A stretch of 64,000 nucleotides of DNA from an uncultured Gemmatimonadota bacterium (lineage in GTDB: Bacteria > SM23-81 > DAOVCL01), in contig CAZVGK010000003.1 in assembly GCA_964626665.1 (NCBI GenBank), positions 85,277-149,276 on the forward strand. Reading direction: 5' to 3'. Numbering within the stretch: position 1 is the first letter of the stretch; every line of letters begins with the position of its first letter. The notes under the pieces are model-generated. The model ran no database searches and was not told the origin of the DNA. It saw only the letters and a program-made list of their open reading frames with translations. The position numbers were made by a program, and so were the translations under genes. Positions 1 through 64,000 of the stretch are shown here, piece by piece.

Positions 1-1
1 C

Positions 2-2374
2 GGTACATTCGAAGATCTGTTGAAAGCATTGGATACAGCTATAGTGAAGAGCATGCGCCCCTTACTGGCAAAGCTCGAGGCAGACCATCCCGTCCGGCTA
101 CGTTTCGTGGTTAAGGACAGACCTTCTACCGCGCTAATAGAGTTCCTGGCAAATGACTTCGAGTATGTACACGAAGGTGTTCCTAGCACAGCTGGCAATC
201 CTTCCCGCTTCTACTCGGGCTTTGAACTTGACTGGTATCCAATCCTGAAGGATCTCGATGTGCGCCGAGGGCTTACGAATAAGCTTCTTGAAGATATAGT
301 TTTACGTCCCGAAGAAGATCGCCCTTCCCAAGTTGAGCTTTATGTAGTCAAGGCGGAAGCTGGTGCAGGCAAGTCGGTTCTTCTTCGGCGAGTCGCTTGG
401 GAAGCCGCTACAAATGCAGGGGTACTTTGTCTTCGCCACCGTGGGACAACCCTACCTAGCCTTGAGGCGCTGCGAGAACTTAGTGAGGCCACAAATGAGC
501 GGATTTTCCTTTTTGTTGACAATGCTGCTGATTACTTATCATTAATACTTAGAATTCTTGAGTTTGCGCGATCAAAAAAACTCCATCTTACCCTAATCAC
601 AGCTGAGCGTGTCAACGAATGGAATGTCCGTTGCGAGGCTCTCGAGGAGTACCTTTCGGACCAATATCAGCTTCATTACCTGAGCCGGTCGGAGATTGAA
701 ACTCTCGTAAGGCTTCTCACAAAGTACGACTCTCTCGGACCTAACCTCGCAGACAAGACCTTCGAGGAGCAAGTAGGTGAATTCGAAAAAAGGGCAGGTC
801 GTCAGCTTCTAGTAGCACTTCATGAGGCCACCCAAGGTCGCCCGTTTGAAGAGATACTCCTTGACGAGTACGAGAGTATTATCCCGCCGGAAGCCCAGCG
901 CCTCTATCTCACCGTCTGTGTGCTTAATAGGCTGAAAGTGCCGGTCAGGGCCGGTTTGATATCCCGGGTCCACGGCATCCCGTTCGAGAAGTTCCGAGAG
1001 CGCCTCTTCAGGCCACTCGAGCATGTTGTTCATGTAGTCCAACTGCCTTGGGGCGACTATGCTTACCGAGCCCGGCACTCAGAGATTGCTCAGATTGTTT
1101 TTGAACAGGTACTCACAGAGTCTACGGAGCGGTTTAATGAGTACATCCGTATTGTCCGCGCTCTGAATCCGATCTATTCAGTAGACTACGAGGCCCTAAG
1201 GGGTATGCTTCGCGCGAAGTGGGTCCACGACCTCTTTCCTAGCTATGAGGATGCGAAGGCCATCTACGTTTCAGCGATGGAGATTCTCGGCGATGATGCC
1301 TATCTTCTTCAGCAAAGGGCCAACTATGAGCGGATACGCCCAAGCGGCAATCTCACTCTTGCTCAAACTCTCCTAAATAAGGCGCGACAGTTGGACCCGT
1401 CAGACTTCACGATTGTGCACACTCTGGCAGAGGTGCTCCGCGCCCGGGCGGAAGCGGCCGATAAGAGACTTGAGCGAGCCCGCTTTCGTAGTGAGGCTCG
1501 AGCACTGCTTCAAAATATAACATCCACTGCACCTGCCGCTCGGTATGCCTCGGTCACGCGGCTCAAGCTTTGTATCGACCGAGTTCGCGATCTACTGACG
1601 GACGAATCCTCGACGGACCGCGACATCGATGAGGGAGTGCGCGATGCGGAACGAATCTTCGAAAGCGCGAGGCAGAGGTATCCAGGAGATAAATTTGTGC
1701 TTACTGCTGAGTCCGAGTTCGCCAAGCTCCTAGAGGACCATGAGCGCAGCTTTGAAGCTCTGAAACGAGCGAGAAATTCGAACCCAAGAGATCCGTTCAT
1801 AGCCTCCCGACTCGCTGCCATATTGGTGAGCAGGGGGGACAGGAATACGGCACGGGCATACGTCGAGGAAGCTCTTGAAAGCAACCGAGGAGACAAACGG
1901 CTAAACTTCCAGTATGCCCAGCTACTGAGAGCAGAAACGGAGACACCAGGTGAGGACCTTGCCTATTATTACCGACGAGCCTTCACCAAATGGGACCACA
2001 ACTACGAATCGCAGTTCTGGTACGCCCGATTCACATTTGAAAGCAGGGATTCCGGAAAGGTTCGGGAGTCCAAGGAAGTTTTTAGGCATCTCCGTGAGGT
2101 CCCGATGTCTTATGATGATCGCATCCGTGTACGGGATGCCGTGGGTGGACTAGGTGACCCAAAACAATTCTTTGGCACAATAACCCGAGTTGAGGCTACT
2201 CACGGTTTCGTGTCTATCGATGGACGCGGCGATTGTGTATTCTTCTACGAAACCGACGTGGCAAGTGGTGTCTGGAATCATCTTTCGTCTGGGACAAGGG
2301 TGGTTTTTGCGATCGGATTCACTTTGCGCGGTCCAAAAGCTCTTGGGGTGCGGTTGGAAGGGGGAACGGCCTAA
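2..2374 (+). CDS. STAND-like P-loop NTPase with TPR-like helical repeat region and C-terminal cold-shock (CSD/OB) domain. The 5' end lies outside the window.
   Basis: The frame is open to the window edge; the TTG at 20 is only an ORF-caller start. Walker A VVKAEAGAGKSVLL and Walker B RIFLFVDNAAD are present. A long helical repeat region follows. The C-terminal 65 aa (GTITRVEATHGFVSIDGRGDCVFFYETDV...GTRVVFAIGFTLRGPKALGVRLEG) fits the cold-shock domain pattern (GFGFI...DVFFH...V.F......GP.A..V). Stop is TAA at 2372-2374. Confidence 0.6.
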   Translation, partial: GTFEDLLKALDTAIVKSMRPLLAKLEADHPVRLRFVVKDRPSTALIEFLANDFEYVHEGVPSTAGNPSRFYSGFELDWYPILKDLDVRRGLTNKLLEDIVLRPEEDRPSQVELYVVKAEAGAGKSVLLRRVAWEAATNAGVLCLRHRGTTLPSLEALRELSEATNERIFLFVDNAADYLSLILRILEFARSKKLHLTLITAERVNEWNVRCEALEEYLSDQYQLHYLSRSEIETLVRLLTKYDSLGPNLADKTFEEQVGEFEKRAGRQLLVALHEATQGRPFEEILLDEYESIIPPEAQRLYLTVCVLNRLKVPVRAGLISRVHGIPFEKFRERLFRPLEHVVHVVQLPWGDYAYRARHSEIAQIVFEQVLTESTERFNEYIRIVRALNPIYSVDYEALRGMLRAKWVHDLFPSYEDAKAIYVSAMEILGDDAYLLQQRANYERIRPSGNLTLAQTLLNKARQLDPSDFTIVHTLAEVLRARAEAADKRLERARFRSEARALLQNITSTAPAARYASVTRLKLCIDRVRDLLTDESSTDRDIDEGVRDAERIFESARQRYPGDKFVLTAESEFAKLLEDHERSFEALKRARNSNPRDPFIASRLAAILVSRGDRNTARAYVEEALESNRGDKRLNFQYAQLLRAETETPGEDLAYYYRRAFTKWDHNYESQFWYARFTFESRDSGKVRESKEVFRHLREVPMSYDDRIRVRDAVGGLGDPKQFFGTITRVEATHGFVSIDGRGDCVFFYETDVASGVWNHLSSGTRVVFAIGFTLRGPKALGVRLEGGTA

Positions 2375-2614
2375 TCAGCAGCTGAAGTCTAGCGCAGCTT
2401 GCCGCTACCCTGCTTAATCGCAGTGTTACGCATCGCATTGGCGGGTTATCGGATTCACAAAGTCAACGTTTACTGTTTCCCAGTATCTCCCTTGTGGGAA
2501 TCGATGAGTTACTTCTTGGAGTATTATACCTCATTGAAGTGATGGCACTCTTTAAGGAGGGTTCTGGCATCGTGTATGAGCTACTGTAGGTCAGCGGGTA
2601 GCTACTCATCTTGC

Positions 2615-3205
2615 CTACTTAACCCAGATATCCCCATGGCTGCGGAGAGAATATTTCCTTCCCTTGTGCTCAGCCTCCACCGCAAAGATGCAGCGGTAGA
2701 CCCCACCATAAATCCTATCTCCCCAATAACCTCTTAAATCCCATTTAACCCTATGAAAACCAGCGGGCCGAGCTCCATCAAGGAGTATGGTCACCGTATT
2801 CAGCTTATCATCAATAATGGCCATAAAGACCCAGGAACTTATGGGCAGGCCATAGGCAATGGTCACAGTATCAGTGGTTGGGTTGGGATATGCAGCATGA
2901 ATCGAGAAAACCGCGGGCACAGGAACTATTTCAAAGGTATCTGATGAAGAATATTCTGGCGGACTGGGAGAAGGACCAATTAACCCTTCATAGGGCCAAT
3001 TAGAATCCCAATGCCAGTCGTTAGGGTCAACGGGTCCATTTATGTTGCCTCTGCTATCAGTGAAAGTGATTCCTTTAAAACCGGGGTTGAAAAGCGTAGG
3101 ATCAAAAGGTTCCTTCTTGCCACATCCACCCAAACCAAGGAGGAGGAGGAGAACAAGAGCTGTCCGCCAAATTGATCCTCCAATCCGATTATCAGCCTTA
3201 GCCAT
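2615..3205 (-). CDS. Small lipoprotein with a T9SS-type C-terminal sorting domain (Por_Secre_tail/FlgD-Ig-like)
   Basis: N-terminus RTALVLLLLLGLGGC looks like a signal peptide with a lipobox-like LGGC. The C-terminal ~85 aa (AYPNPTTDTVTIAYGLP...GFHRVKWDLRG...GGVYRCIF...) match the T9SS CTD consensus. Confidence 0.6.
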   Translation of the reverse strand: MAKADNRIGGSIWRTALVLLLLLGLGGCGKKEPFDPTLFNPGFKGITFTDSRGNINGPVDPNDWHWDSNWPYEGLIGPSPSPPEYSSSDTFEIVPVPAVFSIHAAYPNPTTDTVTIAYGLPISSWVFMAIIDDKLNTVTILLDGARPAGFHRVKWDLRGYWGDRIYGGVYRCIFAVEAEHKGRKYSLRSHGDIWVK

Positions 3206-3708
3206 TATTGGAAATAGAAGTGAAGAAAACCCAGACTGGCTGTCGAAACTACAGTCGAATTGTAGGGAAAACCATTGGGAGAGAAGTCCTCATCTGTCTT
3301 CCAAATGTTAAGCTGGAGCTCACCTCCTACACTAAAGCGGCCACCAAAGAACTTCTCCATCCCGATCAATATCCCTCCGCCATAGTCACTATAGTCTTTT
3401 AGCCTCATCATCTCAAACAGGAAGCCAAGATAAGGGGAGCAATCACCCTCTGAAAAATGCTGCAGGTAGTCAATGCCAATACCTCACTCAGTGGTAGCCC
3501 CTCCGTGCTTGGGTTTAACCTGATAAAAGGTCCCTCCCAGTTCCAGGGCGGAGCGGGAGCTCAGCCAATACTTGAAATTGTAACCAGATGCAGGAGGGGA
3601 GAGAAGAACTCCCATCCCCATCTTTCCACCTTTTCCTTGGCCATTTGCCTGGGGAACGGTTAAAATGGCCAATATCAATACGGACAAAAAGGCAAATAGC
3701 TTTGCCAT
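3205..3708 (-). pseudogene. Outer-membrane beta-barrel protein (OMP_b-brl-like) interrupted by an in-frame TGA at 3484-3486
   Basis: ORFs 3484..3819 and 3205..3411 are in the same frame. The likely start is the ATG at 3708 (MAKLFAFLSVLILAILTVPQANG, a signal peptide) with AGGAGG 6 nt upstream. Read-through across the TGA gives continuous alternating-hydrophobic beta-strand sequence ending FYFQ. Confidence 0.5.
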
Positions 3709-3960
3709 CGTTTTCCTCCTTTTTTGGTTAAGGTTGAAAGCATCAATTCCAATGAGACCTTGGTCAACAACCTCCTTTCCTAACCAAGGGATTTTGCACA
3801 TTGGAACCGTTTGCGCCACAACGAAATCTAGCCCACAATTTTTGTTTTCACCCTCAAGTCCTGCCTCCTTCGGGTCGGATGAATCCGACCCCTACATCTC
3901 AAGCCTTTGTAGGGGTTCGATTTATCAAACCCGGGGAATCTCCTAATCATAGGAATGACG

Positions 3961-4600
3961 CTATTTTGACCTCTGAATCCCAGAGAATGCCATCACCAAC
4001 CCAAAGGTAAACCAGAGAAGCATACCATCCTCGGCATCGGTGTAGTAACATTGAAATAGACTGGCCAGGAAGAAGGCCACTGCTGAGGAGAAACCACCCA
4101 GAAACAGAGAATGGGAGATCCGCCGGTAGCCTTTAAGCGATGCCCACCAAAAAGCCCACCAGATCCAGAGAAATCCCAACATCCCCAAGCCCCCGGCATT
4201 AACTCCCACATTGAGCAAATCATTGTGGGAGTGGCTGATGGAGTCATAATATCAAGGGACCTTGTATTGGTTAAAGAACCTCTTGAAGTTGTCCAACCCA
4301 ACCCCTAACAGGGGATGGTCTTTGATCATCCGCCAAGAGGTTTGCCAGAGCCTCACCCGGGTTCCGCTGCTCGGGGTATTTAGATCTGCGGCATTTTTAA
4401 TCCTCTCCCTGAAGGTTAATAGGACCAGGGTGCGCCTACCAAAAGCGGATAAGAAAGAGTGCCGAATAAGGTAGAGATACACAGGGTTTAGCTCCCTTGG
4501 AAGAGAAGAACCAATTCGATCTGTAAGGGATATGGATTTTTAAACTCCAACAGGTGCAAGAGCGAGCATAGACTTATGAACTGGCTAAAGGTAGTCATCA
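3961..4600 (-). pseudogene. O-antigen ligase/polymerase (Wzy_C) family C-terminal remnant carrying a frameshift and an in-frame TGA (4252-4254)
   Basis: ORFs 4252..4482 and 3961..4218 share a frame. Read-through gives ...GVGLDNFKRFFNQYKVP*YMDSISHSHNDLLNVGVNAGGLGML, i.e. the conserved ligase H.HN..L...G..G motif spans the TGA. A frameshifted hydrophobic segment lies further upstream (~4483-4600). The N-terminal ~250 aa of a full-length ligase are absent. Confidence 0.5.
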
Positions 4601-4687
4601 ATAAAGCGTTTTTACCTTATTCCTGAAATTATCCGCGTGCTGGATACCTCAAAATATAGATTCTCACCATCAATGGCAATAGATCCG

Positions 4688-5848
4688 TCATACACTTTTG
4701 GACGAGTTCAAATTTTTTATTGCATCCAAAAGTTTTTGGGCTCGATTTTCCCAAAGATATTTCTCTGCCATAGTATATATTTTTTTACTCATTCTTTCTA
4801 GAAAATCATTATGTGTGTAGAGAAAATCGATTTCTTGAGCTAATTCTTTCAGATTATTTGGCTTAAAGAAAAGCCCTGTTTCGTTTTCTTTGATCAGTTC
4901 ACGCATTGTCGGAAGATCTGAAGAGAGGACAGGGATGCTGTAACTATAAAAATCAAATAATTTTAACGGGGAAGTCAGAAATCGATTAAAAAATGTATCC
5001 TGTAACGGGATAACACCAATTTTAATCTTTGTTAGATATCGTTCAAGCTGGGGGCGACGGAGCCAGCCCGTAATTTCTACTTTTTCTTTTCGATAATATT
5101 TTTCGGCCAGTGCGTTATATTCATCGATTTCCTCATTATTTTTTCCACCAAGAATCAAAATTGACGGTTGGGTTTGACTAAGAGCCGCAGATTGCAAAAG
5201 ATTTGCTACTCCCTTATGGGCATTTAAAGAACCGATATAACCTAAATATTTTCTTTCAGATATATCAGAATGTTCAACGTAAGAAAGTCCAGTTCGAGCA
5301 ATAATAAATTTTTGATTAGGAAAATATCTTTCATACAGCATTTTTTGTGCTTTTTGTAAACAGATAACCCCGCTAATATGCGGGATATATCTTTGCTCAT
5401 ATGTGCTCCTTTTTCTTTTCTTTTTGATATTAATATCATCTCGAATGGATAGGTCAGCATAAAAATCGTGGGTTTCAAAAAAAGTCGGTATCCCAAATCT
5501 CTCTTTTAGTTTAGCTAAATAAGGTAGAAAAGTCGTGTTCCGAGAAATAACGGCATCAAGTTCATTATGTGATATTAATTCTTTAAGCTTTCGAAAAACT
5601 TTCTGGAAGAAAAAACAATTTGTGTTGATTATTCTTGTATTCTTTAGTTGATAAATAGTTAAATTATTTGGTTGTAACATATTAAAATATTTTTTCAAAA
5701 TTTCAGAGGAAGAACTTGGGGAATTTCTTTTGATGAAGAAATAACAGTGCCCAGACACCGCTGCCAAACCAATCGCATTTAAGGTAGCAAAAGTTACGCT
5801 CGGAGAATGCGATGGCCATAAACCGGTGTGAACATATGCGATTTTCAT
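4688..5848 (-). CDS. Glycosyltransferase family 4 (GT-B)
   Basis: 386-aa product with a GT4-type C-terminal domain. Low-GC gene (~35%). Confidence 0.6.
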   Translation of the reverse strand: MKIAYVHTGLWPSHSPSVTFATLNAIGLAAVSGHCYFFIKRNSPSSSSEILKKYFNMLQPNNLTIYQLKNTRIINTNCFFFQKVFRKLKELISHNELDAVISRNTTFLPYLAKLKERFGIPTFFETHDFYADLSIRDDINIKKKRKRSTYEQRYIPHISGVICLQKAQKMLYERYFPNQKFIIARTGLSYVEHSDISERKYLGYIGSLNAHKGVANLLQSAALSQTQPSILILGGKNNEEIDEYNALAEKYYRKEKVEITGWLRRPQLERYLTKIKIGVIPLQDTFFNRFLTSPLKLFDFYSYSIPVLSSDLPTMRELIKENETGLFFKPNNLKELAQEIDFLYTHNDFLERMSKKIYTMAEKYLWENRAQKLLDAIKNLNSSKSV

Positions 5849-5860
5849 AGTTCTCCTTCT

Positions 5861-6847
5861 TTAAGAGTTGTATCTTCGTTTTATAAGAGCATAGCCTATT
5901 TCTCGGGATTTGTCATCCCGAGAAAATTTTCTCATCTCTTTTTTAAATTTTTTGACTCCAGGGAATCTCTTAGTAACATATCTATTCATCAGTGAACTTC
6001 TATCTTTTTTGGCCTTCAGTTTATTTCTGTTTGAAGTGTAATCATGATAAATAACGGCTTGTGGGTAATATATCAGAGAATACTTCCCGTATCTGCACCC
6101 AATCCGATAAGATAATTCTAACCCCTCATGCCCAAATAACAGAGGGTTCATTCCGTTCATCTCCATATAAACATTCTTATTAAAGGCAGAATTGCCTTCT
6201 ACATTAATAACCGAAGGAATAGGGATCGGCCCCAGGTCATAATGCTTAACCGACGGGGCAACCCCATCCTCCGTCTTAGGGAAAACTCTGCCCCTTAATC
6301 CAACAATATCATATCTACGGAAAGCTTCGATAATGGAGGAAACATAGGTGCTTGCTGCACGAGCATCATCGTCCAAGAAAGCTACGATCGCACCCTTGGC
6401 GAAATAGACACCTATATTTCTCCCCTCAGATAAGATTAGGTTCTGAGGAGATTTAACATAGAGTATATCTGAAGTCATCAAATTCCTTTCAATAGATTCA
6501 TTTTGGCCATTGTCTACAACAATAATTTCAAATCTGTCTGGAACCAGGGGAAGGAGAGAGTCCAGACAGTTCAATAGAAGCTCATTGCTCTGGTAGGTGA
6601 CGATAACTACGGATAGAATCGGTTGGTTGACTCCTCGGTTATCCCTCTTTGATAAGAGCTCATAGTTAATATGGTCTCGATATAATTTCATAAATCTTTC
6701 TGCTTCGGAGAATTTTTGGGCAGAGAATCGCTGGATTGCCAATCCAAAATTGTGTAAAGCAAATTGTTGAGGCTCTTGAGAGTTCTCTGGTAAGCTCCTG
6801 TTTTTGTTCTTGGTAAAACTTTTCAATTTTGTCCACATATCCATCAT
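5861..6847 (-). CDS. Glycosyltransferase family 2
   Basis: LSVVIVTYQSNELLLNCLDSL...EIIVVDNGQNES is the GT2 N-terminal signature including a DxD-like motif. Confidence 0.65.
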   Translation of the reverse strand: MMDMWTKLKSFTKNKNRSLPENSQEPQQFALHNFGLAIQRFSAQKFSEAERFMKLYRDHINYELLSKRDNRGVNQPILSVVIVTYQSNELLLNCLDSLLPLVPDRFEIIVVDNGQNESIERNLMTSDILYVKSPQNLILSEGRNIGVYFAKGAIVAFLDDDARAASTYVSSIIEAFRRYDIVGLRGRVFPKTEDGVAPSVKHYDLGPIPIPSVINVEGNSAFNKNVYMEMNGMNPLLFGHEGLELSYRIGCRYGKYSLIYYPQAVIYHDYTSNRNKLKAKKDRSSLMNRYVTKRFPGVKKFKKEMRKFSRDDKSREIGYALIKRRYNS

Positions 6848-7092
6848 TACTCACAGGACATTATAGTTTGCCCATGGGCAGCTTTAATTATAATAACCAG
6901 GTCTGTTCCAAAGCGTGAAGGATGGAGCAAGGCGAAACAACTTCACTCCACCAAGACTTCTATTGCACTTTAGTACAGGGTTAGGACCTTTGGCTGAAGC
7001 CCAAAAAAAAAGGTTGATTGCTGTTCTGGCAAAGACATGTAATATGCTTTTCGCTCGCATTAGTAACTCCCCCCACAAAAGTGCTTGTTCCT

Positions 7093-8034
7093 TTAACCCT
7101 CAATCCAGTTCCATGAAGTTAAAAGATGCCTTATGAACTCTTCATGGCGATCTTTCCCAATACCTATCTTTTGCCAAAGGCTATTTTTATCCCTGTAATA
7201 ACCATTTGCAGCCTTATAAATTGGGCTGGACAAATCACCGTAAATGACGCTCATTTCGGTGACAAGCCATTTGCCTTCATAATCCCTCAAAATATCATAC
7301 GACATAACCTCAAAGTTCATCTGTTCATTGGCCCTCGCCCCTAAGTCTAATACTTCAACGGGAATTTCAGAAGTATCAAATAGACCACTCCCACTGGCAA
7401 AGGGACTTTTATCCCTGTTGGGTCTAAAAAATCCATAAATTACTCTATTGCCATAGCAAACGATCCTATAGTCACCCTGATTGTCGCCAAGAAATTCCTG
7501 AAAATAGACATAACCCTTTTGGACTTCATTTTTAAAATAGGTCTTAATCCCCTTATTGAATACCCTTCTTATGTATTTCATAGCTGTTTTTGGATCTTCC
7601 AACAACCCCACATTTGAACTGCCAGCGCCATGCGCACATTTGTATACAAGCGGATATCTCGTTTGCTGGGCAAATGCTACAGCTTCATCTTGATTAAAAA
7701 AAATGTAGGTCTTGGGAGTGGGAATATGATGTCTGGTAAAAAGGTAGTACTGCGCAATTTTGTCATCATAATGCCAGTATGACCTCCAGTCAGGATATGT
7801 AGGAATTTTAAATTCCTGGCCAAAGAAATAGATAAAACGCTTAGCCAGATTCTTGATAACAGGATCATGTTTGGCTCGCCAAATAAAACTGTCAAAATTT
7901 TCTGAAAATAATCTATCCTGCTCGGACTTTCTCCAAATATCAAGGAGGCAAACCTGAAAGCTATAGCGTCTAAGAATTCTCTCATAGATTTGCCAAAATC
8001 TCATTTTATCCTTGACTAATGCGATCTTCCTCAT
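7093..8034 (-). CDS. ATP-grasp domain protein within the polysaccharide locus
   Basis: The central and C-terminal region (YPLVYKCAHGAGSSNVGLL...YVYFQEFL...DYRIVCYGNRVIYGFFR) is consistent with the ATP-grasp fold. Confidence 0.45.
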   Translation of the reverse strand: MRKIALVKDKMRFWQIYERILRRYSFQVCLLDIWRKSEQDRLFSENFDSFIWRAKHDPVIKNLAKRFIYFFGQEFKIPTYPDWRSYWHYDDKIAQYYLFTRHHIPTPKTYIFFNQDEAVAFAQQTRYPLVYKCAHGAGSSNVGLLEDPKTAMKYIRRVFNKGIKTYFKNEVQKGYVYFQEFLGDNQGDYRIVCYGNRVIYGFFRPNRDKSPFASGSGLFDTSEIPVEVLDLGARANEQMNFEVMSYDILRDYEGKWLVTEMSVIYGDLSSPIYKAANGYYRDKNSLWQKIGIGKDRHEEFIRHLLTSWNWIEG

Positions 8035-9002
8035 TTAACATATCCTTCCCTCTTGAGTTGGAATAATTCCATGGCATATTGGAAGAAATCTGTCCATTGA
8101 TAGATAAGATTATTCCAGTCAAATTCCTTCTCCATCTTTTGGCGAATGGCTCTCCCCATTCCAGGTAGCATATCTCGATTTTCGACAAACTCAAGTAACC
8201 TTTCTTTGATAGCTTGATAACTTCTTTCCACAACAATTCCATTTATCCCCTGCTCTATTAATTCAGGGATAATGCCTACATCTGTTGAAATCACAGGTAT
8301 ACCACAGGCAGCAGCTTCAAGCACAGGGCGAGGGGTTCCCTCACTGCGGGAAGCACAGATATACAGGTCCAAGGAATTATAAAATTTCCGCATTTTATTA
8401 TTATCTCTGACAAAATCATCCTCTTTACATTGCACCCTTAACTCAATTTCTGGAATTTCATTGCAAACAGGCTTGATGAATTCAAAAAAACCTCTCTTTC
8501 CAGGATGGTTGGTTAGACTTCCTGTCCACCCTACTACCAGTTTGTCACGGTTTCTTTGGCTTCTTTCTTCAGGATAAAAGGCATCTAGGTCACAAGTATA
8601 CTTGGTATGAATAATCGGCAGATATCGCCCAAATATGTACCATAATTTTTTGCAGTGCGTATTAACAAGAAGAGCCTTCTTTAATTTACGAATAATTTTT
8701 GCTGGCGGTTTTGCATTATATCCAGGGGGCTGAGTTCTCCTGTCGTCCCAACGATGAAAGGAGCGAATCCCAGTTGTGATTTTATCAGTACAAATACCGC
8801 TTTTCAGCAAGGGGAAGAATTCACCAATGTACATAGGGTACAATAAATCATAATTATCATAGTTTTTTTTCCATTCTTTTATGAATTCCCGGAAATAAAG
8901 GATGTCAAATTGAATGTTAGATCTGTTGTATTTAATTAAATCTCGAGCATTCTTGTCTAATGCCCAATGAGGGATATCCGGTATGAGTAAAACCTTCTTC
9001 AT
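8031..9002 (-). CDS. Glycosyltransferase (GT1/GT4-like GT-B)
   Basis: C-terminal LVVGWTGSL...RSEGTPRPVLEAAACGIPVISTDVGIIPELI is the typical GT4 E-x7-E region. Confidence 0.55.
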   Translation of the reverse strand: MKKVLLIPDIPHWALDKNARDLIKYNRSNIQFDILYFREFIKEWKKNYDNYDLLYPMYIGEFFPLLKSGICTDKITTGIRSFHRWDDRRTQPPGYNAKPPAKIIRKLKKALLVNTHCKKLWYIFGRYLPIIHTKYTCDLDAFYPEERSQRNRDKLVVGWTGSLTNHPGKRGFFEFIKPVCNEIPEIELRVQCKEDDFVRDNNKMRKFYNSLDLYICASRSEGTPRPVLEAAACGIPVISTDVGIIPELIEQGINGIVVERSYQAIKERLLEFVENRDMLPGMGRAIRQKMEKEFDWNNLIYQWTDFFQYAMELFQLKREGYVK

Positions 9003-9326
9003 GGGTTCTCACATCCTTTAAATTAGGATATACTAAAGGAAGAACTAAAAAGATCGCATTTCTGAAACCCTTGACAGAGGTAAGAAACTAATAACAAAAA
9101 TGAGTAAAAACAATAATCCGCTTTTCGTAGTAATTTTAAGTCTAATTTTAATATAGAATAAATTAATAAAAGTCAAGAGATATCTTTAAATTCATTTCAA
9201 ATAATTCAAATTTATATCTGTTCTTCTCCAGTCATCCCCCCAAGGATTAGTGTATACTGTTTTTGAGTTAGTTCTAACTTTTTACCTGAAACATTATAAA
9301 TTCATTTTCCTTTTCGGTTAAGCAAA

Positions 9327-10439
9327 TTAAGAGAGGTCGTAATAGAATCTCTCCGTGGATTCAGCTAACCTCTCTATACTGAAGTCCCCCACAGTTTTCC
9401 TCCTTGCCTCCCGACCAAATTCCTCCCTCTTATCCTCATCCCTGAGGAGTTCCAGGATGGCCCTGGCCAATGGTCGCGGTTCTGCCGGTGGGACGATTAC
9501 CCCACCTGTCCCATCAGCAATCAAATCGGGAATGGAGTTTATTCTTGTCCCCACCACAGGCTTTCCCATAGCCATAAACTCTAAGGCTACCCGGCAGATG
9601 GTCTCAGAACCTACAGAGGCCACCACCCCAAAATCAAGGGCAGAGATGATAGTCCTTATATCCTTTTGATAAGGGAGAAAGAAAAAATTTTCGAGAACCC
9701 CCTTGGATTGGGCCAAAACCTTTAACTCCCTTGATTTTATCTGCGCATCCCCCCCAGCGATGAGAAAGTGGACCTGCGGCCATTCCTTGACCACCTGGGA
9801 GGCGGCATCAATGAAGAACCTATGGCCCTTCACCGGGGAAAACCTCCCGATCATTCCCACCAAAGGGGTGGAACTATCTAATCCTAATAGCCTCTTAGCC
9901 TCTGAGGAACTAACCTTGGGTTGAAAATATTCTGTATCCACCCCAGGGGGGATGACCTCAATCTCCCCTTCCCCCAGGCCTAACTTCAGAAGAGGTAGCC
10001 TAAGCGAGGAGCAGGTGACCACAACCCTATCGGTCAAACAACGATGCAGCAAGAGGTTGAAAGGATGAGCCAATGGAGGCCTCTGATCACCTCTTGTTCT
10101 GACCAGGGGGATCCTATGAAATCCTCTGAGAAGGGAGGCATAGCTATGTCCTTCCCCCCGATGGGCATTGACCAGGTCAATTGACTCGCTTTTTATAATG
10201 GAGGCAAGCTGAATAAGATGAGCTGCCGCCTTATATGGGCTTAGCTTGTTTAAGGAAAGGTCAACCACAGGGAGCCCATATTCCTCTGCTTTTTTATAGA
10301 CTGGGCTCCCTTGCCTACCTGCAATGATCACCCTATGTCCCCTCTTCCTTAATCCCCGGCTAAGGTTAAGGGCATACCAGGCACAAGCATTAAACCAGCG
10401 AACATTTATCAGTTGTAGAATATTGAGCTTTCTTTTCAT
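9327..10439 (-). CDS. Glycosyltransferase family 4
   Basis: 370-aa product. The GT-B C-terminal motif FGVVASVGSETICRVALEFMAMGKPVVGT is present. Confidence 0.65.
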   Translation of the reverse strand: MKRKLNILQLINVRWFNACAWYALNLSRGLRKRGHRVIIAGRQGSPVYKKAEEYGLPVVDLSLNKLSPYKAAAHLIQLASIIKSESIDLVNAHRGEGHSYASLLRGFHRIPLVRTRGDQRPPLAHPFNLLLHRCLTDRVVVTCSSLRLPLLKLGLGEGEIEVIPPGVDTEYFQPKVSSSEAKRLLGLDSSTPLVGMIGRFSPVKGHRFFIDAASQVVKEWPQVHFLIAGGDAQIKSRELKVLAQSKGVLENFFFLPYQKDIRTIISALDFGVVASVGSETICRVALEFMAMGKPVVGTRINSIPDLIADGTGGVIVPPAEPRPLARAILELLRDEDKREEFGREARRKTVGDFSIERLAESTERFYYDLS

Positions 10440-10460
10440 CCTGGTTTATGCATTAAGAAA

Positions 10461-10573
10461 CCACGAGATTTCACAAGATATTCAAAATAAAGAGCTCACA
10501 AAAATTGAGGTTAAACCCCTCTTTCACCTGAAAGGTGAAAGCCTATATTCTTGAAGATACTTATATAATCTGT
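10461..10573. repeat. ~110-nt interspersed repeat with internal hairpin (ctttcacctgaaaggtgaaag)
   Basis: 10461-10573 and 62294-62395 are ~90% identical (cacaagatattcaaaat.aagagctcacaaaaatt.ag.ttaaac.cctct.tc..ctgaaag.tgaaag..tata.tct.gaagatacttat.taatctgt). A partial copy lies at 18441-18500. Confidence 0.65.
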
Positions 10574-10726
10574 GAAAATCCGCGTTCACCCCGTTAAATA
10601 ATTTAGAAATAGACATCATCGCATCCCCAAGCTTGCTTTTATTTAACGGACTTCACCCCGTGAAATACGAAAGTATATTTAACGGGGTTCATCTGTGGTT
10701 TATGCATATTTTGGTTCATAATTAGC

Positions 10727-10756
10727 TTGACAAAGCAGTGAAACCTTTTGTATTCT
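10727..10756 (+). promoter_or_regulatory. Putative sigma70 promoter for the 10764 glycosyltransferase gene, possibly giving a leaderless mRNA
   Basis: ttgaca at 10727-10732, a 17/18-nt spacer, then gtattc/tattct. The ATG at 10764 would be at or next to the predicted TSS, and no SD is present. Confidence 0.3.
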
Positions 10757-10763
10757 TTCATCC

Positions 10764-11642
10764 ATGAAAGTAAGTGGGTTCACATTCGTCAGGAATGCGG
10801 TGAGCTTAGACTATCCCATTGTCGAGTCAATTAGTTCCATTCTCCCTATATGCGATGAGTTTGTGGTTGCTGCCGGGGATTCTGAGGATAATACCACCGA
10901 ACTCATCAGAGGCATAAAAAGCGATAAGGTCAAAATAATCGAGACTAAATGGGATCCAAAGCTCTTCGTTCATGGGGCGATAAACGCCCAACAGACAGAT
11001 ATCGCCCTTTCCTATTGTCAAGGGGATTGGTGTTTCTATCTCCAGGCAGACGAAGTCGTGCACGAGAAGTTCCTCCCCATCATCGTAAAAAAGATGGAGG
11101 AAGCCCTACAGCGCAGAGAGGTAGAAGGGTTCCTCTTTGATTACCTCCACTTCTGGGGCAGCTACCAAACCTATCAGATCTCCCGGAATTGGTATCGCCA
11201 AGAGGTGAGGGCAATCAGGAACCATATCGGAGTCCATTCCTGGAAGAGCGCCCAGGGTTTTAGAAAGGATGGGAAAAAACTTAGAGTCATCCACTCCGGT
11301 GCCCAGATCTACCATTACGGCTGGGTAAGGGACCCAAAACTGATGAAGCAAAAACAGATAGCTTTGGACTCCCTCCATCACCCCCAGAAATGGGTGGAAA
11401 AACATCATCCGGATAAGGGAGCACCATTCCAATATGGTTCGCTCCAGCATTTAGCCAAATTTGCAGGGACCCACCCCCAGGTTATGGCCGAAAGGATTAA
11501 CAAGAAAAATTGGCAGATAGTTCCGAATCCAAAAGTAAAACATAAACACAACAAACTCTCTATCCGACTTTTCACTTTTATAGAAGATAAAATCATCCAC
11601 ACCAGAATAGGAGAGTACAAGAACTATATCCTCATCGATTGA
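10764..11642 (+). CDS. Putative glycosyltransferase (GT2-like)
   Basis: N-terminus FTFVRNAVSLDYPIVESISSILPICDEFVVAAGDSEDNT resembles GT2-type nucleotide-sugar binding folds. It is divergent from the GT4 gene at 9327..10439. Confidence 0.45.
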   Translation: MKVSGFTFVRNAVSLDYPIVESISSILPICDEFVVAAGDSEDNTTELIRGIKSDKVKIIETKWDPKLFVHGAINAQQTDIALSYCQGDWCFYLQADEVVHEKFLPIIVKKMEEALQRREVEGFLFDYLHFWGSYQTYQISRNWYRQEVRAIRNHIGVHSWKSAQGFRKDGKKLRVIHSGAQIYHYGWVRDPKLMKQKQIALDSLHHPQKWVEKHHPDKGAPFQYGSLQHLAKFAGTHPQVMAERINKKNWQIVPNPKVKHKHNKLSIRLFTFIEDKIIHTRIGEYKNYILID

Positions 11643-12576
11643 GAGATTTCATCCACTCCACCTCTTGACGTAATCCTTCTTCAATTTGAACTTCAGGTTT
11701 GAATCCTAACTCCTTTTGTATCTTTGATGTATCTGCCAGAGTATCCTTTACATCCCCCTTCTGCACATCCTGATAGACAACCTTCGCTTTTTTCCCACAG
11801 AGCCCCTCGATAATTTTCAGGGTATCATTTATGGAAATCCATCTTCCCCCTCCCACATTCAAAGTCTCTCGCACTACCTTGCTCTCCCCTGCTTTCATCG
11901 TAGCCTCCACCACATCGGAAAATAAGGTAAAATCCCTCCTCTGCTCTCCACCACCGAAGATTTTGACCTCTTCCCCTCTAAGGATTGCCTTGATAAAGCA
12001 ATGAAAAGCCATATCGGGCCTTTGGCGCGGTCCGTAGACGGTGAAGTAACGAAGGGAAATGGTGGGGATCCCGTAGTTCTGGGCATAGAGCCTGCAAAGC
12101 TCCTCTCCAGCATATTTGGTCAATCCATAGGGAGAGATCGGAGATGGCCTCTCATCTTCCCTCAGGGGGAGGTTATGGCTTTCCCCATAGACCGATGAGG
12201 AAGAGGCATAGATGAACTTTCTTAAAGGGTATGAACTACAAAGTTCTAAGAGCCTCTGGGTGGCCAAGACATTGTTTCTCAGATAAACCTCAAAACCAGG
12301 GCCCCAGCTCCCTCTTACCCCGGGCTGGGCGGCCAGGTGGTAGATATGGGTGAGGTCAGGGGGAAGCTCCTGTAGATCGAGGATATCCATTTCCCTAAAG
12401 CTAAACCCCCTTTTGCCCAGAAGAGGGTTAAGATTTGTCCTCTTCAATTCCGAAGAGTAGTAGGAGGTAAAGCTGTCCAGGCCCACTACATCATACCCAC
12501 TGGCCAAAAGGTGTTGGGCCAAATGGGAGCCGATAAAGCCTGCTACCCCAGTAACTAGCGCCCTTTTAGCATTCAT
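11632..12576 (-). CDS. NAD-dependent epimerase/dehydratase (UDP-sugar 4-epimerase-like)
   Basis: ALVTGVAGFIGSHLAQHLL Rossmann motif and the YxxxK region are present. Confidence 0.75.
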   Translation of the reverse strand: MNAKRALVTGVAGFIGSHLAQHLLASGYDVVGLDSFTSYYSSELKRTNLNPLLGKRGFSFREMDILDLQELPPDLTHIYHLAAQPGVRGSWGPGFEVYLRNNVLATQRLLELCSSYPLRKFIYASSSSVYGESHNLPLREDERPSPISPYGLTKYAGEELCRLYAQNYGIPTISLRYFTVYGPRQRPDMAFHCFIKAILRGEEVKIFGGGEQRRDFTLFSDVVEATMKAGESKVVRETLNVGGGRWISINDTLKIIEGLCGKKAKVVYQDVQKGDVKDTLADTSKIQKELGFKPEVQIEEGLRQEVEWMKSLNR

Positions 12577-12690
12577 TGAGAAGATAATTCTCCCCTTGTA
12601 GCATAGCTACTGAATATTTTTCTACATAGGTCCAACCCCTACACGGAGATGGTCCACTTTTTGTACCTTCTCTAAACCCTGGAGGAGTTA

Positions 12691-13815
12691 TCAAGGGCCA
12701 GGGATAACACCTTTTTTATCCTTGAGGAGGGAGGAAAATGATTTCTCCACCCTTTCCACCATCAAGGAGGAGGAAAAAGATCTTTCTATCCTTCTTCGGC
12801 TGGCTTTTCCCAGGGTTTCCCTTAGGAGTCTATCATAAAGTAATTTTTTAATAGATTGAGCTAATTGCGAGTGATTATTGGGAGATACAATTAAACCGCT
12901 CACCCCATCCTCCACTGCCTCTGGCACACCACCCACCCTTGTTGCTACCACGGGTTTACCACAGGCCATAGCCTCCAAAACTACATTGGGCAACCCTTCA
13001 AACAAGGAGGGGAGAACTAAAATATCCAGTGCGGCATAAACCAAGGGAAGATTGGTCCGATAACCGGAGAAAATCACCCGTTCCCTTATCCCAAGTTCCT
13101 TGGCAATATCCTCCAGTTCTCCCTTCCTCTCCCCATCTCCTACCACCCAGAAAACAACCTGGGGAAAGCTTTTGGCCAACAGTTTAGCCGCCTGAAGAAA
13201 GAGTTTATGCCCCTTCTGATGGGTTAACCTCCCCACGATTCCCACCACTAAGCCGTTGGAGGGCAAGCCAAACTGAACTCTGGCTTCAGCCTGAGAGTCC
13301 CCAGGATGAAAATAATCGAGGTCAACCCCATTGGGAATAACCTCTATCAAATTACGATCCAACCAACTATAGCGGCCCAACTCCCTCTTTATGGAATTTG
13401 ATGGACATACAATCTTATCAGCAAGAAATCTATAGGAAAGCTTGAACCTTAACTTATCCCTCATCAAGGGAAGCCCCTTGCGAACAACTAGGGCTCTCAC
13501 CCCGGCCAGCTTTGCTCCTAAGCCTCCTAACCTGAGATCCTTGTCGAAATTGACACAGAGGAGTTGCACCTTCCCCTTTCTCATCAACAGGGCCAACCTA
13601 TAAATATTTATGGGCCCAAAATCCCCCCTTATCCTCAGGGAATAAACTTTTAACCCTTCCGTGGATGCCCCCTTTAAAAAACGACTTCCCCTGCGGCCAG
13701 CTATAACTACCCGATGTCTTCTGGCCTTAAGGCCCTTGGCCACGGCGACCATCCACTTCTCTCCCCCACCCCAGACTCCTTCCCTAATGGAGTTGAGGAA
13801 AAGAATGTTCAACAT
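12691..13815 (-). CDS. Glycosyltransferase family 4
   Basis: FEGLPNVVLEAMACGKPVVATRVGGVPE is the GT4 signature. Confidence 0.7.
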   Translation of the reverse strand: MLNILFLNSIREGVWGGGEKWMVAVAKGLKARRHRVVIAGRRGSRFLKGASTEGLKVYSLRIRGDFGPINIYRLALLMRKGKVQLLCVNFDKDLRLGGLGAKLAGVRALVVRKGLPLMRDKLRFKLSYRFLADKIVCPSNSIKRELGRYSWLDRNLIEVIPNGVDLDYFHPGDSQAEARVQFGLPSNGLVVGIVGRLTHQKGHKLFLQAAKLLAKSFPQVVFWVVGDGERKGELEDIAKELGIRERVIFSGYRTNLPLVYAALDILVLPSLFEGLPNVVLEAMACGKPVVATRVGGVPEAVEDGVSGLIVSPNNHSQLAQSIKKLLYDRLLRETLGKASRRRIERSFSSSLMVERVEKSFSSLLKDKKGVIPGP

Positions 13816-14888
13816 TAAAGCTCCTCTACCAGGGAGTTGAACTCGGCGAGAACATCGGCTACTGAGGGATCCCCTCCCCGGTAAACCGTGCGATGATGAT
13901 CCCCCTGGGGAGCATACCTATAGGAATTCCCTACCAGGAAAACAGATAGGGTGGGAACACCCAGGGCAGCGGCTAGATGCATCGGGCCACAATCTCCGCT
14001 AATGAATACCCGACAGAAGGAGAGGAGAGAGGCAAACTCCCGCAAGCCCATCTGAGGAAAAATGGTCACCCCAGGGGAGGGAAACTCCTGCTTACCTCTT
14101 AAAAGATCCTTCTCACCTGGCCCCCAGAAGATGAGGATAGGAAAACCATACTCCTTATTAATCATTCTGGCTAGAGAGGCAAACTTGCTCAGGTCCCACC
14201 TTTTGTCCCTTCTCCCTCCTGGATGGATACCCACCAAAAAGGAGGAACTATCTATACCCAAGCTCTTAAGCACATCTCTTGCTTGCTCCCTTTCTTTTGG
14301 GGCCAAAAAGACCTCCATCCCATTGGAACTGAAACTTTTACTAAGAAAAGAGAGGAGGACGAGGTTAGTTTCAATTTGATGAACTTTCCCTTCTGGCGGG
14401 GGAATTTCTACATTTAAAAATGGATTGGGCTTTCCCCTTTGAAAACCCACCCGATAAGGGGCAAGGGAAAGCAGGGTATAGAGCCCATTGTTAAAGGAGA
14501 GCGAGTCCTGATGGCTACAATCGAAGGAGAGGTCAAACCCCGTTCCTATAAGCTTTATGAGAAACTTAGTCAAAGCAAAGGGATTATACAGAAGACTCCT
14601 TTTCTTCAGGGTGATAACCCCATCTATATTCGGATTTCCCCTGAGTAGAGAGGAGAACCTACTGCTAACCAAAGCCCAGATCCCAGCCTGGGGAAGGGAA
14701 GATTTGAGAAGCTCAAAAAATGGGGTGAGCATCAAGAGATTCCCCAACCTCTCATCCCCTCTGACCACTAAGACCTGCCTCACCTGAGATAGATCGATTC
14801 GTTCAACCCCCAGCTTCTCCCGTTTAAGGGGGGTAAGAAGTTTAAATAGCTGGCCTTTTAGGCCCCTCTCTAAATCCTTTAACCTCAT
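13815..14888 (-). CDS. Glycosyltransferase family 9 (LPS heptosyltransferase-like)
   Basis: C-terminal FISGDCGPMHLAAALGVPTLSVF is the GT9 motif. The 5' end overlaps the MsbA-like gene by ~47 nt, so the real start may be internal. Confidence 0.65.
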   Translation of the reverse strand: MRLKDLERGLKGQLFKLLTPLKREKLGVERIDLSQVRQVLVVRGDERLGNLLMLTPFFELLKSSLPQAGIWALVSSRFSSLLRGNPNIDGVITLKKRSLLYNPFALTKFLIKLIGTGFDLSFDCSHQDSLSFNNGLYTLLSLAPYRVGFQRGKPNPFLNVEIPPPEGKVHQIETNLVLLSFLSKSFSSNGMEVFLAPKEREQARDVLKSLGIDSSSFLVGIHPGGRRDKRWDLSKFASLARMINKEYGFPILIFWGPGEKDLLRGKQEFPSPGVTIFPQMGLREFASLLSFCRVFISGDCGPMHLAAALGVPTLSVFLVGNSYRYAPQGDHHRTVYRGGDPSVADVLAEFNSLVEEL

Positions 14889-16713
14889 TATCCACGAACT
14901 GGAGCTGATAGAGTCTGCGGTAAAGACCGTCCTCCCCTATTAACTGGGAATGGTTTCCCCTCTGCACAATTCGTCCTTTCTCCAGGACTACTATCAGATC
15001 TGCATCCCTTACGGTGGAAAGCCTATGAGCCACAACAAGGGTTGTTCTCCCCTTGATTAGCCTGTTGATCGCCTCCTGTACCAACCTCTCGGACTGAGCA
15101 TCCAATGAGGAGGTGGCCTCATCGAAGATCAATATCTGGGGATTCTTAAGGATAGCCCTAGCAATGGCAATCCTCTGTCTCTCCCCTCCGGAGAGTTTGA
15201 CCCCTCGGTCTCCGATATAGGTATCGTATTTTTGCGAGAGGGAGAGGATGAAATGGTGGGCATTGGCCACCTCTGCCGCTTTCTCCACCTTTTCCCTGGC
15301 TACATCATTTAGCCCATAGGCGATATTGTTAAAAACGGTATCGTTGAAGAGGATGGTCTCCTGAGTGACAATCCCCATTAGCCTCCGCAGGGAGCTCACC
15401 TTTATCTCCCTTATATCCCTCCCATCCAGTTCAATTCTCCCCTGCTGAGGGTCATAAAAGCGGGGCAAGAGATCCAAAAGGGTCGACTTGCCCACCCCAC
15501 TTGGCCCGACAATGGCCACTACCTCTCCGGCTTTAACCTCTAGATCAATACCTTGTAAGATGGTTTCCCCTTCATCATATCCATACCAGACATTTACATA
15601 CCTAATGGAGTCGGTGAGATTATCTACCTCCTTCTTACCCTCATTCTTTACCCTGGGGGGGGTATCCAAAACCTGGAAAACCCTCTCTGCTGCGGCCAAT
15701 CCCTGTTGGATCTTGCTGTTTACCCCGGAGATGTTCTTCACCGGTTGCATCATCATAAATAGGGCCAGCACAAAGAGGACGAAATCGTCAGGGGACATAA
15801 CCATTCCCTGCAAGACATGGGAACCACCAAACCAAAGGATGATCACCCCTACTCCAGTCCCTAAGAGCTCATTCAGGGGATTAGCCAGCCTACTCACCCT
15901 GGCCATCTTCAACCTGGTGCGGAAATACCTCTGGGTCTCCCTCGTAAATTTACTTAGCTCAAACCTCTCCATAGAGAAGGCCTTGACCACCCTCACCCCT
16001 GATATGGTCTCCTGTAAGATGGAGGTCACATCGGCCATCCTGGCCTGGGAACGGCTGCTATACTTACGCAGTTTCCTGCCCACCTTGGTTATCACCAAGA
16101 GGACCAGAGGGGCTACTAAGAGTATTAAGAGGGTCAGTTTCCAGTTGATCATTACCACCATAACCAGATAGATGAGAATAAGAAAGGGATTCTGGATCAT
16201 ACTGGAGAAGCTGATACTTATGGTATTGTTCAGAACCAGAGTGTCGTTGGTAATCCTAGAGATCAGTTTACCGGTTCTCTGTTGGTGGAAATAAGTCAAG
16301 GAAAGACAGTGAAGGTGTTCATAGAGCTTATTTCTTATGTCCCTGATAAATCCCTGTTGCACAAAGGCGATAAAATAAGCCTGTAGATAGAAGAAGAGGT
16401 TTTTGAGGAAGACAACTATGAGGATTAATAGGCAAAGCCTCTTTAAGGTAGCAAGCTTTGTCCTCCCCATTATCAGCGAGTAGGCCTTCTCCTTGACCTG
16501 CACCCTGAGCCCGGAGAGAAAGTCCGTTTGAAGCGGCACCTTCTTCAGGGTCTGGGGTTCATCTGGAGTCATAAAGATGGTCTTCACAGTGGGGGCCACC
16601 AGCCAGACCATGGCTCCGCTGAAAAGGGTGAAGAGAACCGTGCAGAGGATGGAGACCACTAAGTGTCTCCAATAAGACCTTAAATATCCTAAAACCCTAA
16701 GATAGAGTCTCAT
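14842..16713 (-). CDS. ABC transporter, fused permease/ATPase (MsbA-like lipid exporter)
   Basis: Six-TM N-terminal domain; Walker A GPSGVGKST; ABC signature LSGGERQR; Walker B ILIFDEATS. Confidence 0.8.
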   Translation of the reverse strand: MRLYLRVLGYLRSYWRHLVVSILCTVLFTLFSGAMVWLVAPTVKTIFMTPDEPQTLKKVPLQTDFLSGLRVQVKEKAYSLIMGRTKLATLKRLCLLILIVVFLKNLFFYLQAYFIAFVQQGFIRDIRNKLYEHLHCLSLTYFHQQRTGKLISRITNDTLVLNNTISISFSSMIQNPFLILIYLVMVVMINWKLTLLILLVAPLVLLVITKVGRKLRKYSSRSQARMADVTSILQETISGVRVVKAFSMERFELSKFTRETQRYFRTRLKMARVSRLANPLNELLGTGVGVIILWFGGSHVLQGMVMSPDDFVLFVLALFMMMQPVKNISGVNSKIQQGLAAAERVFQVLDTPPRVKNEGKKEVDNLTDSIRYVNVWYGYDEGETILQGIDLEVKAGEVVAIVGPSGVGKSTLLDLLPRFYDPQQGRIELDGRDIREIKVSSLRRLMGIVTQETILFNDTVFNNIAYGLNDVAREKVEKAAEVANAHHFILSLSQKYDTYIGDRGVKLSGGERQRIAIARAILKNPQILIFDEATSSLDAQSERLVQEAINRLIKGRTTLVVAHRLSTVRDADLIVVLEKGRIVQRGNHSQLIGEDGLYRRLYQLQFVDNEVKGFREGPKRPAI

Positions 16714-16759
16714 AATCCCTTGAATTTAACCCCTGAAACCAAAGATGTCAAGCCATAAG

Positions 16760-16787
16760 AGAAAACCGTCATCTCTGACGGTTTTCT
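16760..16787 (-). terminator. Hairpin plus T-tract downstream of gcvPB
   Basis: aaaaccgtcatctctgacggtttt is a perfect 8-bp stem flanked by A/T runs, lying between gcvPB and the MsbA-like gene. Confidence 0.4.
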
Positions 16788-16913
16788 AACTCCGAGCATC
16801 CCTCCATTTTTTACAATGAACTGAAGGGATTTGAAAAGTTTTCCCCTTCAATCCCTTGCGGATGATAAAATCCAAAGGGGAGCAGAACATCCACAGGGAA
16901 TAGAGGCATCACC

Positions 16914-18362
16914 TCACCGGCTTTTCCACCTCACATCTAAATCCTTGGCTGCCTTTCTCTCATCAAGCCGGGAGACCGGGGTTGTATGGGGAGCAGACCT
17001 GACCAGATCAGGGTTTTCCTCTGACTCCTGGGCAATCTTCTTCATCGCCTCGATAAACCCATCCAGGGACTCCTTCGGCTCGGTCTCCGTAGGCTCGATC
17101 ATCAGAGCCTCAGGGACGATGAGGGGAAAGTAGACAGTTGGTGGGTGAAAGCCATAATCCAGAAGCCTCTTGGCTATATCCAGGGTTCTCACCCCCTGGG
17201 CCTTCTGGCGGGAACCGGAGAGGACAAACTCGTGGAGAGGGAAGCGGTCATAGGGAAGGTGATAGTAATCTTTAAGGTTTTTCATCAAGTAATTGGCATT
17301 GGTTATCGCCCCTTCACTGACCTCCCTTAGTCCTTTGGCACCCAACATCCTCAGGTAGATATAGGCCTTCACCATAACCCCAAAATTGCCATAGAATCCC
17401 TGCACCTTACCGATGGAATCGGGGCGATCGTAGCTGAACCGATAGCCCTCATCTTCCTTCTCTATGGTGGGCAAGGGAAGGAAGCCGGCCAATTCCCCCT
17501 TTACCCCTACTGGTCCGGATCCTGGTCCCCCACCGCCATGAGGGGTGGAGAAGGTCTTGTGCAGGTTGAGATGGACCAGATCAAACCCCATATCCCCTGG
17601 CCTGGTTATCCCCAAGAGGGCATTCATATTGGCCCCATCCATATAGAGGAGAGCTCCAGCCCGGTGGACTATATCCGCTATCTCCATAATCTGGGATTCA
17701 AAGAGACCTAAAGTATTGGGGTTTGTCAACATAAGTGCGGACACATCCTCATCAACCAACTCCCTCAACTGGGTAAGGTCAACAAGTCCCTGGGAGTTGG
17801 ATTTCACCTCTACCGCCCTATATCCGGCAAGGTGAGTAGATGCTGGGTTTGTCCCATGGGCAGAGTCCGGTATGATCACTCTTTCCCTGGGGTTTCCCTT
17901 ATTGAGATGATAGGCCCTAACCATCAGAAGGCCAGTAAGTTCCCCCTGAGCACCAGCCGCCGGCTGTAGGGTCATCCTATCCATACCAGTGATTTGACAG
18001 AGCATCCCCTCCAGCTCATACATCAACTTCAGAGCTCCCTGGACCGTGCTCTCCGGCTGATAGGGATGAAGATTGCAGAAACCAGGAAGCACGGCTAATC
18101 TCTCCCCTATCTTGGGGTTGTATTTCATCGTGCAGGAACCCAAGGGGTATAACCCCCTGTCAATATGATAGTTCAATGCGGAGAGGTTAACGAAATGGCG
18201 CACCACTTCCACTTCACTCACCTCGGGCAATTCTGGTGGATACCCCCTGAGCACCTCGGGGGGGAGAAGCTCCTCTGGAAATCGGGCGGGCAAATCAGAT
18301 TTAGGCAGGGTAAATCCCCTCTTACCACTTCCGCTAAGTTCAAAGATTAATTTCTCGGTCAT
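16914..18362 (-). CDS. gcvPB: Glycine dehydrogenase (decarboxylating) subunit 2
   Basis: 482-aa product with conserved GcvPB motifs ([16 protein letters not shown]). Confidence 0.9.
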
Positions 18363-18772
18363 CTTAATCTCTCCATCCTCCTAAATACTTTGGACGTAGA
18401 TCAATGTAGATCAAAAGGATAAATCCAGACTATACGCTGGGGAACCACGAGATTTCACGAGATTGTCACCAGATATTCAGAATAAAGATCCTCACCAAAT
18501 CAGCAATCTATGATTAAACTCACAGATCAATCCCCAACAGCTCCCTCAAATCGGAGGAGAGGTCTCAGACCTTTCGAAAGCTGTCAGCCCCGTTCCGACG
18601 GGATTCCTGGCGGAAGAGGTAACTCCTGATGGGCACACTTTTTAAGAAAACACCGAATGACACTAAAATCCCTATCCACAAGGAATAGACAGGGCCGTCA
18701 GGAGGTAACTCCTGACGGCACATTTTAGAGACAAGTTTTGTTTATCCTGTTTATCCTGTCCAAGATGAGATC

Positions 18773-20122
18773 TCAACCTCCCCCTGCTATCTCCTTCAAA
18801 CCATCGATGAGGAGATCTATCTCCTCCTTGCTCCTCTTCTCCGTTGTGGCTAACAAAAATCCCTTCCCCATCCCAAACCTGCCTAAATCTGGCCCGACAA
18901 AGATCCCCTTCTGGGCCAGGGAGGTGATTACCTTCCCTGCAGAAAGGGCTGAAATGACCGTAAACTCCTTAAAGAATGGAGCTGTGTAACCGGGTTGAAA
19001 ACCATCTATCTCCGCTATCCGCTTCTGTGTGTAGTGGCTCTTTCGTAGACAGAGCAAGGCTAAATCCCTCATCCCCTCTCTCCCCAAGAGGGTGAGATAG
19101 ACAGCGGCGGCCAGGGCATTTAGGGCTTCGCTGGTGCATATATTGGAGGTGGCCCTTTCCCTCCTTATATGTTGTTCCCTGGTTTGCAGGGCAAGGACAA
19201 ATCCCCTTCTTCCCTGGCTATCTGTGGTTGCCCCCACCAATCTTCCCGGCATTTGGCGAAGGAACTCCCTCTGACAGGCAAAGAATCCTAAATACGGGCC
19301 GCCAAAAGAGGTGGGATTCCCCAAGGGCTGCCCCTCTCCCACGGCGATATCTGCCTCATATTTCCCTGGGGGTTTAAGGATGCCCAAGGAGATGGGATCT
19401 ACCACCATTATCAGCAGAGCTCCTACCTTGTGGACCAACCCGGCGGTCTGGCTCAGGTCCTCCACAGCTCCCCAGAAATTGGGATTCTGGATGACAACTG
19501 AGGCCACATTCTCGTCGAGCATCCCCTCCAACCTGCCCCAGTCCGTCCTTCCAGTGCTAAGGGGTATCCTCTGAATTTTTAATCCCAAACCCCTGGTATA
19601 GGTCTTCAGAACCTGATGATAAGCGGGATTAAGCCCCTCCGAGGCCAGGATGGTATCCCTTCCGGTAATGGAATGGGCCATAAGCGCTGCCTCTGCCGTT
19701 GCTGAGGCCCCGTCATACATTGAGGCATTAGCCACATCCATCCCGGTAAGCTCACAAATCAAGCTCTGGTACTCATAGATCGCCTGTAGGGTCCCTTGAC
19801 TCACTTCAGCCTGATAGGGTGTATAAGAGGTGTAATATTCGCTCCGTTCGATGATAGAGGAGACAGCCGCCGGAACCCAGTGGTCATAGGCACCTCCCCC
19901 CAAGAATGATAGGTTGTGGTCGAGATCGTCGTTCTCCTCTGAAATGTCCCGCATAAGCGTGGAGACCTCTATCTCGGAGAGGGGAGGTGGCAGATCAAGA
20001 GGTCTCTTTATCCTGATCTGCGGAGGAATAGAGGAGATAAGCTCGGCGAAGCTCTCCACCCCGATGGTGGAAAGCATATCTTCCTTCTCCTTAGCCGATA
20101 TTGGTATCCAGCACATTCTCAA
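18773..20122 (-). CDS. gcvPA: Glycine dehydrogenase (decarboxylating) subunit 1
   Basis: 449-aa product with the GcvPA fold. The start may be the internal MLSTIGV. Confidence 0.85.
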   Translation of the reverse strand: MRMCWIPISAKEKEDMLSTIGVESFAELISSIPPQIRIKRPLDLPPPLSEIEVSTLMRDISEENDDLDHNLSFLGGGAYDHWVPAAVSSIIERSEYYTSYTPYQAEVSQGTLQAIYEYQSLICELTGMDVANASMYDGASATAEAALMAHSITGRDTILASEGLNPAYHQVLKTYTRGLGLKIQRIPLSTGRTDWGRLEGMLDENVASVVIQNPNFWGAVEDLSQTAGLVHKVGALLIMVVDPISLGILKPPGKYEADIAVGEGQPLGNPTSFGGPYLGFFACQREFLRQMPGRLVGATTDSQGRRGFVLALQTREQHIRRERATSNICTSEALNALAAAVYLTLLGREGMRDLALLCLRKSHYTQKRIAEIDGFQPGYTAPFFKEFTVISALSAGKVITSLAQKGIFVGPDLGRFGMGKGFLLATTEKRSKEEIDLLIDGLKEIAGGG

Positions 20123-20505
20123 TGCTCCTCTTCCTCCAAAAGCTTCTCATAATCCGCAGGGGAAAGGAGGTTCTCCAACTCACTGGGGTTTTCTATCTGC
20201 AGCTTTATTATCCAACCCTCCCCGTAAGGGTCCGAGTTTATAAGCTCAGGCTTGTTCTTTAGTGCAGGATTTGACTCCAACACTTCACCTGATACCGGGG
20301 CATAAATGTCGGTGACCGCTTTCACCGCCTCAATCGTGCCAAATGACTCCATCTGCTCCACCTTTGCCCTTACCTCCGGAAGCTCCACAAAGACAATATC
20401 GCCCAGTTCCCCCTGGGCATAGTCAGTTATCCCCACCGTGCCTTCATCTCCATCTATCCTTACCCACTCGTGCTCCTTGGTATAATTCAGGTCATCCGGG
20501 ACCAT
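20119..20505 (-). CDS. gcvH: Glycine cleavage system H protein
   Basis: Lipoyl-lysine motif ESFGTIEAVKAV. Ends with TGA, so TGA functions as a stop here. Confidence 0.9.
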   Translation of the reverse strand: MVPDDLNYTKEHEWVRIDGDEGTVGITDYAQGELGDIVFVELPEVRAKVEQMESFGTIEAVKAVTDIYAPVSGEVLESNPALKNKPELINSDPYGEGWIIKLQIENPSELENLLSPADYEKLLEEEEH

Positions 20506-20881
20506 ACCTCCTCCTTGGTTTATGAATCTAAAGTTTACAGTTCACCGGGACCAACAGCCAGATATTTCAGCGAAGCTTCAAATGTAAAATGAAGAATTAA
20601 GAATGGAAGTGATTATTGACACGGGCGACGGAGTCTGAGCTTCAACTCCATTGCTCTTCCCTTTCTTCCCTCCCTACAGAAACAGACTATTAGCCATTCG
20701 CCCCACTTCCGCGGGCTTATCGGAGCCGCTCTGTTCTCCTGATCCCCGGGAACTGTTACTTACCCCTAATATAAAAGGATTAACGGCCAATTCAAGTCTT
20801 TTTACCCAAAATTGCCGATAAAATTGCCTGGGCCCTGGCAGGGAGCTTAACCCTGAACCCAGAGTAAACCTGGTCAAGAAG

Positions 20882-21679
20882 CTATATCCCACGCACCTCC
20901 ACCTTTTTTACCCACAATCTCATAATCTCGGCAAATGATTGCAGCCTCTTCACCGGGTAGGGTTTTAGCTGTGAGTAGGAGGGATCTAAGGTGGTGCCAG
21001 GCCTAAATTGTTGCAGGGCATAGAGTCGGCTTCCCTCAATCAACTTTCCTATCTCCTCCAAATCCTCCTCCCCGACAAAACCAGGGACATAGGTGGTGCG
21101 AAACTCATACTCTATCCTAGAGTCCATCAGGATCTCAATGCTTCTCTCTAACCTCTTCAGGTCGATCTGGATGCCCGAGGCAAGGGAATAGCGTTTCGGA
21201 GAGGATTTTATGTCTATGGCAATATAATTCACCGCCTTAGTTAGTTCCGTAACTACCTGAGGGAGGTAGCCATTTGTATCCACCTTCACCAATAACCCCA
21301 AATCCTTTAGCCTCTGGCAAAAGGGGACAAGGCCCTTCTCTATGGTTGGTTCCCCTCCGGTGATACAGACGCCATCGATGAACCCTTTCCTCTGCTCCAA
21401 TTTCTCCATAACTTCGTTAGTTGGGATAGTCAGTATCCCCTCATAATTGAGGACGAGGTCCCTGTTCTGACAGAAGGGGCAACGGAAGTTGCAGCCCCCA
21501 GTGAATAAGGTGGTAACTATCTTTCCGGGATAGTCAACTGTGGAGATACCCTGTATGCCTTTGATCTGCAACTGCACAAATCCTTGGTTAATGATTAGGG
21601 GGAAGGCCCAATTACTTCTTTGAAATTTACGAATTAGAACACTCAACTGGACATCTAAACAATAGACCTCACAGCTCAA
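20882..21679 (-). CDS. Radical SAM activating enzyme, NrdG/PflA-like small activase
   Basis: GCNFRCPFCQN CxxxCxxC cluster; GGEPT; VDTNGYLP. The true start is probably ~21580 (LQIKGIQGISTVDYPGKIV). Confidence 0.65.
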   Translation of the reverse strand: MSCEVYCLDVQLSVLIRKFQRSNWAFPLIINQGFVQLQIKGIQGISTVDYPGKIVTTLFTGGCNFRCPFCQNRDLVLNYEGILTIPTNEVMEKLEQRKGFIDGVCITGGEPTIEKGLVPFCQRLKDLGLLVKVDTNGYLPQVVTELTKAVNYIAIDIKSSPKRYSLASGIQIDLKRLERSIEILMDSRIEYEFRTTYVPGFVGEEDLEEIGKLIEGSRLYALQQFRPGTTLDPSYSQLKPYPVKRLQSFAEIMRLWVKKVEVRGI

Positions 21680-21722
21680 TATCAGGACAGATGTGAATTA
21701 TTCGGGCAGACCCTCAATTTTT

Positions 21723-22964
21723 TTAAAGTCCCAATTTGTCCTCAACATCCTCTATGGAGGGTTCCACCAAAACCGCATCCCTTTCCAATTGGAAATCCAC
21801 GGCCTTGATATCTTTTAATCCGCTTCCCGTGACGAGGATGACCACCCTTTCGTCGGGGTTAACCCATTTTTCGCCAATTGCCTCTATCAGGCCAGCCAAA
21901 GCGGTGGCGCCAGCCGGCTCAGCGAATATGCCTGTTGCTTTGGCCAAAAGCCCCATTGCCGCCCTGATCTGTTCGTCGGAAACGGATATAAACCTTCCTC
22001 CCGTATCCCTTACTGCCCTTAACGCTTTCACCTGATCCCGCGGATTTCCCACCGATATACTGTCCGCTATCGTATGGGGGATTAGGGGCTCCACCCGCTC
22101 CTTATTCCCCTGAAAGGCCCGCACAAACGGCGCGCTCCCCTCTGCCTGCACCCCTATAAGGGAGGGTAGTTTGGCGATAAAGCCCAACCTATGCAGATCT
22201 GAAAAACCTTTCCATACCCCACTAATGATACATCCATCTCCCACAGGGACAAAGACCTTGTCTGGTGGTTTCCAATTTAACTGCTCCGCTATCTCCAGGG
22301 CAACCGTTTTCTTCCCCTCAACTAAGTAGGGATTGTAGGCTGTATTCCGGCTATACCATCCCCATCTCTCGGATGCCCTTAAACAAAGCTCAAATGCCTG
22401 ATCATAGGTCCCCTTAACCAAGATAACATTTGCCCCAAAAACAACAAGTTGAACAAGCTTTGCCTGGGGCACCTTGGCTGGAACAAATATGTATGACCTA
22501 ATGCCGGCACAGGCGGCAAATGCCGCCATAGAAGAGCCGGCATTGCCACTGGAGGCAGCAGTTACAACCTGAGCACCATTTTCCAATGCCTTCACTATTG
22601 CGATTGAAGATGCCCTGTCCTTCAGCGAACCGGTGGGATTTCTGGTATCGTTCTTTATCCACAATTGCCTGAGCCCCAGCCTGGCCTCTAATTGGGGGAA
22701 TTTGGTGAGAGGTGTCCAACCACTATGCAGGGGCTGGATATAGTCCCCTCCCTCCACAGGCAATAGGGGAAGGTAACGCCAGAGGGAAAAGTCCCTATTC
22801 ACAGCTAAATTTTCCTTGGTGAGCTTCTCCCTGATCACCTCATAATCATAGACAACATCCAGGGTTCCCAAGAGGTCCCCACATTGGGGGCAGGTGTATT
22901 GAACCTCCCCCGGCAGATACTCCCGGCCACAGCTAACACATCTTAGTAGCTTAATCTCTCCCAT
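21723..22964 (-). CDS. thrC: Threonine synthase-like PLP enzyme with N-terminal zinc ribbon
   Basis: N-terminal CVSCGREY...CPQCG ribbon followed by a fold-type II PLP domain (SLKDRAS... GNAG). Confidence 0.65.
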   Translation of the reverse strand: MGEIKLLRCVSCGREYLPGEVQYTCPQCGDLLGTLDVVYDYEVIREKLTKENLAVNRDFSLWRYLPLLPVEGGDYIQPLHSGWTPLTKFPQLEARLGLRQLWIKNDTRNPTGSLKDRASSIAIVKALENGAQVVTAASSGNAGSSMAAFAACAGIRSYIFVPAKVPQAKLVQLVVFGANVILVKGTYDQAFELCLRASERWGWYSRNTAYNPYLVEGKKTVALEIAEQLNWKPPDKVFVPVGDGCIISGVWKGFSDLHRLGFIAKLPSLIGVQAEGSAPFVRAFQGNKERVEPLIPHTIADSISVGNPRDQVKALRAVRDTGGRFISVSDEQIRAAMGLLAKATGIFAEPAGATALAGLIEAIGEKWVNPDERVVILVTGSGLKDIKAVDFQLERDAVLVEPSIEDVEDKLGL

Positions 22965-24274
22965 AATTTGCTGCTCAGTTCCCTCGCTCTTTGAGTGATT
23001 TCCTCCTCATCTATCCCCACCAACTTTTTATCCCTCATCAGAATTTTCCCGTTGGAGATCGTGGTATCGACCACGGAGTTGGCCAAACCAAAGACCAAAT
23101 GACCGAGGAGATTTTGCTCCTTTAGCTGGGTAGGGGGAAGATAATCCACTAAAATTAAATCTGCTAAGTAACCCTTGGCGATCTTCCCCACTTTAAACCC
23201 AGTAACCTTTTCCGCTATTTTCGGGTTGTTTTCCAAAAGCATCTTTGCTGCCTCGGCAAATCCGACTCTGGGATCGCCAGCGGTGTGGCGATGAAGCAAG
23301 TAGGCAGCTCTCATCTGAGCCAGCATATCCGAGGACATCCCATCTGTCCCCAACCCCACTGTAATTCCCTTTCCCATCATTCCCCGGACATCGGCACTAC
23401 CCACGGCATTGTTCATATTCGATTCCGGATTATTTACCACATTTGTCCTGGTTTCCCTCAATATGTCCTGCTCTTTATCATCAATATTGACGCAATGGAC
23501 GGCAATAGATTTTGGCCCCAAGGCCCCATGTTTTGCCAATCTCTCCCCCACCCTCACCCCATATTTTCTCTGGCTATCCTCCTCATCTATCCTATCCTCA
23601 GCTATATGAAGGTGGATCCCACAATCATATTTTTGGGCGAGATCCACTGACCTGTCCAGGGTCTCATCCTCCACTGTAAAGGAGGCGTGCAACCCCACCA
23701 TCCCGGTTACTAAACCTTCTTGATCTCCCAATTTTTTGAGGAATCTCTCATTTTCCGCAACCCCTTCATCGCCTTTTCCATACCTATCTGAGGCTCCCAG
23801 GCAAAGGCAGGCCCTCACCCCAATCTCCTCGACGGCCCTTTGAATCTCATCTAAGCTGCCGAGCTGATATGACTGGGATTCGTGGTGATCAAAGATGGTG
23901 GTTGTCCCCTTTTTGACCCCCTCAATTAAAGGAATTAAAGAGCTGTAATAGATGTCCTCAGGGGTCAATGCCCTATCTAACTTCCACCAGATCTTCTCCA
24001 GTATCTCTCTGAAGTTCTTTGCTGGCTCCTTCGGCGGCTTCATCCCCCGCGCAAAGGTGGAATATAGATGGTGGTGAGCACAGATCAGGCCGGGCATAAT
24101 AACCTTGCCGGAGGCATCGATCTCCTCTGCGTTGGTTGGTTTTCCAACCTTGTCAGTCGGGCCGAAGTCCTTAATCCTATTCCCCTCGATTAAGACCGCA
24201 CCGTTCTCGATTACCCTGTTCTCTTTCCCTAAGGTTATGAGAATTCCATTTTTAATGAAGATTGCCATTTTCAA
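22943..24274 (-). CDS. ssnA: SsnA-family putative aminohydrolase (amidohydrolase superfamily)
   Basis: Close motif-by-motif match to E. coli SsnA: GKVIMPGLICAHHHLYSTFARGM; WWKLDRAL...IYYS; HHESQ; NNPESNMNNAVG; LGTDGMSSDM. Confidence 0.75.
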   Translation of the reverse strand: MKMAIFIKNGILITLGKENRVIENGAVLIEGNRIKDFGPTDKVGKPTNAEEIDASGKVIMPGLICAHHHLYSTFARGMKPPKEPAKNFREILEKIWWKLDRALTPEDIYYSSLIPLIEGVKKGTTTIFDHHESQSYQLGSLDEIQRAVEEIGVRACLCLGASDRYGKGDEGVAENERFLKKLGDQEGLVTGMVGLHASFTVEDETLDRSVDLAQKYDCGIHLHIAEDRIDEEDSQRKYGVRVGERLAKHGALGPKSIAVHCVNIDDKEQDILRETRTNVVNNPESNMNNAVGSADVRGMMGKGITVGLGTDGMSSDMLAQMRAAYLLHRHTAGDPRVGFAEAAKMLLENNPKIAEKVTGFKVGKIAKGYLADLILVDYLPPTQLKEQNLLGHLVFGLANSVVDTTISNGKILMRDKKLVGIDEEEITQRARELSSKLWERLSY

Positions 24275-24393
24275 CCTTTTTTCGACAGGATAACAGGATT
24301 TATGGGATTAGATCAGGTGACAGTAGTCAGGGACAAGAGGTTTGAAACCGACCCCCGACCTCTGTAAACTGTCAGCCCTATTCACTTATCCCG

Positions 24394-25623
24394 TCAATCC
24401 TGTAAATCCCGTCTAAAATTGTTCTTTTCCTTTATCGTAACCGCATCCACCGGACAGACACTTGCACACAACCCACATCCCACGCATTTCTCCTCATCAA
24501 CCTGAGGAAGCCTATCCTGTCCCTCCAACTTCATCGCCTGATGTCCCCCATCGCGGCAGGCAATATAGCAGACATCACACCTGACGCATAACTCTTCATC
24601 AATCTGAGAAACAACGGATTTTCTTTCCAGTTCCCCTTGAGTAACGATATGGGGGAGGCTTTTCCCGATAATTTCTCTGACCTCGTTGCATCCCCTATCT
24701 TCCAGATAAAAGGCTAAGCCATCGATCAAATCCTCAATTATATCATAGCCATAGTGCATAACGGCAGTGGCAAACTGAATAGTCCTTGCTCCGACGAGGA
24801 GAAATTCAACTGCGTCCTTCCAGGTGGTGGGCCCTCCCGTTCCGGTGATGGGAATATCCACATTCTTGGCGATTTCGGCAATCGTCCTCAGGGTAATCGG
24901 TTTTATTGCTGGCCCACTCATTCCACTATAAGAGGATTTCCCCCTTACATTTGGGTAGGGGGTGAATGAATGGAGATCAATTCCCATCAGTGAGGGGATT
25001 GTATTTGAAGCACAAATGGCATCCCCTCCCCCTCTCTTTACCGCCTTAGCCACATCGACAATGTTTGTGACCTGCGGGGTGATCTTGATGACCACAGGGA
25101 CCCTCTCTGCTGCCTCCTTTACCCATCCAGCGACCTTTTCGGTAGCTGGAATCGATTGGGCAAGCATAGCCCCGGGTTCCTCTCCCATACTCCCTTGTGG
25201 ACAGGAAAACGAGCATTCTATCAGGTCAACCCCAGCACTTTCTAATCTCTTCACTAAACCCTGCCAATCCTCTTTCTCTGACCCCATAATCGATGCCCCC
25301 ACAACCTTATGGGGGAATTCCCTTTTCAAAATTTCTACCCCTTTTTCTATCTCATCGATATGATGCTCGGAGATTAAGTCAATGTTTCCTAAGCCGACTA
25401 CCCTCTTCCCCTCAAAGTTTAGGGATGAGATCATTGGATAGACCAGATCAACTGATGTCCCCTCCACAGATGTGGTCTTTAGGATTGCCCCTGCCCAACC
25501 GGCCTCGAACCCCTGTCTAACCATATCCAGATCATCAGTGGGGGGAGCCGCAGCTAAGATGAAAGGGTTCTCGAATTTCACCCCACAGAAATCCACCCCC
25601 AGTTCAATACCGTGATACTTCAT
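24394..25623 (-). CDS. preA: Dihydropyrimidine dehydrogenase PreA-like subunit (DHOD-family TIM barrel plus C-terminal 2x[4Fe-4S])
   Basis: FMN-binding DHO_dh fold with two C-terminal CxxCxxCxxxCP ferredoxin motifs. Confidence 0.7.
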   Translation of the reverse strand: MKYHGIELGVDFCGVKFENPFILAAAPPTDDLDMVRQGFEAGWAGAILKTTSVEGTSVDLVYPMISSLNFEGKRVVGLGNIDLISEHHIDEIEKGVEILKREFPHKVVGASIMGSEKEDWQGLVKRLESAGVDLIECSFSCPQGSMGEEPGAMLAQSIPATEKVAGWVKEAAERVPVVIKITPQVTNIVDVAKAVKRGGGDAICASNTIPSLMGIDLHSFTPYPNVRGKSSYSGMSGPAIKPITLRTIAEIAKNVDIPITGTGGPTTWKDAVEFLLVGARTIQFATAVMHYGYDIIEDLIDGLAFYLEDRGCNEVREIIGKSLPHIVTQGELERKSVVSQIDEELCVRCDVCYIACRDGGHQAMKLEGQDRLPQVDEEKCVGCGLCASVCPVDAVTIKEKNNFRRDLQD

Positions 25624-25647
25624 TTCCCCCCTTTTTCCCTAAATAAA

Positions 25648-25865
25648 CCACAGATTTCATGGAATCTCTGGAACACGAATGAGACGAATAAACGAATCTA
25701 CACGAATAGATAGATTTACCACGGAAATTCACGGAATTACACGGGAAAAAGGCAATTAAAAATTGAGAATTAAGAATGAAATTTATGCTGGCTATCCCTG
25801 ATCCCCGGAAACTGACTCTTGATCCCTGTTTTTCTGTGCATAGTCCGTGGTTATCCGTGGTGAAG
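25648..25865. repeat. cacgg-rich composite interspersed repeat (~220 nt), copy a
   Basis: The module ccacggaaattcacgg...gcaattaaaaattgagaattaagaatga..ttatgctg..cctgatccccggaaactga..gtccgtggttatccgtggtgaa recurs at 34600-34812, 39577-39798, 43013-43233 and inverted at 60580-61038. It includes ATTCGTGT-type direct repeats with ~9-10 nt periodicity. Confidence 0.7.
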
Positions 25866-26127
25866 TCCTTGTGCAGGGCTCCGCCCTGACAGGGAACCTT
25901 TTTCTCTGACAGGATGACAGGATAAAAAGCAGTTGTCAGTGATCAGGGCCAGGAACTGATCCCCGTCCGCTGAAACCAGTCTCCTCTCCCTTGACGGGGA
26001 AGGGCTAAGGAGAGGGTGAAATAGTTTTCCCCCCTCACCCTAACCCTCTCCCCCCAGAGGAGAGGGAACCGTAAAAGGCAGGAGTCAGTTGTCAGTAGTC
26101 AGTTATCGGGAACAACTCCCAAACCCA

Positions 26128-26196
26128 TGTGCTGTCAGGGCTCTGCCCTGACAGGGAGATCCCTTTGTGGATGATAACATCCACAAAGAGCGCTGG
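26128..26196. repeat. Double-hairpin repeat (gtcagggctctgccctgac plus ctttgtggatgataacatccacaaag)
   Basis: Near-identical copies at 26128-26196, 26418-26487 and 32697-32764; partial at 25878-25900 and 56355-56385. Confidence 0.7.
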
Positions 26197-26572
26197 GATT
26201 CTGTCTAAGTCTTCTCTGACAGGATAACAGGATAAACGGGATTAAGTGAACCTCCCTGCTCCAGGCTGGGCATCCCAAAACAGTCTCCTCCCCCTTTACG
26301 GGGGAGGACTAAGGAGAGGGTGTAAAAAGTAATCCGTTACCTCCCTCACCCTAATCTTCTCCGCTCAATTTCAGTAATATTTATCCAGTCAATCATGTAA
26401 ATCCTGTCTAAATTCCTGTGCTGTCAGGGCTCTGCCCTGACAGGGGGAGTCCTTTTGTGGATGATAACATCCACAAAGAGCACTGGGTTCTTCGTAAAGA
26501 AAACCTTCTTTTCTTGGCTTCATAACACAGATTTTGATAATCCGTGAAATCAGTGGAATCCGTGGCTCCATC

Positions 26573-29500
26573 CTATTTTATCACCACTAGCTTTTTGACG
26601 GCAGTGAAATTACCTGCCTCGAGTCGATATAGATAAACCCCGCTGGCCAATCCTCTGGCATCCCAACGGACTGACCTGTATCCGACCCCCTGATACTCAT
26701 CTACCAATGTCGCCACCTTCTGCCCCAGCAGGTTGTAAATCTCCAGCCTAACCTGAGCATCCCTGGGCAGAGCATACTTGATCTCCGTAGTGGGATTGAA
26801 GGGGTTGGGGTAGTTTTGGGAAAGGGCAAAAGCTTGTGGAATACCAAATACTCCCCTCTCCCTTACCCCCTCTTTCCCTACCACAAACCACCAGGGGGAA
26901 ACATCGCTGTTTGATCCCCAGGTAGTCAGGCTATCCGTGTCCATAGCTACCACCTTCCAATAGTATCTGGTGTTGTCATCTAAGGGAATGCCCGGTGGAA
27001 TTGTAAAGTGAGTATCGGCAGGAGAAATAACCCTTACTCCCTGGGAGAAGGTGCTATCCGGGCTAAGGTAAATCGTATAGGTGACATAGTCCCATAGGTC
27101 ATTATCCGTGGCCTTATGCCAGAGGAAGGTGGGAGTTGTGGAGACGGAATCTATGCCCAGTTCTGGCTCTATGAGGGAAAAGGGATTGGGAGGCTCCAAG
27201 GCTACATTGGTGAAGAATTTCCAGGTATCCGTAGATGTGGTTAAGCTCTCCTTATCTACGGCTACTACCTTCCAGAAGTATTGAGAGTTGTCGGATAACT
27301 CCTCTGTAGGGATATAGCAGTTGCTGTTCACAACCGTGGGGGTAGCCCCGCTGAAGTTGCTGTCCTGGCCAACCCAGAGGAGATAGTGAATAGAGTCGGC
27401 AATATCGTTGTCTGTGGCATTCTCCCAGTAGAAGATAGGGGTGAGGTCAACCTCCACGCTGTTCTGGGTAGGGGTGACCAGGTTGAAGCTGTTGGGGTCT
27501 TCGTTGGCCGTATTAGTGATAAAGGCCTGATAGCCCTCTTCATCCTCCACCGTAGCACCAGCTAAGTCCTGAGCCACTACCTTCCAGTAGTAGAGCTGAT
27601 TGTCCTCCAAGGGGGTCTTGATCTGATAGACGCTCTCTCCTCCCACCTCAACTTGCACCTGAGAGGGGACGTCCTTTCCATAGAAGAGGGTATAGGTAAC
27701 CACATCTCCAGGATCGGGGTCTATGGAGGTCTCCCAATCCAGTATGGGCTTTAGGGTGGTCACCTCACCTCCATCGGCGGGGGTTAGAAGATGGAAGCTA
27801 CCTGGCGGATTGTTTTCAGAGTTGATAATAAAGGAGCTTGAGGCCATCCATTCCCCATTTTCAAAACCATCATAAGCACTTGCCCTCCACCAGTATTGGT
27901 GATTATCCTCCAAAGGGACATCAATCAGCCAAATTGTGGAATCTATCCCCTCTTCTACTCCAGTGGCCGATGTGACCAGGTTGCTCAATAGGCTATCGCT
28001 GTAAACCTCAAAGCCATAGATAAGACTATCGCCTTCGGCATCTGTGCAATTGGAAATGATCAAAGTCACTATGCTATCGCTGATTACCTCTCCTTCTTTA
28101 GGGCTTAAACCCAGGGGGATGGTGGGAAGACTATTCATCCTGAAGGAAAGGCTGGCCCAACTTGCCCATAAATCATCAGTATTCTTCACCCTGGCTCTCA
28201 AATAGTAGGTTTCCACATCAATCAAGGAATCCCCAGCATAGGTTACAAAGGTGTCCGCACTGCTCACCTCTCCGCTATCCCACATCTCGGCCACCGACCA
28301 GTCATCATCAGTTCCCACCTGAACCTGAAAGCCATCTTGAGGCAAGCTTTGCAGATCAGAATATGACCAGGTGATAAGTGGCTGATGACTAACCAGATGC
28401 TCTATATCTTCCGATCCCCCAATATCCAGATTGGAAATGAAGGGATGCGGATTTTCCCCTACGAGAACGGTAGTAAACTTGGTAGAATCCACATCGGAAG
28501 TAATGGTAATCGTCTCCCCAACCGTAGCCCCAATAGATACCCCTTCCACACTCACGGTATCTATCAAAGCAGTTCCTCTGAATATGCCAGAGACTGAATC
28601 AGTTTCCGTAAGAGCAACACTAATATATTGGGTAGTGAAGTTACTGGTTATAGCAACTGTAGTCTGATCGACGCAGATGGAATCGCTGTCTTGACCTTCA
28701 AGCTGGATATACATCGTCGCCCCAATCCACAAATTGGTGGTTAAGTTGCTGGTATAGGTTTCATCCGACTTCAACACAACCGAATACACTGAGTCCGGCT
28801 CACCAAGAGCTGGAGAGGTAAGAATGGGGCTATACAGGACTTTCCCCAAGGTTATGTCATCGTAATAATCCCAAATCCTGGCGTCGATCGAATCCGTATT
28901 AGTTGTCCCCCACCAATTGTTGCTGGCATCAATATCAGTATCTTGATCGTATCCAAGCTTTACCTCATATTTGCCATTAGTGATCAAATTGTTCTGGTTT
29001 ATATGAGCGTCTGAATTTTGGTCACAGTAAATTCCCCCCCACTCAGGAGAGGCAAAATTCCCAGCTATGAGGTTATTACTAAGGGTCAGAGAGCACCACT
29101 TACAAGAAATTGCAACCCCTAAGTTCGCAGTTATAGTATTGTTCGTAATAGACAAAGTTGAGTGGGAGCAACCGAGGGCAACCCCTGAATTTCCAGTTAT
29201 GATATTCTCGAGAATAGCTAAAGGGGCATATGAACATTGAATGCCGCCACCACGATTTTTGCTTATAGTGTTGCCTGTAATAGGTGATGCTCCATGATAG
29301 TAATAGACACCACCACCAGAGTAAGCAGAGTTCCCGGTTATTATGTTGCCCGTGATAGACGGGGAGGAATACTCACAATACACGCCACCACCTTTACCAT
29401 CACTTGAGGCAAAGTTTCCCGTTATTGTATTGTCAACGATATTGGGGGACGATTCGAAATAGCAAGAGATGCCACCACCATTGCCATGATAGGAAGTTTC

Positions 29501-30232
29501 AGTTATCGTATTTCTATCTATGATGTTCTCAGTGATAATTGGTGACGAATGGTCTTCGCATTCAATACCAGCCCCACCCATTTTGGCGAGATTTCCTTCT
29601 ATAGTGTTACTGGAGATAATCGGAGAAGAATACTGATAACAGCGGATACCACCGCCATAAGCGTAAGTGAGGTTCAAATTATTGTGCTGAATGTAATTTC
29701 CTATAATAATGGGGGACGAATTGTGACAGTTAACGGCGGGGCCAGAACTTTCGGTTATACTACTATGGATTATAAGCGGAGAGGTGTAATCGCAATAGAC
29801 AGCTCCATCGCCGCCGCCATATTCAATTCTGGAGTATTCAATAATACATCCACTTACATAGTTGCCCAGTGAATCCAAAACGGCATCAACGCTGGTATCA
29901 ACAAACTTCATACTTCCCCAATCCCCTGGCGCTGGTGTGGCATTGTTAGAAGTAAACAGAATGCTATCCGTTACTGTCCCCCTGGCTATCAATTCACCGC
30001 CAATGTTTAGAGATAGGCTATCGTTGAATTTCACCGTTACCCCAGGCTCAATGGTTAGGGTTGCTCTTTCAGCCACCTCCACTGTTCCCACCACAATATA
30101 TGGACTACCAGCCACCGTCCAGATTGTATTAGAGTTGATACCACCGCTAACCTCCGTATCGGCAATGGCCAATTGGACTCCAAAGCTGAGCAAAAACACC
30201 ATTGCCACCAAACTTACTTCAATCTTTCTCAT
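26573..30232 (-). CDS. Giant T9SS cargo protein: signal peptide, parallel beta-helix (PbH1) repeats, several FN3-like domains, C-terminal sorting domain
   Basis: MRKIEVSLVAMVFLLSFGVQLAIA signal; ..ITGN.. beta-helix repeats; recurring YYWKVVA.D FN3 motifs. The C-terminus NYPNPFNPTTEIKYALP...VRWDARGLASGVYLYRL is a T9SS CTD. Confidence 0.8.
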   Translation of the reverse strand: MRKIEVSLVAMVFLLSFGVQLAIADTEVSGGINSNTIWTVAGSPYIVVGTVEVAERATLTIEPGVTVKFNDSLSLNIGGELIARGTVTDSILFTSNNATPAPGDWGSMKFVDTSVDAVLDSLGNYVSGCIIEYSRIEYGGGDGAVYCDYTSPLIIHSSITESSGPAVNCHNSSPIIIGNYIQHNNLNLTYAYGGGIRCYQYSSPIISSNTIEGNLAKMGGAGIECEDHSSPIITENIIDRNTITETSYHGNGGGISCYFESSPNIVDNTITGNFASSDGKGGGVYCEYSSPSITGNIITGNSAYSGGGVYYYHGASPITGNTISKNRGGGIQCSYAPLAILENIITGNSGVALGCSHSTLSITNNTITANLGVAISCKWCSLTLSNNLIAGNFASPEWGGIYCDQNSDAHINQNNLITNGKYEVKLGYDQDTDIDASNNWWGTTNTDSIDARIWDYYDDITLGKVLYSPILTSPALGEPDSVYSVVLKSDETYTSNLTTNLWIGATMYIQLEGQDSDSICVDQTTVAITSNFTTQYISVALTETDSVSGIFRGTALIDTVSVEGVSIGATVGETITITSDVDSTKFTTVLVGENPHPFISNLDIGGSEDIEHLVSHQPLITWSYSDLQSLPQDGFQVQVGTDDDWSVAEMWDSGEVSSADTFVTYAGDSLIDVETYYLRARVKNTDDLWASWASLSFRMNSLPTIPLGLSPKEGEVISDSIVTLIISNCTDAEGDSLIYGFEVYSDSLLSNLVTSATGVEEGIDSTIWLIDVPLEDNHQYWWRASAYDGFENGEWMASSSFIINSENNPPGSFHLLTPADGGEVTTLKPILDWETSIDPDPGDVVTYTLFYGKDVPSQVQVEVGGESVYQIKTPLEDNQLYYWKVVAQDLAGATVEDEEGYQAFITNTANEDPNSFNLVTPTQNSVEVDLTPIFYWENATDNDIADSIHYLLWVGQDSNFSGATPTVVNSNCYIPTEELSDNSQYFWKVVAVDKESLTTSTDTWKFFTNVALEPPNPFSLIEPELGIDSVSTTPTFLWHKATDNDLWDYVTYTIYLSPDSTFSQGVRVISPADTHFTIPPGIPLDDNTRYYWKVVAMDTDSLTTWGSNSDVSPWWFVVGKEGVRERGVFGIPQAFALSQNYPNPFNPTTEIKYALPRDAQVRLEIYNLLGQKVATLVDEYQGVGYRSVRWDARGLASGVYLYRLEAGNFTAVKKLVVIK

Positions 30233-30332
30233 CTTACTCCTCTCCTTTCTTGGTTTTTCAGGGATTCTGCATTTTATTTGTCTTCTACTTGCTCCTATAT
30301 TTCTAACTTTTAACAGCAAGCCGATGTGGTTT

Positions 30333-31157
30333 TCATATAACGAAAAAACTCGCCTGTGTTGCGATATCTTTGATTAATGTCTTGGCTTTCACTCTACGAT
30401 GGGTAACAATAAATTCAAACATTTCAAAAAGGTCCTCTGTTATCTGTATAAGTCTTTCATTCGATGCGTAATTATGAGGTTGTCCATGTTTAAAAAGGTA
30501 TGTTCGCCCTCGGCAGGTCACTTTAAGATCCGATTCGTCTCTGGCAAAGTATACTCCATTATTATGTATGCAATTTCTAATAGCTGATAACATTTTAAGA
30601 GCTTCCCGAAAAATATGAGGATCAGGTAAGCTTAAATGCTGAAAAAGACTTAGCCAGACTCTGCTGAACTCCTTATTCGCTTTATTACCAGGATCAATTG
30701 CTCTTAATATCGAACGCATTGCAGACTCTACTACGCTGGAAAGCGAGAAGATAAATCCGCTCCGTATATACACTTCGAATTGTTTCCCTACTATACAAGC
30801 GTCTGATTTAGAAGCGGGAGACATAATTTTTTGTACCCAATTTATGTCTAATGCATAATGAGCAGCATAATACAGTGCAAGATCACACGATCTTATGAGA
30901 TTACAGAGCGCCCAAAATAAACGAATCCGGATATCCTGATTAGCATCCCAGGAATAGTTTTGTAGAAGTCTCTTGCTTTGATTTTCGATGGTGACCCGTA
31001 AAGCCTCAAAATCTTTCATGCATTTAAGAAGGTTTGTCGGCGTTGGCATGATCACAACGGTATTTCGGCTCCCTAATCCAGATATTGACGGGAAATTTGA
31101 GGAGGAACTTCTATTTTCATCTCCCTCTGTACCGGTTTTGAAATTGTCATTTCTCAT
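30333..31157 (-). CDS. Uncharacterised protein, translationally coupled partner of the NERD-like nuclease
   Basis: 274 aa with no confident domain. Low GC. A 1-nt gap to the upstream gene implies coupling. Has an AIRNCIHNNG (R-x3-H) motif, which is not the canonical HEPN Rx4-6H. Confidence 0.5.
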   Translation of the reverse strand: MRNDNFKTGTEGDENRSSSSNFPSISGLGSRNTVVIMPTPTNLLKCMKDFEALRVTIENQSKRLLQNYSWDANQDIRIRLFWALCNLIRSCDLALYYAAHYALDINWVQKIMSPASKSDACIVGKQFEVYIRSGFIFSLSSVVESAMRSILRAIDPGNKANKEFSRVWLSLFQHLSLPDPHIFREALKMLSAIRNCIHNNGVYFARDESDLKVTCRGRTYLFKHGQPHNYASNERLIQITEDLFEMFEFIVTHRRVKAKTLIKDIATQASFFVI

Positions 31158-31158
31158 T

Positions 31159-31980
31159 TTACTTTTCCACTCCCAAAATTATTGGGTTAGAATAGTCTAT
31201 TTCAATAGCTAAGCTTCGTAAGTATTCAATTAGCATACCTCGCTTACCTTCAGATCTTAGCCTGTCTTTAAAACTTTGATCGCTATGTCCTAAGATGATT
31301 TCTAAATAATCAATTAGAGTGGCATAGAAAACCAAAAAAGCAATATCATATTGTGATCTGTCCGCTTTCTTGAGAGAATAATATATATGCTCTGGAGACT
31401 TTCGTAGTAGTCTACTGCTTGAACCACTTTCAATTCCGAAGATAATGCTAAATTGCTTATTTCCGATACAATGGATGCCATCTAAGGCATATCCATTCTT
31501 TTCTGGTGGACATTGACGGATATACTTTTGCACAGTTTTTTCCAAAACTGAGCCGAAACAAAATAAATCACATTTACAAAGATTAGCTGGAGGAGAACTC
31601 GATGTATTGCCCACCATTTCTTTTATAGTTTTCATGCTATCGAGTGTCGAAAAAAATTCCTTTTTATTGAGCTTAGTTTTGACTTCAATTGCATATATTG
31701 CTGATTCTGGCCTAACAACAACAATGTCACCAAATTGAAACAGAGGAGCATAGCGAGATGCCTCATGAATGAGAATATCTATTTGAGGACTGACTGTATT
31801 TTTGTCAACATAAACAAACCCAGACGATACTGCGAAATGAGTAGGAACATAGTCTCTTAGAAAGTTACTAAGAAGCCTTTCTGCCCAAAGTCCTTTCGTG
31901 CCAGGATGTGTGATGAAGCTTTTAATCTGGTTTAACTGACTATTGAAGCTTTTGTCTACTTCTGCAAAATAGTCTTTCAT
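31159..31980 (-). CDS. NERD/Mrr-like PD-(D/E)xK nuclease-fold protein
   Basis: GTKGLWAERLLSNFLRDYVP...VSPQIDILIHE...AIYAIEVKTKL follows the NERD pattern (G..GE....L...y.v...eIDhvvi...gifviEvK), i.e. a D...E.K catalytic-core arrangement. Low GC. Confidence 0.5.
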   Translation of the reverse strand: MKDYFAEVDKSFNSQLNQIKSFITHPGTKGLWAERLLSNFLRDYVPTHFAVSSGFVYVDKNTVSPQIDILIHEASRYAPLFQFGDIVVVRPESAIYAIEVKTKLNKKEFFSTLDSMKTIKEMVGNTSSSPPANLCKCDLFCFGSVLEKTVQKYIRQCPPEKNGYALDGIHCIGNKQFSIIFGIESGSSSRLLRKSPEHIYYSLKKADRSQYDIAFLVFYATLIDYLEIILGHSDQSFKDRLRSEGKRGMLIEYLRSLAIEIDYSNPIILGVEK

Positions 31981-32307
31981 CTCTTACTTGTGTTAATGTT
32001 TGATGCCATAGCGCTGGTAGACAGATAGTGCTATTGCTTGAGAACTTACCAGATAACAAAATATACTGTAAGACCCGCTCCAATTACACACTACTTCTCT
32101 TCTCGGTATGGCTTTTGAGCGGGCGATATGGGGTCATATCTTTATTCTTGACTTTCCAAATTCTAATTACCAACTTAATTCCCTTTGTCAGTTGCCGGGT
32201 AATGCCTTTTAAACAGGGCTTTAGCCCTGTCCCTGCAATTCATTGACTATGTGAAGAGATCTCCTGACCTCGACTTCCATCGGCATCGGAAGATGCCTCC
32301 TACACTC

Positions 32308-32449
32308 TTCTACCCGGCTTTAGCCGGGGTTGAGAGGGCTTTAGCCCGTTTGGAGTGCTGTGATTCCTGTCACAGCTTCCGTCAGCAGGAGTTGACGCAC
32401 TCCATAGAGGGCCTAAAGACCCTTAACCCGCACTGAAGTGCGGTAGAAG
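32308..32449. mobile_element. REPIN/MITE-like element, copy 1
   Basis: Terminal hairpin modules ttctacc-CGGCtttaGCCGG and CGCACTgaAGTGCG-gtagaa (CTAC/GTAG-flanked). Core three-way junction ggagtgc[ctgtga..tcacag][gtcagc..gttgac]gcactcc. Other copies at 34859-34954 (truncated), 49567-49693 (inverted), 59487-59662, 62455-62580 (inverted) and a fragment at 60743-60800. Confidence 0.65.
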
Positions 32450-32903
32450 TCTTCTACTCAAGGAAACCTGAAAAGGTTTGAAAAAAAAGACCTTGCAAAA
32501 TTGTAGGCCAGAGATCAGTTTACAGGGATCGAAGGTCAGGAGAAATCCGTTACACCTATCAACCGACACCTGACGAATGACTGACTACTGATCCCTGACC
32601 CCTGTGAACCGTTAGCTTAATTCAAAAATACCATGAAAAAAGGCCCTGTCAAGGGGAAACTTCCCCCCTGCTACAGGGTCTTTCTGTGTTGTCAGGGCTT
32701 TGCCCTGACAGAGGAAGTCTTCTCGTGGATGATAACATCCACAAAGAGCACTGGGGTTGTTTTTCGACAGGATAACAGGATTTACAGGATTTTAGTTTTA
32801 TCCCGATCATTCTGTCAATCCCGTCTAATAAAAGGGAATTCTCCCTGCTTCTCAGTGCCGTCATGGCAGGACTCCTGAGGGATGGAAAATAGAAATTCCT
32901 GAG

Positions 32904-32927
32904 CCGTCAGATGCCCTCATCTGACGG
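32904..32927. repeat. Palindromic hairpin family cggtcagatgccctcatctgacgg
   Basis: Copies at 32904-32927, 54109-54133, 59749-59768 (truncated) and variant 59785-59809. The 54040-54135 and 59695-59770 copies share a longer ~90-nt context. Confidence 0.7.
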
Positions 32928-33123
32928 GGTTTTAGTAGCAGGAGAGGGATTTTGCCACCCCATGTTAGCGGCACATTTGAATTGGGGGACCTGTCTGCGT
33001 GCCTGCCTGAGCGAGAACGCTCGCAGTCAGGCCTGCCTGTACCAGTCTGCCTGTGCGTCGCACGCAGACAGGCACGGCAGACAGACACCGCACAAGCAGG
33101 GAGGTCTCCAGACCTTTCAAGAG

Positions 33124-33147
33124 CTGTCAGGAGGTAACTCCTGACAG
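33124..33147. repeat. Palindromic hairpin family gtcaggaggtaactcctgac
   Basis: Copies at 18610-18637 (imperfect), 18685-18708, 33124-33147 and 41463-41486. Confidence 0.7.
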
Positions 33148-33185
33148 CACGCTTTTAGTGCCCTTCCCTGACGGCGAGAGGGGAG

Positions 33186-33210
33186 GGTGGCAGAATCGGG
33201 GTTCTGCCAC
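33186..33210. repeat. Palindromic hairpin family ggtggcagaatcggggttctgccacc
   Basis: Copies at 33186-33210, 34815-34840, 54175-54204; variants ccgtcagaaccccgattctgacgg at 56203-56230 and 62785-62808. Confidence 0.7.
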
Positions 33211-33270
33211 ATCGGGCTTAATTTATCCTGTCAATCCAGTAAATCCTGTCCGAAAAGCAGTTGTCAGTAG

Positions 33271-34584
33271 TCAGTTATCGGGAACGACTCCCGACCCCTG
33301 CAAATAGGTAGCTATTGCCTGGGCGGCCTTTTTGCCTTCGGCCACCGATTGGACAACGGTTCTCCCCTTTTTTGACACGATTATATCCCCCCCAGCAAAG
33401 ACTCCTTCCCTTGAGGTCATCATATCCTCATTTACCACCAAGTATCCTTTAGCTGTCTTTAATCCCTTAAACAGCGGACTCTCCTCCGGTGCCTGACCCA
33501 CTGCTTCAATTATTGTATCTCCGATTAAAGTTAAACTGCTCCCCTTGATTTTAACTGCATTCTCCGGAACAAACCTTCCCGGAATTCTCCAATCGATTTT
33601 AATTGCCTCCAGCCCTTTAACCCTTCCATTATTGCCCATAATTCTTAAGGGCATAAACCTGGGATGGATATTTACTCCCTCATTCTCCGCCTGGCTTATC
33701 TCCTCCCTGAAGGCCGGCAGTTCATCTGGCCCTTCCAGACAGACCAGGTCCACATGTTTGACCCCTACCCTTAATGCGGAGCAGGCACAATCAATTGCCA
33801 CACTCCCGCCACCGATCACAATTGCCCTTTCACCCACCCTTACCCTCTGAGGATCCTCATTGACCTCTCTCAGGAATTCTATTGCAGACAGAACCCACTT
33901 TAGCTCCTCACCTGGAATCCGACAGAACAACGGTTTCCCCAATCCCACGCCAATAAATATGGCCTTAAACCCCGAACTGAATAGATTATCCAGGCTACCA
34001 ATCGCTCTATTTCCTTTAACTTTCAGTCCCAATTTTTTGACATAGTCGATTTCTTGCTTGACCATCCTCTTAGAGAGTCGATAGGAGGGGATTCCATAGG
34101 TGAGAACTCCACCTAACTTGTCCCTTTTCTCAAAGATCGTCACCTCAAATCCTTGAACTGCCAGTTCGGCGGCACAGGAGAGACCGGCCGGTCCCGCACC
34201 GATTACGGCCACGTTCACCCTGTTTTTCTTGATCTGAGGAAACGATTTAAACTTCGCTGTATATTCCCTCTCTGCCGCGAATCTTTGCAAGTCCCCAATC
34301 CTAATTGGGGTAGAAAGCTTCGTGGATGAGCATTCCTTCTCGCACAAAGCCTCTACAGGGCAGACAGTTCCGCAGACCCCGGCCAAGATGTTCTTCTCCT
34401 TGATCAGGTTTATGGCTCGCCGGTAATTTTCAAATCTGATTGCCCTGATGAACTTCTTTACATCAATACCTGCTGGACAACCTCGGTTACAAGGGGCATC
34501 CTCGCATAGTAAACACCGAGATGCCTCCAGCACGGCCTGAGCCTCGGTCATCGGCTCTTTCGTTTCCTTAAAGCTTAACTTCAT
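33271..34584 (-). CDS. preT: GltD-like NAD(P)H-dependent oxidoreductase (dihydropyrimidine dehydrogenase PreT-like subunit)
   Basis: N-terminal 2x Cys clusters (CLLCEDAPCNRGCP; CGTVCPVEALCEKEC); FAD/NAD Rossmann motifs VAVIGAGPAGL and IVIGGGSVAIDCA. Confidence 0.7.
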   Translation of the reverse strand: MKLSFKETKEPMTEAQAVLEASRCLLCEDAPCNRGCPAGIDVKKFIRAIRFENYRRAINLIKEKNILAGVCGTVCPVEALCEKECSSTKLSTPIRIGDLQRFAAEREYTAKFKSFPQIKKNRVNVAVIGAGPAGLSCAAELAVQGFEVTIFEKRDKLGGVLTYGIPSYRLSKRMVKQEIDYVKKLGLKVKGNRAIGSLDNLFSSGFKAIFIGVGLGKPLFCRIPGEELKWVLSAIEFLREVNEDPQRVRVGERAIVIGGGSVAIDCACSALRVGVKHVDLVCLEGPDELPAFREEISQAENEGVNIHPRFMPLRIMGNNGRVKGLEAIKIDWRIPGRFVPENAVKIKGSSLTLIGDTIIEAVGQAPEESPLFKGLKTAKGYLVVNEDMMTSREGVFAGGDIIVSKKGRTVVQSVAEGKKAAQAIATYLQGSGVVPDN

Positions 34585-35077
34585 AATTATCTCAAATTAC
34601 CACGGAATTTCACGGAGAAAAGCAATTATGAATTGAGAATGAAGAATGAAGAATGAAGCTTATGCTGTTATTCCTGATCCCCGTAGTTTGATCCCTAACC
34701 TCTGTTTTTTCGTGGTAATCCGTGGTGATCAGTGGTAAAATATCAGCTACAGATTACACGGAAAAATGCAATTAAGAATTGAGAATTAAGAATGAGGCTT
34801 ATGCTGATCAGCGAGGTGGCAGAATCCCGATTCTGCCACCCTCCCATTGTTTTCTGATTTTCTACCCGGTTTTAGCCGGGGGTTCTTAGGGCTTAAGCCC
34901 TTTCAACGCACTTGGATAGAAAGGCCCCAACCCTGCACTAAAGTGCGGTAGAAACCTTCCACCCAGCTTTAGCTGAGCTATCAAATCCTCGATCTGACAG
35001 CAGATATCCTGATCCCTGTAAACTGTTACCTCTATTTTGACATTCATCCTGTCAATCCAGTTAATCCTGTCTAATAA

Positions 35078-36805
35078 TTATTCTTTCTCAAAAAGTGGGA
35101 CGAGCTGGAACTTTACCACATCTATTATCCCCTTGTCGCTTACTCTAATCTCCGGAATTACGGGCAAAGCAAGGAAGGAGAGGACCATAAATGGCTCCTT
35201 TACCGTAGCACCCAATCCCTGGCAGGCCAAATTCAAGGCCTGTATTTTGGCTTCAACTTCCTCCAGTTTCTTCCCCGTCATCAAACCGGCAATGGGAAGG
35301 GGCAATTCTTCAATGACCTGGCCACCTTCCACCACAACCAATCCACCCTGTAGTTTTACGATCTTTACCGCCGCGGTATACATATCATCATCATTGGTCC
35401 CCACAACAACTATATTGTGTGAGTCATGAGCGATTGATGAGGCAATGGCCCCCCTCTTTAATCCTATCCCCTGGACAAACCCCAAACCAGTGTGGCCAGA
35501 GGCCAAATGCCTCTCAATGACAGCCACTTTCAAGATGTCCCTCCCTGGATCAGAAAGGGCCTCTCCACCCTCTATTTTCACCTCCTCTATGCGTTTTCTC
35601 GTAATTAGCTGATCAGGGACGATTTGAATCACCTTAGCGCGTTGTCCCTTGGCCACAACCTTGAAATGTTCCTTCTCTATCCAGGCCGTATTCACCGTGC
35701 TCCTCAAGGGGACAAAGACCGGCTTGATCATTCCGGGCAACATTTGGCCATCAGAGGCCACAAGTTGACCATCTTTGTAAACGGAGATTATATTGAAATC
35801 CCGAAAGTTGTCAAAGACAACCAGATCTGCCTTATATCCAGGGGCAATAGCACCTAAGTCTTTGAGTTTAAAGTATTCTGCACCATTTAGGGTGGCCATC
35901 TGGATGGCGGTTAGCGGATCTGTCCCCGATTCGATGGCTGTTTTGACCATATAATTGATGTGCCCCTCTCGAAGGAGATCATAGGGATGCCGATCATCGG
36001 TGACAAAGAAACACTTACGCGATGTATTCCTTCCTTTGGACTTCACCAAAGGGAGAAGGGTCTTTAGGTTCTTGGCCGTGGTTCCTTCCCTAATCATCAC
36101 ATACATCCCATCCCTCAGCTTTTCCCTGGCCTCCTCTAAGGTAGTTGACTCATGGTCGGATTTAATCCCGGCGGCGATGTAGGCATTTAGCTCCTTACCC
36201 GTCAACCGGGGGGCATGACCGTCGATAAGCTTATCCCCGGCAGCCTTAATCTTCTCCAAAACCTCCGCTGTTCTATGGATAACCCCAGGGTAATTCATCA
36301 TCTCGCCCAGCCCCAGGATCCGCTTATTGTCGAGAAGAAGCTTAAGGTCAAAGGCAGAGAGCCTGGCCCCAGAGGTTTCCATCTCGGTAGCAGGCACACA
36401 GGAGGAGAGCATAAGGAAGACATTAAGGGGAAGGTTGCTGCTTGTCTCCAGCATATACTTTATCCCTTCCAAACCAAGGACATTGGCAATCTCATGGGGA
36501 TCAATGATTACGGTAGTTGTACCCAAAGGGACAACAGCCCGGGCATACTCCGGGGGGGGGACCATCGCGCTTTCTATATGCACATGGCCATCGAGCAGGC
36601 CGGGGGCAAGGTATTTCCCTCGCAGATCGACCACCCTTTTTGCCTTGTAGTTGCCAATTCCAGCAATCCTCCCTTTGTAGAGGGCTACATTACCCTCATA
36701 GATCTCCTCGGCAAATACATTGACAACCTTCGCATTTTTTAACAAGAGGTCACAGGGCCTCTCCCCCCCTGCAGCCTCGATCATCTCCTCAAGCTTAGGA
36801 TTCAT
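35078..36805 (-). CDS. ade: Adenine deaminase
   Basis: Amidohydrolase fold with LLDGHVHIES metal-binding motif and the adenine deaminase C-terminal domain. The likely start MNPKLEEMIEAAGG overlaps the upstream stop (ATGA). Confidence 0.75.
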   Translation of the reverse strand: MNPKLEEMIEAAGGERPCDLLLKNAKVVNVFAEEIYEGNVALYKGRIAGIGNYKAKRVVDLRGKYLAPGLLDGHVHIESAMVPPPEYARAVVPLGTTTVIIDPHEIANVLGLEGIKYMLETSSNLPLNVFLMLSSCVPATEMETSGARLSAFDLKLLLDNKRILGLGEMMNYPGVIHRTAEVLEKIKAAGDKLIDGHAPRLTGKELNAYIAAGIKSDHESTTLEEAREKLRDGMYVMIREGTTAKNLKTLLPLVKSKGRNTSRKCFFVTDDRHPYDLLREGHINYMVKTAIESGTDPLTAIQMATLNGAEYFKLKDLGAIAPGYKADLVVFDNFRDFNIISVYKDGQLVASDGQMLPGMIKPVFVPLRSTVNTAWIEKEHFKVVAKGQRAKVIQIVPDQLITRKRIEEVKIEGGEALSDPGRDILKVAVIERHLASGHTGLGFVQGIGLKRGAIASSIAHDSHNIVVVGTNDDDMYTAAVKIVKLQGGLVVVEGGQVIEELPLPIAGLMTGKKLEEVEAKIQALNLACQGLGATVKEPFMVLSFLALPVIPEIRVSDKGIIDVVKFQLVPLFEKE

Positions 36806-39105
36806 AGTCTCCTTTTCTCCCTTCTCTGGTTTATTGCCTGGAGAACCTTTGCTGGGGTAAAAGGTGTCTTCCGCATCCTCACCCCGATAGCATCCCAAAT
36901 AGCATTAGCTATTGCCGGACAGGGGCCATTTATGTTTACCTCCCCCACGCTCTTTGCGCCAAAAGGCCCTGACGGTTCATAGGAGGGGATCAAGTTAACC
37001 TTTATCTCCGGGATATCCATCGCCGAAAAAATCTTATAATCCCGAAAGGACCCGTTCATCATCTTGCCATTTTTATCAAAGATAAACTCCTCGGTAAGGG
37101 CATAGCTAATACCGTTTATAATCGACCCCTCCACCTGTCCCTCGGCAAGTTTGGGGTTAATTACGGTGCCACAATCGACGCCGGCCACATATCTCTCCAC
37201 CTTTATCTTCCCGGTCCCTTTATCTATGAGGATCTCCACAAAATGGGCAGCAAATGGAGGTGGTGACTGAGGAGAGATGTGAGACATAGAACCAATTATC
37301 TGGTGTTGCTCCCTCTCATAGAGGGAATGGTAAGCTATCTCCTGATAGGAGACCGATCTCCCCGTTCTCTTGCTCATCACCTGGGCAACTTGGACAATGA
37401 GGTTTTCCTTTACCTCATTTAACATTTCTCCTCCGATGCGCATGATCTCTTTGAGAACCTTTTGGGCTGTTTTGAGAACTGCCCCCCCGGAAATGTAGGT
37501 TGTGGAGGAGGCATAGGCCCCCACATCAAAGGGGGTGAAATCCGTATCCGATGAATAAACGATAATCTTCCCGGTGGGCACCTTCAGGGCTTCCGCGGCG
37601 ATCTGGGCAAGGATGGTATCCGACCCTGTTCCCAAATCGGTTGCCCCCACAAGGAGGTTGAAGGAACCATCCTCGTTTAACTTGATCAACGCTGCCCCCA
37701 TATCCACATTGGGGATTCCGGAACCCTGCATCATAATGGCCGAGCCATATCCCCTTTTTAGCTTTCCCTCTTCCTTTGGCTTTTTCCTCCATTCAATGAG
37801 CTTAAAACCCTCCTCTATACATTGGGGAAGTTTGCAAGAGCCAATTACCTGTGAAACCCCCTTCTTCCCTTCACCTAAAACCTCAAATAGCGGCGATGTC
37901 TCCCCCTCCTTTATGTGGACCTTTTTCCTCAACTCTACTGGTTCCATCCCTATCTTTTCCGCTAGTTCGTCGAGCATAGACTCGGTGGCAAAGTAACCCT
38001 GGGTGGCCCCATATCCCCGATAGGCACCGGCAACTGGCAGGTTGGTATAGACCACCTTCCCTTGAAACCGCACATTAGGGCAACGATAGAGGGGCAAAAC
38101 CTTGCTTCCCGTGTTATACATCACGGTAGTGGCGTGCGAGCCATAGGCCCCGGTGTTGGAGAGAATGCGCATATCCAATGCGGTGAGGGTCCCATCCCTC
38201 TTCACCCCAGCTTTAAGCAAGGTGATGATGGGATGCCTCGTCCTGGAGATAAACTCCTCCTCCCTGCTCAGTTCGATTTTGGCCGGTCTACCTGTCTGTA
38301 AGGTAACCCAACCAGCCACATAGTCGAGGTAAACCTCCTGCTTGGTGCCGAAGCCTCCCCCTATTCTGGGCTTGATTACCCTTATTTTCTGAATGGGAAT
38401 TCCCAAGACATTTGCGCATATCCTCCTGGTATGGAAGGGAACTTGGGTGGAGGATCTAATCACCAACCGCCCATTCTCGTCCAGCCAGGTGATGACGATA
38501 TGTGGTTCAATTGGGGTATGTTGGGCATAATGAACCTCATATCTATTTTCAAGGACAGCATCTGCCTCCTGAAAACCCTTATTTAGGTCTCCGACCTCTA
38601 CCTCCACCTCTCCGACAAGGTTGCGTTGCGGATCGAGGATACCCTGAGAATCCTCCTCGTCGTGAATGACCGGCGCCCCCTCCCTTAATGCCTCCTCGGG
38701 GTTGAACACAGGGGGGAGGGGATCGTATTCCACCCTAATTTTCCCGATGGCCTCAGAGGCCGTCTCCGGGGAGTCGGCAGCCACGCAGGCCACCCTATCA
38801 CCCACAAACCTTACTTTTCTGTCAAACATTACGCTATCATAAGGTGAGGGCTCAGGATACCCCTGTCCCGCAGTGGTATGGGGAACCCGAGGGACATTTT
38901 TATAGGAGAGAATAAGGGCAACCCCAGCCATCTTCTCTGCCTCTCTGGTATCAATACCCTTGATTATGGCGTGAGGATGAGGGCTCCTCAGAAATTTGAT
39001 AAAGAGCATACCCTTAAGGTCTATATCATCGGCAAATACCGGATTGCCCTTAACTAAGGCATATCCGTCGACCCGGTGGACATTTTTACCCACTTCCTTA
39101 AACAT
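36802..39105 (-). CDS. Molybdopterin-dependent hydroxylase large subunit (xanthine dehydrogenase/CoxL family), system 1
   Basis: 767-aa product with the Ald_Xan_dh_C/C2 architecture (GGGFG, Mo-binding region). Confidence 0.85.
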   Translation of the reverse strand: MFKEVGKNVHRVDGYALVKGNPVFADDIDLKGMLFIKFLRSPHPHAIIKGIDTREAEKMAGVALILSYKNVPRVPHTTAGQGYPEPSPYDSVMFDRKVRFVGDRVACVAADSPETASEAIGKIRVEYDPLPPVFNPEEALREGAPVIHDEEDSQGILDPQRNLVGEVEVEVGDLNKGFQEADAVLENRYEVHYAQHTPIEPHIVITWLDENGRLVIRSSTQVPFHTRRICANVLGIPIQKIRVIKPRIGGGFGTKQEVYLDYVAGWVTLQTGRPAKIELSREEEFISRTRHPIITLLKAGVKRDGTLTALDMRILSNTGAYGSHATTVMYNTGSKVLPLYRCPNVRFQGKVVYTNLPVAGAYRGYGATQGYFATESMLDELAEKIGMEPVELRKKVHIKEGETSPLFEVLGEGKKGVSQVIGSCKLPQCIEEGFKLIEWRKKPKEEGKLKRGYGSAIMMQGSGIPNVDMGAALIKLNEDGSFNLLVGATDLGTGSDTILAQIAAEALKVPTGKIIVYSSDTDFTPFDVGAYASSTTYISGGAVLKTAQKVLKEIMRIGGEMLNEVKENLIVQVAQVMSKRTGRSVSYQEIAYHSLYEREQHQIIGSMSHISPQSPPPFAAHFVEILIDKGTGKIKVERYVAGVDCGTVINPKLAEGQVEGSIINGISYALTEEFIFDKNGKMMNGSFRDYKIFSAMDIPEIKVNLIPSYEPSGPFGAKSVGEVNINGPCPAIANAIWDAIGVRMRKTPFTPAKVLQAINQRREKRRL

Positions 39106-39565
39106 CTTCGTTAAGGATCTCCCCTGCCTTTTTTATTGCCTTGATAATCTTGACATACCCGGTGCACCTACAGAGGTTGCCGGAGATGGCCTCTTTTATC
39201 TCCTCCTCTGTGGGATGTGGGTTTTCCCTGAGGAGGGCCTGAGCTGCCAGGATCATCCCCGGGGTGCAGAACCCACATTGCACAGCGCCCTCATCAAGAA
39301 ATGCCTGCTGAATCGGGTGAAGCTCATCCCAGTTGGTCATCCCTTCCAGGGTTTCGATGCTATGACCGGCAGCCTGAGGGGCAAACAGGAGACAGGATTT
39401 GGCCAATTTCCCATCCAAGATCACCGAGCAGGCCCCGCATTCACCCGTCTCACACCCTCTTTTTACGCTCTTATACCCCTCCCTTCTCAATAGGTTAAGG
39501 AGAATCTCACCGGGAGAGGTGTTTAATCTCTTCAAAACTCCATTTATGGTTAGTTCGATTTGCAT
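39098..39565 (-). CDS. [2Fe-2S]-binding small subunit (CoxS/XdhC-type), system 1
   Basis: CETGECGACSV and CGFCTPG...CRCTGY motifs. Confidence 0.9.
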   Translation of the reverse strand: MQIELTINGVLKRLNTSPGEILLNLLRREGYKSVKRGCETGECGACSVILDGKLAKSCLLFAPQAAGHSIETLEGMTNWDELHPIQQAFLDEGAVQCGFCTPGMILAAQALLRENPHPTEEEIKEAISGNLCRCTGYVKIIKAIKKAGEILNEDV

Positions 39566-39576
39566 AGGTCTATAGC

Positions 39577-39798
39577 CACGGATTGCACGGATTCACCGAA
39601 TCTTTGGAACACGAATAAACAAATCTACACGAATAAATGATCTACCACGGAAATTCACGGAAAAAAGCAATTATGAATTGAGAATTAAAAATTAAAAATA
39701 AGTATGCTGACTATTCCTGAGCCCCGGAAACTGACTCCCGATCTCTGAAAAACTGATCCCTGTTTTTCCCTGCATAGTCCGTGGTTATCCGTGGTGAA
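39577..39798. repeat. cacgg-rich composite repeat, copy c, lying between the M and S subunit genes
   Basis: Same family as 25648-25865. Its terminal segment encodes the last residues (IIHHG-stop) of the FAD subunit gene. Confidence 0.65.
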
Positions 39799-40582
39799 TT
39801 ATTCCTAACTCTTCAATCATGTCAATAAATAAAGCAGAGGCGATCTCCTTCTTGAATTCGGCATCTCCTCTAAGATCAGAAAACGCCTTCACATCCTTCC
39901 TGAAAGCACTACTTATCTTATTCTCGTCTATCTCTCCACTTTCTATTGCACTTTCCAAGCCCTCTATCCTCTGCGGAACTTTCCAGAGCCCCCCAACTAC
40001 GGCGTGAACCTCTGAGAATCGAGTGAGAACACAAACAACCTGGGGGATGTCCACTTCGGTCCTGGAAAATCTCCGATAAAACCCCTTTCCCCCTTTGGGC
40101 ACAACTACCTCCACCAAAAGCATTCGCCTAAATCGAGTATCCTTCAGGAAGGAATCAATCCCCACCTTATGTGGCTCTCCATCAAAGAGAAGGAGATCGG
40201 CATCTGTTGCTAAGAGGATGGGGACAATATCGCTCCAGTATACCCGGGACATTAGGTTGCCCCCGATAGTGGAAAAGTTTCTCACTGCAGGTGAACCCAA
40301 CCTCCTTGCGGCTTTATTCAATATCCCCGAAAAGGAGCTGGTAATAACTTCTGATTCCGCAATCTCGGTTACTGTGGTCATTGCCCCAATACCGATAACT
40401 TGTTCATCGTCTTTAATGTAATTGAGCCCAAGGGCTTGGAGGTCGATCAAATTCTCCACTTCAATGCTCTTCCTCTGAGTAAACAGCGTCCCCCCAGCAA
40501 GGAATGCAGCCTTTCCCCTTTGGTAAATTTTGTAGGCTTCCTCAACCGATTTAGGCCTTATATATTCTCCAATCTGGCTCAT
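39785..40582 (-). CDS. FAD-binding subunit (CoxM/XdhB-like), system 1
   Basis: FAD_binding_5 motifs (LAGGTLF; IGAMTT; GSPAVRNFSTIGGNL) plus the CO_deh_flav_C domain. Confidence 0.85.
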   Translation of the reverse strand: MSQIGEYIRPKSVEEAYKIYQRGKAAFLAGGTLFTQRKSIEVENLIDLQALGLNYIKDDEQVIGIGAMTTVTEIAESEVITSSFSGILNKAARRLGSPAVRNFSTIGGNLMSRVYWSDIVPILLATDADLLLFDGEPHKVGIDSFLKDTRFRRMLLVEVVVPKGGKGFYRRFSRTEVDIPQVVCVLTRFSEVHAVVGGLWKVPQRIEGLESAIESGEIDENKISSAFRKDVKAFSDLRGDAEFKKEIASALFIDMIEELGIIHHG

Positions 40583-41316
40583 AGTTCCAGCAGCCCCTGC
40601 TTGAGTAGAGCCCCCACCATTCTCCGGCGATACTCAGATGTGGAACGTATATCCGAGATTGGCTTCGCTTCATCCTGGATGATTCTGCTGGCCTCATCGA
40701 TGAGCTCTGGGTCCAATGGCTTAGAATTTAAGAACCTTGCCGTCCGCTGGGCGTAGGTAACAGTAGGGGCCACGGCACCAAGGGCAATGGATACATCGGT
40801 CAACCTCCTCCGCTGAAATACACCCTTAAAGGCCACGGATACCTTGGAGATGACCATTGCTCTCCTCTGCCCCAATTTACTAAAAAACCAACGCTCATCT
40901 TTCTCCCTTTTCCTCAAGCTAACCTCAGTAAGTAGCTCATCTTTCTCCATCAGGCTCTCCCCTGGTCCTGAGAAAAAATGGGAGATGGAGATAGTCCGTT
41001 TTCCCCTTTGGCTCCTAAGAATAAGCGTGGCCCTATGGACAAAGAGGGGAGGAACCGTATCGCCTGCCGGTGAGGCATTTGCTATATTCCCCCCAATGGT
41101 TCCTAAATTTCTTATCTGAGGTGACCCCATCTTGCCCGCCGCATCAGAAAGCACGGGCGCATAGGCATTAATCACCTCTGATCTGAAAATTTCCTCCAGG
41201 GTGGTTAGTGCACCTATCCTCAATTCCTTTTGCCCCTCCTTGATGTAATCGAGGGGCAACCTCCTGATGTTGATAACAGCCTGAGGATGAAAGGTCCCTT
41301 CTTTCATCCTCACCAC
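40579..41316 (-). CDS. FAD-binding subunit (CoxM-like), system 2. The N-terminus is probably extended upstream with a non-ATG start.
   Basis: GSPQIRNLGTIGGNIANASP motif. Conserved N-terminal residues (LKIYSPETVEEATEILTRLKGKARILAGGTDLVV) are encoded in frame upstream of the first ATG/GTG, back to a TAA at ~41413. Confidence 0.8.
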   Translation of the reverse strand: MVRMKEGTFHPQAVINIRRLPLDYIKEGQKELRIGALTTLEEIFRSEVINAYAPVLSDAAGKMGSPQIRNLGTIGGNIANASPAGDTVPPLFVHRATLILRSQRGKRTISISHFFSGPGESLMEKDELLTEVSLRKREKDERWFFSKLGQRRAMVISKVSVAFKGVFQRRRLTDVSIALGAVAPTVTYAQRTARFLNSKPLDPELIDEASRIIQDEAKPISDIRSTSEYRRRMVGALLKQGLLEL

Positions 41317-41497
41317 GAGATCTGTCCCGCCCGCCAGTATACGGGCTTTCCCCTTCAGCCTAGTGAGGATCTCCGTAGCTTCCTCTACTGTTTCAGGTGA
41401 GTATATCTTCAGAACTTAGCTCCCTTTGGTTGCAAAGCCCGCAGGCCATAAGGTTGAACAGGTGTCAGGAGGTAACTCCTGACACCACGAAAAATAG

Positions 41498-41590
41498 AAT
41501 CTGTCTCAATCTGCGTTCACCCCGTTAAATAATTAAAAATAAACACCATCACACTCTCAAAATGGTTTTTATTTAACAGGGTTAATCTGC
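41498..41590. mobile_element. MITE-like element with TIR ctgcgttcaccccgttaaataa
   Basis: Left end tctgcgttcaccccgttaaataatt, right end tttatttaacagggttaatctgcgtccc. A second, larger copy lies at 10565-10700. The right arm encodes the XdhC C-terminus (GTQINPVK-stop). Confidence 0.55.
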
Positions 41591-42357
41591 GTCCCATTCT
41601 TTGAATTCCTGACGGAGATTATCTCAGCCATAATGCTCACGGCGATCTCTCCTGGAGTCTTGGAACCAATCTTCAGGCCAATCGGTGCATGAACTCCCCT
41701 TAATAACTTCTCAGAGACGCCTTTATCCCGCAATCTGGTAAGGATAGCCTCTGTCTTTTCTTTACTGGCTACCATTCCAATGTAGGCATAATCTTTTTCA
41801 ATACACCCCCTAAGCACAGTCTCATCTGTCCGATGGGCGCGAGTTGCCACCACAATATAAGAATTATCGTCTAAATGGAGATCGGGGATTATCTTTTTGT
41901 AATCACCAAAAATGAGCTGTTTTGCCTCAGGCAACCTCTCCTTTTTGACAAATTCCTCCCGATCATCTACTACGGTTACCTCAAATCCGGCGTAAGGGGC
42001 TATCTGGGAGAGAGCCTGGCCAATATGACCTGCCCCAAAGATGAAGAGGCGTGGATCGGTTAAAACTGGTTCAATAAATATTTTGACTCCTCCACCACAA
42101 AGCAGACCATTGGTTTCTTTCAGCTCATATGCCAGGAGTTGGGGAACCTTTGTCCTAATCGCCTCTATCCCCTTCTTAATTACGGCAAATTCTACCCGAC
42201 CGCCCCCGACTGTTCCAATTGTGTTGCCGTCCTCCTTTATTATCATTTTTGCCCCAGATTTTCCCGGGCTGGAACCTGAAGATTCCACCACTGTGGCCAA
42301 GGCAAGGGCCTTCCCCTGGTTAAGGAGATTCACTATTTCCTTATATATCTTCCCCAT
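41569..42357 (-). CDS. xdhC: XdhC/CoxI-family molybdenum-cofactor insertion/accessory protein
   Basis: XdhC_CoxI N-domain plus Rossmann-like XdhC_C (LFIFGAGHIGQAL). Confidence 0.8.
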   Translation of the reverse strand: MGKIYKEIVNLLNQGKALALATVVESSGSSPGKSGAKMIIKEDGNTIGTVGGGRVEFAVIKKGIEAIRTKVPQLLAYELKETNGLLCGGGVKIFIEPVLTDPRLFIFGAGHIGQALSQIAPYAGFEVTVVDDREEFVKKERLPEAKQLIFGDYKKIIPDLHLDDNSYIVVATRAHRTDETVLRGCIEKDYAYIGMVASKEKTEAILTRLRDKGVSEKLLRGVHAPIGLKIGSKTPGEIAVSIMAEIISVRNSKNGTQINPVK

Positions 42358-42519
42358 CAGTATTTATATCTCACCACGAAGCCACCGAATAGCATCTTAC
42401 AATGGTCAATTAGCAATTAGCAAGTTAAAATGAACTAAAGATGGGAAATGCAGTAGTATCCATTGATAATTGTTAATTAATCATTAACCATTTCTTTGTC
42501 AATTAGTGGCTATCCGTGG

Positions 42520-42996
42520 CTAATTATCCCCTATATTTAACCTCTTTGCCGCCTTCCCTATCGCTTTTATGATCTTGCTGTATCCTGTGCACCTGCAGAG
42601 ATTTCCTGATATTGCCTCCTTTATCTCCCCTTCGCTCGGATCTTGGTTTTTCATCAGCAACGCCTTTGCTGAAAGTATCATCCCAGGCGTGCAGAACCCG
42701 CATTGGACTGCTCCCTCTTCGATGAATGCCTGCTGAATTGGGTCGAGCCTGTCATCTTTGGAGAGCCCTTCAATCGTCGTTATCTCACAGCCATCAAGCT
42801 GGCAGGCAAGCACGAGACAGGAAACAACCGGTTTACCATCCATAATAACCGTGCAAGCTCCACATTCCCCCTTCCCACATCCCTCCTTCGTCCCCTTCAG
42901 TCCCAGGTCTTCTCGCAGGATCGATAGCAAGGTTCTGGTAGATTCAGTAACTATCTCCCTCTCCTGCGAATTTACTTTGAACTTTATCTTAATCAT
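42520..42996 (-). CDS. [2Fe-2S]-binding small subunit, system 2
   Basis: CGKGECGACTV and CGFCTPG...CRCTGY motifs. The likely start is the internal MIKIKFKVN. Confidence 0.9.
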   Translation of the reverse strand: MIKIKFKVNSQEREIVTESTRTLLSILREDLGLKGTKEGCGKGECGACTVIMDGKPVVSCLVLACQLDGCEITTIEGLSKDDRLDPIQQAFIEEGAVQCGFCTPGMILSAKALLMKNQDPSEGEIKEAISGNLCRCTGYSKIIKAIGKAAKRLNIGDN

Positions 42997-43012
42997 TTTT
43001 GATAACAACCAA

Positions 43013-43233
43013 CCACGGAACCTCACGGAACTACACGGATGTTTTTATCAACGAATTCATTACTCATTTTTAATCTTTTTCCGTGCTACTCCGTGGTCAT
43101 CCCTGGTGAATCTACCACGGAATCTCACGGAGAAAAGCAATTATGAATTGAGAATTAAGAACGAAATTTATGCTGTTATTCCTGATTTCTGTAGACTGAT
43201 CCTTGATTTTGTTTTTCTGTGCTAGTCCGTGGT
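43013..43233. repeat. cacgg-rich composite repeat, copy d
   Basis: Same family as 25648-25865. It overlaps the 3' end of the large-subunit gene and encodes its last ~20 aa (ISPRTSTEKQNQGSVYRNQE-stop). Confidence 0.65.
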
Positions 43234-45488
43234 GAAATATTATCATTTTTGTTTAACTCAGCTATAATCTTTTCTGGGGTTGCCGGAAGGTCTCTTATCC
43301 TGATGCCGGTGGCATCAAATATCGCATTAGTAATTGCCGGGGCTACTCCAATTAGGGGCTGTTCCCCCAACCCCTTCGCCCCAAATGGCCCTTCAGGATA
43401 AGGGTCCTCAACAAAAACCGAGACTATCTCCGGTGTGTCCTTCGCGGTAGGAAGTATGTAAGTGGAGAAATTAGTATTCAAAATCTTGCCTCCCCTGGAG
43501 ATCATATCCTCAAAGAGGGCATATCCAACCGCCTGTAGTATTCCACCCTCCACCTGCCCAGTTGCGGTTTGCGGGTTAATCACCCTCCCCACATCGTGGA
43601 CGGCAATGATCTTTTTGACCGTTACCTCACCGGTAAACATATTCACCTCAACCTCCGCTATGTTTGTCCCTGTGGAGTAAACGAAATATGGTTTCCCCTG
43701 ACCGGTGGCTTTGTTCCAGGAGGTGGGCGGAGCCTTATACCACCCCTGAGAGGACATCACCATCTTTTCCTTAAAACATTCCCTGATCACATCATTTATA
43801 TCTATCCTCTTGGCTCTACACAAGGCATATCCATCTTTCAATTTAACCTTCGCCCGCGGAGACTTTAACATTTTAGCCGCCACCTCCCCGATGCTTTTCT
43901 TTATCGGCCTTGAGGCTTCTATCAGGGCATTTCCCGACATCACGGTGGCCCGAGAGGCCACCGTGGGGCCACTATCCGGCACCCTTGTTGTATCCGTAGG
44001 AATCATCGATACCCTCTCATATTCAATCCCCAATTCATTGGCCAAAATCTGAGAAAGCACGGTCTCCATACCCTGGCCCATTTCGGTGGTGCCCACCGCA
44101 AAGTTCACAGAACCATCAGAGAGAACACTCACCCACGCCCCTGCTTTGGCCAGGTGTTTCCCCCCAGCCCCTAAGCCCACCCCATAATAGTTACAGGCTA
44201 CTCCCAAACCCCTTCTTTCATATCCATTTGAACTTTTTTTCTTCCCCTTCCATCCAATGCGGGCTGCTTCTCTCAAAGTTTTTTCCAACTCTATGCTTTC
44301 CTTGATAAGGTGTCCTGTAACCGTCCTATCGCCCTTTTTCAATATGTTTCTTAACCTAAATTCAATGAGGTCAATGTGCAATTTGTGGGCAAGTTCATCC
44401 ATCTGAGATTCAATGGCGAAGGTTACCTGAGGCGTACCAAACCCCCTAAATGCCCCACAGGGAACGGTATTGGTGGTTAGCGCATAGGAATCCACCTTCA
44501 CATTAAGGCATTTGTATGGCCCTACCGCATGGACTGTTCCCCGCCAGAGGACAACTGGGCTTAAGGTGCTATAAGCGCCAGAGTTGAGGACATATTTTAC
44601 CTCAACAGCGTTGAGATAACCATCTTTAGTAACCCCGGATTTGTAATCAATTACTGCGGGATGACGCTTACTCATAGACTCTATGTCCTCTTCTCGGGAA
44701 TAGATAAGCTTGGCCGGTCTTTTGGTCCAGAAAGCAACCAAAGCGGCCTGAGAGGCCACCAGGGAAGGAACATCCTCTTTGCCTCCAAATGCCCCACCAG
44801 TGGTGGTCTGGATTACCTCTACCTTGCTGAAAGGAACTCCCAGGATATGGGAGACAGCATTTTGCACATAAAAAGGACACTGCATAGAGCCATAAATCAG
44901 CATTCGATCCTCATAGGGAACAGCAATCATTCCCTGGGGCTCTATGTAGGCATGTTCCTGGTAGGAGGTTGTATACCTGTGTGTGACAACGAGGTCGCAC
45001 TCCGCAAATCCCCTTTGAACATCTCCCCTTCTTATCCTGTGATGGGAGAATATATTATCTTTACCATAAATTTTCGGCGATTCCTTTTTCATCGCTATTA
45101 AGGGATCAAGAAGGGGCTCAAGCTCCTCATATTCAACCCTTACCTTCTGGGAGGCCTCCTCAATTGCCTCCCTATCCTCCCCCGCTATCAGGGCAATCGG
45201 TTCACCTATATACCTCACCTCTTTTTCGGCGAGCAGTGGTTGATCCATAAGAACTATGGGCACTACATTGGCTCCCGGAATAGATTCAGAGGTAAGGACA
45301 GCCACTATCCCCTTAACGGTTTTCGCCTCTGAGGGGTCGATGCTTTTGATCAAGCCATAAGGTAAAGGACTACGCACCACCTTAACCCAAAGCATATTTG
45401 GAAAGGAGAGGTCATCGATGAATATTGCCTTGCCGGTGACCTTTAACCTCACATCTTTCCTTATCTCACTTTTCCCAATAAAGCTCAT
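43176..45488 (-). CDS. Molybdopterin-dependent hydroxylase large subunit, system 2
   Basis: 770-aa class Ald_Xan_dh product. The ATG start is at MSFIGKSE; the ORF-caller TTG extension runs into the flanking inverted repeat. Confidence 0.85.
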   Translation of the reverse strand: MSFIGKSEIRKDVRLKVTGKAIFIDDLSFPNMLWVKVVRSPLPYGLIKSIDPSEAKTVKGIVAVLTSESIPGANVVPIVLMDQPLLAEKEVRYIGEPIALIAGEDREAIEEASQKVRVEYEELEPLLDPLIAMKKESPKIYGKDNIFSHHRIRRGDVQRGFAECDLVVTHRYTTSYQEHAYIEPQGMIAVPYEDRMLIYGSMQCPFYVQNAVSHILGVPFSKVEVIQTTTGGAFGGKEDVPSLVASQAALVAFWTKRPAKLIYSREEDIESMSKRHPAVIDYKSGVTKDGYLNAVEVKYVLNSGAYSTLSPVVLWRGTVHAVGPYKCLNVKVDSYALTTNTVPCGAFRGFGTPQVTFAIESQMDELAHKLHIDLIEFRLRNILKKGDRTVTGHLIKESIELEKTLREAARIGWKGKKKSSNGYERRGLGVACNYYGVGLGAGGKHLAKAGAWVSVLSDGSVNFAVGTTEMGQGMETVLSQILANELGIEYERVSMIPTDTTRVPDSGPTVASRATVMSGNALIEASRPIKKSIGEVAAKMLKSPRAKVKLKDGYALCRAKRIDINDVIRECFKEKMVMSSQGWYKAPPTSWNKATGQGKPYFVYSTGTNIAEVEVNMFTGEVTVKKIIAVHDVGRVINPQTATGQVEGGILQAVGYALFEDMISRGGKILNTNFSTYILPTAKDTPEIVSVFVEDPYPEGPFGAKGLGEQPLIGVAPAITNAIFDATGIRIRDLPATPEKIIAELNKNDNISPRTSTEKQNQGSVYRNQE

Positions 45489-45517
45489 CTTATGGGGAAG
45501 TCTCCTATTTTTAAGAA

Positions 45518-45955
45518 ACCACAAGATTACACAAGATTTTCACGAGATTATCCTTCTTTCCTCCAATTTTTCTTTGCCAAAATTGAAAAGTAATCCAATT
45601 CTATATTTTGTAGCCTTCAAATAATGCATCAACTGCGCCTCATCCACCTTTGTTAAACCAGAGGTAGCTTTAATCTCAACAATAACCTTCCCATCCACTA
45701 CCAAATCAGCTCTATACTTTTTAGGAATTAAGTGGTCTTTATAATAGATATCGATCTCAACTTGTTTCTGGAAAGGAATTCTTTGCAGCCTTAATTCATA
45801 GCATAGAGCTTCTTCATAGACATATTCCAGGAAACCGTTTCCTAATTCATTATGGACTTCCATCGCCGCACCAATGATTCTGTAAGTCAGATCTTTATAT
45901 AACCATTTGTCATCATCTGTGCTCATCTTGTGTTAATCTTGTGGTTACGAAAGCC
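45518..45955. mobile_element. Inverted-repeat-flanked mini-cassette carrying a GxxExxY (PDDEXK_3) gene
   Basis: Left IR aaccacaagattacacaagatttt (45518-45541). Right IR, as reverse complement, aaccacaagattaacacaagatga (45926-45950). About 22/24 bp identity. Confidence 0.6.
45540..45926 (-). CDS. GxxExxY family protein (PD-(D/E)xK-like, PDDEXK_3)
   Basis: IGAAMEVHNELGNGFLEYVYEEAL...ADLVVDGKVIVEIKA matches the GxxExxY family signature. Confidence 0.75.
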   Translation of the reverse strand: MSTDDDKWLYKDLTYRIIGAAMEVHNELGNGFLEYVYEEALCYELRLQRIPFQKQVEIDIYYKDHLIPKKYRADLVVDGKVIVEIKATSGLTKVDEAQLMHYLKATKYRIGLLFNFGKEKLEERRIIS

Positions 45956-46528
45956 TTTTATACACCTTTCATAATCCTCTTTTGTGTTGATATTAAGGAC
46001 AACGTTCTTATCTCCCACGGGAAGCTCGACGACACTATCTCTATTCTCCTTAATCACGAATCGAGCTCCAATGTCCTCCGGGGCATTCATCAACTCCTTT
46101 ATATATTTGGAGTTAAAGCCAACTGGATGTCCCCTTTTGCCTTTGTATTTCGGAAGAACTATCGGGGACCCCTTTTTAAGGAGGTCAACAATTGCCTGGT
46201 AAGTAGTCACTGAAACCAGAGGATGATCCACAAGGACCATCAGAAAAGCATCTATGTCTGAGGAGAGAAGGTTCAATCCAACCTTCAGGGAGAAGAGCTG
46301 TCCCCTTTCATAATTATCGTTTACTAGAGACTTTACATCTGCGGGAAGATGCGACTTAATCTCTCTTGCCTTATGGCCTAAAACGACGACGATCTCCCTT
46401 AACCCTGCCCTTTTTAAGCTTTCTATAATAGTATTTAGAAAGGTGGACCCTCCGAGGGGCAAAAGGGATTTTGGAATGCCCATTCTCTCCGATTTACCTG
46501 CTGCTAAAATTATCGCCGCGATCTTCAT
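45923..46528 (-). CDS. mocA: Molybdenum cofactor cytidylyltransferase (MocA/MobA-like NTP_transf_3)
   Basis: MKIAAIILAAGKSERMG...K.LLPLGG nucleotidyltransferase motif. The C-terminal RNHKINTR-stop is encoded by the cassette IR. Confidence 0.7.
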   Translation of the reverse strand: MKIAAIILAAGKSERMGIPKSLLPLGGSTFLNTIIESLKRAGLREIVVVLGHKAREIKSHLPADVKSLVNDNYERGQLFSLKVGLNLLSSDIDAFLMVLVDHPLVSVTTYQAIVDLLKKGSPIVLPKYKGKRGHPVGFNSKYIKELMNAPEDIGARFVIKENRDSVVELPVGDKNVVLNINTKEDYERCIKGFRNHKINTR

Positions 46529-46538
46529 TACAAAGGAT

Positions 46539-47279
46539 TTATAGCCTTATATTGATCTTTCGTCCCCATTTCCTAATTCCCTGGGTATTGGCACCAAGTG
46601 AAACTGTCTGAAGTAAATTTTCTGAGTCAACCACCTCCATACCCGAAAGCAAAGTTATCCCATGATCCTTCAATACCTCCGGAATCATAGGTGTTGTTGG
46701 TCCTATTATTGCCACGGTTCTGGCATTAGCACAGAGGGGAAGTAACCTATCAATTGTTTTATTTGTGAAGGATGTTCCGCTGATAACTATCACTTCACAT
46801 TTGGGGAGAAGCAGAGGCTCAGCCCAGTCCGGCCTATACCCCCTTAGTCCATCGATGGGGTAACGTTCAAATACATATAGCTCTTTGGATAGTTTACGCA
46901 ATTCTGGGATAAGTGGTAAAAAGGAACCTACCATACAAACTGTATCCCCACTGGTAACATCGAAAAATTGCAAGGCGTTGCCCTCAAAGAGGAGATCACT
47001 ATCCACTTCGGAGAGTGCATTCACCGTGGCCATTCCTATTGCAGCCATAAGAAAATTGTCTGAAGTTGATAACTCCAAACATTTAATAGACTTACCGTAT
47101 AACATCTGAGGTTTTAGGTGAGGAAGGGGATGGGCAAGCTCTCTGACCAATGTGGAGGCGAGGCCACATCTTCCACTATCTAATTTCACCGCCGTCAAAC
47201 ACAGTCCTACTCTTATATCGACGATTTCGTGTTCTTTTGCCCTGTCCTGCAGGGAGTCGATTATGTCACCTACAAGCAT
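46539..47279 (-). CDS. DUF364/DUF4213-like Rossmann-fold protein (putative cofactor/metal-handling accessory)
   Basis: Architecture and the GPTTPMIP motif are consistent with the DUF364 family. Lies in an operon with mocA. Confidence 0.45.
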   Translation of the reverse strand: MLVGDIIDSLQDRAKEHEIVDIRVGLCLTAVKLDSGRCGLASTLVRELAHPLPHLKPQMLYGKSIKCLELSTSDNFLMAAIGMATVNALSEVDSDLLFEGNALQFFDVTSGDTVCMVGSFLPLIPELRKLSKELYVFERYPIDGLRGYRPDWAEPLLLPKCEVIVISGTSFTNKTIDRLLPLCANARTVAIIGPTTPMIPEVLKDHGITLLSGMEVVDSENLLQTVSLGANTQGIRKWGRKINIRL

Positions 47280-47304
47280 GTTGATAGATTATCAGAAGAC
47301 CAGA

Positions 47305-48175
47305 GAATCAGAACGAGATTATCAGATTCTCTTGGCACCTTTCCGGTTACTTTGGTCCCTCTTTTCTGCGATTCTCGCTATCAAACCGTTTAACCCGCGG
47401 ATTATCTCCTCATACTCATCAATCATTGCCTGAGCCTGAAAATCAGATAAATAATGCTTATCTTCCATTTCCCTCAAATGATTTTGTGTTTCTCCAGATT
47501 CCTTTCTTGCTGTATAAAACCCTTTTATTTTATTGTTGTAATAGTAACTTGAATTACCTTCGGCAATATTATCCGCCACAGACTTTGACGAGCGTTCAAT
47601 TTGACCGCGGAGTACATATTTTTCATTCGGGGGTAGTGTCTTACAAATCTCATGAATTTCTAGCATTAGCTTATGTGCCTTTTGCCATACCCATAACTTT
47701 TCATGTCTGGGAGTTATCCCCCTCTTCTTATCATAATTTTGGGTGGCGTAGTCAAAATTGTTGCTAAGCAGATCTTTGAAATCCAGAATCTTTAAGTAAA
47801 TCAACGCCTTCTGTAGTATAGTCGTTCAAATAAGGTCTTATCACTTACCACAGGAGGTCAGAATGAATAAATCCAGGGAACGGTTGCAGTACTCAAGTTG
47901 CTATGGACTCCATAATAGACCTTATGATTCCTTCCATGATACCTGTCAGGCAACTCTAAAGTAGTATAGATTTAAGACGTTTACAGCCTCTCTTAAAAGG
48001 AACAGACACAAGATCGATAAAAACCACTTTAGTTAGCTAAGGCGGACACCCAAAATATCAACTGGATCGGATTCAGTCAGAAGCCTCATTAGCAACAATT
48101 TTGACTACGCCACCAATTTTGTGCCATAATTTTTCTGTTATTCTGATGCTCTCGTTCTGCTATTCTGTAATCTGA
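47305..48175. mobile_element. Inverted-repeat-flanked cassette carrying a four-helix-bundle (23S rRNA IVS-type) gene
   Basis: Left IR gaatcagaacgagattatcagattc (47305-47330). Right IR, as reverse complement, gaatatcagattacagaatagcagaacgagagcatcagaa (48138-48177). Confidence 0.5.
47322..47804 (-). CDS. Four-helix-bundle protein (TIGR02436, 23S rRNA intervening-sequence protein family)
   Basis: WQKAHKLMLEIHEICKTLPPNEKYVLRGQIERSSKSVADNIAEG is the family signature. Confidence 0.75.
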   Translation of the reverse strand: MIYLKILDFKDLLSNNFDYATQNYDKKRGITPRHEKLWVWQKAHKLMLEIHEICKTLPPNEKYVLRGQIERSSKSVADNIAEGNSSYYYNNKIKGFYTARKESGETQNHLREMEDKHYLSDFQAQAMIDEYEEIIRGLNGLIARIAEKRDQSNRKGAKRI

Positions 48176-48647
48176 TATTCTTCTCTATGAGCTCTGGGAT
48201 AAACTCCCTGTTATCCTCAGTAACTTCCATAATAACCACTTCGTGCAGCGATCTAATCCTATCCAAGAATGGATTAGACTCCTTCTTCAGCACTCCCAAC
48301 ACGCTGCGGTCACTGTTGATTGCAGAGAAAACCGCCTTTTGAAATTCCTTACAGTCAAGTTCGAACCTCCCCAGCTCATCCATTATAATGATGTCCCTCT
48401 TAACAAGCGCCATCTCTATAGCAGATTTCCCCAACCCTTCAAAGCCCTCCTTGATAATTTCCCAGTTTAACCCATTTCTTCTCGCTACAACTTCAGTTCT
48501 ATCGGATATTAAATCTCGGAGCAAAACCAAATTAGACTCTATTTTAGTCTGAAACCCTCCATAGGAGAGGTCAATGCTCTGCAGGAATTCCCTGATGGCT
48601 GTGCTCTTCCCTATACCAATCTTACCAGTGAGGAAAATATTCATCCC
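48138..48647 (-). CDS. THEP1/NTPase_1-like P-loop nucleoside triphosphatase
   Basis: MNIFLTGKIGIGKST Walker A and IIIMDELGRFEL Walker B. The last 9 aa (QNSRTRASE) are encoded by the cassette right IR. Confidence 0.6.
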   Translation of the reverse strand, partial: GMNIFLTGKIGIGKSTAIREFLQSIDLSYGGFQTKIESNLVLLRDLISDRTEVVARRNGLNWEIIKEGFEGLGKSAIEMALVKRDIIIMDELGRFELDCKEFQKAVFSAINSDRSVLGVLKKESNPFLDRIRSLHEVVIMEVTEDNREFIPELIEKNIRLQNSRTRASE

Positions 48648-48660
48648 CCAAACACCACTA

Positions 48661-49341
48661 TTAGGACCCAACAGTGATGGCAAAGGCTCCAATCCCCCAA
48701 CAAACTGCTGAAATGGTAATGCAGGTAGCATAACCAAAAGTTGGTTTTGTCGTCAGCAGATGAACCATAGCTGGCCGGAGTTTTATCCCCACCAAATATC
48801 CAACAGGTAAGAAAATGGCTGAGAAAACCATCCAAACAAGGCCCTCTCGCACCATAAACCCCATTGGGCTAAACGAGAGCAGATAAGTGCAGGGCGCCAC
48901 TCTCATCCCCACGAAGTAAAAACTTGCTGCACCAATGAGAGCGGCTAGGGCCCCCACGCCCATTCTCGTATAGACACCTCTATCCATTCTCTCCATTAGA
49001 CCAAGGGCTACCAGGCTGAGGGCAAATGACTCTAACCCCACAGCAATAGATGAGTTTGCTTTGCAGACTATGGAAATGTGCAGAATGGGAATAGAAAGCA
49101 TCTTAAACAACCCAGCAATTAAACCTACCCCCAACAGCATAGTTGGCCTTTTGTAGATAGCCAGAGTTATGCCCATACTGAGCATTCCCATACCCACGAG
49201 CAAACCAGCATGATAGGGAAAATCGATAGCCCGCAGGCCAGATCCAAGAACAACCTCAAAGAATCCCCAAATAGAACCAAAGAGCAAAATCCCCATAACA
49301 ACAGGGAATCCACCTTGCCATTTGCTAACTTCTGTGCTCAT
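48661..49341 (-). CDS. Polytopic membrane protein of unknown function (about 7 TM)
   Basis: Strongly hydrophobic helices. The start is placed at MSTEVSKW, which has the perfect RBS gggaggagag upstream. Confidence 0.55.
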   Translation of the reverse strand: MSTEVSKWQGGFPVVMGILLFGSIWGFFEVVLGSGLRAIDFPYHAGLLVGMGMLSMGITLAIYKRPTMLLGVGLIAGLFKMLSIPILHISIVCKANSSIAVGLESFALSLVALGLMERMDRGVYTRMGVGALAALIGAASFYFVGMRVAPCTYLLSFSPMGFMVREGLVWMVFSAIFLPVGYLVGIKLRPAMVHLLTTKPTFGYATCITISAVCWGIGAFAITVGS

Positions 49342-50237
49342 CTCTCCTCCCTCTAAATTTCCGATTTTATCCTTTTTGAGCAAGACATATGAGAAGTTTT
49401 CCCTCCCCACCCCATCTCTCGACTGGCCTATAATAAGAAATGTTCATTAACCTGTCAAGCTTTCTTGGATGAATAGTTACTACTGAGACCACTAATCAGA
49501 TTACCCATCATTGCGAGGCTTGCACTGAGCTGCAGCGAGGCGGCAAGCCAAAGCAATCTCCAGCAACTACCGCACTTTAGTGGGGGGGGATATTATGGAG
49601 TGCGTCAACTTCCGTTGACGCATGCTGTGACAGGGCCACAGCACTCCAAAGGGGCTAAAGCCCTCTTAACCCCCGGCTAAAGCCGGGTAGAAGTTGTGGG
49701 AGGCATCTCCCAATGCTGATGCAAGCCAAGGCCAGGAGACCCCTCCCACCCAACCAATGACCCTCCTCGCAATGACCAATGAAATACCAATATGCAGACT
49801 ACAATGTGACCCGAGTAATAATTATCCTTCATTTTTCTGGGATCCCGCTTCTTAAACAATCCCTTCGCTCAGCTTCGGCATTAAACGCTTGACTTTAACC
49901 AAAGATGGGGCTAACTTTCAGTTAGGGGATTACTTGAATTTCCAGATGAACCAAGTATAGGGGAAGAGTAAATTGCTTCAGGAAAAGAACCTTTCTCCCC
50001 TAAGCCATAAACCACAGAGGTCAGAGATCAGTTTACGGGAATCAGGGATCAGCCGTCAGCGGTCAGCAATTCGTCAGTTATCGGTTATCAGTTGTTAGGG
50101 GTTCCCCCCTGATCCCTGCTTCTTCATTCCTGTAAACTGACCCCTGGCTGCTGCAAACTGACCTCTTTGCCTAAAGTGACGCTCACCTCTTTTTAAACCT
50201 TTTGCCCAATATGGTTTCCTAATCTTAAGGAGGGAAG

Positions 50238-50753
50238 ATGGATGTCTTCGAAGCTATAAAAACCCGGCGGAGTATTCAGGAATACAAGGACAAAAAAGTA
50301 GAGGAGGAAAAGTTGCAAAGGATCCTGGAGGCCGGGAGACTTGCCCCTTCGGCAAAGAACATTCAGGAACGGAGGTTTATAGTCGTGAGGGACAAGGGGA
50401 CCAGGGAGAAACTGGCCCAAGCGGCGCGCAACCAATCCTTTGTGGCCCAAGCGCCAGTCTGCATAATTGGTTGTGCCGCAATCGCCGACTACCGGATGAC
50501 CTGCGGCCAGAAGGCGTATCCCATCGATGTGGCTATAGCTGTTGACCATATGACCCTGGTAGCTGTGGAAGAAGGGCTGGGCACCTGTTGGATTGGCGCC
50601 TTCTTTGAGGATCAAGTTAAGGATATCCTCAAGATACCGGATGATATAAGGGTAGTGACCCTCCTCTCCCTTGGCTATCCAAGTTTTCAACCTCCTGCGA
50701 AGTCCAGGCTTCCCACGGAGAAGATCATCTGTAGGGAAAGATGGAAATGGTGA
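50238..50753 (+). CDS. Nitroreductase family protein
   Basis: RRSIQEY...LEAGRLAPSAKNIQ nitroreductase signature. Confidence 0.85.
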   Translation: MDVFEAIKTRRSIQEYKDKKVEEEKLQRILEAGRLAPSAKNIQERRFIVVRDKGTREKLAQAARNQSFVAQAPVCIIGCAAIADYRMTCGQKAYPIDVAIAVDHMTLVAVEEGLGTCWIGAFFEDQVKDILKIPDDIRVVTLLSLGYPSFQPPAKSRLPTEKIICRERWKW

Positions 50754-50807
50754 AGAAATGATTTGACAACCAGCAATCGAAGTGCTAATTTGTCTCTTGC
50801 TGATTAA

Positions 50808-51575
50808 ATGGGGGACGCTATGAGAAAAATTTGGATAATAGCCTTGCTATCATTATTGCTGTGGCCCAATCTCTCCGGAGGACAGGATATTCAGCCGAGA
50901 AAATTGGTGGATTGTCCCACTGCAGGGCTTCTTCCCAAGGGCAGTTTCGACTTAGAAGTTAGGGCCTATTCCGGTGGAGGACTTCTGGCCCAGGCCTCTG
51001 TCGGCCTTACCGATAGGTTAGCTATGGGGCTCTCCTTCGGCGGGGGCAATATAATCGGTGCCGGCAAGATAGATTGGAATCCCAGGCCCGAGGCCCAGAT
51101 AAAATATAGGCTCTTTGAGGAGTCACCCCTCTGGCCAGCAGTGGCCATAGGCTTCGATTCCCAGGGCTATGGGAGCTACTCGGATAGCTCGGAGAGATAT
51201 GAGATAAAATCCAAAGGAGCCTATGGAGTGCTCAGCAAGAACTACCATCTCGGGGGAAGACCTCTTGGTCTCCACTTCGGGGCTTATTATAGCTTCGAAA
51301 AAAAGGATGGCGATGATGACCCCTCTTTCTTCCTTGGTTTGGATAAAAGCCTGAATGAGGAGCTTTCCCTGGTAGCTGAATATGATTTAGCGTTAAATGA
51401 CGACCGCCAAAACGGTGTTTTTGGCACTGGGAGGGGATATTTAAATATGGGAATTAGATGGAACATTGAAAAAAGATTCTTCTTTGAGCTGGACCTCAGG
51501 AACCTCACCGATAACATAGAGAATCTATCTGGCTTTGCCCGGGAACTGAGAATAGTCACTCTGCAATTCTTTTAA
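50808..51575 (+). CDS. Outer-membrane beta-barrel protein (signal peptide, C-terminal Phe)
   Basis: IWIIALLSLLLWPNLSG signal, alternating beta-strand pattern, ends ...LQFF. Confidence 0.55.
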   Translation: MGDAMRKIWIIALLSLLLWPNLSGGQDIQPRKLVDCPTAGLLPKGSFDLEVRAYSGGGLLAQASVGLTDRLAMGLSFGGGNIIGAGKIDWNPRPEAQIKYRLFEESPLWPAVAIGFDSQGYGSYSDSSERYEIKSKGAYGVLSKNYHLGGRPLGLHFGAYYSFEKKDGDDDPSFFLGLDKSLNEELSLVAEYDLALNDDRQNGVFGTGRGYLNMGIRWNIEKRFFFELDLRNLTDNIENLSGFARELRIVTLQFF

Positions 51576-51709
51576 TCTGCCTTAATCCATTGAATTTAGG
51601 TATGGAGTAGTTAAGGTTAAAGACAATCCAATTCTGTCTTCCCAAGACGATGGGCAAACGTAGCCAATGGGGGCTACTAAGATAGTAAATTCAAACTCGG
51701 AGAAATATC

Positions 51710-51934
51710 ATGAAAGAGGAACAAAAACTTCAGATGATTAACGAAATCAAACGGATTGAACGCCAACTTTACCTGAAAAGAAGTCAGCTTGCATCCACTG
51801 AAACTATTGATGATATACCCGCTCCTGCGTATGGGTTAGATCATAGACTATGGAAAACACTGATTAAGGATATAGGCAAACTCTCTATCGGAGGCAACAG
51901 TGTTGAGGACATCAGAAAGGTGCGTCAGAAATGA
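51710..51934 (+). CDS. Putative antitoxin (VapB-like) partner of the PIN toxin
   Basis: 74-aa ORF with a 4-nt overlap to the downstream PIN-domain gene. Confidence 0.5.
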   Translation: MKEEQKLQMINEIKRIERQLYLKRSQLASTETIDDIPAPAYGLDHRLWKTLIKDIGKLSIGGNSVEDIRKVRQK

Positions 51935-52353
51935 AGCTGGTCATTGATAGTAATATCTTTATCAGTAGTCTTGACCCAAATGACATTTTTCATTCTGAAT
52001 GCTATCCCATTTTTGAGAGGATACTAAATCTTGAAATAGAAGCTTTATGTCCCACTCTTGTATTAGTTGAGACGGCATGTGCTCTACGCAGAAGAACTAA
52101 TAATGAGGAGATCGCCCACAAAATCTATAAAAACTTGGCTCTTTTGCCCTCTATAAATTGGTTGGATATAACGCTTGAAGTCGCGGAGAGGGCTTGTATG
52201 TTAGGTGTTAAATCTGGATTAAGCGGAGGTGATGCCGTAGTTTTACAAGTAGCCGAACAGTACGGTATTCCCCTTCTAACCAAAGATAAAGAGATGAAAG
52301 AGAAGGCACTGAAGAATATTCTCATATTTGAACCGGTAGATATGGCTTTGTAG
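51931..52353 (+). CDS. vapC: PIN-domain ribonuclease toxin (VapC family)
   Basis: LVIDSNIFI (Asp 6) and the conserved acidic residues of the PIN fold (..E..., SGGDAVV). Confidence 0.75.
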   Translation: MKLVIDSNIFISSLDPNDIFHSECYPIFERILNLEIEALCPTLVLVETACALRRRTNNEEIAHKIYKNLALLPSINWLDITLEVAERACMLGVKSGLSGGDAVVLQVAEQYGIPLLTKDKEMKEKALKNILIFEPVDMAL

Positions 52354-52610
52354 GAGAATTAAACAACGTTAGAGGTAAAGCTCACATTGTATGATTTCAC
52401 GACGATTATTTTTCAGCATAGGTTTGCCCGGTAGAGGGATGACTCCTAAAGCTCGGTATAGTGCGTCGCATCGAGGCATTGTTGCAAATGGCAACCAAAC
52501 ATACAAGAGCAATACCCCTTTAGGAGTATGCCTAAGGAACATTACAGTTAATCCAGTGTAAAAACATATTTCGCAATCGCCTTTTTAGGAAAGAAATTTG
52601 CAATTTAGAG

Positions 52611-52781
52611 CCCACATTCCGGAAAATCAAATTTTGGATTCGTAACTTATTGATTTTCAAAGACAAATTTTCTAGATTTTTATGGACTACATTTCAATTG
52701 CCGGTTATTAAAAAACTACCTAATTGGTTGATTTTTCCGTAGTTGTTCGTATTTGACCTTAAATTTTTTCCGGAATGTGGG
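52611..52781. mobile_element. MITE with perfect 16-bp terminal inverted repeats and 6-bp target-site duplication, inserted upstream of hypA
   Basis: TIRs cccacattccggaaaa (52611-52626) and ttttccggaatgtggg (52766-52781). Flanking direct repeat ttagag at 52605-52610 and 52782-52787. AT-rich 139-bp interior. Confidence 0.7.
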
Positions 52782-52795
52782 TTAGAGGAGAACCT

Positions 52796-53209
52796 ATGCA
52801 TGAATGGGCATTGGCGGAGGCAGTAGTTTCCACAGCACTCAAGGTAGCTAAAGAGGAGCAACTTCGGGAGATCACCAAGATTAAGGTTAAAATGGGTGAG
52901 TTGCAGCAAATAGACAGGAAAATATTTACCTCTGCCCTAAAAGAGATTATTCTCCCCCAAGAGGAGATGTTGAAAAACGCCCAGATAGAGATTGAAGCAG
53001 AAAAAGCCGCTTTTCAATGTCGGGTTTGTGGGCATGAGTGGACATATGCCGAGGCAAAAGATCAATTAGATGAAGAGGAATCGGAGTCCATCCACTTCAT
53101 CCCGGAAATCTCCCATTGTTACCTCAGGTGTCCCCAATGCAAGAGCCCAGACTTCAAGGTGATTAAAGGGAGAGGTGTCTGGATAGATTCGATAGAAGGG
53201 GAACAATAG
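52796..53209 (+). CDS. hypA: Hydrogenase nickel-insertion protein HypA
   Basis: MHEWALAEAVV N-terminus; CRVCGHEW...CPQC zinc finger. The start is at 52796, not the caller's 52775. Confidence 0.8.
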   Translation: MHEWALAEAVVSTALKVAKEEQLREITKIKVKMGELQQIDRKIFTSALKEIILPQEEMLKNAQIEIEAEKAAFQCRVCGHEWTYAEAKDQLDEEESESIHFIPEISHCYLRCPQCKSPDFKVIKGRGVWIDSIEGEQ

Positions 53210-53962
53210 GTGGATCCAAGGTTGGAAGTCATCGACAAAAGGCTCAGCGGGGTGAAGAGGGTGATTGCCGTCACCGGAGGCAAGGGGGGAATTGGAAAGA
53301 GCTTGGTTGCCTCTACTTTGGCAATGATCCTGTCCCAAATGAACCATAGGGTCGGCCTCTTGGATCTGGACTTCTCCGGGCCATCGACAGATTTGATCTT
53401 GGGAATTGAGGGAATTTACCCAAAGGAGGAGAAAGGAATTATTCCACCTGAAATTTATGGCATTAGGTTTATGTCGGTCATCTATTATGCCCAGGACAAC
53501 CCCGCACCCCTAAGGGGCATTGACATCTCCAATGCCTTAGTTGAACTGCTGGCCATTACCCAATGGGGTAAACTGGATTTCCTCATTATTGATATGCCAC
53601 CCGGCATCGGAGATGCCACCTTAGATACCATTCGCCTGATGAAAAGGGCTGAATTTCTTGCATTAACTATACCCTCGAAAGTAGCCTTGGGAACGGTAAA
53701 AAAAATGCTGTCGATGCTGAAAGAGCTTAATTTGCCCATCATTGGCCTCCTGGAAAATATGAAGACCAGAAATTCAATATCAATAGAGGAAAAGATAAGC
53801 GGGTTTGACATCCCCTATTTGGGGGCAATAGATTTTGATGAAAACCTGGAGAGCTCGTTAGGAGATGGAAACAGGCTCTTAGAAACAGCCTTTGCCCGAA
53901 GGCTAAGGGAGATCCTCTTAGGAGCTCCACAATTTAAATTGGCCACAACAGAATTTATCTGA
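53210..53962 (+). CDS. Mrp/NBP35/MinD-family P-loop ATPase (archaeal-type HypB-like partner of HypA)
   Basis: Deviant Walker A VTGGKGGIGKS, Walker B FLIIDMPPG. Immediately follows hypA. Confidence 0.7.
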   Translation: MDPRLEVIDKRLSGVKRVIAVTGGKGGIGKSLVASTLAMILSQMNHRVGLLDLDFSGPSTDLILGIEGIYPKEEKGIIPPEIYGIRFMSVIYYAQDNPAPLRGIDISNALVELLAITQWGKLDFLIIDMPPGIGDATLDTIRLMKRAEFLALTIPSKVALGTVKKMLSMLKELNLPIIGLLENMKTRNSISIEEKISGFDIPYLGAIDFDENLESSLGDGNRLLETAFARRLREILLGAPQFKLATTEFI

Positions 53963-54325
53963 CAGGATGAACAGGATTTACATGGTTTTTTTTATCCTGA
54001 CAATCCCATATATCCTGTCTAAAAAAGGAATTTTTTCTGCTATGAAGTTTAATTCGGATTATTTATTCATAAGTTTCTGCTCAGATCCTCCGAGCCACCA
54101 ATGATTGAGCGGTCAGATGCCCTCATCTGACCGTTATCGGCCAGCCATCAAGTTCCTTTACTTAACGGCACGGGGGTGGGTGGCAGAATCGGGGTTCTGC
54201 CACCTTGGCTTTGGGATGAACTGTTCGGGATAGACAGGTCCTTGTAAATAATTAAGTTTAAAACCGTTTCGGGTTTATAACCCGCAAGAATGCAACTAAA
54301 CCTTTAAAACCTAGGAGGTGATCCA

Positions 54326-54826
54326 ATGAACCTGAAGAGATACCTCCTCTTACTGGTTCTCATTTTTATCCCCTTGTCCATCTTCGGCTGTTATACCACC
54401 TTCCGTCCACCAAAGGCAGGAACCCAACAAGAGTATATTGAGCAGCAGCCCGAGGCCAGCTACTACTATGAACATCACCACTATTTCCATTGGGATTCCT
54501 TCTATGATCCCTACTGGTTCTACTACCCTTCCCGATATAGTTGGTGGAGATACTATTATGGCTATCCCTGGTGGTGGGATGATTGGTATTGGACACACTG
54601 GTATGACCCCCCAGAGAGCTACCATAAAGAGGAGGGTGAAAGGCTGGAGAGAAGGAGGGGGTTGACCACACCTCCACCAGGATGGGGTGAACCCCCCAAG
54701 CCACCTTCAACCCCCGTCTATATCTCTCCTCAAAAGGAGAAGAAAAGTCCACCACCACCACCAAAGAAGAAGGAAGAAAAGAAGGAGAAGGAAAAAAAGA
54801 GGCCAACAAGAAGGCGAGGATTATAG
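54326..54826 (+). CDS. Lipoprotein with an extremely Tyr/Trp/His-rich core and Pro/Lys/Glu-rich tail
   Basis: AGGAGG RBS 7 nt upstream. Signal plus lipobox (LSIFGC). Residues 45-100 read YYYEHHHYFHWDSFYDPYWFYYPSRYSWWRYYYGYPWWWDDWYWTHWYDPP. Confidence 0.6.
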   Translation: MNLKRYLLLLVLIFIPLSIFGCYTTFRPPKAGTQQEYIEQQPEASYYYEHHHYFHWDSFYDPYWFYYPSRYSWWRYYYGYPWWWDDWYWTHWYDPPESYHKEEGERLERRRGLTTPPPGWGEPPKPPSTPVYISPQKEKKSPPPPPKKKEEKKEKEKKRPTRRRGL

Positions 54827-54828
54827 GG

Positions 54829-56103
54829 ATGACTCCGAGAAAATTGTTACTCATTTCCCTTTTCCTCCTCCCTTGGATAGGGACCTTTTTTGCTCAGGGT
54901 GGTCTCAGCGACCTTCCACCAGAGGAATCCAGTGTAGACAACTTCTTGGGTTTGGGGGCAAGGGCAATGGGGATGGGTGGGGCACACATCGCTGTGGCGG
55001 AGGATTTTTCCGCCCTCTGGTGGAACCCAGCCGGATTAGCCAAGATAAGGAGGATCGAGCTCTCTGGTGGTTTGATCTATGAAAAGGAGAGAAGTAGAAC
55101 CCTTTTTTATAACTATGGGAAAGGGAAAACGGATTCCCATACCAGGTTGGCCTCAGGAGGTATAGCGGTGCCTATTCCCACCTATCGGGGGAGTCTGGTC
55201 TTTTCAGTGGGATTCAACCGACCAAAGAGCTTTGATTCCTTCCTAAAATTCAAGGGAAGGTCCCCAGAGGAGGGCTTTTGGCAAGAGGGACTTGAGTTAA
55301 AATCGGGTGGTCTTTATAATTGGGGATTGGGAGGGGCAATCGACCTCTCCCCTTTCCTCTCTGCCGGGGCCACAATTATGCTTTGGAGAGGGGAAGAGGA
55401 TTATACTTGGGATATGGCCAAGAATATACCTAACGGTCAGGGGAATATTTTACAGGCGGTAAACAATCGGGATCATTTCTTAGATGACTACAACGGCATA
55501 AACTTAAAGTTGGGCCTCCTCTTTCGTGCTAATCGTTATATAATTTTTGGTGGAACCTTAGAGGCTCCTTTAAAGCTTACCATAGAGCAGGACTGGACAT
55601 CCCAGACCGACTCCCTTTTCAACAATGATTCCACCATCTCAGCAGAGGATTATGGCTATTACAAATACAAGTTTAGGCTCCCTTATGAGTTCTGTCTGGG
55701 AGCACGGCTTACCCTCCCCTACCTGATTTTGGCCGCCGATTTGAACTACACAGATTGGTCAGAAACGGAGTATAAATATCCACCTGAGGATGTAAGTGCT
55801 TTTAACCCATATATGGGCGATGTCTACCGGGATATTCTCAGTTGGCACTTAGGGGCAGAGGCCTTGGTGCCTAAGGCAGGAGTTAAGCTGAGGCTTGGCT
55901 ACTACCAGGATCCATTGCCCTACAGGTTAGAGGAGATAAAAAACAACAGGGATTACCTCACCTTTGGTGTGGGTTTTCTGATGGGCAAAGTGATGACCCT
56001 GGATGTTGCCCTGGTGTATGGACTCTGGGAAACCTCTTTCCAGGGCTTGGACGAAAGCTACAGTGTAAATCGTTTGTTTATCACCACTGCTTACAGGTTT
56101 TAG
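54829..56103 (+). CDS. FadL/PorV-like outer-membrane beta-barrel protein
   Basis: Signal peptide; GARAMGMGGAHIAVAEDFSALWWNPAGLA N-terminal motif; C-terminal ...TTAYRF. ATGA overlap with the upstream lipoprotein gene. Confidence 0.55.
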   Translation: MTPRKLLLISLFLLPWIGTFFAQGGLSDLPPEESSVDNFLGLGARAMGMGGAHIAVAEDFSALWWNPAGLAKIRRIELSGGLIYEKERSRTLFYNYGKGKTDSHTRLASGGIAVPIPTYRGSLVFSVGFNRPKSFDSFLKFKGRSPEEGFWQEGLELKSGGLYNWGLGGAIDLSPFLSAGATIMLWRGEEDYTWDMAKNIPNGQGNILQAVNNRDHFLDDYNGINLKLGLLFRANRYIIFGGTLEAPLKLTIEQDWTSQTDSLFNNDSTISAEDYGYYKYKFRLPYEFCLGARLTLPYLILAADLNYTDWSETEYKYPPEDVSAFNPYMGDVYRDILSWHLGAEALVPKAGVKLRLGYYQDPLPYRLEEIKNNRDYLTFGVGFLMGKVMTLDVALVYGLWETSFQGLDESYSVNRLFITTAYRF

Positions 56104-56474
56104 CGAGGCTTCGAATCAGAGGATGAAAAAGCTATAACCTCTAACCCGACTTCCGCAGTAAAGGCGCTAAGTGGTTGTAAATTATGAGTTAAATTTTTGT
56201 TGGGCCGTCAGAACCCCGATTCTGACGGCCCAAGGCCCTTCCATTTCCGAGTGGTCAAATGTTTAGCTAACCCCAAGGTGAAGGTTGGCAATTGGGGTTC
56301 TGATGGCTCGGTTAAAACAGGTCAACAAAGCTCTTAATAAGTCTAAAAAATCTCTTTGTGGATGTTAACATCTGCAAGGAACGAGGATCAGGGAGAATCC
56401 ATAACGACTGACAACTGTCTGACTGCTGATCCCTGACCTCTGTGAACTGTTACTTAATTTTTAACAGAATTATT

Positions 56475-57767
56475 ATGTCACTCTTCAAAAAAATTAACAT
56501 TTTGGCTATGGTCACCATCTTTTCCTTGACCCCGCGACTATCTGCCCAAAAAGTAGAGGTTTTGACGGTAAAAGGGGTCATCGATCCCGTTGTGGCCCGT
56601 TATATAACAAACGGCTTCGACCGGGCGGAGAAAGATGGAGCCGAGCTCGTGATCATAAAGTTGGACACCCCCGGGGGGCTGATGGAGTCAATGGAGAGCA
56701 TCACCCAGAAGATGCTTAACTCCCCGATTCCCTCTGTGGTCTATGTCTGGCCCCAGGGGGCAAGGGCGGCATCAGCAGGCGTCTTCATTACCTATGCCGC
56801 CGACATCGCCGCTATGGCCCCCAGCACAAACATCGGGGCCGCCCATCCGGTAACTATGGGCCAGAAGGCAGATAGCACAATGATGGAGAAAATCACCAAT
56901 GATGCCGTGGCCCGTATAAAGGGTATGGCCAATAAGAGAGGGAGAAATGCGGAATGGGCCGAAAGGTCGGTGCGCAAGAGCGTTTCCATCACCTCGGATG
57001 AGGCCCTGAAACTGAATGTAATAAACCTGATCGCCGCAAATATGAGTGAGCTCTTAGACAAACTTGATGGAATGCAACTAAAGAGAGATGACCAGGAAGT
57101 AGTCATCAGAACGAAGAGAGCCCATCTCAGGGAAAAGGAGATGAATCCTGTGGAGAAACTTCTACATACCATAGCCAACCCCAATATAGCTTATATCCTT
57201 CTCCTTTTCGGTGTTCTTGGCCTCATCTATGAGTTCCACACCCCAGGTGTGGGCTTCCCCGGGGTAGTAGGGATGATCTGTCTTATCCTGGCCTTTTTCT
57301 CCCTTCAGGTCTTGCCCATAAACCTTGCCGGGTTGCTACTCATCATTATTGCCATCATCTTCTTTATCCTCGACCTGCAGATAGTAAGCCACGGCATCCT
57401 CACCATCGGGGGGATTATATCCCTTACTATGGGCTCCCTTATGCTCTTCAGCACCCCAGGGAGAACCCCTTACTACCGCCTCTCCCTCGTTTTGGTAATC
57501 TCTGTGGTGGCTGCCACCACCCTCTTCTTCCTCTTTGCCATTACCGCCGGGCTCAGGGCTCAGAGAAGAACACCGGTGACCGGCGAGGAAGGGATGATCG
57601 GTCAAATAGGGGTAACCAAGACAAGGCTCGTCCCTCAAGGGACGGTAATGGTAATAGGAGAACACTGGAATGCAATCTCCTTCGATGGGAAGGCTATAGA
57701 AAAGGGGGAAAGGGTAAAAGTAGTGCAGCTTGAACGAAGGGTAGTTAAGGTAAGGAGAATTCAGTAA
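56475..57767 (+). CDS. NfeD-like membrane-bound ClpP-class serine protease (long form with C-terminal OB domain)
   Basis: ClpP-like N-domain, four TM helices, C-terminal OB fold. Paired with the stomatin gene. Confidence 0.75.
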
Positions 57768-57813
57768 AGGGATTGGGAAATCATTCCTGATCCAAAAAAG
57801 AGGAGGTCACATA

Positions 57814-58578
57814 ATGAGTGCTTTTTGGGTAGGGGTAATTGTGGTCTTAGCTATCATCCTCTCTAAAGCCATCAGGATAGTAAGGGAGTATGAGAGGGGG
57901 GTCATCTTCAGGTTGGGAAGGCTGATCGGGGCCAAAGGGCCAGGCCTCTTCTTCCTTATCCCCATTGTAGACAGGATGATAAAGATCGACTTAAGGACAT
58001 TGACTATGGATGTTCCGGCCCAGGAGGTAATCACCAAGGACAATGTCACGGTAAAGGTAAATGCAGTGGCTTACTTCCGGGTGATGAACCCAAATGATGC
58101 CGTAAACAAGGTAGAGAACTATCTGGTGGCCACCTCCCAGATCGCCCAGACCACCTTGAGGTCTATCTTAGGGCAGGTTGAACTGGACGAGCTTTTGACT
58201 GAAAGGGAGAAGATCAGCCGAAACCTGCAGAAAGTAATAGACGAGCTCACCGACCCTTGGGGGATAAAGGTAAGCGTTGTGGAGATAAAGGATGTGGAAC
58301 TGCCTGAACAGATGAAAAGGGCAATGGCCAAACAGGCTGAGGCAGAGAGGGAGCGGAGGGCCAAGATTATAGCTGCTCAAGGGGAGTTTCAGGCCTCCCA
58401 GAAGCTTTCTGATGCGGCAGCAATCATCTCCCAACATCCGATGGCCCTCCAGCTCAGATTCCTCCAAACCCTCAAAGAGGTGGCCACTGAGAACAACTCT
58501 ACCACCATCTTCCCGATCCCCATCGATCTCTTAGAGCCCTTTTTGGATAGGTTTAAAAAGAAGGAGGAGAAAAAGTAA
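57814..58578 (+). CDS. SPFH/Band-7 (stomatin/prohibitin-like) protein
   Basis: N-terminal TM; [13 protein letters not shown]...; coiled-coil tail. Confidence 0.85.
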
Positions 58579-58641
58579 GGCATCGGCCCTTTGGTCTCAG
58601 TTACCTATTGGCTCTGATTTAACCATAAAACCCTGAGGAGG

Positions 58642-59454
58642 GTGATCCTGACGGCGAAACCACAAGAAAGCTATATGCAAATAGAGGAAACGGTTATCTC
58701 CAGAGCTATCCTTCAGTCCTATTACCGGAAACTCACCGGGAGTTTGGAGATTGATGTGGCCATAGTGGGAGGAGGGCCAGCAGGGCTCACCGCGGCCTAT
58801 TTCCTGGCCAGGGAAGGGGTAAAGGCAAGTATATTCGAGAGAAAGCTCAGCCTTGGAGGGGGAATGTGGGGAGGAGGGATGATGTTCAACCAGATAGTGG
58901 TGCAAAGGGAGGGGAAAGTGATCCTCGATGGTTTCGGGGTGAGCACCCAGGAGTTTTCCCCTAACTATTGGGTCGCCGATTCGGTAGAGGCCGTCTCTAC
59001 CATCTGTTCACAAACCGCTAAGGCGGGGGCAAAGATATTCAACCTGATCAGCGCCGAGGATGTAACCATCAGAGAGGGGAGGGCAACCGGATTGGTTTTA
59101 AACTGGACTGCGGTGGAGACCGCTGAGCTTCCCATTGATCCTCTCTGCATTAAGACTCAATTCATAGTGGATGCCACTGGCCATCCAGCCAAACTAATTG
59201 AGGTAATCCAGCGGAAAGCCGGCTTGAAAATCCCCGGCCGAAAGCCAATCGGAGAAGGACCTATGTGGGCGGAAGCAGGGGAGAAAGCCGTCTTGGAAAA
59301 CACTCAGGAGGTCTTCCCCGGGGTCTTTGTAGCTGGAATGGCGGCCAATGCCGTATTTGGCGCCCCCCGAATGGGTCCCATATTTGGCGGTATGCTCCTC
59401 TCCGGCAAAAGGGCCGCCGCATTGATTCAGAGGAAACTGCAGGGTAGTTCTTAG
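58642..59454 (+). CDS. thi4: Thiazole synthase Thi4 family (archaeal-type)
   Basis: VAIVGGGPAGLTAAYFLA FAD motif and the Thi4 core (GGGMWGGGMMF). Confidence 0.8.
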   Translation: MILTAKPQESYMQIEETVISRAILQSYYRKLTGSLEIDVAIVGGGPAGLTAAYFLAREGVKASIFERKLSLGGGMWGGGMMFNQIVVQREGKVILDGFGVSTQEFSPNYWVADSVEAVSTICSQTAKAGAKIFNLISAEDVTIREGRATGLVLNWTAVETAELPIDPLCIKTQFIVDATGHPAKLIEVIQRKAGLKIPGRKPIGEGPMWAEAGEKAVLENTQEVFPGVFVAGMAANAVFGAPRMGPIFGGMLLSGKRAAALIQRKLQGSS

Positions 59455-59486
59455 CACCCAGCAAATAATCCAATACAAAAACCACT

Positions 59487-59662
59487 TCTACCCGGCTTCA
59501 GCTAAGGGTTCTCATTTTTTTACCGGGTTTTAGTCGAGGGTCATTGGGGCTTTAGCCCATGTGGAGTGCTGTGACTCCTGTCACAGCATGCGTCAACAGG
59601 AGTTGACGCACTCCATATACTGGCCTGAAGGCCCTCAACCCTACTACTAAAGTGCGGTAGAA
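59487..59662. mobile_element. REPIN/MITE-like element, most complete copy
   Basis: ttctacccggcttcagc....ggagtgctgtgactcctgtcacagcatgcgtcaacaggagttgacgcactcc....ctactaaagtgcggtagaa. Same family as 32308-32449. Confidence 0.65.
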
Positions 59663-59833
59663 ACAAGCAACTCAAAAGCCGAAAGGAAAGCCTTTAATCC
59701 GAATTATTCATAAGATCCCACTGAGATACTTCGAGCGTCCAATGAATGAGCGGTCAGATGCCCTCATCTATCTGTCCCCCACCGAGCCGTCAGGTGCCTC
59801 ACCTGACGACAAGTTCTTAAGGCCGGAGTAGCA

Positions 59834-60550
59834 ATGGAACTGCGAAAAAGGTTCGGTCACTTGATTCTCCCCCGGTTAATAGTTCTCCTTTTCCCTTCCC
59901 TTTTCATTCCAGCTATTTTTCTCATAAGTGAGGCAAAAGGCAATAGGATGATAAAGCTCCCCAAACCTAAGCTAAAGGGGGAAATCTCCTTAGAGGAAGC
60001 GATAAATCGCAGGAGTTCTGTAAGGAGCTATTCTGCAAAACCTTTGACCTTAGCTCAACTCTCCCAGCTTCTCTGGGCCGCTTGTGGCCAAAGATTTGAT
60101 GCTGCTACCGAAGCCTCCCGCACCATACCCTCGGCTGGTGCTCTCTATCCCTTGGAGATCTTCATTCTGGTTGGAAAGGTGGAAGATCTGAGTAAGGGCT
60201 TCTACCAATATCACCACATTGATCATTCCCTTGAGCTTCTCAAGAAAGAAGATCTTAGGGAGGTGCTTTCCAGCTCAGCTTGGGGACAGGACTTTCTGGC
60301 CCAGGCTCCAGTTGACCTGATTGTGGCCGCTGAGCCTTCCCGCACTACAGATGTCTACGGGAAAAAGGGGGAAAGGTATATCCAGATAGAGGTCGGCCAC
60401 TTGGCCCAGAATGTTTACCTGCAAGCAGAGGCCCTGGGCCTTTCCACCTGCGCGGTGGGGGCCTTCGATGACGATGAAGTGGCCCGAATTTTAGGGTTTG
60501 AAAAGAACCTTATCCCCCTCTATATCCTCCCCCTGGGTCATCGTAGGTAA
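59834..60550 (+). CDS. SagB-type dehydrogenase / nitroreductase-superfamily protein with N-terminal TM segment
   Basis: RRSSVRSY...SAGALYPLEIF...LSKGFYQYHH motifs of the SagB/ThcOx family. No YcaO partner in the window. Confidence 0.6.
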   Translation: MELRKRFGHLILPRLIVLLFPSLFIPAIFLISEAKGNRMIKLPKPKLKGEISLEEAINRRSSVRSYSAKPLTLAQLSQLLWAACGQRFDAATEASRTIPSAGALYPLEIFILVGKVEDLSKGFYQYHHIDHSLELLKKEDLREVLSSSAWGQDFLAQAPVDLIVAAEPSRTTDVYGKKGERYIQIEVGHLAQNVYLQAEALGLSTCAVGAFDDDEVARILGFEKNLIPLYILPLGHRR

Positions 60551-61066
60551 GTAACATAGAGGCACCCTTAGCAGTAACAATTCACCACGGAATTACCTGG
60601 CGCGGCAAAGCCGCAACCAAACAAGGGCCACAGATTACACGGATTTCACTGACAGAAAAAACTACTATCGGAGGTCGTCGCTGATCACCTACTGCGGGTA
60701 GGGGCTTGATTTATCAAGCCCGTTCGGGTCGCATAAATGCGACCCCTACACTTCTACCCGGCTTTAGCCCTATCTTTTCAACCTACGGGCCTGAAGGCCC
60801 AGGGATAACCAGCATAAACTTCATTTTTAATTCTCAATTCTTGCAAAGGGAGGAGATATTCGGAAAGATTTTTCTCTAATCTGTGGAAATCTTTGCATAT
60901 CTGCGGTTTATATGTGTATTGTAATTCTTATCTCTTTTCCCGTGTAATTCCGTGAATTTCCGTGGTAAATTATCCATTCGTGTAGATTCGTCTATTCGTG
61001 TCATTCGTGTTCTATCAGTGAAATCTGTGGAATTCCGTGGTAAACCAGAAGCCTCGCTAAGCTGAT

Positions 61067-62044
61067 ATGTTTAAATTTCCCAAACCAAAAGTAGGCCTGG
61101 CCCTGGGCGGGGGTGGCGCCAGGGGACTGGCCCATATAGGGGTTTTGAAGGTCCTGCAAAGGGAAGGGATACCGATCGATGCGCTGGCCGGGACCAGTAT
61201 GGGGGCCATAGTGGGAGGTGCCTTTGCTCTCAAGCCAGATGCAAACTATCTTGCCCAGCAGGCAGTAGATATCCTCCAGGATAAGGGCATACTAAACCTG
61301 GACAAGGTCTCTGTAAGATCCATCCCCAAACGCAGGAGGCTCGTGGTAAAGAGGCTCATCTCCTTCATCAAGGAGATTTACCTGATAAACTTGGAGGCCA
61401 CCAAAAGATGGCTTGTAGATGGGGAGAAGATAAGACCCCTGTTGGAGACAGTGGTTGGAGAGAAAACTTTTTCCGACTTGCACCTTCCCTATCTGGCCGT
61501 GGTTACCGACCTCAGAACAGGAGAGGAAATCTGGCTTGGAGAGGGGGAACTCTCCGATGCACTCCTGGCCAGCGCGGCCATCCCCGGGATATTTCCCCCT
61601 TTGGAAAAAGGTAACCGGCTTCTGGTTGATGGAGGGGTAACCAGTTTGGTGCCGGTGGATGCAGTCCACAGCTTGGGGGTTGATCTGGTAATCGGGGTCA
61701 ATGTAGAGGGAGATATATATAGGCAGGATTTCCCCCATGGGATAGACATCCTCTACCAGGCCGATGATATACGGGGGCATGAGCTAACCAAATCCAAGCT
61801 CGCTCAGGCCGACCTAATCATCAGACCAAAGCTAAAGGGCATCAATTGGTCCCACTTCGCCAAGGTGGAGCTCTGCATCCAAAAGGGGGAAGAGGCCACT
61901 TATAGATCCCTGCCGGAAATCAGGATGAAGCTAAAGGCCAAGGCCAGGGCACTAATTTTTAAGAAGCTCTTTGTTAGGAAGGCAAAAGGGAAATTGCCCT
62001 ATCGACAGGTCAGGAAAACACCCCAAGCCATAACAAAAAAATGA
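61067..62044 (+). CDS. Patatin-like phospholipase
   Basis: GGGGARG oxyanion motif, GTSMG (GxSxG) and a DGG catalytic Asp. Confidence 0.85.
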   Translation: MFKFPKPKVGLALGGGGARGLAHIGVLKVLQREGIPIDALAGTSMGAIVGGAFALKPDANYLAQQAVDILQDKGILNLDKVSVRSIPKRRRLVVKRLISFIKEIYLINLEATKRWLVDGEKIRPLLETVVGEKTFSDLHLPYLAVVTDLRTGEEIWLGEGELSDALLASAAIPGIFPPLEKGNRLLVDGGVTSLVPVDAVHSLGVDLVIGVNVEGDIYRQDFPHGIDILYQADDIRGHELTKSKLAQADLIIRPKLKGINWSHFAKVELCIQKGEEATYRSLPEIRMKLKAKARALIFKKLFVRKAKGKLPYRQVRKTPQAITKK

Positions 62045-62088
62045 GAGAATCTAGAATATAATTGCTTTTCCGATCTGCAAAAAAAAAC

Positions 62089-62117
62089 TTGACAAACCGC
62101 TTGTGAGGTAGTATATT
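62089..62117 (+). promoter_or_regulatory. Near-consensus sigma70 promoter (TTGACA - 17 nt - TATATT) with upstream A-tract
   Basis: ttgaca at 62089-62094; spacer aaccgcttgtgaggtag; tatatt at 62112-62117; A9 run at 62078-62086. Confidence 0.55.
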
Positions 62118-62123
62118 TGAGAG

Positions 62124-62265
62124 GAATTGTATTTTTTGAAGGAGGATGGGAAATTGCCCAAAGCCACGGCTTTGATCCGATACACCATAAGAAGTCTTAT
62201 GAGCTTTCTTTCATAAGGCTGAGCAGGAAATTTTTTTATCCTTAGCTCAGTCTTTTTTTGTTTTT
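62124..62265 (+). ncRNA. Candidate short transcript (sRNA, or mRNA for a ~20-aa peptide) ending in an intrinsic terminator
   Basis: Downstream of the strong promoter lie AAGGAGG (62139-62145), a TTG ORF at 62154-62216 (MPKATALIRYTIRSLMSFLS), the hairpin cttatgagctttctttcataag, then ctgagc..gctcag followed by tcttttttt. Confidence 0.3.
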
Positions 62266-63128
62266 ATCCCAAATTATGCGATAGGGTGATCGTCACAAGA
62301 TATTCAAAATGAAGAGCTCACAAAAATTAAGTTTAAACTCCTCTATCGTCTGAAAGATGAAAGTTTATACTCTGGAAGATACTTATTTAATCTGTACTAC
62401 GATCTTGCAAGAACTTGTTTTTTGGACAAAGTTAAAGCCCATTGAGCACAAAATTTCTACCGCACTTTAGTACAGTTTGCTATGGAGTGCGTCAACTCCT
62501 GTTGACGTATGCTGTGACACGGTCACAGCACTCCAAACGGGTTAAACCCCTATCAACCCTCAGCTAAAGCCGGGTAGAAGAAGTCCTGAACGTTGAGTAG
62601 TTTTTTTGGTCTGTGTAATCCGTGTAATCTGTGGCTCTTGTCTGGTTGCGGCTTTGCCGCGCTATGAAAATCTACACTACAATTTTGCAAGATCTTGTTT
62701 TTTTAACAAAGTTTTCCTTAGCAACCGCAAAGCTACTAAGATCGCAGAGGAGATAAAAAGCAAAAGAGAGATGAAATCTACCGAGCCGTCAGAACCCCAA
62801 TTCTGAGGGTAATCTCTATTTTCTTTCGGGGTTACTCCGTGTTTATCCGTGGTGAATCTTTTTCTTTAAACTTTGCGTCCTTTGCGACTTTGCGGTGAAT
62901 TATTTGGTTGCGGCTTCGCCGCACTGGGTTCATCTGTGGTTATAGCATATTTTGGGTTTATATATCGTTCTCCCCTGGCGAGGAGAAACGAGGACAAAGA
63001 AAATGGAAAGGAGGTGATGCAACAAACAGAATCGCCAGAACCTTTATCCCAAAAGGGGGGTGATAACATATGTTGGTGGACTGTTGCTCGTGAACTATTC
63101 ATAAATTTCAATTTGAAGGAGAAAGAAA

Positions 63129-64000
63129 ATGAATAAGTCAAAATTTGTTTGGCTGTTGGCTTTGGCGGGGGTTATTTTCTCCCTGGTGATGGCCACCAGC
63201 ACAGCTCTTGCTGACTGGTATCCTGGCGATCCTTACAAAATGCATTTTCCGCAACTACCGGATGAGGCTGGATGGGATGTGAATGCGACCCAGCCTGTAG
63301 TCCTGGCAGACGACTGGGGGTGTATAGAAAGCGGCTGGGTCAAGGACATCCACTTCTGGGGCTCGTGGATGGAGGGCTTTACAGGCGAGATTACCAGCTT
63401 CGTCCTGAGCATTCACGATAATGTTCCCGGTCCGCCCAGTACGCCGGGCCAGACACTCTGGGAGTGGGAAGTACCCTTCGATTCGGTCATAGCTGTTCCA
63501 TTCACCTCGCCAGAATGGGAAGGGTGGTATGATCCACCTTCTGGTATGTGGGCCCCTTCAGACCATAACACGTACTACCAGTACAATGTCTTTCTCCCAG
63601 AAGCAGAATGGTTCTGGCAGGAAGAAGGAACCATCTACTGGCTAAATATCTCAGCAATCGTTGCGGATCAACCTGGGGGGCAATGGGGCTGGAAGTCGTC
63701 AATTCAGCACTTTGAGGATGATGCATGTTGGGCCTTCTGGGGTGAATTGAATTGGATAGACATCTGGGAGCCGCCGGATTTCATACAGTCCCTCGACCTG
63801 GCTTTTGTAATCACCGGAGGGGTTGAGCTTGACTACGGCGATTGTCCAGATCCAACCTATCCAACCCTGCTGGCCAGTGATGGTGCCAGACATATCATCG
63901 CACCGGGCGTCTTTTTGGGTGCCAGTATCGATCCTGAAACTGATGGTCAACCATCGGCGGATGCACTGGGTGATGATAACAATCCACCTATAGGACCTGA
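63129..64000 (+). CDS. Secreted Trp-rich protein of unknown function (3' end outside window)
   Basis: ATG at 63129 preceded by aggagaaagaaa. Signal peptide MNKSKFVWLLALAGVIFSLVMATSTALA. The frame stays open to 64000. The ORF caller missed it because there is no stop in the window. Confidence 0.6.
   Translation, partial: MNKSKFVWLLALAGVIFSLVMATSTALADWYPGDPYKMHFPQLPDEAGWDVNATQPVVLADDWGCIESGWVKDIHFWGSWMEGFTGEITSFVLSIHDNVPGPPSTPGQTLWEWEVPFDSVIAVPFTSPEWEGWYDPPSGMWAPSDHNTYYQYNVFLPEAEWFWQEEGTIYWLNISAIVADQPGGQWGWKSSIQHFEDDACWAFWGELNWIDIWEPPDFIQSLDLAFVITGGVELDYGDCPDPTYPTLLASDGARHIIAPGVFLGASIDPETDGQPSADALGDDNNPPIGP

Follow-up and report, generated by a model that had tools for sequence, protein, structure and literature searches.

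How did the genes for the two subunits of a PreT/PreA-type reductase come to lie 7,647 bp apart on one strand? In the Escherichia coli operon, preT is followed by preA. The 64-kb stretch of DNA analyzed here (the window), from an uncultured WOR-3-like lineage, has a preT-like gene at 33271..34584 and a preA gene at 24394..25623, both on the minus strand and in the order of the E. coli PreT/PreA operon, but separated by positions 25624-33270 rather than adjacent. The interval contains a T9SS beta-helix gene, a low-GC two-gene island and two repeat-filled intergenic regions of 949 and 1,290 bp, the two largest in the window. A preliminary description of this DNA had listed the same components, all of which we found as described, the pair lying on one strand in canonical order, and had read them as an insertion into an operon bounded by repeat arrays.

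Both genes are intact. The PreT-like subunit (437 residues; Fe-S and FAD/NAD(P)H) has the Pfam domains Fer4_20 and Pyr_redox_2, and PreA (409 residues; FMN and two [4Fe-4S] clusters) has DHO_dh and Fer4_21. PreA scored 453 bits against the NCBIfam PreA model NF006183, above its equivalog cutoff of 335. No PreT-specific model was present among the best 25 NCBIfam matches of the PreT-like protein, which were GltD- or Nfn-like and all below cutoff, and the YgfK model TIGR03315 gave 244 bits for a cutoff of 835. In the PDB, the PreT-like protein matched the NfnB-type chain 4ylf_B and residues 67-509 of pig dihydropyrimidine dehydrogenase (DPD), and PreA aligned with residues 531-847 of the pig enzyme and its Fe-S tail. 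Thus, the pair jointly rebuilds the architecture of mammalian DPD in two subunits, split as in E. coli PreT/PreA (YeiT/YeiA), an NAD-dependent dihydropyrimidine dehydrogenase.

The comparison with related genomes proposed in the preliminary description showed that at 82 of the 93 informative PreA loci, from many phyla and including Planctomycetota, Caldisericota, Nitrospirales, Anaerolineales and others, PreT lies upstream on the same strand at a distance of no more than 300 bp. At locus P0008, whose PreA is 76% identical to that of the window, 3 bp separate the two genes. In the closest outgroup, L010 (WOR-3 UBA3073), preT and preA flank a 474-bp spacer, and all four shared genes gave the tree topology (window, L005), L010. 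Close relatives are a handful, mostly on short contigs, and only the window, L005 and L010 show the end of the gap next to preT. These comparisons show that preT-preA adjacency is the ancestral state. Since preT lies directly 5′ of preA at those 82 loci, the 7,647-bp separation in the window is secondary, and there is good support for an insertion between two genes that were contiguous in the ancestor.

The other half of the earlier reading, a single 7.6-kb event, did not hold, as the interval comprises at least three to four layers of different age. The locus as a whole is most probably explained by an abutting preT-preA pair, inside a purine cluster of approximately 25 kb, whose junction was first broken open and later filled layer by layer while both genes were maintained. 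The order of the layers and their base-level junctions, both described below, were established by sequence comparison. The junction would represent a clear yet ordinary case of an operon junction turned into a dumping ground for accessory DNA.

The oldest layer appears to be a small gene of the GxxExxY (PDDEXK_3) type. Such genes, like the four-helix-bundle (TIGR02436) genes, are known from rRNA intervening sequences. L080 has an intact GxxExxY gene between the T9SS gene and preA, L082 also has an intact copy, and the 474-bp spacer of L010 contains an N-truncated PDDEXK_3 open reading frame 82.6% identical to the L080 gene. In the window, a remnant on the minus strand (26488..26570) directly follows the T9SS stop codon. 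It consists of the conserved 5′ flank and approximately the first 13 codons, with the ATG at 26525-26523, and was recovered by tblastn with the intact L080 gene (70% over 30 residues). The alignment with L080 and L082 is collinear up to position 26488, where a double-hairpin module begins. A selfish PD-(D/E)xK gene probably lodged between preT and preA in a WOR-3 ancestor. As with the genes of rRNA intervening sequences, a small stand-alone gene forms a discrete unit between conserved genes, its copies in relatives here being intact, truncated or nearly erased; unlike them, it lies between two protein-coding operon genes and not inside an rRNA gene. Another intact GxxExxY copy and a TIGR02436 gene are found elsewhere in the same cluster.

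The body of the GxxExxY gene was lost where the left repeat array (25624..26572) now stands. In this array, a composite unit of approximately 300 nt recurs two to three times in degenerate form, at spacings of 290-311 nt, alongside a MITE-like cassette. The right array (31981..33270), the longest intergenic region of the window, consists of hairpin and MITE-like modules in a mosaic, and we detected no gene remnants in it. Sequence repeated in other intergenic regions covers at least 55% of the left array and at least 30% of the right one. The preliminary description regarded the arrays as bounds of the insert. However, 17 of the 30 intergenic regions of the window share their modules, which are thus not specific to the preT-preA gap, and the arrays are better described as secondary fill with modules found in intergenic regions genome-wide. 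Dinucleotide shuffles yielded no module matches, and the hairpin modules fold with z scores of -5 to -7. One structured multi-hairpin element of approximately 150 nt (32296..32445; z = -5.6) has other copies at 49594-49693 and 62481-62580. The double-hairpin module (CTGTCAGGGC..GCCCTGACAG plus GTGGATG..CATCCAC) is, within the window, confined to the two arrays, with 89% identity between the copies at 32681..32755 (z = -5.0) and 26413..26487 (z = -6.8). The edge of the latter is the GxxExxY breakpoint.

Repeat sequence also reaches into preT. A module of the GTCAGTAGTCAGTTATCGGGAAC type (33258..33298), of which a second copy with 93% identity lies at 26086-26126, overlaps the 3′ end of the gene and encodes an aberrant C terminus, QGSGVVPDN*. 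The PreT C terminus is KNSNA in L005 and KNSSKFK in L010, and their divergence from the window begins exactly at this module. The composite module just 3′ of the preT stop codon is orthologous to L005 3348-3432. In the last step of the proposed history, hairpin (REP-like) and MITE-like modules would have overwritten the GxxExxY body and approximately the last nine codons of preT, making the two arrays.

The MITE-like cassette, of approximately 150 nt, has terminal inverted CCACGGA repeats. nhmmer identified four full copies, each of them on the minus strand and just upstream of a gene: one at 25714..25870, some 90 nt ahead of the start of preA; one at 34595..34745, whose end is 10 nt short of the start of preT; and those at 39640-39804 and 43110-43249, upstream of 2Fe-2S xdh genes. 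The same search found no cassette in L005 and just weak partial matches, elsewhere, in L010. REP/BIME elements with their RAYT transposases, and MITEs such as Correia, ERIC, BOX and RUP, are the known bacterial elements of these kinds. Like REP/BIME elements, the short, imperfectly palindromic modules are present in many intergenic copies and joined into mosaic clusters, and like MITEs, the cassette is non-coding, bounded by terminal inverted repeats and present in several copies. The relative L005 has, as in RAYT systems, a gene for a Y1 (IS200-like) transposase between hairpins; the hairpin there is different from the modules of the window. Unlike REP/RAYT systems and MITEs, the modules have no cognate transposase in the window, neither Y1 nor any other; alignment revealed no target-site duplications in the flanks of the four CCACGGA copies, and the module sequences matched no Rfam family.

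It is possible, though we regard it with some doubt, that the modules actively drive cassette turnover at the junction, by homology or as substrates of a REP-associated Y1 transposase, through insertion, deletion and exchange between strains. Copies of the same composite module come after preT, after the T9SS gene and before preA in L005, where each cassette is thereby bracketed; the L005 gap also holds the Y1_Tnp gene with its own flanking hairpins, the same hairpin being found in L081. The coincidence of the GxxExxY breakpoint with a module edge fits such a role. Furthermore, block 26218-26412 of the left array is 96.9% identical over 195 nt to L081 5471-5665, which, with the low dS of the 3′ half of the T9SS gene, suggests recent exchange. 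However, modules that occur everywhere in the genome are expected at any junction, and their passive build-up in long non-coding gaps may suffice. The lack of a Y1 transposase in the window and of visible target-site duplications also argues against an active role, and the modules, only 82-93% identical over 40-75 nt, are poor substrates for homologous recombination.

The next layer in age would be the T9SS gene. It encodes a predicted surface protein of 1219 residues with beta-helix and Ig-like repeats (Beta_helix, NosD, Ig_Rha78A_N and Por_Secre_tail domains) on the minus strand, at 26573..30232; the open reading frame spans 26573-30319, with the ATG at 30232 as the likely start. The C-terminal Por_Secre_tail is that of type A cargo of the T9SS (TIGR04183, 45.1 bits for a cutoff of 23; PF18962, 38 for 27). 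The window, L005, L080, L081 and L082 all have a T9SS gene directly upstream of preA, and its 3′ junction is identical among the window, L080 and L082. It is common to five relatives, whose PreA proteins are 86-90% identical to that of the window, which makes the interruption old, and ancestral for the subclade. An interrupted arrangement inherited among relatives would have undermined the idea of an insertion; it is found at this level, but more widely contiguity is ancestral. As judged by parsimony with the outgroups only, the gene was probably gained in the subclade and not lost in L010. In the ancestor of the window, L005 and L080-L082, it probably inserted, co-oriented, into the space that runs from the stop codon of preT to the GxxExxY 5′ flank.

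The T9SS gene has diverged in a mosaic pattern: in codons 1-500 dS is saturated, in codons 501-1200 it is 0.37-0.64, and in the flanking genes it is 1.2-2.4. The beta-helix regions are only approximately 70% identical in nucleotide sequence among strains whose preA genes are 92-93% identical. The gap has probably become permissive, with the beta-helix part swapped or diversified between strains. It is very unlikely that the protein was recruited into the purine-catabolic unit, for instance as a surface enzyme or binding protein feeding the pathway, instead of being neutral cargo. Its orientation and place were kept in five lineages through dS values above 1, and its GC content is fully ameliorated, as recruitment would predict. 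Against this, the beta-helix domain is hypervariable among close strains and, in L081 and L082, broken into fragments or frameshifted, a pattern typical of surface antigens and adhesins. In addition, T9SS beta-helix proteins form a huge family that occurs in unrelated contexts, and outgroups have the same cluster without the gene.

The two-gene island (30333-31980) has a GC content of 0.372, compared with 0.469 for the window. Its first gene (31159..31980, minus strand) encodes a DUF6602 protein of 273 residues (Pfam, 4.8e-24) whose N-terminal 122 residues resemble a PD-(D/E)xK or NucC-type nuclease (PADLOC PD_DExK, 3.7e-29; NucC effector, 1.5e-18). The partner gene (30333..31157, minus strand; 274 residues) belongs to no known family, with no match in Pfam, NCBIfam, PADLOC or PHROGs. 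We detected just three homologs, of which a distant one adjoins genes for a tyrosine integrase and an excisionase. The island is common only to the window and L158, in which the same gene pair is followed by the start of the T9SS gene (88% nucleotide identity). In L005, the gap cargo comprises the Y1 transposase and an MNT/HepT toxin-antitoxin pair, and in L081, a transposase fragment and three genes without known family. Because each relative has different cargo, the preT-preA site is an insertion hotspot, in agreement with the preliminary description. Small mobile or defence-like cassettes specific to single lineages, such as the DUF6602 nuclease-like gene and its partner in the window, would come and go in this permissive gap.

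We considered it highly improbable that the 7.6 kb entered recently as a single mobile element, a transposon or genomic islet with the arrays as its ends or recombination sites. Such an element could account for the co-orientation of the inserted genes, for the low GC content of the island and for the modules that the arrays share in direct orientation (75 nt with 89% identity and 41 nt with 93% identity), which within the window occur only there. However, the components differ in age and distribution, with the T9SS gene shared by five relatives and the island by L158 only; the T9SS gene has the average GC content of the window, 10 points above that of the island; a GxxExxY gene stood earlier where the left array is now; and most intergenic regions hold similar modules. 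Nor did Pfam searches of the gap genes and a tRNA scan reveal any integrase, transposase or tRNA in or beside the gap, which, having no Rfam match either, resembles neither an integrase-borne island nor an integron array. Together, these findings largely refute a single insertion.

The chance that the junction is an artifact of metagenome misassembly at repeats is practically negligible: although the contigs of L003 and L077-L079 end right upstream of preA and repeats thus do break assemblies, the same layout recurs in independent samples (L001, L002 and L158), among them a JGI contig of 98.5 kb and a record of 174.7 kb, the junction of the island with the T9SS gene is covered independently by L158, and the relatives L005, L080, L081 and L082 independently have the T9SS gene upstream of preA, which argues against a chimera.

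In the layered history that we favor, both genes outlived the opening of their junction. Relative to L005, dN and dS are 0.131 and 1.24 for preT (ratio of about 0.10) and 0.075 and 1.25 for preA (about 0.06), ratios that are rough because dS of the flanking genes is near saturation. Purifying selection has continued to act on both genes since their separation, and the reductase formed from the split PreT/PreA pair probably still works. If so, either transcription must reach preA by read-through over 7.6 kb of genes in the same orientation, or the left array must supply a new start site. Simple scans found no sigma70-like promoter on the gene strand of the left array and a terminator-like hairpin after the T9SS gene (26308-26286); a sigma70-like match lies upstream of preT (34613-34586). 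Alignment identified a preA-proximal leader (..AATCTGTGG..TTTAGGGAAAAAGGGGGGAAATG; 25624..25673, minus strand) that is conserved and orthologous in L080, L082 and L010.

The name dihydropyrimidine dehydrogenase used in the preliminary description is appropriate at the family level, but the gene context suggests a purine ring as the substrate. In place of pyrimidine genes, the neighbors here, on the minus strand over approximately 25 kb, are two XdhA-like gene sets and genes for XdhC, MocA, adenine deaminase and SsnA. PreA, with its DPD-type architecture, adjoins the SsnA-type aminohydrolase gene immediately downstream (22943..24274, minus strand; NF005540, 542 bits for a cutoff of 444; TIGR03314, 507 for 455.5), which is downstream of preA in many relatives, too. 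The Mo-enzyme large subunits scored 699.8 and 541 bits on the XdhA model NF043082, below its cutoff of 780. In the reductive uric acid pathway, SsnA acts with a DPD/PydA-like reductase, YgfK or UacX, and co-localization of such a reductase, SsnA and XDH-family Mo enzymes is a marker of uricolytic clusters (bioRxiv 10.1101/2025.05.19.654654). The arrangement in the window resembles the YgfK/UacX and SsnA step of the 2,8-dioxopurine pathway (10.1101/2025.05.19.654654, 10.1101/2025.04.24.650524) and points to anaerobic purine rather than pyrimidine catabolism. From gene neighborhood alone, the physiological substrate would be a purine-ring intermediate (isoxanthine-like) and not uracil. In contrast to the fused YgfK and the FAD-less UacX, the reductase here is a split PreT and PreA pair, and unlike in those pathway clusters, the score of the neighboring PLP enzyme is threonine-synthase-like (NF006050, 338 bits for a cutoff of 303).

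Every gene from ~21.7 to 47 kb of the window lies on the minus strand. Read in the direction of transcription, the cluster comprises two sets of XDH-family genes accompanied by accessory genes for XdhC and MocA (36.8-46.5 kb), an adenine deaminase gene (35078-36898) and the PreT-like gene, preT (33271-34584), whose product has a Fer4_20 + Pyr_redox_2 architecture. A repeat-filled intergenic region of 1,290 bp (31981-33270, the right array) separates preT from a gene for a DUF6602 protein (31159-31980), which is followed by genes for a 274-aa protein of unassigned family (30333-31157) and for a T9SS-sorted beta-helix/Ig-repeat protein (26573-30232). A second repeat-filled region of 949 bp (25624-26572, the left array) precedes preA (24394-25623), and genes for an SsnA-type aminohydrolase (22943-24274) and a threonine-synthase-like PLP enzyme (21723-22964) complete the series. 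With 453 bits, PreA exceeds the cutoff of the NCBIfam PreA equivalog (335). In solved structures of pig dihydropyrimidine dehydrogenase (DPD), PreT covers residues 67 to 509 and PreA residues 531 to 847 plus the Fe-S tail, and the two proteins jointly rebuild the DPD architecture. The DUF6602 gene and its partner form an island with a GC content of 0.372; that of the T9SS gene (0.469) equals that of the window (0.469). Gene, domain and GC data all agree with the layout of preT, preA and the intervening elements reported in the preliminary description.

GTDB species genomes and JGI metagenomes supplied PreA loci, on which homologs of nine window proteins were placed by tblastn. With a threshold of at least 40% PreA identity, 112 distinct loci were retained, 93 of which had sufficient upstream sequence to be judged. 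PreT was found on the same strand no more than 300 bp upstream of PreA in 82 of these 93 loci, mostly with an estimated gap of ~0 or an overlap. The adjacent loci span Planctomycetota/Phycisphaerae, Caldisericota, Nitrospirales, Anaerolineales and others, and homologs of XDH and SsnA are frequently found near them. On a JGI contig whose PreA is 76% identical to that of the window, 3 bp separate preT from preA, and an amidohydrolase gene comes next. The non-adjacent loci are those of the outgroup, the WOR-3 metagenome-assembled genome UBA3073 (L010, with L083 representing the same locus), one locus with a 687-bp gap, a few PreA genes without a nearby PreT, and the window's own clade. This distribution shows that preT-preA contiguity is the ancestral state and upholds the earlier proposal of an insertion into an operon. 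The interruption itself is ancestral within a small subclade, and adjacency prevails elsewhere. PreA homologs lacking PreT up to 10 kb upstream occur in L006 to L008 (72% identical to the window's PreA), L059, L128 and L129, so that PreA can occur unlinked from PreT in other lineages; in L006, the PreA gene adjoins a mannosyl-3-phosphoglycerate synthase gene.

Misassembly does not account for the split arrangement. At least 10 contigs from several samples, with lengths of up to 174.7 kb, encode the identical PreA protein, and a 98.5-kb JGI contig has the identical gene arrangement. A separate Logan contig (L158) covers the island and the start of the T9SS gene with 88% nucleotide identity. The contigs of several close relatives (L003, L077, L078 and L079) end 0 to 143 bp upstream of preA, consistent with repeat-induced assembly breaks at the same junction.

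The preliminary description had proposed one insertion of ~7.6 kb. Comparison with the relatives instead revealed several layers, of which the T9SS gene is not the oldest. All four shared genes gave the topology (window, L005), L010, L005 being a close relative. In L010, preT and preA are separated by a 474-bp spacer that contains an N-terminally truncated GxxExxY/PDDEXK_3 ORF. In three further relatives, L080, L081 and L082, whose PreA proteins are 90% identical to that of the window, a beta-helix T9SS gene is located immediately 5′ of preA, the two being separated in L080 and L082 by an intact 144-aa PDDEXK_3 gene. The L010 remnant shares 82.6% identity with this intact gene, and the GxxExxY gene therefore already separated preT from preA when the T9SS gene came. 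Moreover, the flank GGAGCCAC(A/G)GATT... follows the T9SS stop codon in the window, L080 and L082 (alignment A2) and the preT stop codon in L010, indicating that the T9SS gene and anything upstream of it inserted once, between the preT stop codon and the 5′ flank of the nuclease gene. In the window, the GGAGCCAC flank persists along with 13 initial codons of the nuclease gene (ATG at 26525). Homology to this gene breaks off at 26488, where it meets a 75-nt double-hairpin module (26413-26487), and the ~50 nt directly 5′ of preA are orthologous with those of L080, L082 and L010 (alignment A3). This breakpoint at a module edge, together with the conserved leader, indicates that the left array represents a small gene overwritten by repeat modules. 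The split is thus old and layered.

The cargo between preT and preA has turned over among relatives, with every inserted gene co-oriented with preT and preA in all of them. From preT to preA, the window carries the DUF6602 gene and its partner, the T9SS gene and the GxxExxY remnant. The L005 gap (PreA 86% identical) contains a Y1_Tnp gene with its own flanking hairpins, a 120-aa ORF, a T9SS gene and an MNT/HepT-like toxin-antitoxin pair. On three contigs without the preT side, we found a transposase C-terminal fragment, the L005 hairpin, three unassigned genes and a beta-helix gene whose sorting domain is degenerate (L081), or a T9SS gene and the intact GxxExxY gene (L080 and L082). The L010 gap holds the N-truncated GxxExxY remnant alone. 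An integron-like cassette array was ruled out by the absence of an integrase and the genome-wide distribution of the modules, and a tRNA-linked island was excluded because a tRNA scan found none. No Y1 transposase was detected in the window by tblastn, and tblastx searches of the right array for coding remnants returned repeat modules only. The N terminus of the DUF6602 protein matches PD-(D/E)xK/NucC-type nuclease models. Its partner matched nothing in four HMM libraries and has three homologs only, the distant one being encoded next to genes for a tyrosine integrase and an excisionase.

Small selfish-type genes are also scattered across the purine cluster. Between the gene for the second XDH large subunit and MocA is an apparently intact GxxExxY/PDDEXK_3 paralog (45546-45926, minus strand) that shares 53% identity with the L080 gene, and a four-helix-bundle TIGR02436 gene is found nearby (47322-47804, minus strand). 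A second variable site of the cluster is present in L010 (1961-8062), where the adenine deaminase gene is missing between XDH and preT and ~6 kb of NUDIX, methyltransferase, PNP and GNAT genes are found instead.

The T9SS gene is a mosaic. Nei-Gojobori estimates between the window and L005 gave dS values of 2.4 for Ade, 1.24 for PreT, 1.25 for PreA, 1.56 for SsnA and 1.83 for the PALP enzyme. In the T9SS gene (26573-30232, compared with L005 4842-8222), the first ~500 codons, which encode the beta-helix half, are hyperdivergent (dS from 1.2 to a saturated >2.4 for codons 1 to 500, with dN of 0.2-0.35). In the Ig-repeat/CTD half, dS falls to 0.37-0.64 (codons 501 to 1200), 2.5 to 4 times below the flanking core genes, although these ratios are approximate only, as flanking-gene dS is near saturation. 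Similarly, the nucleotide identity among L080, L081 and L082 is 92-93% in preA versus ~70% in the beta-helix parts. A 195-nt intergenic block (window 26218-26412, L081 5471-5665) is 96.9% identical between two strains whose adjacent PreA proteins are only ~90% identical, which suggests that this composite module has recently been exchanged or mobilized. Taken together, these sequence patterns indicate that, following lineage divergence, the locus underwent allelic replacement or recombination. Homology searches with the T9SS protein yielded a huge, diverse family, and only one homolog, P0126, provided context: its contig also encodes a PreA with 90% identity to that of the window.

The repeat arrays, which had been considered boundaries of the insertion, are better described as secondary infill. 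They consist of discrete modules, several with stable hairpins (z = -5 to -7). Of the 30 window intergenic regions of at least 60 bp, 17 contain similar modules, which are also present in L005. The modules are thus a genome-wide feature, not markers of insertion. Within the window, two modules, the double hairpin and the GTCAGTAGTCAG type, are confined to the two arrays. In the left array, a ~300-nt composite unit recurs in two to three degenerate copies at spacings of 290-311 nt; Tandem Repeats Finder reported only AATCCGTGG in three copies and a 13-mer, missing the ~300-nt periodicity because the units are too diverged. One module extends into the 3′ end of preT, with the C-terminal sequence QGSGVVPDN replacing the conserved KNSNA of L005 or KNSSKFK of L010. 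Another module, TTAGACAGGATTTACnGGATTGACAGGATAA, is located at or after the stop codons of several genes (24384-24416, 33221-33253 and 35042-35074 in the window, 3348-3377 in L005), and one copy spans the preA stop codon such that the last ~7 preA codons lie within it. A multi-hairpin element of 100-150 nt (z = -5.6) is present in three copies, at 32296-32445, 49594-49693 and 62481-62580, the first inverted relative to the others; Rfam gave no match at gathering thresholds in the whole window, this element included.

As the preliminary description had noted, a cassette lies directly upstream of preA. This element of ~150 nt has terminal inverted CCACGGA repeats, and its four full copies (25714-25870, 34595-34745, 39640-39804 and 43110-43249), all in gene orientation, are immediately 5′ of preA, preT and the 2Fe-2S xdh ORFs starting at 39565 and 43026, respectively. 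Partial copies are found at 34753-34853, 50010-50049 and 60778-60842. The cassette is absent from L005, and L010 has weak partial matches only, away from these genes. The absence of copies upstream of preA and preT in both relatives rules out a conserved regulatory element and argues for a lineage-specific, recent, mobile-like one. Its flanks showed no evident target-site duplications. The cassette may serve as a mobile promoter or operator, or be no more than a MITE. We consider it unlikely that it carries a promoter or operator whose spread across the purine cluster restored preA expression after the split and joined the scattered units into one regulon; if true, this would represent operon repair and rewiring by a mobile element. 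Transcription of preA possibly proceeds by read-through across the co-oriented insert or from a new promoter in the left array. Consensus promoter scans, which are not decisive, found no gene-strand promoter in that array, and the terminator scan was uninformative (10 terminator-like sites observed versus 10.1 expected).

Both reductase genes are full length, and their dN/dS ratios relative to L005 (~0.10 for PreT and ~0.06 for PreA) point to purifying selection since before the L005 split. The enzyme is thus very likely still in use, and a two-subunit redox enzyme can keep purifying selection long after separation of its genes. The neighborhood, with two XDH-family enzymes, adenine deaminase and an SsnA above its equivalog cutoff, matches the marker pattern of the reductive uric-acid/2,8-dioxopurine pathway. 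In this newly described anaerobic pathway (bioRxiv 10.1101/2025.05.19.654654), a DPD/PydA-like reductase, YgfK or UacX, must couple with SsnA (bioRxiv 10.1101/2025.05.19.654654; 10.1101/2025.04.24.650524). From this gene context, we regard it as about evenly balanced whether the PreT/PreA pair reduces a purine-ring intermediate and not uracil. PreT/PreA in an XDH-SsnA cluster would represent a candidate third form of the reductase, after YgfK and UacX, found in environmental phyla (WOR-3, Planctomycetota and Caldisericota), and this is the point most worth testing. Along with this candidate purine-reductase role, the cassette 5′ of four purine genes is the lead most worth following. The locus also provides a well-resolved natural case of an operon junction decaying into a variable islet, with layers that can be ordered and two junctions exact to the base. 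Both the erosion of an operon at a permissive junction and repeats of the REP/MITE type are known phenomena, and current understanding is not overturned. In several phyla, the gene for the threonine-synthase-like PLP enzyme is kept directly downstream of SsnA or PreA (homologs in L037, L040, L102, L105 and L127), and by analogy with the PLP lyase YgeX this enzyme may have a role in the pathway.

Follow-up and report, generated by a model that had tools for sequence, protein, structure and literature searches.

Are the CACGG-rich repeats that recur at gene junctions in the 64-kb stretch of DNA analysed here (as a whole, the window) regulatory sites of a catabolic regulon, or are they copies of a mobile element? 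The original prediction had described five copies of a cassette of about 220 nt, which would carry response-regulator binding arrays and a promoter for the catabolic genes behind it. The genes between 20 and 50 kb of the window lie on the minus strand, and their names were upheld by Pfam and NCBIfam. They include preA (24394-25623), preT (33271-34584), the adenine deaminase gene (35078-36898) and two xanthine-dehydrogenase (XDH)-like sets with the genes L (36802-39105), S ([2Fe-2S]; 39098-39565), the FAD subunit M (39785-40582), M' (40579-41316), XdhC (41569-42357), S' (the second [2Fe-2S] gene; 42520-43026) and L' (43176-45524, ATG at 45488). A patatin gene follows on the plus strand (61067-62044). 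The closest named relative of the L' protein belongs to a candidate division WOR-3 MAG (79% identity), and the window also encodes T9SS components (Por_Secre_tail and PorV-like), by which the organism can be assigned to the FCB group. JGI metagenome contigs of a salt-marsh series are identical to the window. Across the whole window Rfam gave no match at the gathering threshold, rRNA included, and no transposase, integrase or Y1/RAYT gene is present among the annotated genes of these 64 kb.

The repeat itself is real, since its 17-nt end motif TCCGTGANNTTCCGTGG occurs six times in the window with at most one mismatch, as compared to none in 100 shuffles. Core boundaries of about 140-165 nt were set by pairwise repeat finding, multiple alignment and an nhmmer profile, and the profile recovered four copies that are complete, one that is interrupted and half of a further one. 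The complete copies are all on the minus strand, with E-values from 1e-41 to 1e-47. They lie upstream of preA (25709-25868, E=2e-45, confirmed by alignment; 5' end TTCACCACGGATAACCACGGACTATGCACAGAAAAA, 3' end CCCGTGTAATTCCGTGAATTTCCGTGGTAAAT), upstream of preT (34592-34744, E=3e-47, with a run of CATTCTT heptamers inside), at the junction of M with its [2Fe-2S] gene (39637-39802, E=4e-46, supported by translation) and at the junction of L' with the second [2Fe-2S] gene (43100-43239, E=2e-41, supported by translation and by alignment with the related locus L186). The half copy, which consists of the middle and a degenerate 3' array (34753-34853, minus strand, E=3e-13, model positions 38-138), stands in tandem upstream of the complete copy at preT, while the interrupted copy (60778-60975, plus strand, nhmmer) precedes patatin. 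All window copies are in sense orientation relative to the downstream gene, and the distance from the 3' end of the core to that gene is 85 nt for preA, 7 nt (to the ATG) for preT, 71 and 73 nt for the two [2Fe-2S] genes and 91 nt for patatin.

In gene orientation the element starts with (GTAAC)TTCACCACGGATAACCACGGACTATGCACAGAAAAA, continues through a low-complexity middle of GGGATCAG repeats, CAGCATAAA and TTAATTCTCAATTCNTAATTGC, and ends with CCCGTGTAATTCCGTGAATTTCCGTGGT(GAACTGTTAC). Its two ends are inverted arrays, each made of three 7-nt CCACGGA units that recur about every 10 nt, in agreement with the predicted short direct repeats at 9-10-bp spacing. The units match between the two ends, but the spacers between them do not, giving imperfect terminal inverted repeats of about 35-40 nt and three units, with the termini GTAAC..TTCACCAC and GTGGTGAACTGTTAC. 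Being short (below about 300 bp) and devoid of a conserved ORF, the cores are non-coding, and the low-complexity interior of about 80 nt in the 150-nt element has no recognisable ORF origin. On either strand a long interrupted hairpin closed by the two arrays is predicted (z of -2.3 and -3.5). The non-repeat interior is conserved from copy to copy, and the copies therefore descend from one another by copy-and-paste rather than representing operator sites that converged.

The apparent parent of this element is present in the window, although the original prediction had overlooked it. At the junction between NTP_transf_3 and L' lies a full cassette (45511-45958, minus strand; PF13366 1e-42, TIGR04256 4e-45) around a GxxExxY/PDDEXK_3 ORF of 128 aa (45540-45926). 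Its 5' array AACCACAAGATTAACACAAGATG encodes the tail of the upstream NTP_transf_3 protein (...FRNHKINTR*) and carries the ATG of the cassette ORF, and the L' ATG (45488) follows its 3' array ATCTCGTGAAAATCTTGTGTAATCTTGTGGTT at a distance of about 30 nt. When the cassette flanks are aligned with the ends of the CACGG element, the two correspond unit by unit. The general layout is an ORF for a GxxExxY nuclease of about 125 aa between inverted arrays of two to four short units. The unit is CCACGGA in the CACGG element, and CACGAAT, CACAAGAT, CACAGAT, GACGCAGAT or CACAGAG in other cassettes, the one in the window being of the CACAAGAT type. The contigs of the window organism yielded no intact GxxExxY gene of the CACGG type. 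Elsewhere, eight loci that had been picked solely for a CACGG 3' array carry GxxExxY genes between matching inverted arrays, among them the CACGG-type cassettes L112, L078, L046 and L053 and the CACGAAT/ATTCGTG-type cassettes L084, L092 and L044.

Loci retrieved by protein similarity only, which were thus chosen without regard to arrays, have the identical layout in Bacteroides finegoldii (L127; protein WP_032839887.1), Bernardetia (L128), Treponema (L125) and a Methanophagales archaeon (L139/L130). In B. finegoldii the cassette sits between radA and a gene for an FAD protein, with the flanks TTCACCACAGAGGACGCAGAGGACACGGAGG ... CTCTGTGACCTCTGTGTCCTCTGTGGTGAA, and in the archaeon it sits between Fe-ADH and UPF0179. 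Among 15 cassettes, the 5' flank shared 8.5 inverted 6-mers with its own 3' flank versus 3.4 with those of others, and this co-variation of unit type was reached in none of 20,000 permutations. The GxxExxY protein has retained its catalytic E..D..ExK and QxxxY residues. The family, which the literature searched lists as being of unknown function (PMC3424549), comprises 27,744 clusters at 50% identity (E<=1e-3). In viral contigs a single-protein query gave no match, and an alignment query gave 37 distant relatives, nearly all without arrays. No description of a link between such arrays and GxxExxY cassettes was found in the literature searched, a search that was itself incomplete.

At one operon junction the relatives differ in what they carry. 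Between L' and S' there is an intact GxxExxY cassette in L124 (CACAGAT units), a decayed one in L120 (GACGCAGAT units), a short remnant in L122 and a CACGG miniature in both the window and L186. ORF-deleted intermediates link the two forms: in L078 a tandem mini-element has only the last codons of the ORF left, and the window has a CACGG-type GxxExxY mini-cassette without its ORF at 43013-43099 (minus strand). The latter consists of a 5' array, ATGAGTAAT (start and two codons), GAATTCGTTGA(TAA) (last codons and stop) and a 3' array that ends 13 nt before the S' ATG. This residue is comparable with the end of the L046 cassette, AGAATTCGTTGATAAAATACATCTGTG, and the mini-cassette is missing from the orthologous L186 site.

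Such elements are frequently stacked, which bears on how the copies were first delimited. ATTCGTG arrays lie beside three of the five copies (25671-25708, 39600-39636 and 60971-61012), directly 3' of the core, and are followed by a third array (ATTCAGTGAAATCTGTG..CCGTGGC). At preA, four ATTCGTG units and then ATTCCATGAAATCTGTGG separate the core from the RBS (25648-25708, minus strand), and at 39577-39636 (minus strand) there are three ATTCGTG units and then ATTCGGTGAATCCGTGCAATCCGTGGC. Identical ATTCGTG units flank the CACGAAT-type GxxExxY genes of the full cassettes L084, L092 and L044. The ATTCGTG array, which had been taken as part of the cassette, is thus the 3' end of another element type, and by their unit sequences both it and the third array are stacked solo 3' ends that fall outside the core. 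Five homologous copies with a fixed orientation upstream of genes are indeed present, but the coordinates first assigned to them merged the core of about 150 nt with adjoining solo arrays: 43013-43233 covers two different elements, and 60580-61038 is a nest broken by other repeats.

This composite nest upstream of patatin (60580-61045, plus strand), resolved by repeat finding, alignment and nhmmer, is enclosed by outer arrays, namely 5' arrays at 60580-60655 and a 3' array at 61013-61045. Inside, unrelated hairpin repeats are followed by the middle of a CACGG element (60778-60842), then by an insertion, the 3' array of the CACGG type (60931-60970) and ATTCGTG units (60971-61012). A degenerate array-bounded element with a weak nhmmer match fills the junction between S' and XdhC (42358-42522, minus strand), its 5' array TTAGCCACGGATAGCCACTAAT starting from the S' stop and its 3' array ATTCGGTGGCTTCGTGGTGAG ending about 15 nt before the XdhC ATG; L120 and L124 have homologous weak profile matches at this junction too. 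A reading of the S' C-terminus as IISHG* was dropped, as S' ends in ...GDN* with its TAG abutting the array. Directly behind the stop of a T9SS cargo gene there is a solo 5'-type array, GCCACGGATTCCACTGATTTCACGGAT (26539-26572, minus strand). Array-bounded elements of some type are found at nearly every junction of the window gene cluster.

Signs of insertion come from two copies with clean flanks, where direct repeats of 9 and 8 bp abut both termini (GGAATATGA in L036/L022 and GAAAAAAA in L086, respectively). These are two of about 25 copies, most of the others being uninformative in that they adjoin further arrays. When the element is removed from L036, the ATGA overlap between the upstream stop and the folE2 start is restored, behind a GAGGAGG Shine-Dalgarno sequence. 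Presence and absence of a full cassette can also be compared: the NTP_transf_3/L' junction that carries one in the window is empty in L122, where the two genes overlap by ATGA with nothing inserted. Around full cassettes no clear case of target duplication was seen. Most other matches from the systematic search for duplications, for example AAAAGATTA around the copy ending at 43239, were non-abutting and attributed to chance, and only the two above were accepted. Likewise, AAGATGAGC occurs at either junction of the GxxExxY cassette in the window, but two ORFs that begin with Met-Ser are a better explanation for this than a duplication. Identical GxxExxY proteins sought in several contexts proved to be the same locus in different samples, so that recent transposition is not directly proven.

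The elements also leave their mark on proteins. The predicted contribution of the repeat to the ends of M and L' was borne out by translation. M ends in ...GIIHHG*, of which IHHG and the stop are read from ATTCACCACGGATAA, the first 18 nt of the 39637-39802 element, and L' ends in ISPRTSTEKQNQGSVYRNQE*, 20 aa and a stop encoded by the 43100-43239 element, whereas its paralogue L lacks such a tail. Orthologues without the element differ accordingly, M of L122 ending in ...EFPA* and more distant L' orthologues having unrelated ends. In L186, where L' is 83% identical, a CACGG element occupies the identical L'/S' site, keeps both CCACGGA units and ends L' in ISPRMTTD* (8 aa). Relative to L186, the window copy has exactly one 10-nt CCACGGA unit deleted, which shifts the frame past the TAG and results in the tail of 20 aa instead of 8 aa. 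The tails of M and L' are therefore by-products of insertion that differ between strains. Where an insertion falls in the last codons of an upstream gene, the 5' array is read through as a new tail and stop, and gain or loss of a single unit alters such a tail.

Beyond the window, a scan for the 3' array in a metagenome collection yielded at least 115 loci, among which about 30 non-redundant full copies, often in tandem, were confirmed by the profile. A strict composite pattern gave a single match in a genome collection, on a 3.7-kb contig binned as Zixibacteria. The genes downstream of the profile-confirmed copies include those for an HD-domain signalling protein, ATP synthase c, FolE2, a TPR protein, an epimerase, a T9SS cargo protein and PEMT (phospholipid methyltransferase), and the copy in L004 has no gene downstream at all. 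Copies occupy stop-to-start spacers, including overlapping-type gene junctions inside operons, and are in sense orientation in about 14 intergenic regions between co-directional genes and antisense in three. The element is thus a dispersed multi-copy repeat whose ends are homologous to cassette ends and which sits mostly in sense orientation in stop-to-start spacers. We consider it to be, with a probability of about 0.7, a non-autonomous MITE-like miniature of GxxExxY (PDDEXK_3) nuclease-gene cassettes, since the two share their ends and ORF-deleted intermediates exist.

With this miniature as the preferred reading, a mechanism can be proposed. The array units are conserved, their spacers vary freely and the unit type co-varies per cassette; for these reasons the arrays may be recognition sites of a trans-acting protein, the likeliest candidate being a nuclease whose own cassette has units of the same type. 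This protein would move or copy the element, leaving target duplications of 8-9 bp, and insertion would favour gene junctions or resident arrays. From the sequence comparisons we infer that the nuclease is the likeliest mobiliser; no recombinase is encoded. Another mobilising enzyme is possible, given the Y1 transposase genes near L122 and L139, and the sense bias could stem from selection instead of the insertion mechanism. On the operon transcript the arrays may pair into a long imperfect hairpin. If 23S rRNA intervening sequences are a guide, RNase III probably trims this hairpin, and such trimming would make insertion between cistrons tolerable. Support for an RNA stem in the miniature is weak: its spacers are non-complementary, and transitions toward G-U in the sense RNA (24 versus 40) show no bias in the MITEs, while the corresponding numbers in the cassettes were 19 versus 8.

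How do other explanations fare against a miniature of nuclease cassettes? The idea of a cis-regulatory module, in which a response regulator binds the direct-repeat arrays and an outward promoter drives a catabolic regulon, draws on the sense orientation of all five window copies upstream of genes, four of the five being in the purine/pyrimidine catabolic cluster, and on a unit repeat of about one helical turn, as in OmpR/PhoB-type sites. We now regard it as very improbable. Functionally unrelated genes follow the element elsewhere, L004 lacks a downstream gene, three loci have it in antisense and copies lie within operon junctions. A sigma-70-like promoter scan detected no conserved site inside the element and 33 matches versus 27 expected region-wide, with a model that is not of the FCB type, and a terminator scan revealed neither enrichment nor a conserved terminator-like site inside it. 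Furthermore, the interior is kept by descent, and the units, which are arrayed in inverted orientation at the two ends, also border nuclease genes in an archaeon and in several phyla of Bacteria. A response-regulator and promoter cassette for catabolic genes is thus not supported, and the association with purine and pyrimidine genes in the window is incidental. A host-selected RNA element is a somewhat better candidate, albeit still an improbable one. Here, an intercistronic hairpin would be processed or would stabilise the transcript, thereby tuning the neighbouring cistrons, and spread of the DNA would be secondary. The predicted long hairpins (z from -2.3 to -3.5), the strong sense orientation, the position kept at one operon junction across relatives with 70-83% identical proteins and the precedent of RNase III processing of IVS stems (PMC4990558) fit this idea. 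It accounts poorly for the non-complementary spacers of the miniature and the sense strand without G-U bias, for unit number and element content that vary freely between close relatives at one junction, and for the lack of any Rfam match.

The most serious competitor, which we nevertheless judge unlikely, is an ordinary MITE moved in trans by a conventional unlinked transposase, either of an IS family that duplicates 8-9 bp or a Y1/RAYT-type enzyme, with the GxxExxY and four-helix-bundle ORFs as passengers, as in mobile insertion cassettes. Target duplications of 8-9 bp, as seen in two copies, are typical of DDE transposases, and we know of no strand-transfer catalysis by a hydrolytic nuclease of 125 aa. 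Y1_Tnp genes lie within a few kb of the related loci L122 and L139, and of these only; Y1 enzymes, on the other hand, do not make target duplications. The 64-kb window encodes no transposase, and arrays enclosing a member of one or the other of two small ORF families turn up again and again, in phyla of Bacteria that are distant from each other as well as in an archaeon. This recurrence, together with the co-variation of unit type per cassette, is more easily explained if the product of the ORF reads the arrays.

Preferring the miniature of nuclease cassettes has practical consequences. The window repeats should not be taken as a signal of a purine/pyrimidine regulon, the odd C-termini of M and L' are to be seen as strain-variable insertion artefacts, and gene callers will mis-set ends and starts near such elements. 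The element furthermore connects a very large uncharacterised family of small nucleases to a defined genomic behaviour, namely that of sense cassettes wedged between genes and accompanied by miniatures.

Several known systems resemble the element in part. Arrays of 7-nt direct repeats at a pitch of about 10 bp are also found in OmpR/PhoB-type operators; unlike those, the arrays studied here come in pairs, one inverted relative to the other, at the ends of an element that is copy-pasted and precedes unrelated genes, and in many taxa they flank nuclease ORFs. Integron gene cassettes, which are attC-bounded and inserted at one attI site beside intI, were rejected, as the insertions are dispersed over operon junctions and no integrase is encoded in the window. 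REP, BIME and REPIN sequences with their RAYT are likewise abundant, intergenic, often co-transcribed and strand-biased, and occur in mosaic combinations. REPs are short G+C-rich palindromes, however, whereas the present elements of 140-500 nt have non-palindromic A+T-rich unit arrays and, in two copies, target duplications, and no RAYT (Y1) gene is found in the window. Mobile insertion cassettes (MICs), such as MIC231 of Bacillus cereus, have transposon-type ends around a non-transposase passenger gene, and miniatures without the ORF exist. MICs share their ends with an identified mobilising IS (IS231); no such IS was seen here, and one ORF family recurs in the arrays across distant phyla and an archaeon. 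Closer still are the co-transcribed MITEs, i.e. Neisseria Correia/NEMIS, cyanobacterial Nezha and Rickettsia RPE, which are non-coding elements of about 150 nt with terminal inverted repeats, many dispersed copies, target duplications and an mRNA hairpin, and which alter protein termini by insertion at gene ends. The element itself is MITE-like, with abutting duplications at two copies, but it differs from these in that its ends are arrays of 7-nt units instead of simple inverted repeats, its apparent parent carries a small nuclease gene and not a DDE transposase, and its preference for stop-to-start spacers in sense orientation is strong.

Among described systems, the nearest analogue is the 23S rRNA intervening sequence (IVS) with its S23p/four-helix-bundle ORF, the origin and mobility of which have been open since the early 1990s. 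In Coxiella the IVS is described as a selfish sequence of 428 nt with terminal inverted repeats that form a 28-bp stem cut by RNase III, and the start of its decaying S23p ORF is directly preceded by three GACAGAT heptamers in tandem, the number of which varies from strain to strain (PMC4990558). Unlike these IVSs, which reside in helix 25 or 45 of the 23S rRNA, the window elements all lie between protein-coding genes; the parent ORF encodes a PD-(D/E)XK nuclease (GxxExxY/PDDEXK_3) instead of S23p, the units have a pitch of 9-10 nt instead of 7, and RNA hairpins are predicted only. One locus bridges the two ORF families. A generic scan of the fetched loci for small ORFs with inverted flank words identified L105, where a TIGR02436 four-helix-bundle (S23p-family) ORF sits between protein genes with ACCTAAA/TTTAGGT arrays around it, so that small ORFs of two different families can be enclosed by such arrays. 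A link from the CACGG element to GxxExxY and four-helix-bundle cassettes, and from there to rRNA IVSs, appears to be undescribed. Tentatively, and at somewhat less than even odds, we propose that the array-bracketed GxxExxY and four-helix-bundle (S23p/TIGR02436) genes constitute one unrecognised class of mobile mini-cassettes in Bacteria and Archaea, whose protein would read its own arrays and which would colonise operon spacers and rRNA helices, act as the source of 23S IVSs and spawn MITE families such as CACGG. If true, this would give a biological role to the GxxExxY family and possibly answer where rRNA IVSs come from. The architectural parallels are extensive: the IVSs of Coxiella, Leptospira and Salmonella are, like the window elements, 0.1-0.5 kb long and bounded by inverted repeats. 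As in the parent cassettes, short tandem units precede the ORF start and the terminal inverted repeats form stems, of which the miniature keeps the arrays only. In both systems the ORF is often decaying or lost, the number of units is variable and the insertion lies in sense orientation within a transcribed unit, and IVSs too have long been suspected to be mobile (PMC4990558).

An array-bounded element of one type or another was found at almost all junctions of the window gene cluster. Besides the CACGG element (a MITE-like repeat ending in inverted unit arrays) and the GxxExxY cassette (a nuclease ORF between such arrays), a further unit type (GACAGGAT / ATCCTGTC) forms arrays at 24275-24393, 26212-26243/26379-26411, 32760-32828, 33221-33253, 35042-35077 and 53990-54022. 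These arrays are positioned immediately 3' of stop codons and ahead of start codons, for instance behind the stop codon of the adenine deaminase gene and in the spacer between preA and the dihydropyrimidinase gene.

The intergenic regions of the window, at 0.5-1.3 kb, are unusually long and are composed nearly entirely of small repeats. Copies of a second dispersed repeat, ~100-130 nt in length and in either orientation, lie at 32326-32461, 34860-34966, 49594-49697, 59481-59617 and 62442-62582; its paired hairpins are TATGGAGTGCGTCAAC..GTTGACGCA.., GGGCTTTAGCCC and CCGGCTAAAGCCGG, and the family is unrelated to the CACGG element. Further small hairpin families, with the sequences CTGTCAGGGCTCTGCCCTGACAG..GTGGATGATAACATCCAC and GGTGGCAGAATCGGGGTTCTGCCACC, were located at 26123-26197, 26413-26487 and 32681-32755, and at 33180-33215, 34809-34845 and 54173-54208. 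The pyrimidine-catabolism genes preT and preA encode partners and are adjacent as a rule. In the window they are separated by ~7.6 kb (25624-33270), a gap that holds a gene for a T9SS-sorted beta-helix protein of 1248 aa (26573-30319), an unassigned ORF (30333-31157), a DUF6602 gene (31159-31980) and two spacers filled with repeats.

Mechanical ORF calling placed the start of L', the large-subunit gene directly 3' of the window GxxExxY cassette, at a TTG at 45524 within the 3' array of that cassette. The true start is likely the ATG at 45488 (MSFIGKSEI...), which is also the start of P0001, a 770-aa database protein, and of the orthologues. At the end of M, the FAD subunit gene, a near-consensus sigma-70-like promoter (TTGACA-16-AATAAT, 11/12; 39798-39825, minus strand) spans the final codons just 5' of the 5' end of the CACGG element and lies outside the repeat; scores of this kind arise by chance in the region. 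The M terminus of the WOR-3 relative (L120, 13585-13630) reads ...TIRHG* and is encoded on CGCCACGGATAACCACGGAGTGGCACGGAAAAG. Here the 5' array is retained with three units, but the remainder of the element is absent and other hairpin repeats are found instead. What is left at this orthologous position is a solo end or else a decayed copy.

Beyond the window, several metagenome contigs of 514-582 nt (L133-L138) each consist of a single GxxExxY cassette and nothing else. The reported coverage of two of them is high (91x and 130x), the pattern expected of collapsed multi-copy repeats. Many top GxxExxY matches (protein representatives P0243-P0247 and others) have lengths of 250-295 aa and two stretches that match; they are tandem double-domain proteins or, alternatively, tandem cassettes that read through to give a single ORF. 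The bacterial GxxExxY protein of the window shares 66-73% identity with Methanophagales (archaeal) and KSB1 (bacterial) proteins (P0139, P0154, P0205, P0194, P0215), and array units of the CACAAGAT type are common to the window cassette and the Methanophagales loci L139 and L130. This sharing points to whole cassettes having been passed from one domain to another.

In L078, L084 and L090/L092, the ORFs right after two arrays begin like Cas proteins, as judged by eye: the MKRNYYITKNGRLKRQDNTL... ORF 3' of a GxxExxY cassette looks like Cas1, and the MYYILVYDI... ORF 3' of a further CACGG-type array looks like Cas2. If this resemblance is true, cas operon junctions would have been colonised too. 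Genes for IS200-type Y1 transposases (PF01797) are found no more than a few kb away from array-bounded cassettes at two loci that are unrelated to each other, a bacterial one (L122, 19620-19920) and an archaeal one (L139, 1-182), which may be coincidence or may indicate an alternative mobilising enzyme. Inverted ACCTAAA/TTTAGGT unit arrays, the 3' one ending in GGTGGTTTAAATG at the start of the next gene, also flank a gene among protein-coding neighbours in L105 (933-1313, minus strand), which encodes a four-helix-bundle protein of the 23S IVS protein family (TIGR02436, E 3e-23).

What the first reader, a model, noticed from the sequence alone, without database searches (positions are those of the whole stretch)
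30333..31980. Low-GC two-gene island: NERD-like PD-(D/E)xK nuclease plus an uncharacterised coupled partner, a candidate novel defence module
Two translationally coupled genes (1-nt gap) are visibly AT-richer than their surroundings. They sit, together with a T9SS cargo gene, inside what looks like an insertion that splits the preT-preA operon. Gene 1 carries a NERD/Mrr-like D...E.K core (QIDILIHE...AIEVK), typical of nuclease effectors in abortive-infection and defence systems. Gene 2 has no recognisable domain; its R-x3-H motif is not a canonical HEPN. A nuclease with an unknown partner on a compositionally foreign islet is the usual signature of an uncharacterised antiphage system or toxin-immunity pair.
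Basis: partly seen in the sequence, partly recalled or inferred. Interest (0 to 1): 0.72.

Follow-up and report, generated by a model that had tools for sequence, protein, structure and literature searches.

The report
Two solo nuclease genes, not a pair
The AT-rich islet is real, but it most likely holds two separate one-gene nuclease modules of the kind bacteria use against phages: a NucC/Damona-like DNA cutter, and a member of a large, so far unnamed HEPN-like (RNA-cutting) family, rather than one new two-gene system.

Summary
Two same-strand ORFs (31159-31980 and 30333-31157, minus strand) are much AT-richer than their neighbours and lie between preT and preA.

Gene 1 is not NERD. It is a DUF6602 PD-(D/E)xK nuclease with an intact D68/E99/K101 triad. 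Only its N-terminal ~120 residues match NucC, the CBASS/type III CRISPR DNase. The same domain makes up the single-gene defence system Damona.

Gene 2 belongs to a large family with no Pfam, NCBIfam, PADLOC or PHROGs model (845 representatives). An AlphaFold model (pLDDT 89) gives a HEPN-like fold. It carries Ex3R in helix 2 and an invariant R-N-x-x-H-N-N-G at the end of helix 3, so every HEPN hallmark is met except the spacing (3 instead of 4-6).

The pairing is not conserved:
- Each family almost always occurs alone, with no fixed neighbour.
- In a sister lineage gene 2 was replaced, leaving a 13-codon remnant, while gene 1 stayed intact.

Both genes are under purifying selection. Their synonymous divergence is about 4-fold lower than that of flanking preT, which points to lateral exchange.

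A defence role is inferred, not shown. The "1-nt coupling" depends on an uncertain gene 2 start codon.

Verdict: two stacked solo nuclease modules. Interest is moderate, mainly for the new HEPN-like family.

The parts
31159..31980 (-). Gene 1, 273 aa: a DUF6602-family PD-(D/E)xK nuclease. The N-terminal nuclease core is NucC/Damona-like. The C-terminal domain (residues ~123-273) is specific to this subfamily.
   Evidence: ORF. Pfam DUF6602 E 4.8e-24, residues 18-122. PADLOC PD_DExK 3.7e-29 and NucC effector 1.5e-18, N-terminal half only. PDB NucC 6uxf 7e-9, or 4e-13 with a profile, residues ~6-125 only. dN/dS 0.30-0.43.
31615..31929 (-). DUF6602 nuclease core of gene 1 (residues 18-122). Predicted catalytic residues are D68 (31777-31779), E99 (31684-31686) and K101 (31678-31680). 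Y77 aligns with the cA3-stacking Tyr81 of E. coli NucC, and H48 aligns with NucC Arg53.
   Evidence: Alignment to E. coli NucC, read against the residues named in bioRxiv 10.1101/694703. D68, E99 and K101 are invariant in A2.
30333..31157 (-). Gene 2, 274 aa as an ORF: member of a large unmodelled HEPN-like family. The conserved core is residues ~40-270. The N-terminal 36-38 residues are lineage-specific and disordered, so an alternative start at M37 (ATG 31047-31049) is possible.
30555..30578 (-). Signature motif R194-N195-C-I-H198-N199-N200-G201 of gene 2, at the end of helix 182-198. This is the predicted HEPN-type active site, with R-x3-H spacing.
   Evidence: Present in 101 of 101 aligned members. 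Position at the end of helix 3 with a polar residue after R, as defined for HEPN in PMC3710099.
30714..30728 (-). E144-x3-R148 of gene 2, in the long helix 117-154. It corresponds to the HEPN helix-2 Ex3[KR] motif.
   Evidence: E144 nearly invariant and R148 invariant. Ex3[KR] in helix 2 described in PMC3710099. Helix assignment from the model.
26573..30319 (-). Beta-helix / Por_Secre_tail (T9SS cargo) gene, immediately downstream of gene 2. The likely start is the ATG at 30232. No terminator-like site lies between it and gene 2. Its GC is normal (0.469), so it is not part of the AT-rich islet.
   Evidence: (Pfam Beta_helix, Por_Secre_tail).
33258..33298 (.). Direct repeat, copy A: the true 3' end of preT (last 9 codons plus 13 nt).
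   Evidence: Repeat family D8, 93% identical to 26086-26126.
26086..26126 (.). Direct repeat, copy B: a duplicated preT 3' end lying about 460 nt upstream of preA. The two copies bracket a 7.1-kb island made of the repeats, gene 1, gene 2 and the T9SS gene.
   Evidence: The reading '...GVVPDN*' is kept in the copy (read from the sequence).
31981..33270 (.). A 1.29-kb non-coding stretch upstream of gene 1, rich in hairpin repeats. Copies of the same units lie at 25870-26490 on the other flank of the island.
   Evidence: No Rfam family and no tRNA.

Best explanation
The 1.65-kb AT-rich islet carries two independent single-gene nuclease modules that were stacked side by side in a variable, laterally exchanged spot between preT and preA.

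Gene 1 is a DUF6602 PD-(D/E)xK enzyme. By homology to the NucC core it is a Mg2+-dependent DNA endonuclease using D68/E99/K101. Its own C-terminal domain stands where NucC has its trimer and cA3-pocket embellishments, and it presumably keeps the enzyme off until some infection cue arrives.

Gene 2 is a member of a large unnamed HEPN-like family. It is predicted to be a metal-independent RNase whose active site is built from R194/N195/H198 (end of helix 3) and E144/R148 (helix 2), probably across a dimer interface as in other HEPN enzymes.

Each gene would act on its own as an abortive-infection or defence-type effector, in the way the single-protein Damona (DUF6602) and AbiD/F/J/U2/V (HEPN) systems do. 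Their adjacency reflects cassette stacking, not a shared mechanism.

Shown here: domain and fold assignments, conserved catalytic-type residues, purifying selection, lateral exchange, absence of conserved pairing, and replacement of gene 2 in a sister lineage.

Inferred: nuclease and RNase activities, the trigger, and the anti-phage role.
For: Gene 1:
- DUF6602 E 4.8e-24; PADLOC PD_DExK 3.7e-29; NucC 1.5e-18.
- NucC structures are the only significant PDB hits, and ID...E.K aligns with NucC D73/E104/K106.
- A DUF6602 single-gene cassette, Damona, is reported as an anti-phage system with the same two HMM matches.
- Solo DUF6602 genes are found on 69 plasmids, one of them next to BrxL, a restriction enzyme and DUF4263.

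Gene 2:
- 845 representatives, 438 of them at E<=1e-10.
- Invariant D75, R77, R148, R194, N195 and H198.
- The RNxxHNNG motif is present in 101/101 members.
- Confident model.
- Ex3R, R-polar and motif position match the HEPN definition.
- 3 of 101 members hit the KEN/HEPN family Ribonuc_2-5A, best E 1.1e-4.
- Family genes have lower GC than their flanks in 26 of 27 loci.
- Neighbours include integrases, type I/IIG/IV restriction systems, Vsr, AbiH, PbeA and PDC-S45.
- One homologue sits 9 nt after a tyrosine integrase.

Independence of the two genes:
- The gene 2 family has no conserved neighbour, and a DUF6602 gene lies within 10 kb in only 1 of 35 loci.
- Relatives of gene 1 are solo, and none in the 28 metagenome loci is next to a gene 2-family gene.
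- In L013/L014, DNA similarity to the window stops 27 nt into gene 2, and the first 13 codons survive as a remnant. Unrelated AT-rich ORFs (227, 53 and 221 aa) follow, while gene 1 stays intact.

Lateral exchange: dS is 0.25 for gene 1 against 0.92 for adjacent preT in the same pair of lineages.
Against: - No experiment supports any activity or any phage phenotype.
- The pair is kept, tightly spaced, in two lineages about 85% identical in protein (window and L001), so a local functional link cannot be excluded.
- The R-H spacing of 3 lies outside the defined range of 4-6.
- Neighbourhoods of both families are mixed with housekeeping genes, and I made no formal enrichment test.
- Neither family was found in phage or IMG/VR collections, so mobility routes are unclear.
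Confidence: 0.55

Rival explanations
1. The two genes form one functional two-component module. Examples would be a toxin-antitoxin or sensor-effector pair, or a DNase plus RNase that need each other, co-translated from one mRNA.
For: - Same strand, with a 1-nt ORF gap in the window and a 2-nt gap in L001.
- Same AT-rich composition.
- The two genes are co-inherited in two lineages, with similar dS (0.20 and 0.23) and similar dN/dS.
- HEPN-REase combinations are a known theme in conflict systems (PMC3710099).
Against: - Pairing is seen only in these near-identical lineages. There is no adjacency in 35 gene 2-family loci or in the relatives of gene 1 found in 28 metagenome loci.
- Sister lineage L013/L014 lost gene 2 yet keeps an intact gene 1 that is still under selection. 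That rules out gene 2 being an essential antitoxin for gene 1.
- The coupling itself is uncertain, because gene 2's first 36 codons look unconstrained.
Confidence: 0.2
2. Gene 1 is a true NucC-type effector. It would be switched on in trans by a cyclic oligoadenylate made by a CBASS cyclase or type III CRISPR Cas10 encoded elsewhere in the genome, and gene 2 would be unrelated cargo.
For: - The best PADLOC hits are the Cas-associated PD_DExK model and NucC.
- NucC structures are the only PDB relatives.
- Y77 aligns with the adenine-stacking Tyr81 of E. coli NucC.
Against: - Only residues ~4-125 align with NucC. The region holding the gate loop (His136/Tyr141) and Thr226/Val227 has no detectable counterpart.
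- NucC Arg53 is His48 here.
- No CD-NTase or Cas10 was found among 38 other ORFs of the 64-kb window or among the listed neighbours of relatives.
- Relatives are typically solo genes.
Confidence: 0.1
3. The genes are not defence genes. They could be remnants or cargo of a mobile element (for example addiction or maintenance functions), or accessory nucleases with a cellular role such as repair or RNA turnover.
For: - The island is bracketed by a 41-nt duplicate of the preT 3' end and by shared repeat units.
- Many neighbours of both families are housekeeping genes.
- There is no direct defence evidence.
Against: - The distribution is patchy and there is no conserved synteny.
- The genes are AT-rich relative to their hosts.
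- Protein evolution is fast compared with preT.
- The nearest characterised relatives are defence effectors.
- There is no integrase or transposase in the island.
Confidence: 0.12

Closest known systems
NucC (CD-NTase-associated / type III CRISPR-associated cA3-activated DNA endonuclease; PDB 6P7O, 6UXF, 7ZGV)
   Same: Gene 1 shares the DUF6602 restriction-endonuclease-like core over its residues ~4-125. It has the ID...E.K catalytic motif (D68/E99/K101, equivalent to NucC D73/E104/K106) and a Tyr at the position of NucC Tyr81.
   Different: The C-terminal half (residues ~123-273) is not detectably similar. NucC Arg53 is His here. The gate-loop and Thr226/Val227 ligand contacts cannot be found. 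There is no cyclase or CRISPR locus nearby.
Damona (single-gene DUF6602 anti-phage cassette of the Vibrio cholerae chromosomal integron; bioRxiv 10.1101/2024.07.02.601686)
   Same: It is a stand-alone protein whose only recognisable domain is DUF6602, and it is also matched by the Cas PD_DExK and CBASS small-endonuclease profiles. That is the same signature as gene 1.
   Different: I had no Damona sequence, so direct similarity was not tested. The hosts differ (Vibrio/Acinetobacter against an uncultured T9SS-bearing bacterium). Gene 1's subfamily has its own conserved C-terminal domain.
Single-protein HEPN abortive-infection proteins and minimal HEPN toxins (AbiD/AbiF/AbiJ/AbiU2/AbiV; HepT/DUF86, e.g. 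SO_3166, PDB 5YEP)
   Same: Gene 2 has a predicted four-helix HEPN-like core, with Ex3R in helix 2, R followed by Asn, and His at the end of helix 3. It also has an insert between helices 2 and 3, it occurs stand-alone, it is AT-rich and it sits in patchy accessory contexts.
   Different: The R-H spacing is 3, not 4-6. There is an invariant extended motif RNxxHNNG, an extra N-terminal helical hairpin and a beta-hairpin insert after the motif. There is no MNT antitoxin partner. No Pfam/NCBIfam/PADLOC/PHROGs model matches the family.
NERD (PF08378) / Mrr-type PD-(D/E)xK nucleases
   Same: They share the general PD-(D/E)xK fold class and a D...E.K motif.
   Different: NERD scores only 14.8 bits (E 0.042), below its 22.1-bit threshold and over 43 residues, against 84.7 bits for DUF6602.

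Membership tests
DUF6602 (PF20247) PD-(D/E)xK nucleases | Match to the Pfam model above the gathering score | tested here: met
   84.7 bits against a cut-off of 27; E 4.8e-24; profile positions 2-104 of 104.
DUF6602 (PF20247) PD-(D/E)xK nucleases | Intact D...E.K catalytic triad | tested here: met
   D68, E99 and K101 are invariant in five relatives and align to NucC D73/E104/K106.
NucC (cA3-activated endonuclease) | Full-length similarity, including the trimer and pocket embellishments (gate loop with His136/Tyr141; Thr226/Val227) | tested here: not met
   Sequence and profile alignments to all five NucC PDB sequences stop at query residue ~102-125. PADLOC NucC models match only their first ~130 of 243 positions.
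NucC (cA3-activated endonuclease) | cA3-contacting residues Arg53 and Tyr81 | tested here: inconclusive
   Tyr81 corresponds to Y77, conserved as Y or F. Arg53 corresponds to H48, which is R in two of five relatives.
NucC (cA3-activated endonuclease) | Genomic association with a CD-NTase or a type III CRISPR-Cas locus | tested here: not met
   No such hit among 38 other ORFs of the window or among the top-listed Pfam families of the neighbours of relatives. The rest of the genome was not visible.
NucC (cA3-activated endonuclease) | Homotrimer that hexamerises on cA3 binding | not testable with these tools
   Needs SEC-MALS, a structure, or a multimer prediction.
Damona (single-gene defence) | Stand-alone DUF6602 protein that protects against phage | tested here: inconclusive
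   Domain signature is the same. There was no sequence to compare and no phenotype.
NERD (PF08378) | Match to the Pfam model above the gathering score | tested here: not met
   14.8 bits against a cut-off of 22.1; E 0.042; no stretch passes on its own.
HEPN superfamily | [quoted passage not shown] | tested here: met
HEPN superfamily | Rx4-6H motif at the end of helix 3, with a polar residue (N/D/H) after R | tested here: not met
   R194-N195-x-x-H198 sits at the end of helix 182-198 and R, N and H are invariant, but the spacing is 3 in 101/101 members. Position and polar residue are met; the spacing is not.
HEPN superfamily | Upstream conserved acidic residue in helix 2, typically Ex3[KR] | tested here: met
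   E144 (over 90% conserved) and R148 (invariant), four residues apart, in helix 117-154.
HEPN superfamily | Sequence-profile match to a known HEPN family | tested here: inconclusive
   Gene 2 itself has no match. 3 of 101 members hit Ribonuc_2-5A (KEN), best E 1.1e-4. The profile against PDB finds none. HHpred against Pfam/PDB profiles was not available.
HEPN superfamily | Metal-independent RNase activity leaving a 2',3'-cyclic phosphate | not testable with these tools
   Needs biochemistry.
HEPN-MNT toxin-antitoxin | Adjacent minimal nucleotidyltransferase antitoxin | tested here: not met
   No conserved neighbour family across 32 loci. In the window the neighbours are gene 1 and a T9SS gene.
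   No adjacency at all, and 1 of 35 within 10 kb. None of the gene 1 relatives in 28 metagenome loci has one. The pair is seen only in the window lineage and in L001.

The most novel reading that the evidence does not exclude
Gene 2 would define a new, widespread HEPN-like family with a contracted active-site motif (R-N-x-x-H-N-N-G, spacing 3). It is found from Bacteroidota to Nitrososphaera archaea and would work as a stand-alone abortive-infection RNase. In this lineage it may additionally have been captured behind a DUF6602 DNase to give a coupled DNase+RNase module.
Probability: 0.3. Interest if true: 0.6.

Novelty: new variant of a known kind. Interest (0 to 1): 0.42.

Why it matters
If gene 2's family is an active HEPN-type RNase, it adds a sizeable family to the catalogue of single-gene immune or toxin effectors. 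The family has at least 845 clusters at 50% identity, spans bacteria and archaea, and has no model in Pfam, NCBIfam, PADLOC or PHROGs. It would also show that the HEPN catalytic motif tolerates a 3-residue spacer, which current motif-based screens (Rx4-6H) would miss.

Gene 1 extends the little-studied solo DUF6602 nucleases (Damona-like) into uncultured T9SS-bearing bacteria. That raises the question of what replaces cA3 as the switch when the NucC core is joined to a different C-terminal domain.

The locus is also a tidy natural example of cassette turnover. One gene was swapped and its neighbour retained, and synonymous divergence is about 4-fold lower than in the flanking core gene.

None of this is surprising in kind. 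The value is a concrete, testable family and two small proteins that are easy to express.

Tried and rejected
- A single-sequence AlphaFold run of gene 2 gave pLDDT 39 and was useless. It cost one of the two structure jobs, so gene 1's C-terminal domain could not be modelled.
- Foldseek against PDB and against BFVD gave nothing below E 0.1. The afdb50 library was not available.
- The gene 2 profile against PDB sequences returned only chance hits such as Prospero and RPB9.
- No match for any of 101 family members in PADLOC, PHROGs or NCBIfam.
- I asked whether the cassettes that follow gene 1 homologues in other lineages (227 aa in L013, 145 aa in L018) are hidden relatives of gene 2. hhalign probabilities were 0.5% or less, so this was rejected.
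- I considered a CRISPR or cyclase context for gene 1 and rejected it for this window.
- Phage and IMG/VR searches were negative for both proteins, and the plasmid search was negative for gene 2.
- Rfam and tRNA scans found nothing that could serve as an integration target.
- TRF found no clean tandem array in the flanks.
- The sigma-70 promoter and terminator scan was uninformative: 12 sites against 6.5 expected, none well placed.
- Source names for cluster members gave only 'hypothetical protein'.
- I considered the NERD assignment and rejected it.
Full report
**1. Observation**

Two ORFs lie on the minus strand exactly where stated: gene 1 at 31159..31980 (273 aa) and gene 2 at 30333..31157 (274 aa). 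Their GC is 0.358 and 0.387 (GC3 0.288 and 0.338). The other 42 long ORFs of the window average 0.477 +/- 0.044 (GC3 0.525 +/- 0.077), so both genes are more than 2 sd low.

They sit between preT (33271-34584) and preA (24394-25623). Also in that gap are a 1219-aa beta-helix/Por_Secre_tail gene of normal GC and about 2.2 kb of repeat-rich non-coding DNA. The wider context is a purine/pyrimidine catabolism cluster: xanthine dehydrogenase subunits, adenine deaminase, preT/preA and a dihydropyrimidinase-like amidohydrolase.

Both ORFs are real genes. Against relatives 83-88% identical in protein, dN/dS is 0.30-0.43 for gene 1 and 0.33 for gene 2.

One caveat concerns the "1-nt gap". The first 36 codons of gene 2 show dN 0.095 against dS 0.111 (10 differences, so low power). 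They are disordered in the model and absent from all other family members, which start at about residue 35-45. The true start may be M37, which would remove the translational coupling.

**2. Gene 1**

- The NERD label is not supported: 14.8 bits, below its cut-off.
- The protein is a DUF6602 member (E 4.8e-24). PADLOC's Cas-associated PD_DExK model (3.7e-29) and its NucC effector models (1.5e-18, 6.9e-14) all match residues 1-122 only.
- The only significant PDB relatives are NucC structures. Alignment stops at residue ~102-125 even with a five-sequence profile.
- Read against the NucC paper (bioRxiv 10.1101/694703), D68/E99/K101 correspond to the Mg2+-binding and catalytic D73/E104/K106, and Y77 corresponds to the adenine-stacking Tyr81. 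Arg53 is His48 here, and the gate loop and the Thr226/Val227 contacts have no detectable counterpart.
- The C-terminal half is conserved within the small subfamily.
- No CD-NTase or Cas10 is present among 38 other ORFs of the window.
- A stand-alone DUF6602 cassette, Damona, has been reported as a single-gene anti-phage system with exactly this HMM signature (bioRxiv 10.1101/2024.07.02.601686).
- Solo DUF6602 genes occur on 69 plasmids. In a Bacillus mycoides plasmid one lies beside BrxL, a restriction endonuclease and a DUF4263 gene.

**3. Gene 2**

- No library recognises it, and the word-indexed search found only three relatives.
- An exhaustive profile search found 845 representatives (438 at E<=1e-10), almost all stand-alone proteins of 225-250 aa.
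- In a 101-sequence alignment, D75, R77, R148, R194, N195 and H198 are invariant, and E144, N199, N200 and G201 are nearly so. The motif R-N-x-x-H-N-N-G is present in 101/101 members.
- With this alignment AlphaFold gives pLDDT 89.3 and pTM 0.84.
- The HEPN superfamily definition (PMC3710099) has four features: the R...H motif at the end of helix 3 running into the following loop; a polar N/D/H right after the R; an upstream Ex3[KR] in helix 2; and an insert between helices 2 and 3. Gene 2 shows E144-x3-R148 in helix 117-154, an insert helix at 164-174, and R194-N195-x-x-H198 at the end of helix 182-198. Every hallmark is met except the spacer length, which is 3 rather than 4-6.
- Three members weakly hit the KEN/HEPN family Ribonuc_2-5A, best E 1.1e-4.
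- Foldseek (PDB, BFVD) and the sequence profile against PDB found nothing.
- I therefore call it HEPN-like with a non-canonical motif, not a proven HEPN.

**4. Are the two genes a system?**

The pair occurs in the window's own population (identical contigs in many samples) and in one relative, L001, which is 88% identical in DNA. Elsewhere the two genes are not linked:

- In 35 loci encoding the gene 2 family, the hosts include Gammaproteobacteria, Bacteroidota, Planctomycetota, Chloroflexi, Spirochaetes, Armatimonadetes and Nitrososphaera archaea. There is no conserved neighbour family, and a DUF6602 gene lies within 10 kb only once (L055), 5.5 kb away.
- In 28 metagenome loci with gene 1 relatives, none has a gene 2-family neighbour. 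The DUF6602 gene is typically solo.
- In sister lineage L013/L014 (gene 1 84% identical, same preT-side position, same downstream T9SS gene), DNA similarity to the window ends 27 nt into gene 2. The first 13 codons (MRNDSFKTGYEFT, as in L001) survive as a remnant. They are followed by unrelated AT-rich ORFs of 227, 53 and 221 aa, which are not hidden homologues of gene 2.
- Gene 1 there keeps its catalytic residues and is under purifying selection. Gene 2 is therefore dispensable for carrying gene 1, which excludes gene 2 being an essential antitoxin of gene 1.

**5. Mobility**

- Between the window and L013, dS is 0.25 for gene 1 but 0.92 for the adjacent preT. The islet therefore shares a much more recent ancestor than its flanks, as expected from lateral exchange or recombination among relatives.
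- Gene 2-family genes have lower GC than their flanks in 26 of 27 loci, by 5.6 points on average.
- One homologue sits 9 nt downstream of a tyrosine integrase in a Bacteroidota-type integrative element.
- The +/-2-gene neighbours of the family include three integrases, type I, IIG and IV restriction components, Vsr, AbiH, PbeA, mad2 and PDC-S45. They are mixed with many housekeeping genes. This is suggestive, but I made no formal enrichment test.
- The whole 7.1-kb preT/preA insert is bracketed by a 41-nt, 93%-identical duplicate of the preT 3' end (33258-33298 and 26086-26126) and by copies of multi-hairpin repeat units. It contains no integrase.

**6. Mechanism proposed**

- Gene 1 is a Mg2+-dependent DNA endonuclease of the NucC/restriction-enzyme type. 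It would be held inactive by its own C-terminal domain until an unknown cue arrives.
- Gene 2 is a metal-independent HEPN-type RNase. Its active site would use R194/N195/H198 with E144/R148, probably formed across a homodimer.
- Each would act alone as an abortive-infection-type effector. The domain assignments and conserved residues are shown here. The activities, the triggers and the defence role are inferred.

**7. Verdict**

The interpretation as a novel coupled two-gene defence system is not supported. The NERD call was wrong. The "unknown partner" turns out to be the more interesting half: a large, unmodelled HEPN-like family with a contracted catalytic motif. This is a new variant of a known kind, of moderate interest.

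Noticed in passing
window 25870-26490, 32540-32830 and 33220-33300: Copies of a multi-hairpin repeat unit occur only on the two flanks of the preT/preA-splitting island within this 64-kb window. Copies are spaced about 290-310 nt apart and carry the palindromes CTGTCAGGGCTCTGCCCTGACAG and CTTTGTGGATGATAACATCCACAAAG. Parts of them are 90-98% identical to the relative L013, more than the flanking coding DNA (82%). There is no Rfam match and TRF sees no clean array. Their nature (MITE, REP-like element or recombination site) is unexplained.
   Followed up: partly
window 26086-26126 vs 33258-33298: A 41-nt direct repeat (93% identical) duplicates the last 9 codons of preT plus 13 nt, and the copy keeps the reading ...GVVPDN*. 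It brackets a 7.1-kb insert and looks like an att-type target duplication, yet the insert has no integrase. A weaker third copy lies at 25925-25975.
   Followed up: partly
window 4688-9002 (minus strand): A second low-GC block (GC 0.34-0.39) of four genes: two GT1-family glycosyltransferases, one GT2-family glycosyltransferase and an ATP-grasp (RimK-like) protein. It is probably a variable surface-polysaccharide cluster.
   Followed up: partly
L013 3197-4994 / L014 1254-3051: In the sister lineage, gene 2 is replaced by AT-rich ORFs of 227, 53 and 221 aa (GC 0.33-0.41) with no Pfam match. These may be another unknown cassette occupying the same slot behind the DUF6602 gene.
   Followed up: partly
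L002 5221-8043: In a Bacteroidota-type integrative element, a tyrosine integrase is followed after 9 nt by a gene 2-family protein (234 aa). After another 12 nt comes a 249-aa protein with weak PH_18 (E 6.9e-5) and HEPN_Cthe2314 (E 0.0024) hits, a possible second HEPN-like gene next to the first.
   Followed up: no
L055 127-4281 and 9749-10393 (Pseudoalteromonas citrea): A 702-aa AAA_21/AAA_15 ATPase, a 342-aa ORF and a DUF6602 protein (299 aa, overlapping the 342-aa ORF by 14 nt) look like one operon. It lies 5.5 kb from a gene 2-family gene, so this may be a defence island. It is the only locus where both families are near each other.
   Followed up: no
L018 3426-4841 (and L061/L062): The 39%-identical relative of gene 1 starts 1 nt after a 436-aa fn3/BNR-like lipoprotein gene that follows CsgG. 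It is itself followed by a 145-aa ORF containing an 'NGTKH' stretch. That ORF has no family hit and no similarity to gene 2.
   Followed up: partly

Follow-up and report, generated by a model that had tools for sequence, protein, structure and literature searches.

A GxxExxY nuclease gene between inverted phased arrays: a probable mobile mini-cassette in a mocA-xdh operon

Introduction

What is a small nuclease gene doing between mocA and the gene for a molybdenum hydroxylase, enclosed so tightly by inverted repeats that its start codon, its stop codon and the end of its upstream neighbor all fall within them? The question is raised by one locus in the stretch of 64,000 nucleotides analyzed here, referred to as the window. 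The gene belongs to the GxxExxY family, and the arrangement could mark a resident gene, a gene lodged in host repeats or a unit that moves as a whole.

The closest precedent comes from rRNA intervening sequences (IVSs). The 23S IVS of Coxiella burnetii is 428 nt long and carries an ORF for an S23p four-helix-bundle protein. Two to three tandem GACAGAT heptamers, depending on the strain, stand just before this ORF, and RNase III cuts the IVS at the first heptamer repeat. The protein family documented in IVSs, in the literature consulted, is the four-helix-bundle family 23S_rRNA_IVP. Intergenic heptamer arrays are also on record, among them the cyanobacterial STRR and the TAACTGA arrays of Beggiatoaceae, Cyanobacteria and Bacteroidetes; these are described as direct repeats, with no function assigned and no link to a gene family. 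No account of arrays flanking GxxExxY or PDDEXK_3 genes turned up in our literature search.

Results

Anatomy of the cassette

The GxxExxY/PDDEXK_3 gene encodes 128 amino acids and occupies 45540..45926 on the minus strand. It is directly preceded by mocA (NTP_transf_3, 45923-46528) and followed by the gene for the Mo-hydroxylase large subunit (xdh, 43176-45488), after which come the Fer2 subunit and XdhC. The neighborhood before mocA consists of NTPase_1 (48138-48737), a four-helix-bundle "23S_rRNA_IVP" gene (47322-47804) and a DUF364 gene (46539-47279), and all of these genes lie on the minus strand. The first-pass annotation had placed the GxxExxY gene on a mini-cassette bracketed by inverted repeats between mocA and the Mo-hydroxylase gene, and the sequence confirms this: the cassette is ~430 bp long, and its arms enclose only the 128-aa ORF.

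Both arms are composed of short tandem units. On the coding strand, the 5' arm (45915..45946, minus strand) reads AA-CCACAAGAT-TAA-CACAAGAT-GAG-CACAGAT, with three units at 11-nt spacing, and the 3' arm (45517..45548, minus strand) reads ATCTCGTG-AAA-ATCTTGTG-TA-ATCTTGTGGTT, with the units ATCTCGTG, ATCTTGTG and ATCTTGTGG. The reverse complement of 45925-45946 in the 5' arm is AACCACAAGATTAACACAAGAT, and 45517-45537 in the 3' arm is AACCACAAGATTA-CACAAGAT; a 1-nt indel, and not the c/a substitution reported earlier, separates the two arms. The third unit of the 5' arm, CACAGAT at 45915-45921, lies within GxxExxY codons 3-5. That of the 3' arm, which is the first in coding order, appears as CACGAGAT at 45541-45548 and contains the GxxExxY stop codon TGA (45540-45542). 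With a third unit found on each side, an arm is best described as three tandem CCAC-RAG-AT units of 10-11 nt. The "24-bp inverted repeats" of the earlier description are therefore inverted, but neither is a single repeat.

The arms reach into both genes. The GxxExxY start codon (45924-45926) falls within unit 2 of the 5' arm, and the TGA of mocA overlaps it as ATGA. The same arm encodes the C-terminal tail of mocA, N-H-K-I-N-T-R-stop (45923..45946, minus strand), so that the overlap stands as first described, with the repeat supplying the last seven codons and the stop and not eight codons. Outside the 3' arm, alignment reveals a further conserved stretch (TCTTAAAAATA on the coding strand; 45506..45516, minus strand), which moves with the cassette into other contexts and is also found beside a gene-less arm at 10441-10452.

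With up to 3 mismatches allowed, the 22-mer of the arm matches nothing else in the window, nor does it turn up in any of 100 shuffles. The shorter motif CACRAGATT occurs seven times in the window against 0.9 expected, a count that 0 of 100 shuffles reached. The 5' arm type is also present in the related loci L009, L008, L014 and L220-L224 and in ANME-1 loci. The number of units per arm varies among relatives; the 3' arm, for example, has two units in L009 and three in the window, L220 and L014.

The encoded nuclease

The protein matches Pfam PDDEXK_3 (PF13366) with an E value of 1.1e-42 and 145.5 bits against a cutoff of 22, covering profile positions 1-116 of 117, and TIGR04256 (GxxExxY) with an E value of 3.7e-45 and 153 bits against a cutoff of 35. 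Its signature is intact (G31xxE34xxY37, D74, E84-I-K86 and Q98xxxY102), and across 32 homologues each motif residue is either invariant or conserved in 90% or more. The AF2 model (pLDDT 68, moderate confidence) shows the alpha-alpha-beta-beta-beta-alpha-beta core of a nuclease. In the PDB, its fold is matched best by Cas4 SSO0001 (probability 0.97, E 0.017) and next by nuclease domains of the RecB type, with no fold match reaching E 0.001. No solved homologue was found by sequence. PADLOC defense models gave only weak Cas4-like matches (E 0.002-0.016), and the PHROGS phage library returned nothing useful for the nuclease. From its sequence, the cassette protein is predicted to be an intact RecB/Cas4-like PD-(D/E)XK nuclease; its 128 residues include no separate DNA-binding domain. 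The dN/dS ratio of the gene is ~0.15, which indicates that the protein is under purifying selection.

History of the mocA-xdh locus

By lineage, the window is related to candidate division WOR-3/Stahlbacteria. The orthologous operons of L009, L008 and L220 contain the cassette with the same arms. In L009, whose mocA is 75% identical, it occupies the same place, and mocA ends with TGA TAA 10 nt before the arm. Compared with L009, the window is missing 6 nt at the mocA stop; this loss makes mocA read through into the arm as far as the ATGA. L008 and L220 have a different deletion, by which mocA and the arm are joined in another reading frame. In the window, reading of mocA into the arm is a secondary, derived stop-loss.

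A search for empty sites among relatives, proposed in the first-pass annotation, did recover operons lacking the cassette: L011/L012 and L013, both more distant. In L011/L012, 156 nt separate mocA from xdh, and this spacer holds a CACGGATT array; a different spacer of L012 contains a PDDEXK_3 fragment. In L013 the mocA and xdh genes overlap. No closely related pair of filled and empty sites was found among the loci compared. Across mocA orthologues of 63-79% identity, the C-terminal tails are unrelated. The outcome named beforehand as speaking against mobility was a repeat confined to this locus, together with mocA orthologues that share the C-terminus without any insertion. The opposite was found on both counts, as the repeat occurs beyond the locus and the orthologues lack this C-terminus.

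Movement between loci

The cassette also occurs away from mocA and xdh. A block AACCAC...GTGGTT(TCTTAAAA) is present in at least five gene contexts of WOR-3/Stahlbacteria relatives, and its conserved limits run from (AATTT)AACCAC to GTGGTT(TCTTAAAA). One Stahlbacteria MAG has it twice beside unrelated genes, in L014 and in L016, the latter copy being interrupted by the contig end. In L223b the block follows PqqD, and in L224 it follows NDK; the copy in the NDK context is 87-90% identical in nucleotide sequence to the mocA|xdh copies. Several short-read contigs begin exactly at TAACCAC or end within the 3' arm, as expected from a multicopy repeat in an assembly graph.

Divergence at the orthologous locus points in the same direction. 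Between the window and L009/L220, dS of the cassette gene is 0.33-0.37, a value that could partly stem from constraint on synonymous sites. For the same genome pairs, dS is 0.93-1.06 in mocA, 0.85-0.89 in xdh and 0.90 in DUF364. Synonymous divergence of the cassette is thus about 3 times below that of its neighbors, with a sharp change at the arms. In a sliding identity profile, the cassette including its arms forms a plateau of 0.86-0.95, against 0.65-0.93 in the flanks (mean ~0.76 in mocA and ~0.81 in xdh). The boundaries of this profile are sharp, and the flanks contain no homing-style co-conversion gradient.

The distribution extends across domains. Proteins 66-72% identical to the window GxxExxY are encoded in ANME-1 (Methanophagales) archaea and in KSB1. 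The ANME-1 cassettes (proteins 66-71% identical) have the same design with the closely similar units CACGAGAT, CACAAGAT and CACAGAAG; in the archaeal loci the units run AACCACGAGATTACACAAGATTACACAGAAG ... ATCTTGTGAGAATCTGTGTAATCTGGTGGTT. In one case an identical ANME-1 protein follows either of two different upstream genes, with CCAC as the point where the shared sequence starts.

Hallmarks of conventional vehicles were sought around these copies. No target-site duplication was seen at the junctions of the window cassette, L009, L014, L016, L214, L216 or L224, where A/T-rich flanks limit resolution; L216 is a short contig that could be chimeric. The cassette encodes no transposase domain; one MAG holds two closely related copies (L014 and the contig-end-cut L016). 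No integrase or transposase domain was detected among the genes examined around cassettes. Searches of viral contigs with the protein and with the alignment returned no relatives. Among plasmids, only 8 records matched, none of them mobilizable.

Taken together, these observations establish that the arms are the ends of an inherited unit, that the history of the cassette is separate from, and younger than, that of the flanking genes, and that gene and arms move together between loci, phyla and domains. The description of a free-standing mobile GxxExxY cassette in the first-pass annotation is borne out by the occurrence in at least five contexts, the two operons without the cassette and the island of low divergence.

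Gene-less elements and solo arms

Arms also occur without the gene. An element at 10452..10597 (plus strand) starts with the cassette arm AAACCACGAGATTTCACAAGAT and continues through a core of ~100 nt to a degenerate opposite arm, ATCTGTGAAAATCCGCG. A second copy of this core (87% identical to 10471-10573) is found at 62290..62400 (plus strand) and keeps one CACAAGAT unit; the two elements constitute repeat family D9. A third gene-less element, at 18443..18560 (plus strand), starts with the cassette arm AACCACGAGATTTCACGAGATTGTCACCAGAT, which has three units. Recurrence of the arm motif at 10461, 18441 and 62294 had been noted earlier, and we locate it at 10462-10479, 18446-18476 and 62294-62301. 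These elements look like non-autonomous derivatives of the cassette, or like targets if the arms are host repeats. A metagenome scan was carried out for the arm AATCTYGTGGTTTCTT. Among the 120 matches listed, 101 were single chance matches and 19 were real arrays, almost none of which adjoin a GxxExxY ORF.

The intergenic spacers of the window are full of other gene-free tandem-unit arrays and hairpin pairs. The window also contains a genuine MITE at 47742-48114, with a 7-bp duplication and perfect 26-bp TIRs, which is unlike the cassette.

Generality of the architecture

The surroundings of GxxExxY genes were examined in 80 loci from species-representative genomes, with up to 3 kb on each side; the groups sampled were Bacteroidota, Treponema, Planctomycetota, Acidobacteriota, Verrucomicrobiota, Chloroflexi, Deltaproteobacteria and others. 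An array was defined as tandem C[AG]C-N2-3-AT units at a spacing of 8-12 nt and no more than 150 nt from the gene, and a gene was scored as bracketed if a forward array lay upstream and a reverse array downstream. An array of any kind was present near 61 of 75 GxxExxY genes versus 11 of 102 other genes of the same loci (Fisher p 2e-22). Bracketing was found for 29 of 75 and 0 of 102, respectively (Fisher p 3e-13). Spacing between units is most often 10 nt (74 cases), then 9 nt (47 cases). Arms of three units are the commonest. A C precedes the outermost unit, giving CCAC...GTGG, and the commonest cores are CACGAAT, CACAGAT, CACAAAT, CACTAAT, CGCAGAT and CACAAGAT.

Arms match each other within a locus and differ between loci. 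Of two paralogues that share a contig, one has the unit family CGCAAAA and the other CACRAGAT. Complete gene-less hairpins adjoin some GxxExxY genes (L019 and L223b). The architecture is not confined to uncultured lineages. In cultured Bacteroides finegoldii the order is radA, CACCACAGAGGACGCAGAGGACACGGAGG, GxxExxY (WP_032839887), CTCTGTGACCTCTGTGTCCTCTGTGGTG and an FAD protein, and Marinifilum is another cultured host. Neighboring genes are mostly co-oriented with the GxxExxY gene, both upstream (57/65, 88%) and downstream (51/62, 82%).

The same design surrounds an unrelated protein family. Tandem-unit arrays with sequences of their own flank all five four-helix-bundle genes examined; in four cases (the window, L009, L088 and L046) the arrays are inverted, and in the fifth (L043) they are direct. 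Because these cassettes share the design without a nuclease, the nuclease cannot be a universal requirement or the sole explanation.

Relation to rRNA was examined directly. Rfam models found nothing at gathering score in the whole window, rRNA included, and relaxing the threshold to E 10 around the cassette yielded only noise. No rRNA gene lay in the fetched locus of any of the 80 relatives, and the only Rfam match in these loci was a single tRNA. The flanks of the window cassette are mocA and xdh and not an rRNA gene helix (23S helix 9, 25 or 45, or 16S), while in RNA folds its complementary ends close the element around the ORF. The first-pass annotation had called GxxExxY genes known passengers of rRNA IVSs; the architectural link to IVSs holds, but no documentation of it was found for GxxExxY itself (0/80 loci with rRNA). 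By analogy, what the window cassette presents is the anatomy of a genuine IVS located in an operon.

RNA stem or protein-binding sites

The arms could act in RNA or in DNA. Both the MFE and the centroid RNA fold pair 45925-45946 with 45517-45537, and the arm pairing in the transcript fold comprises 13 + 8 + ~7 bp. No promoter-like or terminator-like site was found inside the cassette, which is therefore probably co-transcribed. The co-orientation of neighboring genes and the example of rRNA IVSs also count for an RNA stem.

Comparison of 39 arm pairs gave 42 G.U mismatches, 62 A.C mismatches and 239 transversions, most mismatches being linker transversions. Between arms, unit cores are 90% identical and equal-length linkers only 56%. 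One-third of linker pairs differ in length, and the unit numbers of the two arms are uncorrelated. The mismatch pattern, unit counts and linker lengths speak against strong selection for an RNA helix, and we do not claim an RNA-selected helix, given that there is no G.U excess and that linker lengths and unit counts are unmatched between arms. Conservation of the 9-10-bp phasing and the CAC..AT core across phyla suggests recognition on one face of the DNA helix. As to what the arms do, our commitment goes no further than to regard them as the functional ends of the unit.

Discussion

The window cassette is probably a selfish, horizontally spreading mini-cassette of ~430 bp built on the design of an rRNA IVS, with a nuclease ORF between inverted phased arrays. 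In the mechanism that we propose, DNA-level recombination or insertion at the arms would generate new copies. The encoded nuclease would most likely recognize the phased CAC..AT units as a multimer and make the initiating cut, a step for which a homing endonuclease or the RAYT/REPIN relationship offers an analogue. In the operon transcript, the arms may pair as an interrupted stem of ~28 bp, from which RNase III could excise the cassette, as in rRNA IVSs. Such excision would allow the element to be tolerated between essential genes. The gene-less elements with the same arm would be non-autonomous derivatives.

Several other readings of the arms have to be weighed against this one. The arrays could be pre-existing host intergenic repeats, akin to the tandem heptamers of cyanobacteria or Beggiatoa, in which GxxExxY genes land or survive, perhaps within the loop of a hairpin formed by an array, so that the arms would be a target and not part of the mobile unit. 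We consider this unlikely. The spacers of the window are indeed full of gene-free arrays and hairpin pairs, most arm copies among the listed metagenome matches are not beside GxxExxY, the empty L011 mocA-xdh spacer carries its CACGGATT array, complete gene-less hairpins stand beside the GxxExxY genes of L019 and L223b, and intergenic heptamer arrays are documented in the literature. Against it, gene and arms are conserved as one block over five contexts, and the low-divergence block takes in the arms and stops there. Unit type tracks the gene and not the host: the arms of WOR-3 and ANME-1 are closely similar and of the CACGAGAT/CACAAGAT type, and different arms surround two paralogues of a single contig. 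A regulatory role for the arms, as operator or iteron arrays bound by the encoded protein or a host factor and controlling the cassette gene or the downstream operon, with mobility incidental, seems to us distinctly unlikely. It would account for units 9-10 bp apart, or about one helical turn, for cores that are 90% conserved versus 56% for linkers with no G.U bias between arms, for the location of the start codon within the 5' arm and the stop codon within the 3' arm, and for the presence of same-type arms immediately upstream of promoter-like sequences or other genes. Left unexplained are the multicontext distribution, the low dS and the transfer across domains; several unit families in one genome, and an unrelated four-helix-bundle family with the same design, also count against it.

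Conventional mobile elements and chance fit less well. It is very improbable that the element is an integron-type cassette, or a classical transposon or MITE that depends on a recombinase or transposase supplied in trans from elsewhere. A short ORF between imperfect inverted repeats and the existence of gene-less derivatives would suit such an element, and some loci in which the ORF is followed by a complete hairpin resemble attC. Yet there is no target-site duplication, whereas the MITE in the window has one; the cassettes occur singly within operons and not in arrays; and the genes examined around cassettes include no integrase or transposase domain. That the gene is an ordinary resident whose flanking repeat arose by chance or local slippage can hardly be credited. 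Slippage can produce low-complexity tandem units such as those of the arms, but the 22-mer is not expected by chance and is conserved in relatives, and the design is seen again at 29-61 of 75 loci from different phyla, versus 0-11 of 102 control genes.

The cassette can be compared with several known systems. ORF-bearing 23S IVSs, as in Coxiella burnetii and Leptospira, share with it a length of ~430 nt, one small ORF and complementary ends, 2-4 tandem short units just before the ORF whose number varies between strains, a poor Shine-Dalgarno sequence and a sporadic distribution suggesting horizontal transfer. The cassette differs in that it lies in a protein-coding operon, that its ORF encodes a PD-(D/E)XK nuclease and that RNase III excision is proposed by analogy; the window in addition has a four-helix-bundle cassette of IVS-like design. 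Like REP/REPIN-RAYT systems, it consists of a small nuclease-type gene between inverted short repeats, and the repeat is also dispersed as solo copies or hairpin doublets. RAYTs are HUH/Y1 (IS200/IS605-like) transposases that are usually single-copy per REP family, and REPs are single palindromes. The cassette protein, in contrast, matches PDDEXK_3 only, the units are phased and in tandem, and paralogous GxxExxY families each have their own arms.

Free-standing homing endonuclease genes, including that of the PD-(D/E)XK enzyme I-Ssp6803I, are likewise small nuclease ORFs between conserved genes and co-oriented with them, present or absent among relatives and younger in history than their flanks. 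Homing genes, however, are not bracketed by inverted arrays, and the cassette lacks a co-conversion gradient and occupies unrelated sites. Heptamer arrays resemble the arms in having 2-6 tandem units of 7-10 nt that often end just before a start codon or extend over an upstream ORF's last part, whereas the arms form inverted pairs around GxxExxY or four-helix-bundle genes. With MITEs and IS elements the cassette shares terminal inverted repeats, multiple copies and gene-less derivatives, but it has neither a target-site duplication nor a transposase, and its arms are made of repeated units.

Conclusions

The window cassette is apparently one member of a widespread and undescribed family of phased-array cassettes. 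It is possible, though doubtful, that GxxExxY and four-helix-bundle cassettes together form one undescribed, prokaryote-wide class of mobile elements, in which the nuclease would be an array-specific nuclease or recombination factor, RAYT/REPIN-like, and which would be the source of ORF-bearing rRNA IVSs and of intergenic heptamer/decamer arrays and hairpins.

In practical terms, the arms repeatedly give upstream genes new C-termini, in this case mocA and the NTPase, and they break short-read assemblies. Since about 1990, rRNA IVSs and their conserved ORFs have lacked an accepted origin or function. The GxxExxY and four-helix-bundle families of proteins are both large and widespread, with no role assigned, and intergenic tandem heptamer arrays are likewise unexplained. 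In the light of the cassette described here, IVSs, GxxExxY and four-helix-bundle genes and heptamer arrays appear as parts of one mobile architecture residing in ordinary operons.

A second cassette and other elements in the window

The four-helix-bundle (23S_rRNA_IVP) gene is itself part of a cassette (47283-48175) of the same design as the GxxExxY cassette, with its own unit type (CAGAAT/ATCAGAA) arrayed at 48133-48175 and 47283-47321. The NTPase gene upstream has its final 12 codons inside the 5' array. The NTPase of L009, a relative with the same GxxExxY cassette at mocA, stops earlier (IRLTE*); a 1-nt difference in the window lengthens the tail. This extension parallels the read-through of mocA into the GxxExxY arm in the same window. 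The four-helix-bundle gene is itself split at codon 4 by a 373-bp MITE-like insertion (47742-48114) whose 26-bp terminal inverted repeats (GGTGGCGTAGTCAAAATTGTTGCTAA) are perfect and which is flanked by a 7-bp target-site duplication, AATTTTG, at 47735-47741 and 48115-48121. In L009, the gene is intact and lacks the insertion. No second copy of the MITE-like element was found elsewhere within the window.

Many other intergenic tandem-unit elements are present, at 25714-25864, 34595-34739, 39640-39798, 43110-43202, 60584-61044, and 62596-62940, with differing units (CACGGAA, ACAGGAT, CACGAAT, GAGAAT, and CTGATCC). They are frequently inverted pairs enclosing gene-free loops of ~90 nt, and one of them (43110-43202) extends into the 3' end of the large-subunit gene. 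The window carries two paralogous Mo-hydroxylase gene sets in tandem, whose Fer2 small-subunit genes (39126-39346 and 42551-42771) are 73% identical across 221 nt, and tandem-unit elements occupy most spacers of both operons. A repeat family of ~100 nt (TATGGAGTGCGTCAAC...GCTAAAGCC...) is distinct from these elements; its copies (49594-49693, 62481-62580, 32336-32406, and 59547-59617) occur in both orientations, are 88-97% identical, and contain internal hairpins.

The GxxExxY cassette in other genomes

In L012, an orthologous operon from a WOR-3 (JGI_Cruoil) relative without the cassette between mocA and the large-subunit gene xdh, a truncated PDDEXK_3 ORF of 67 aa (6086-6289) lies elsewhere in that operon, in the spacer separating the large-subunit and Fer2 genes. 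Among independent short-read contigs, L005 and L006 start precisely at TAACCAC, which marks the outer boundary of the 5' arm, and L008 and L224, which carry the cassette, end within the 3' arm. These breakpoints suggest that the cassette is multi-copy and that the assembly graph branches there.

ANME-1 archaea (Methanophagales; L213, L214, L215, and L216) and KSB1 bacteria (L217-L219) encode proteins that are close homologues of the cassette protein, with 66-72% identity, and the arms around their genes have the same design as those in the window. In L216, the MoaE gene upstream likewise continues through the arm, ending at the cassette ATGA. The presence of such homologues with arms of this design implies that the entire cassette has been transferred between archaea and bacteria.
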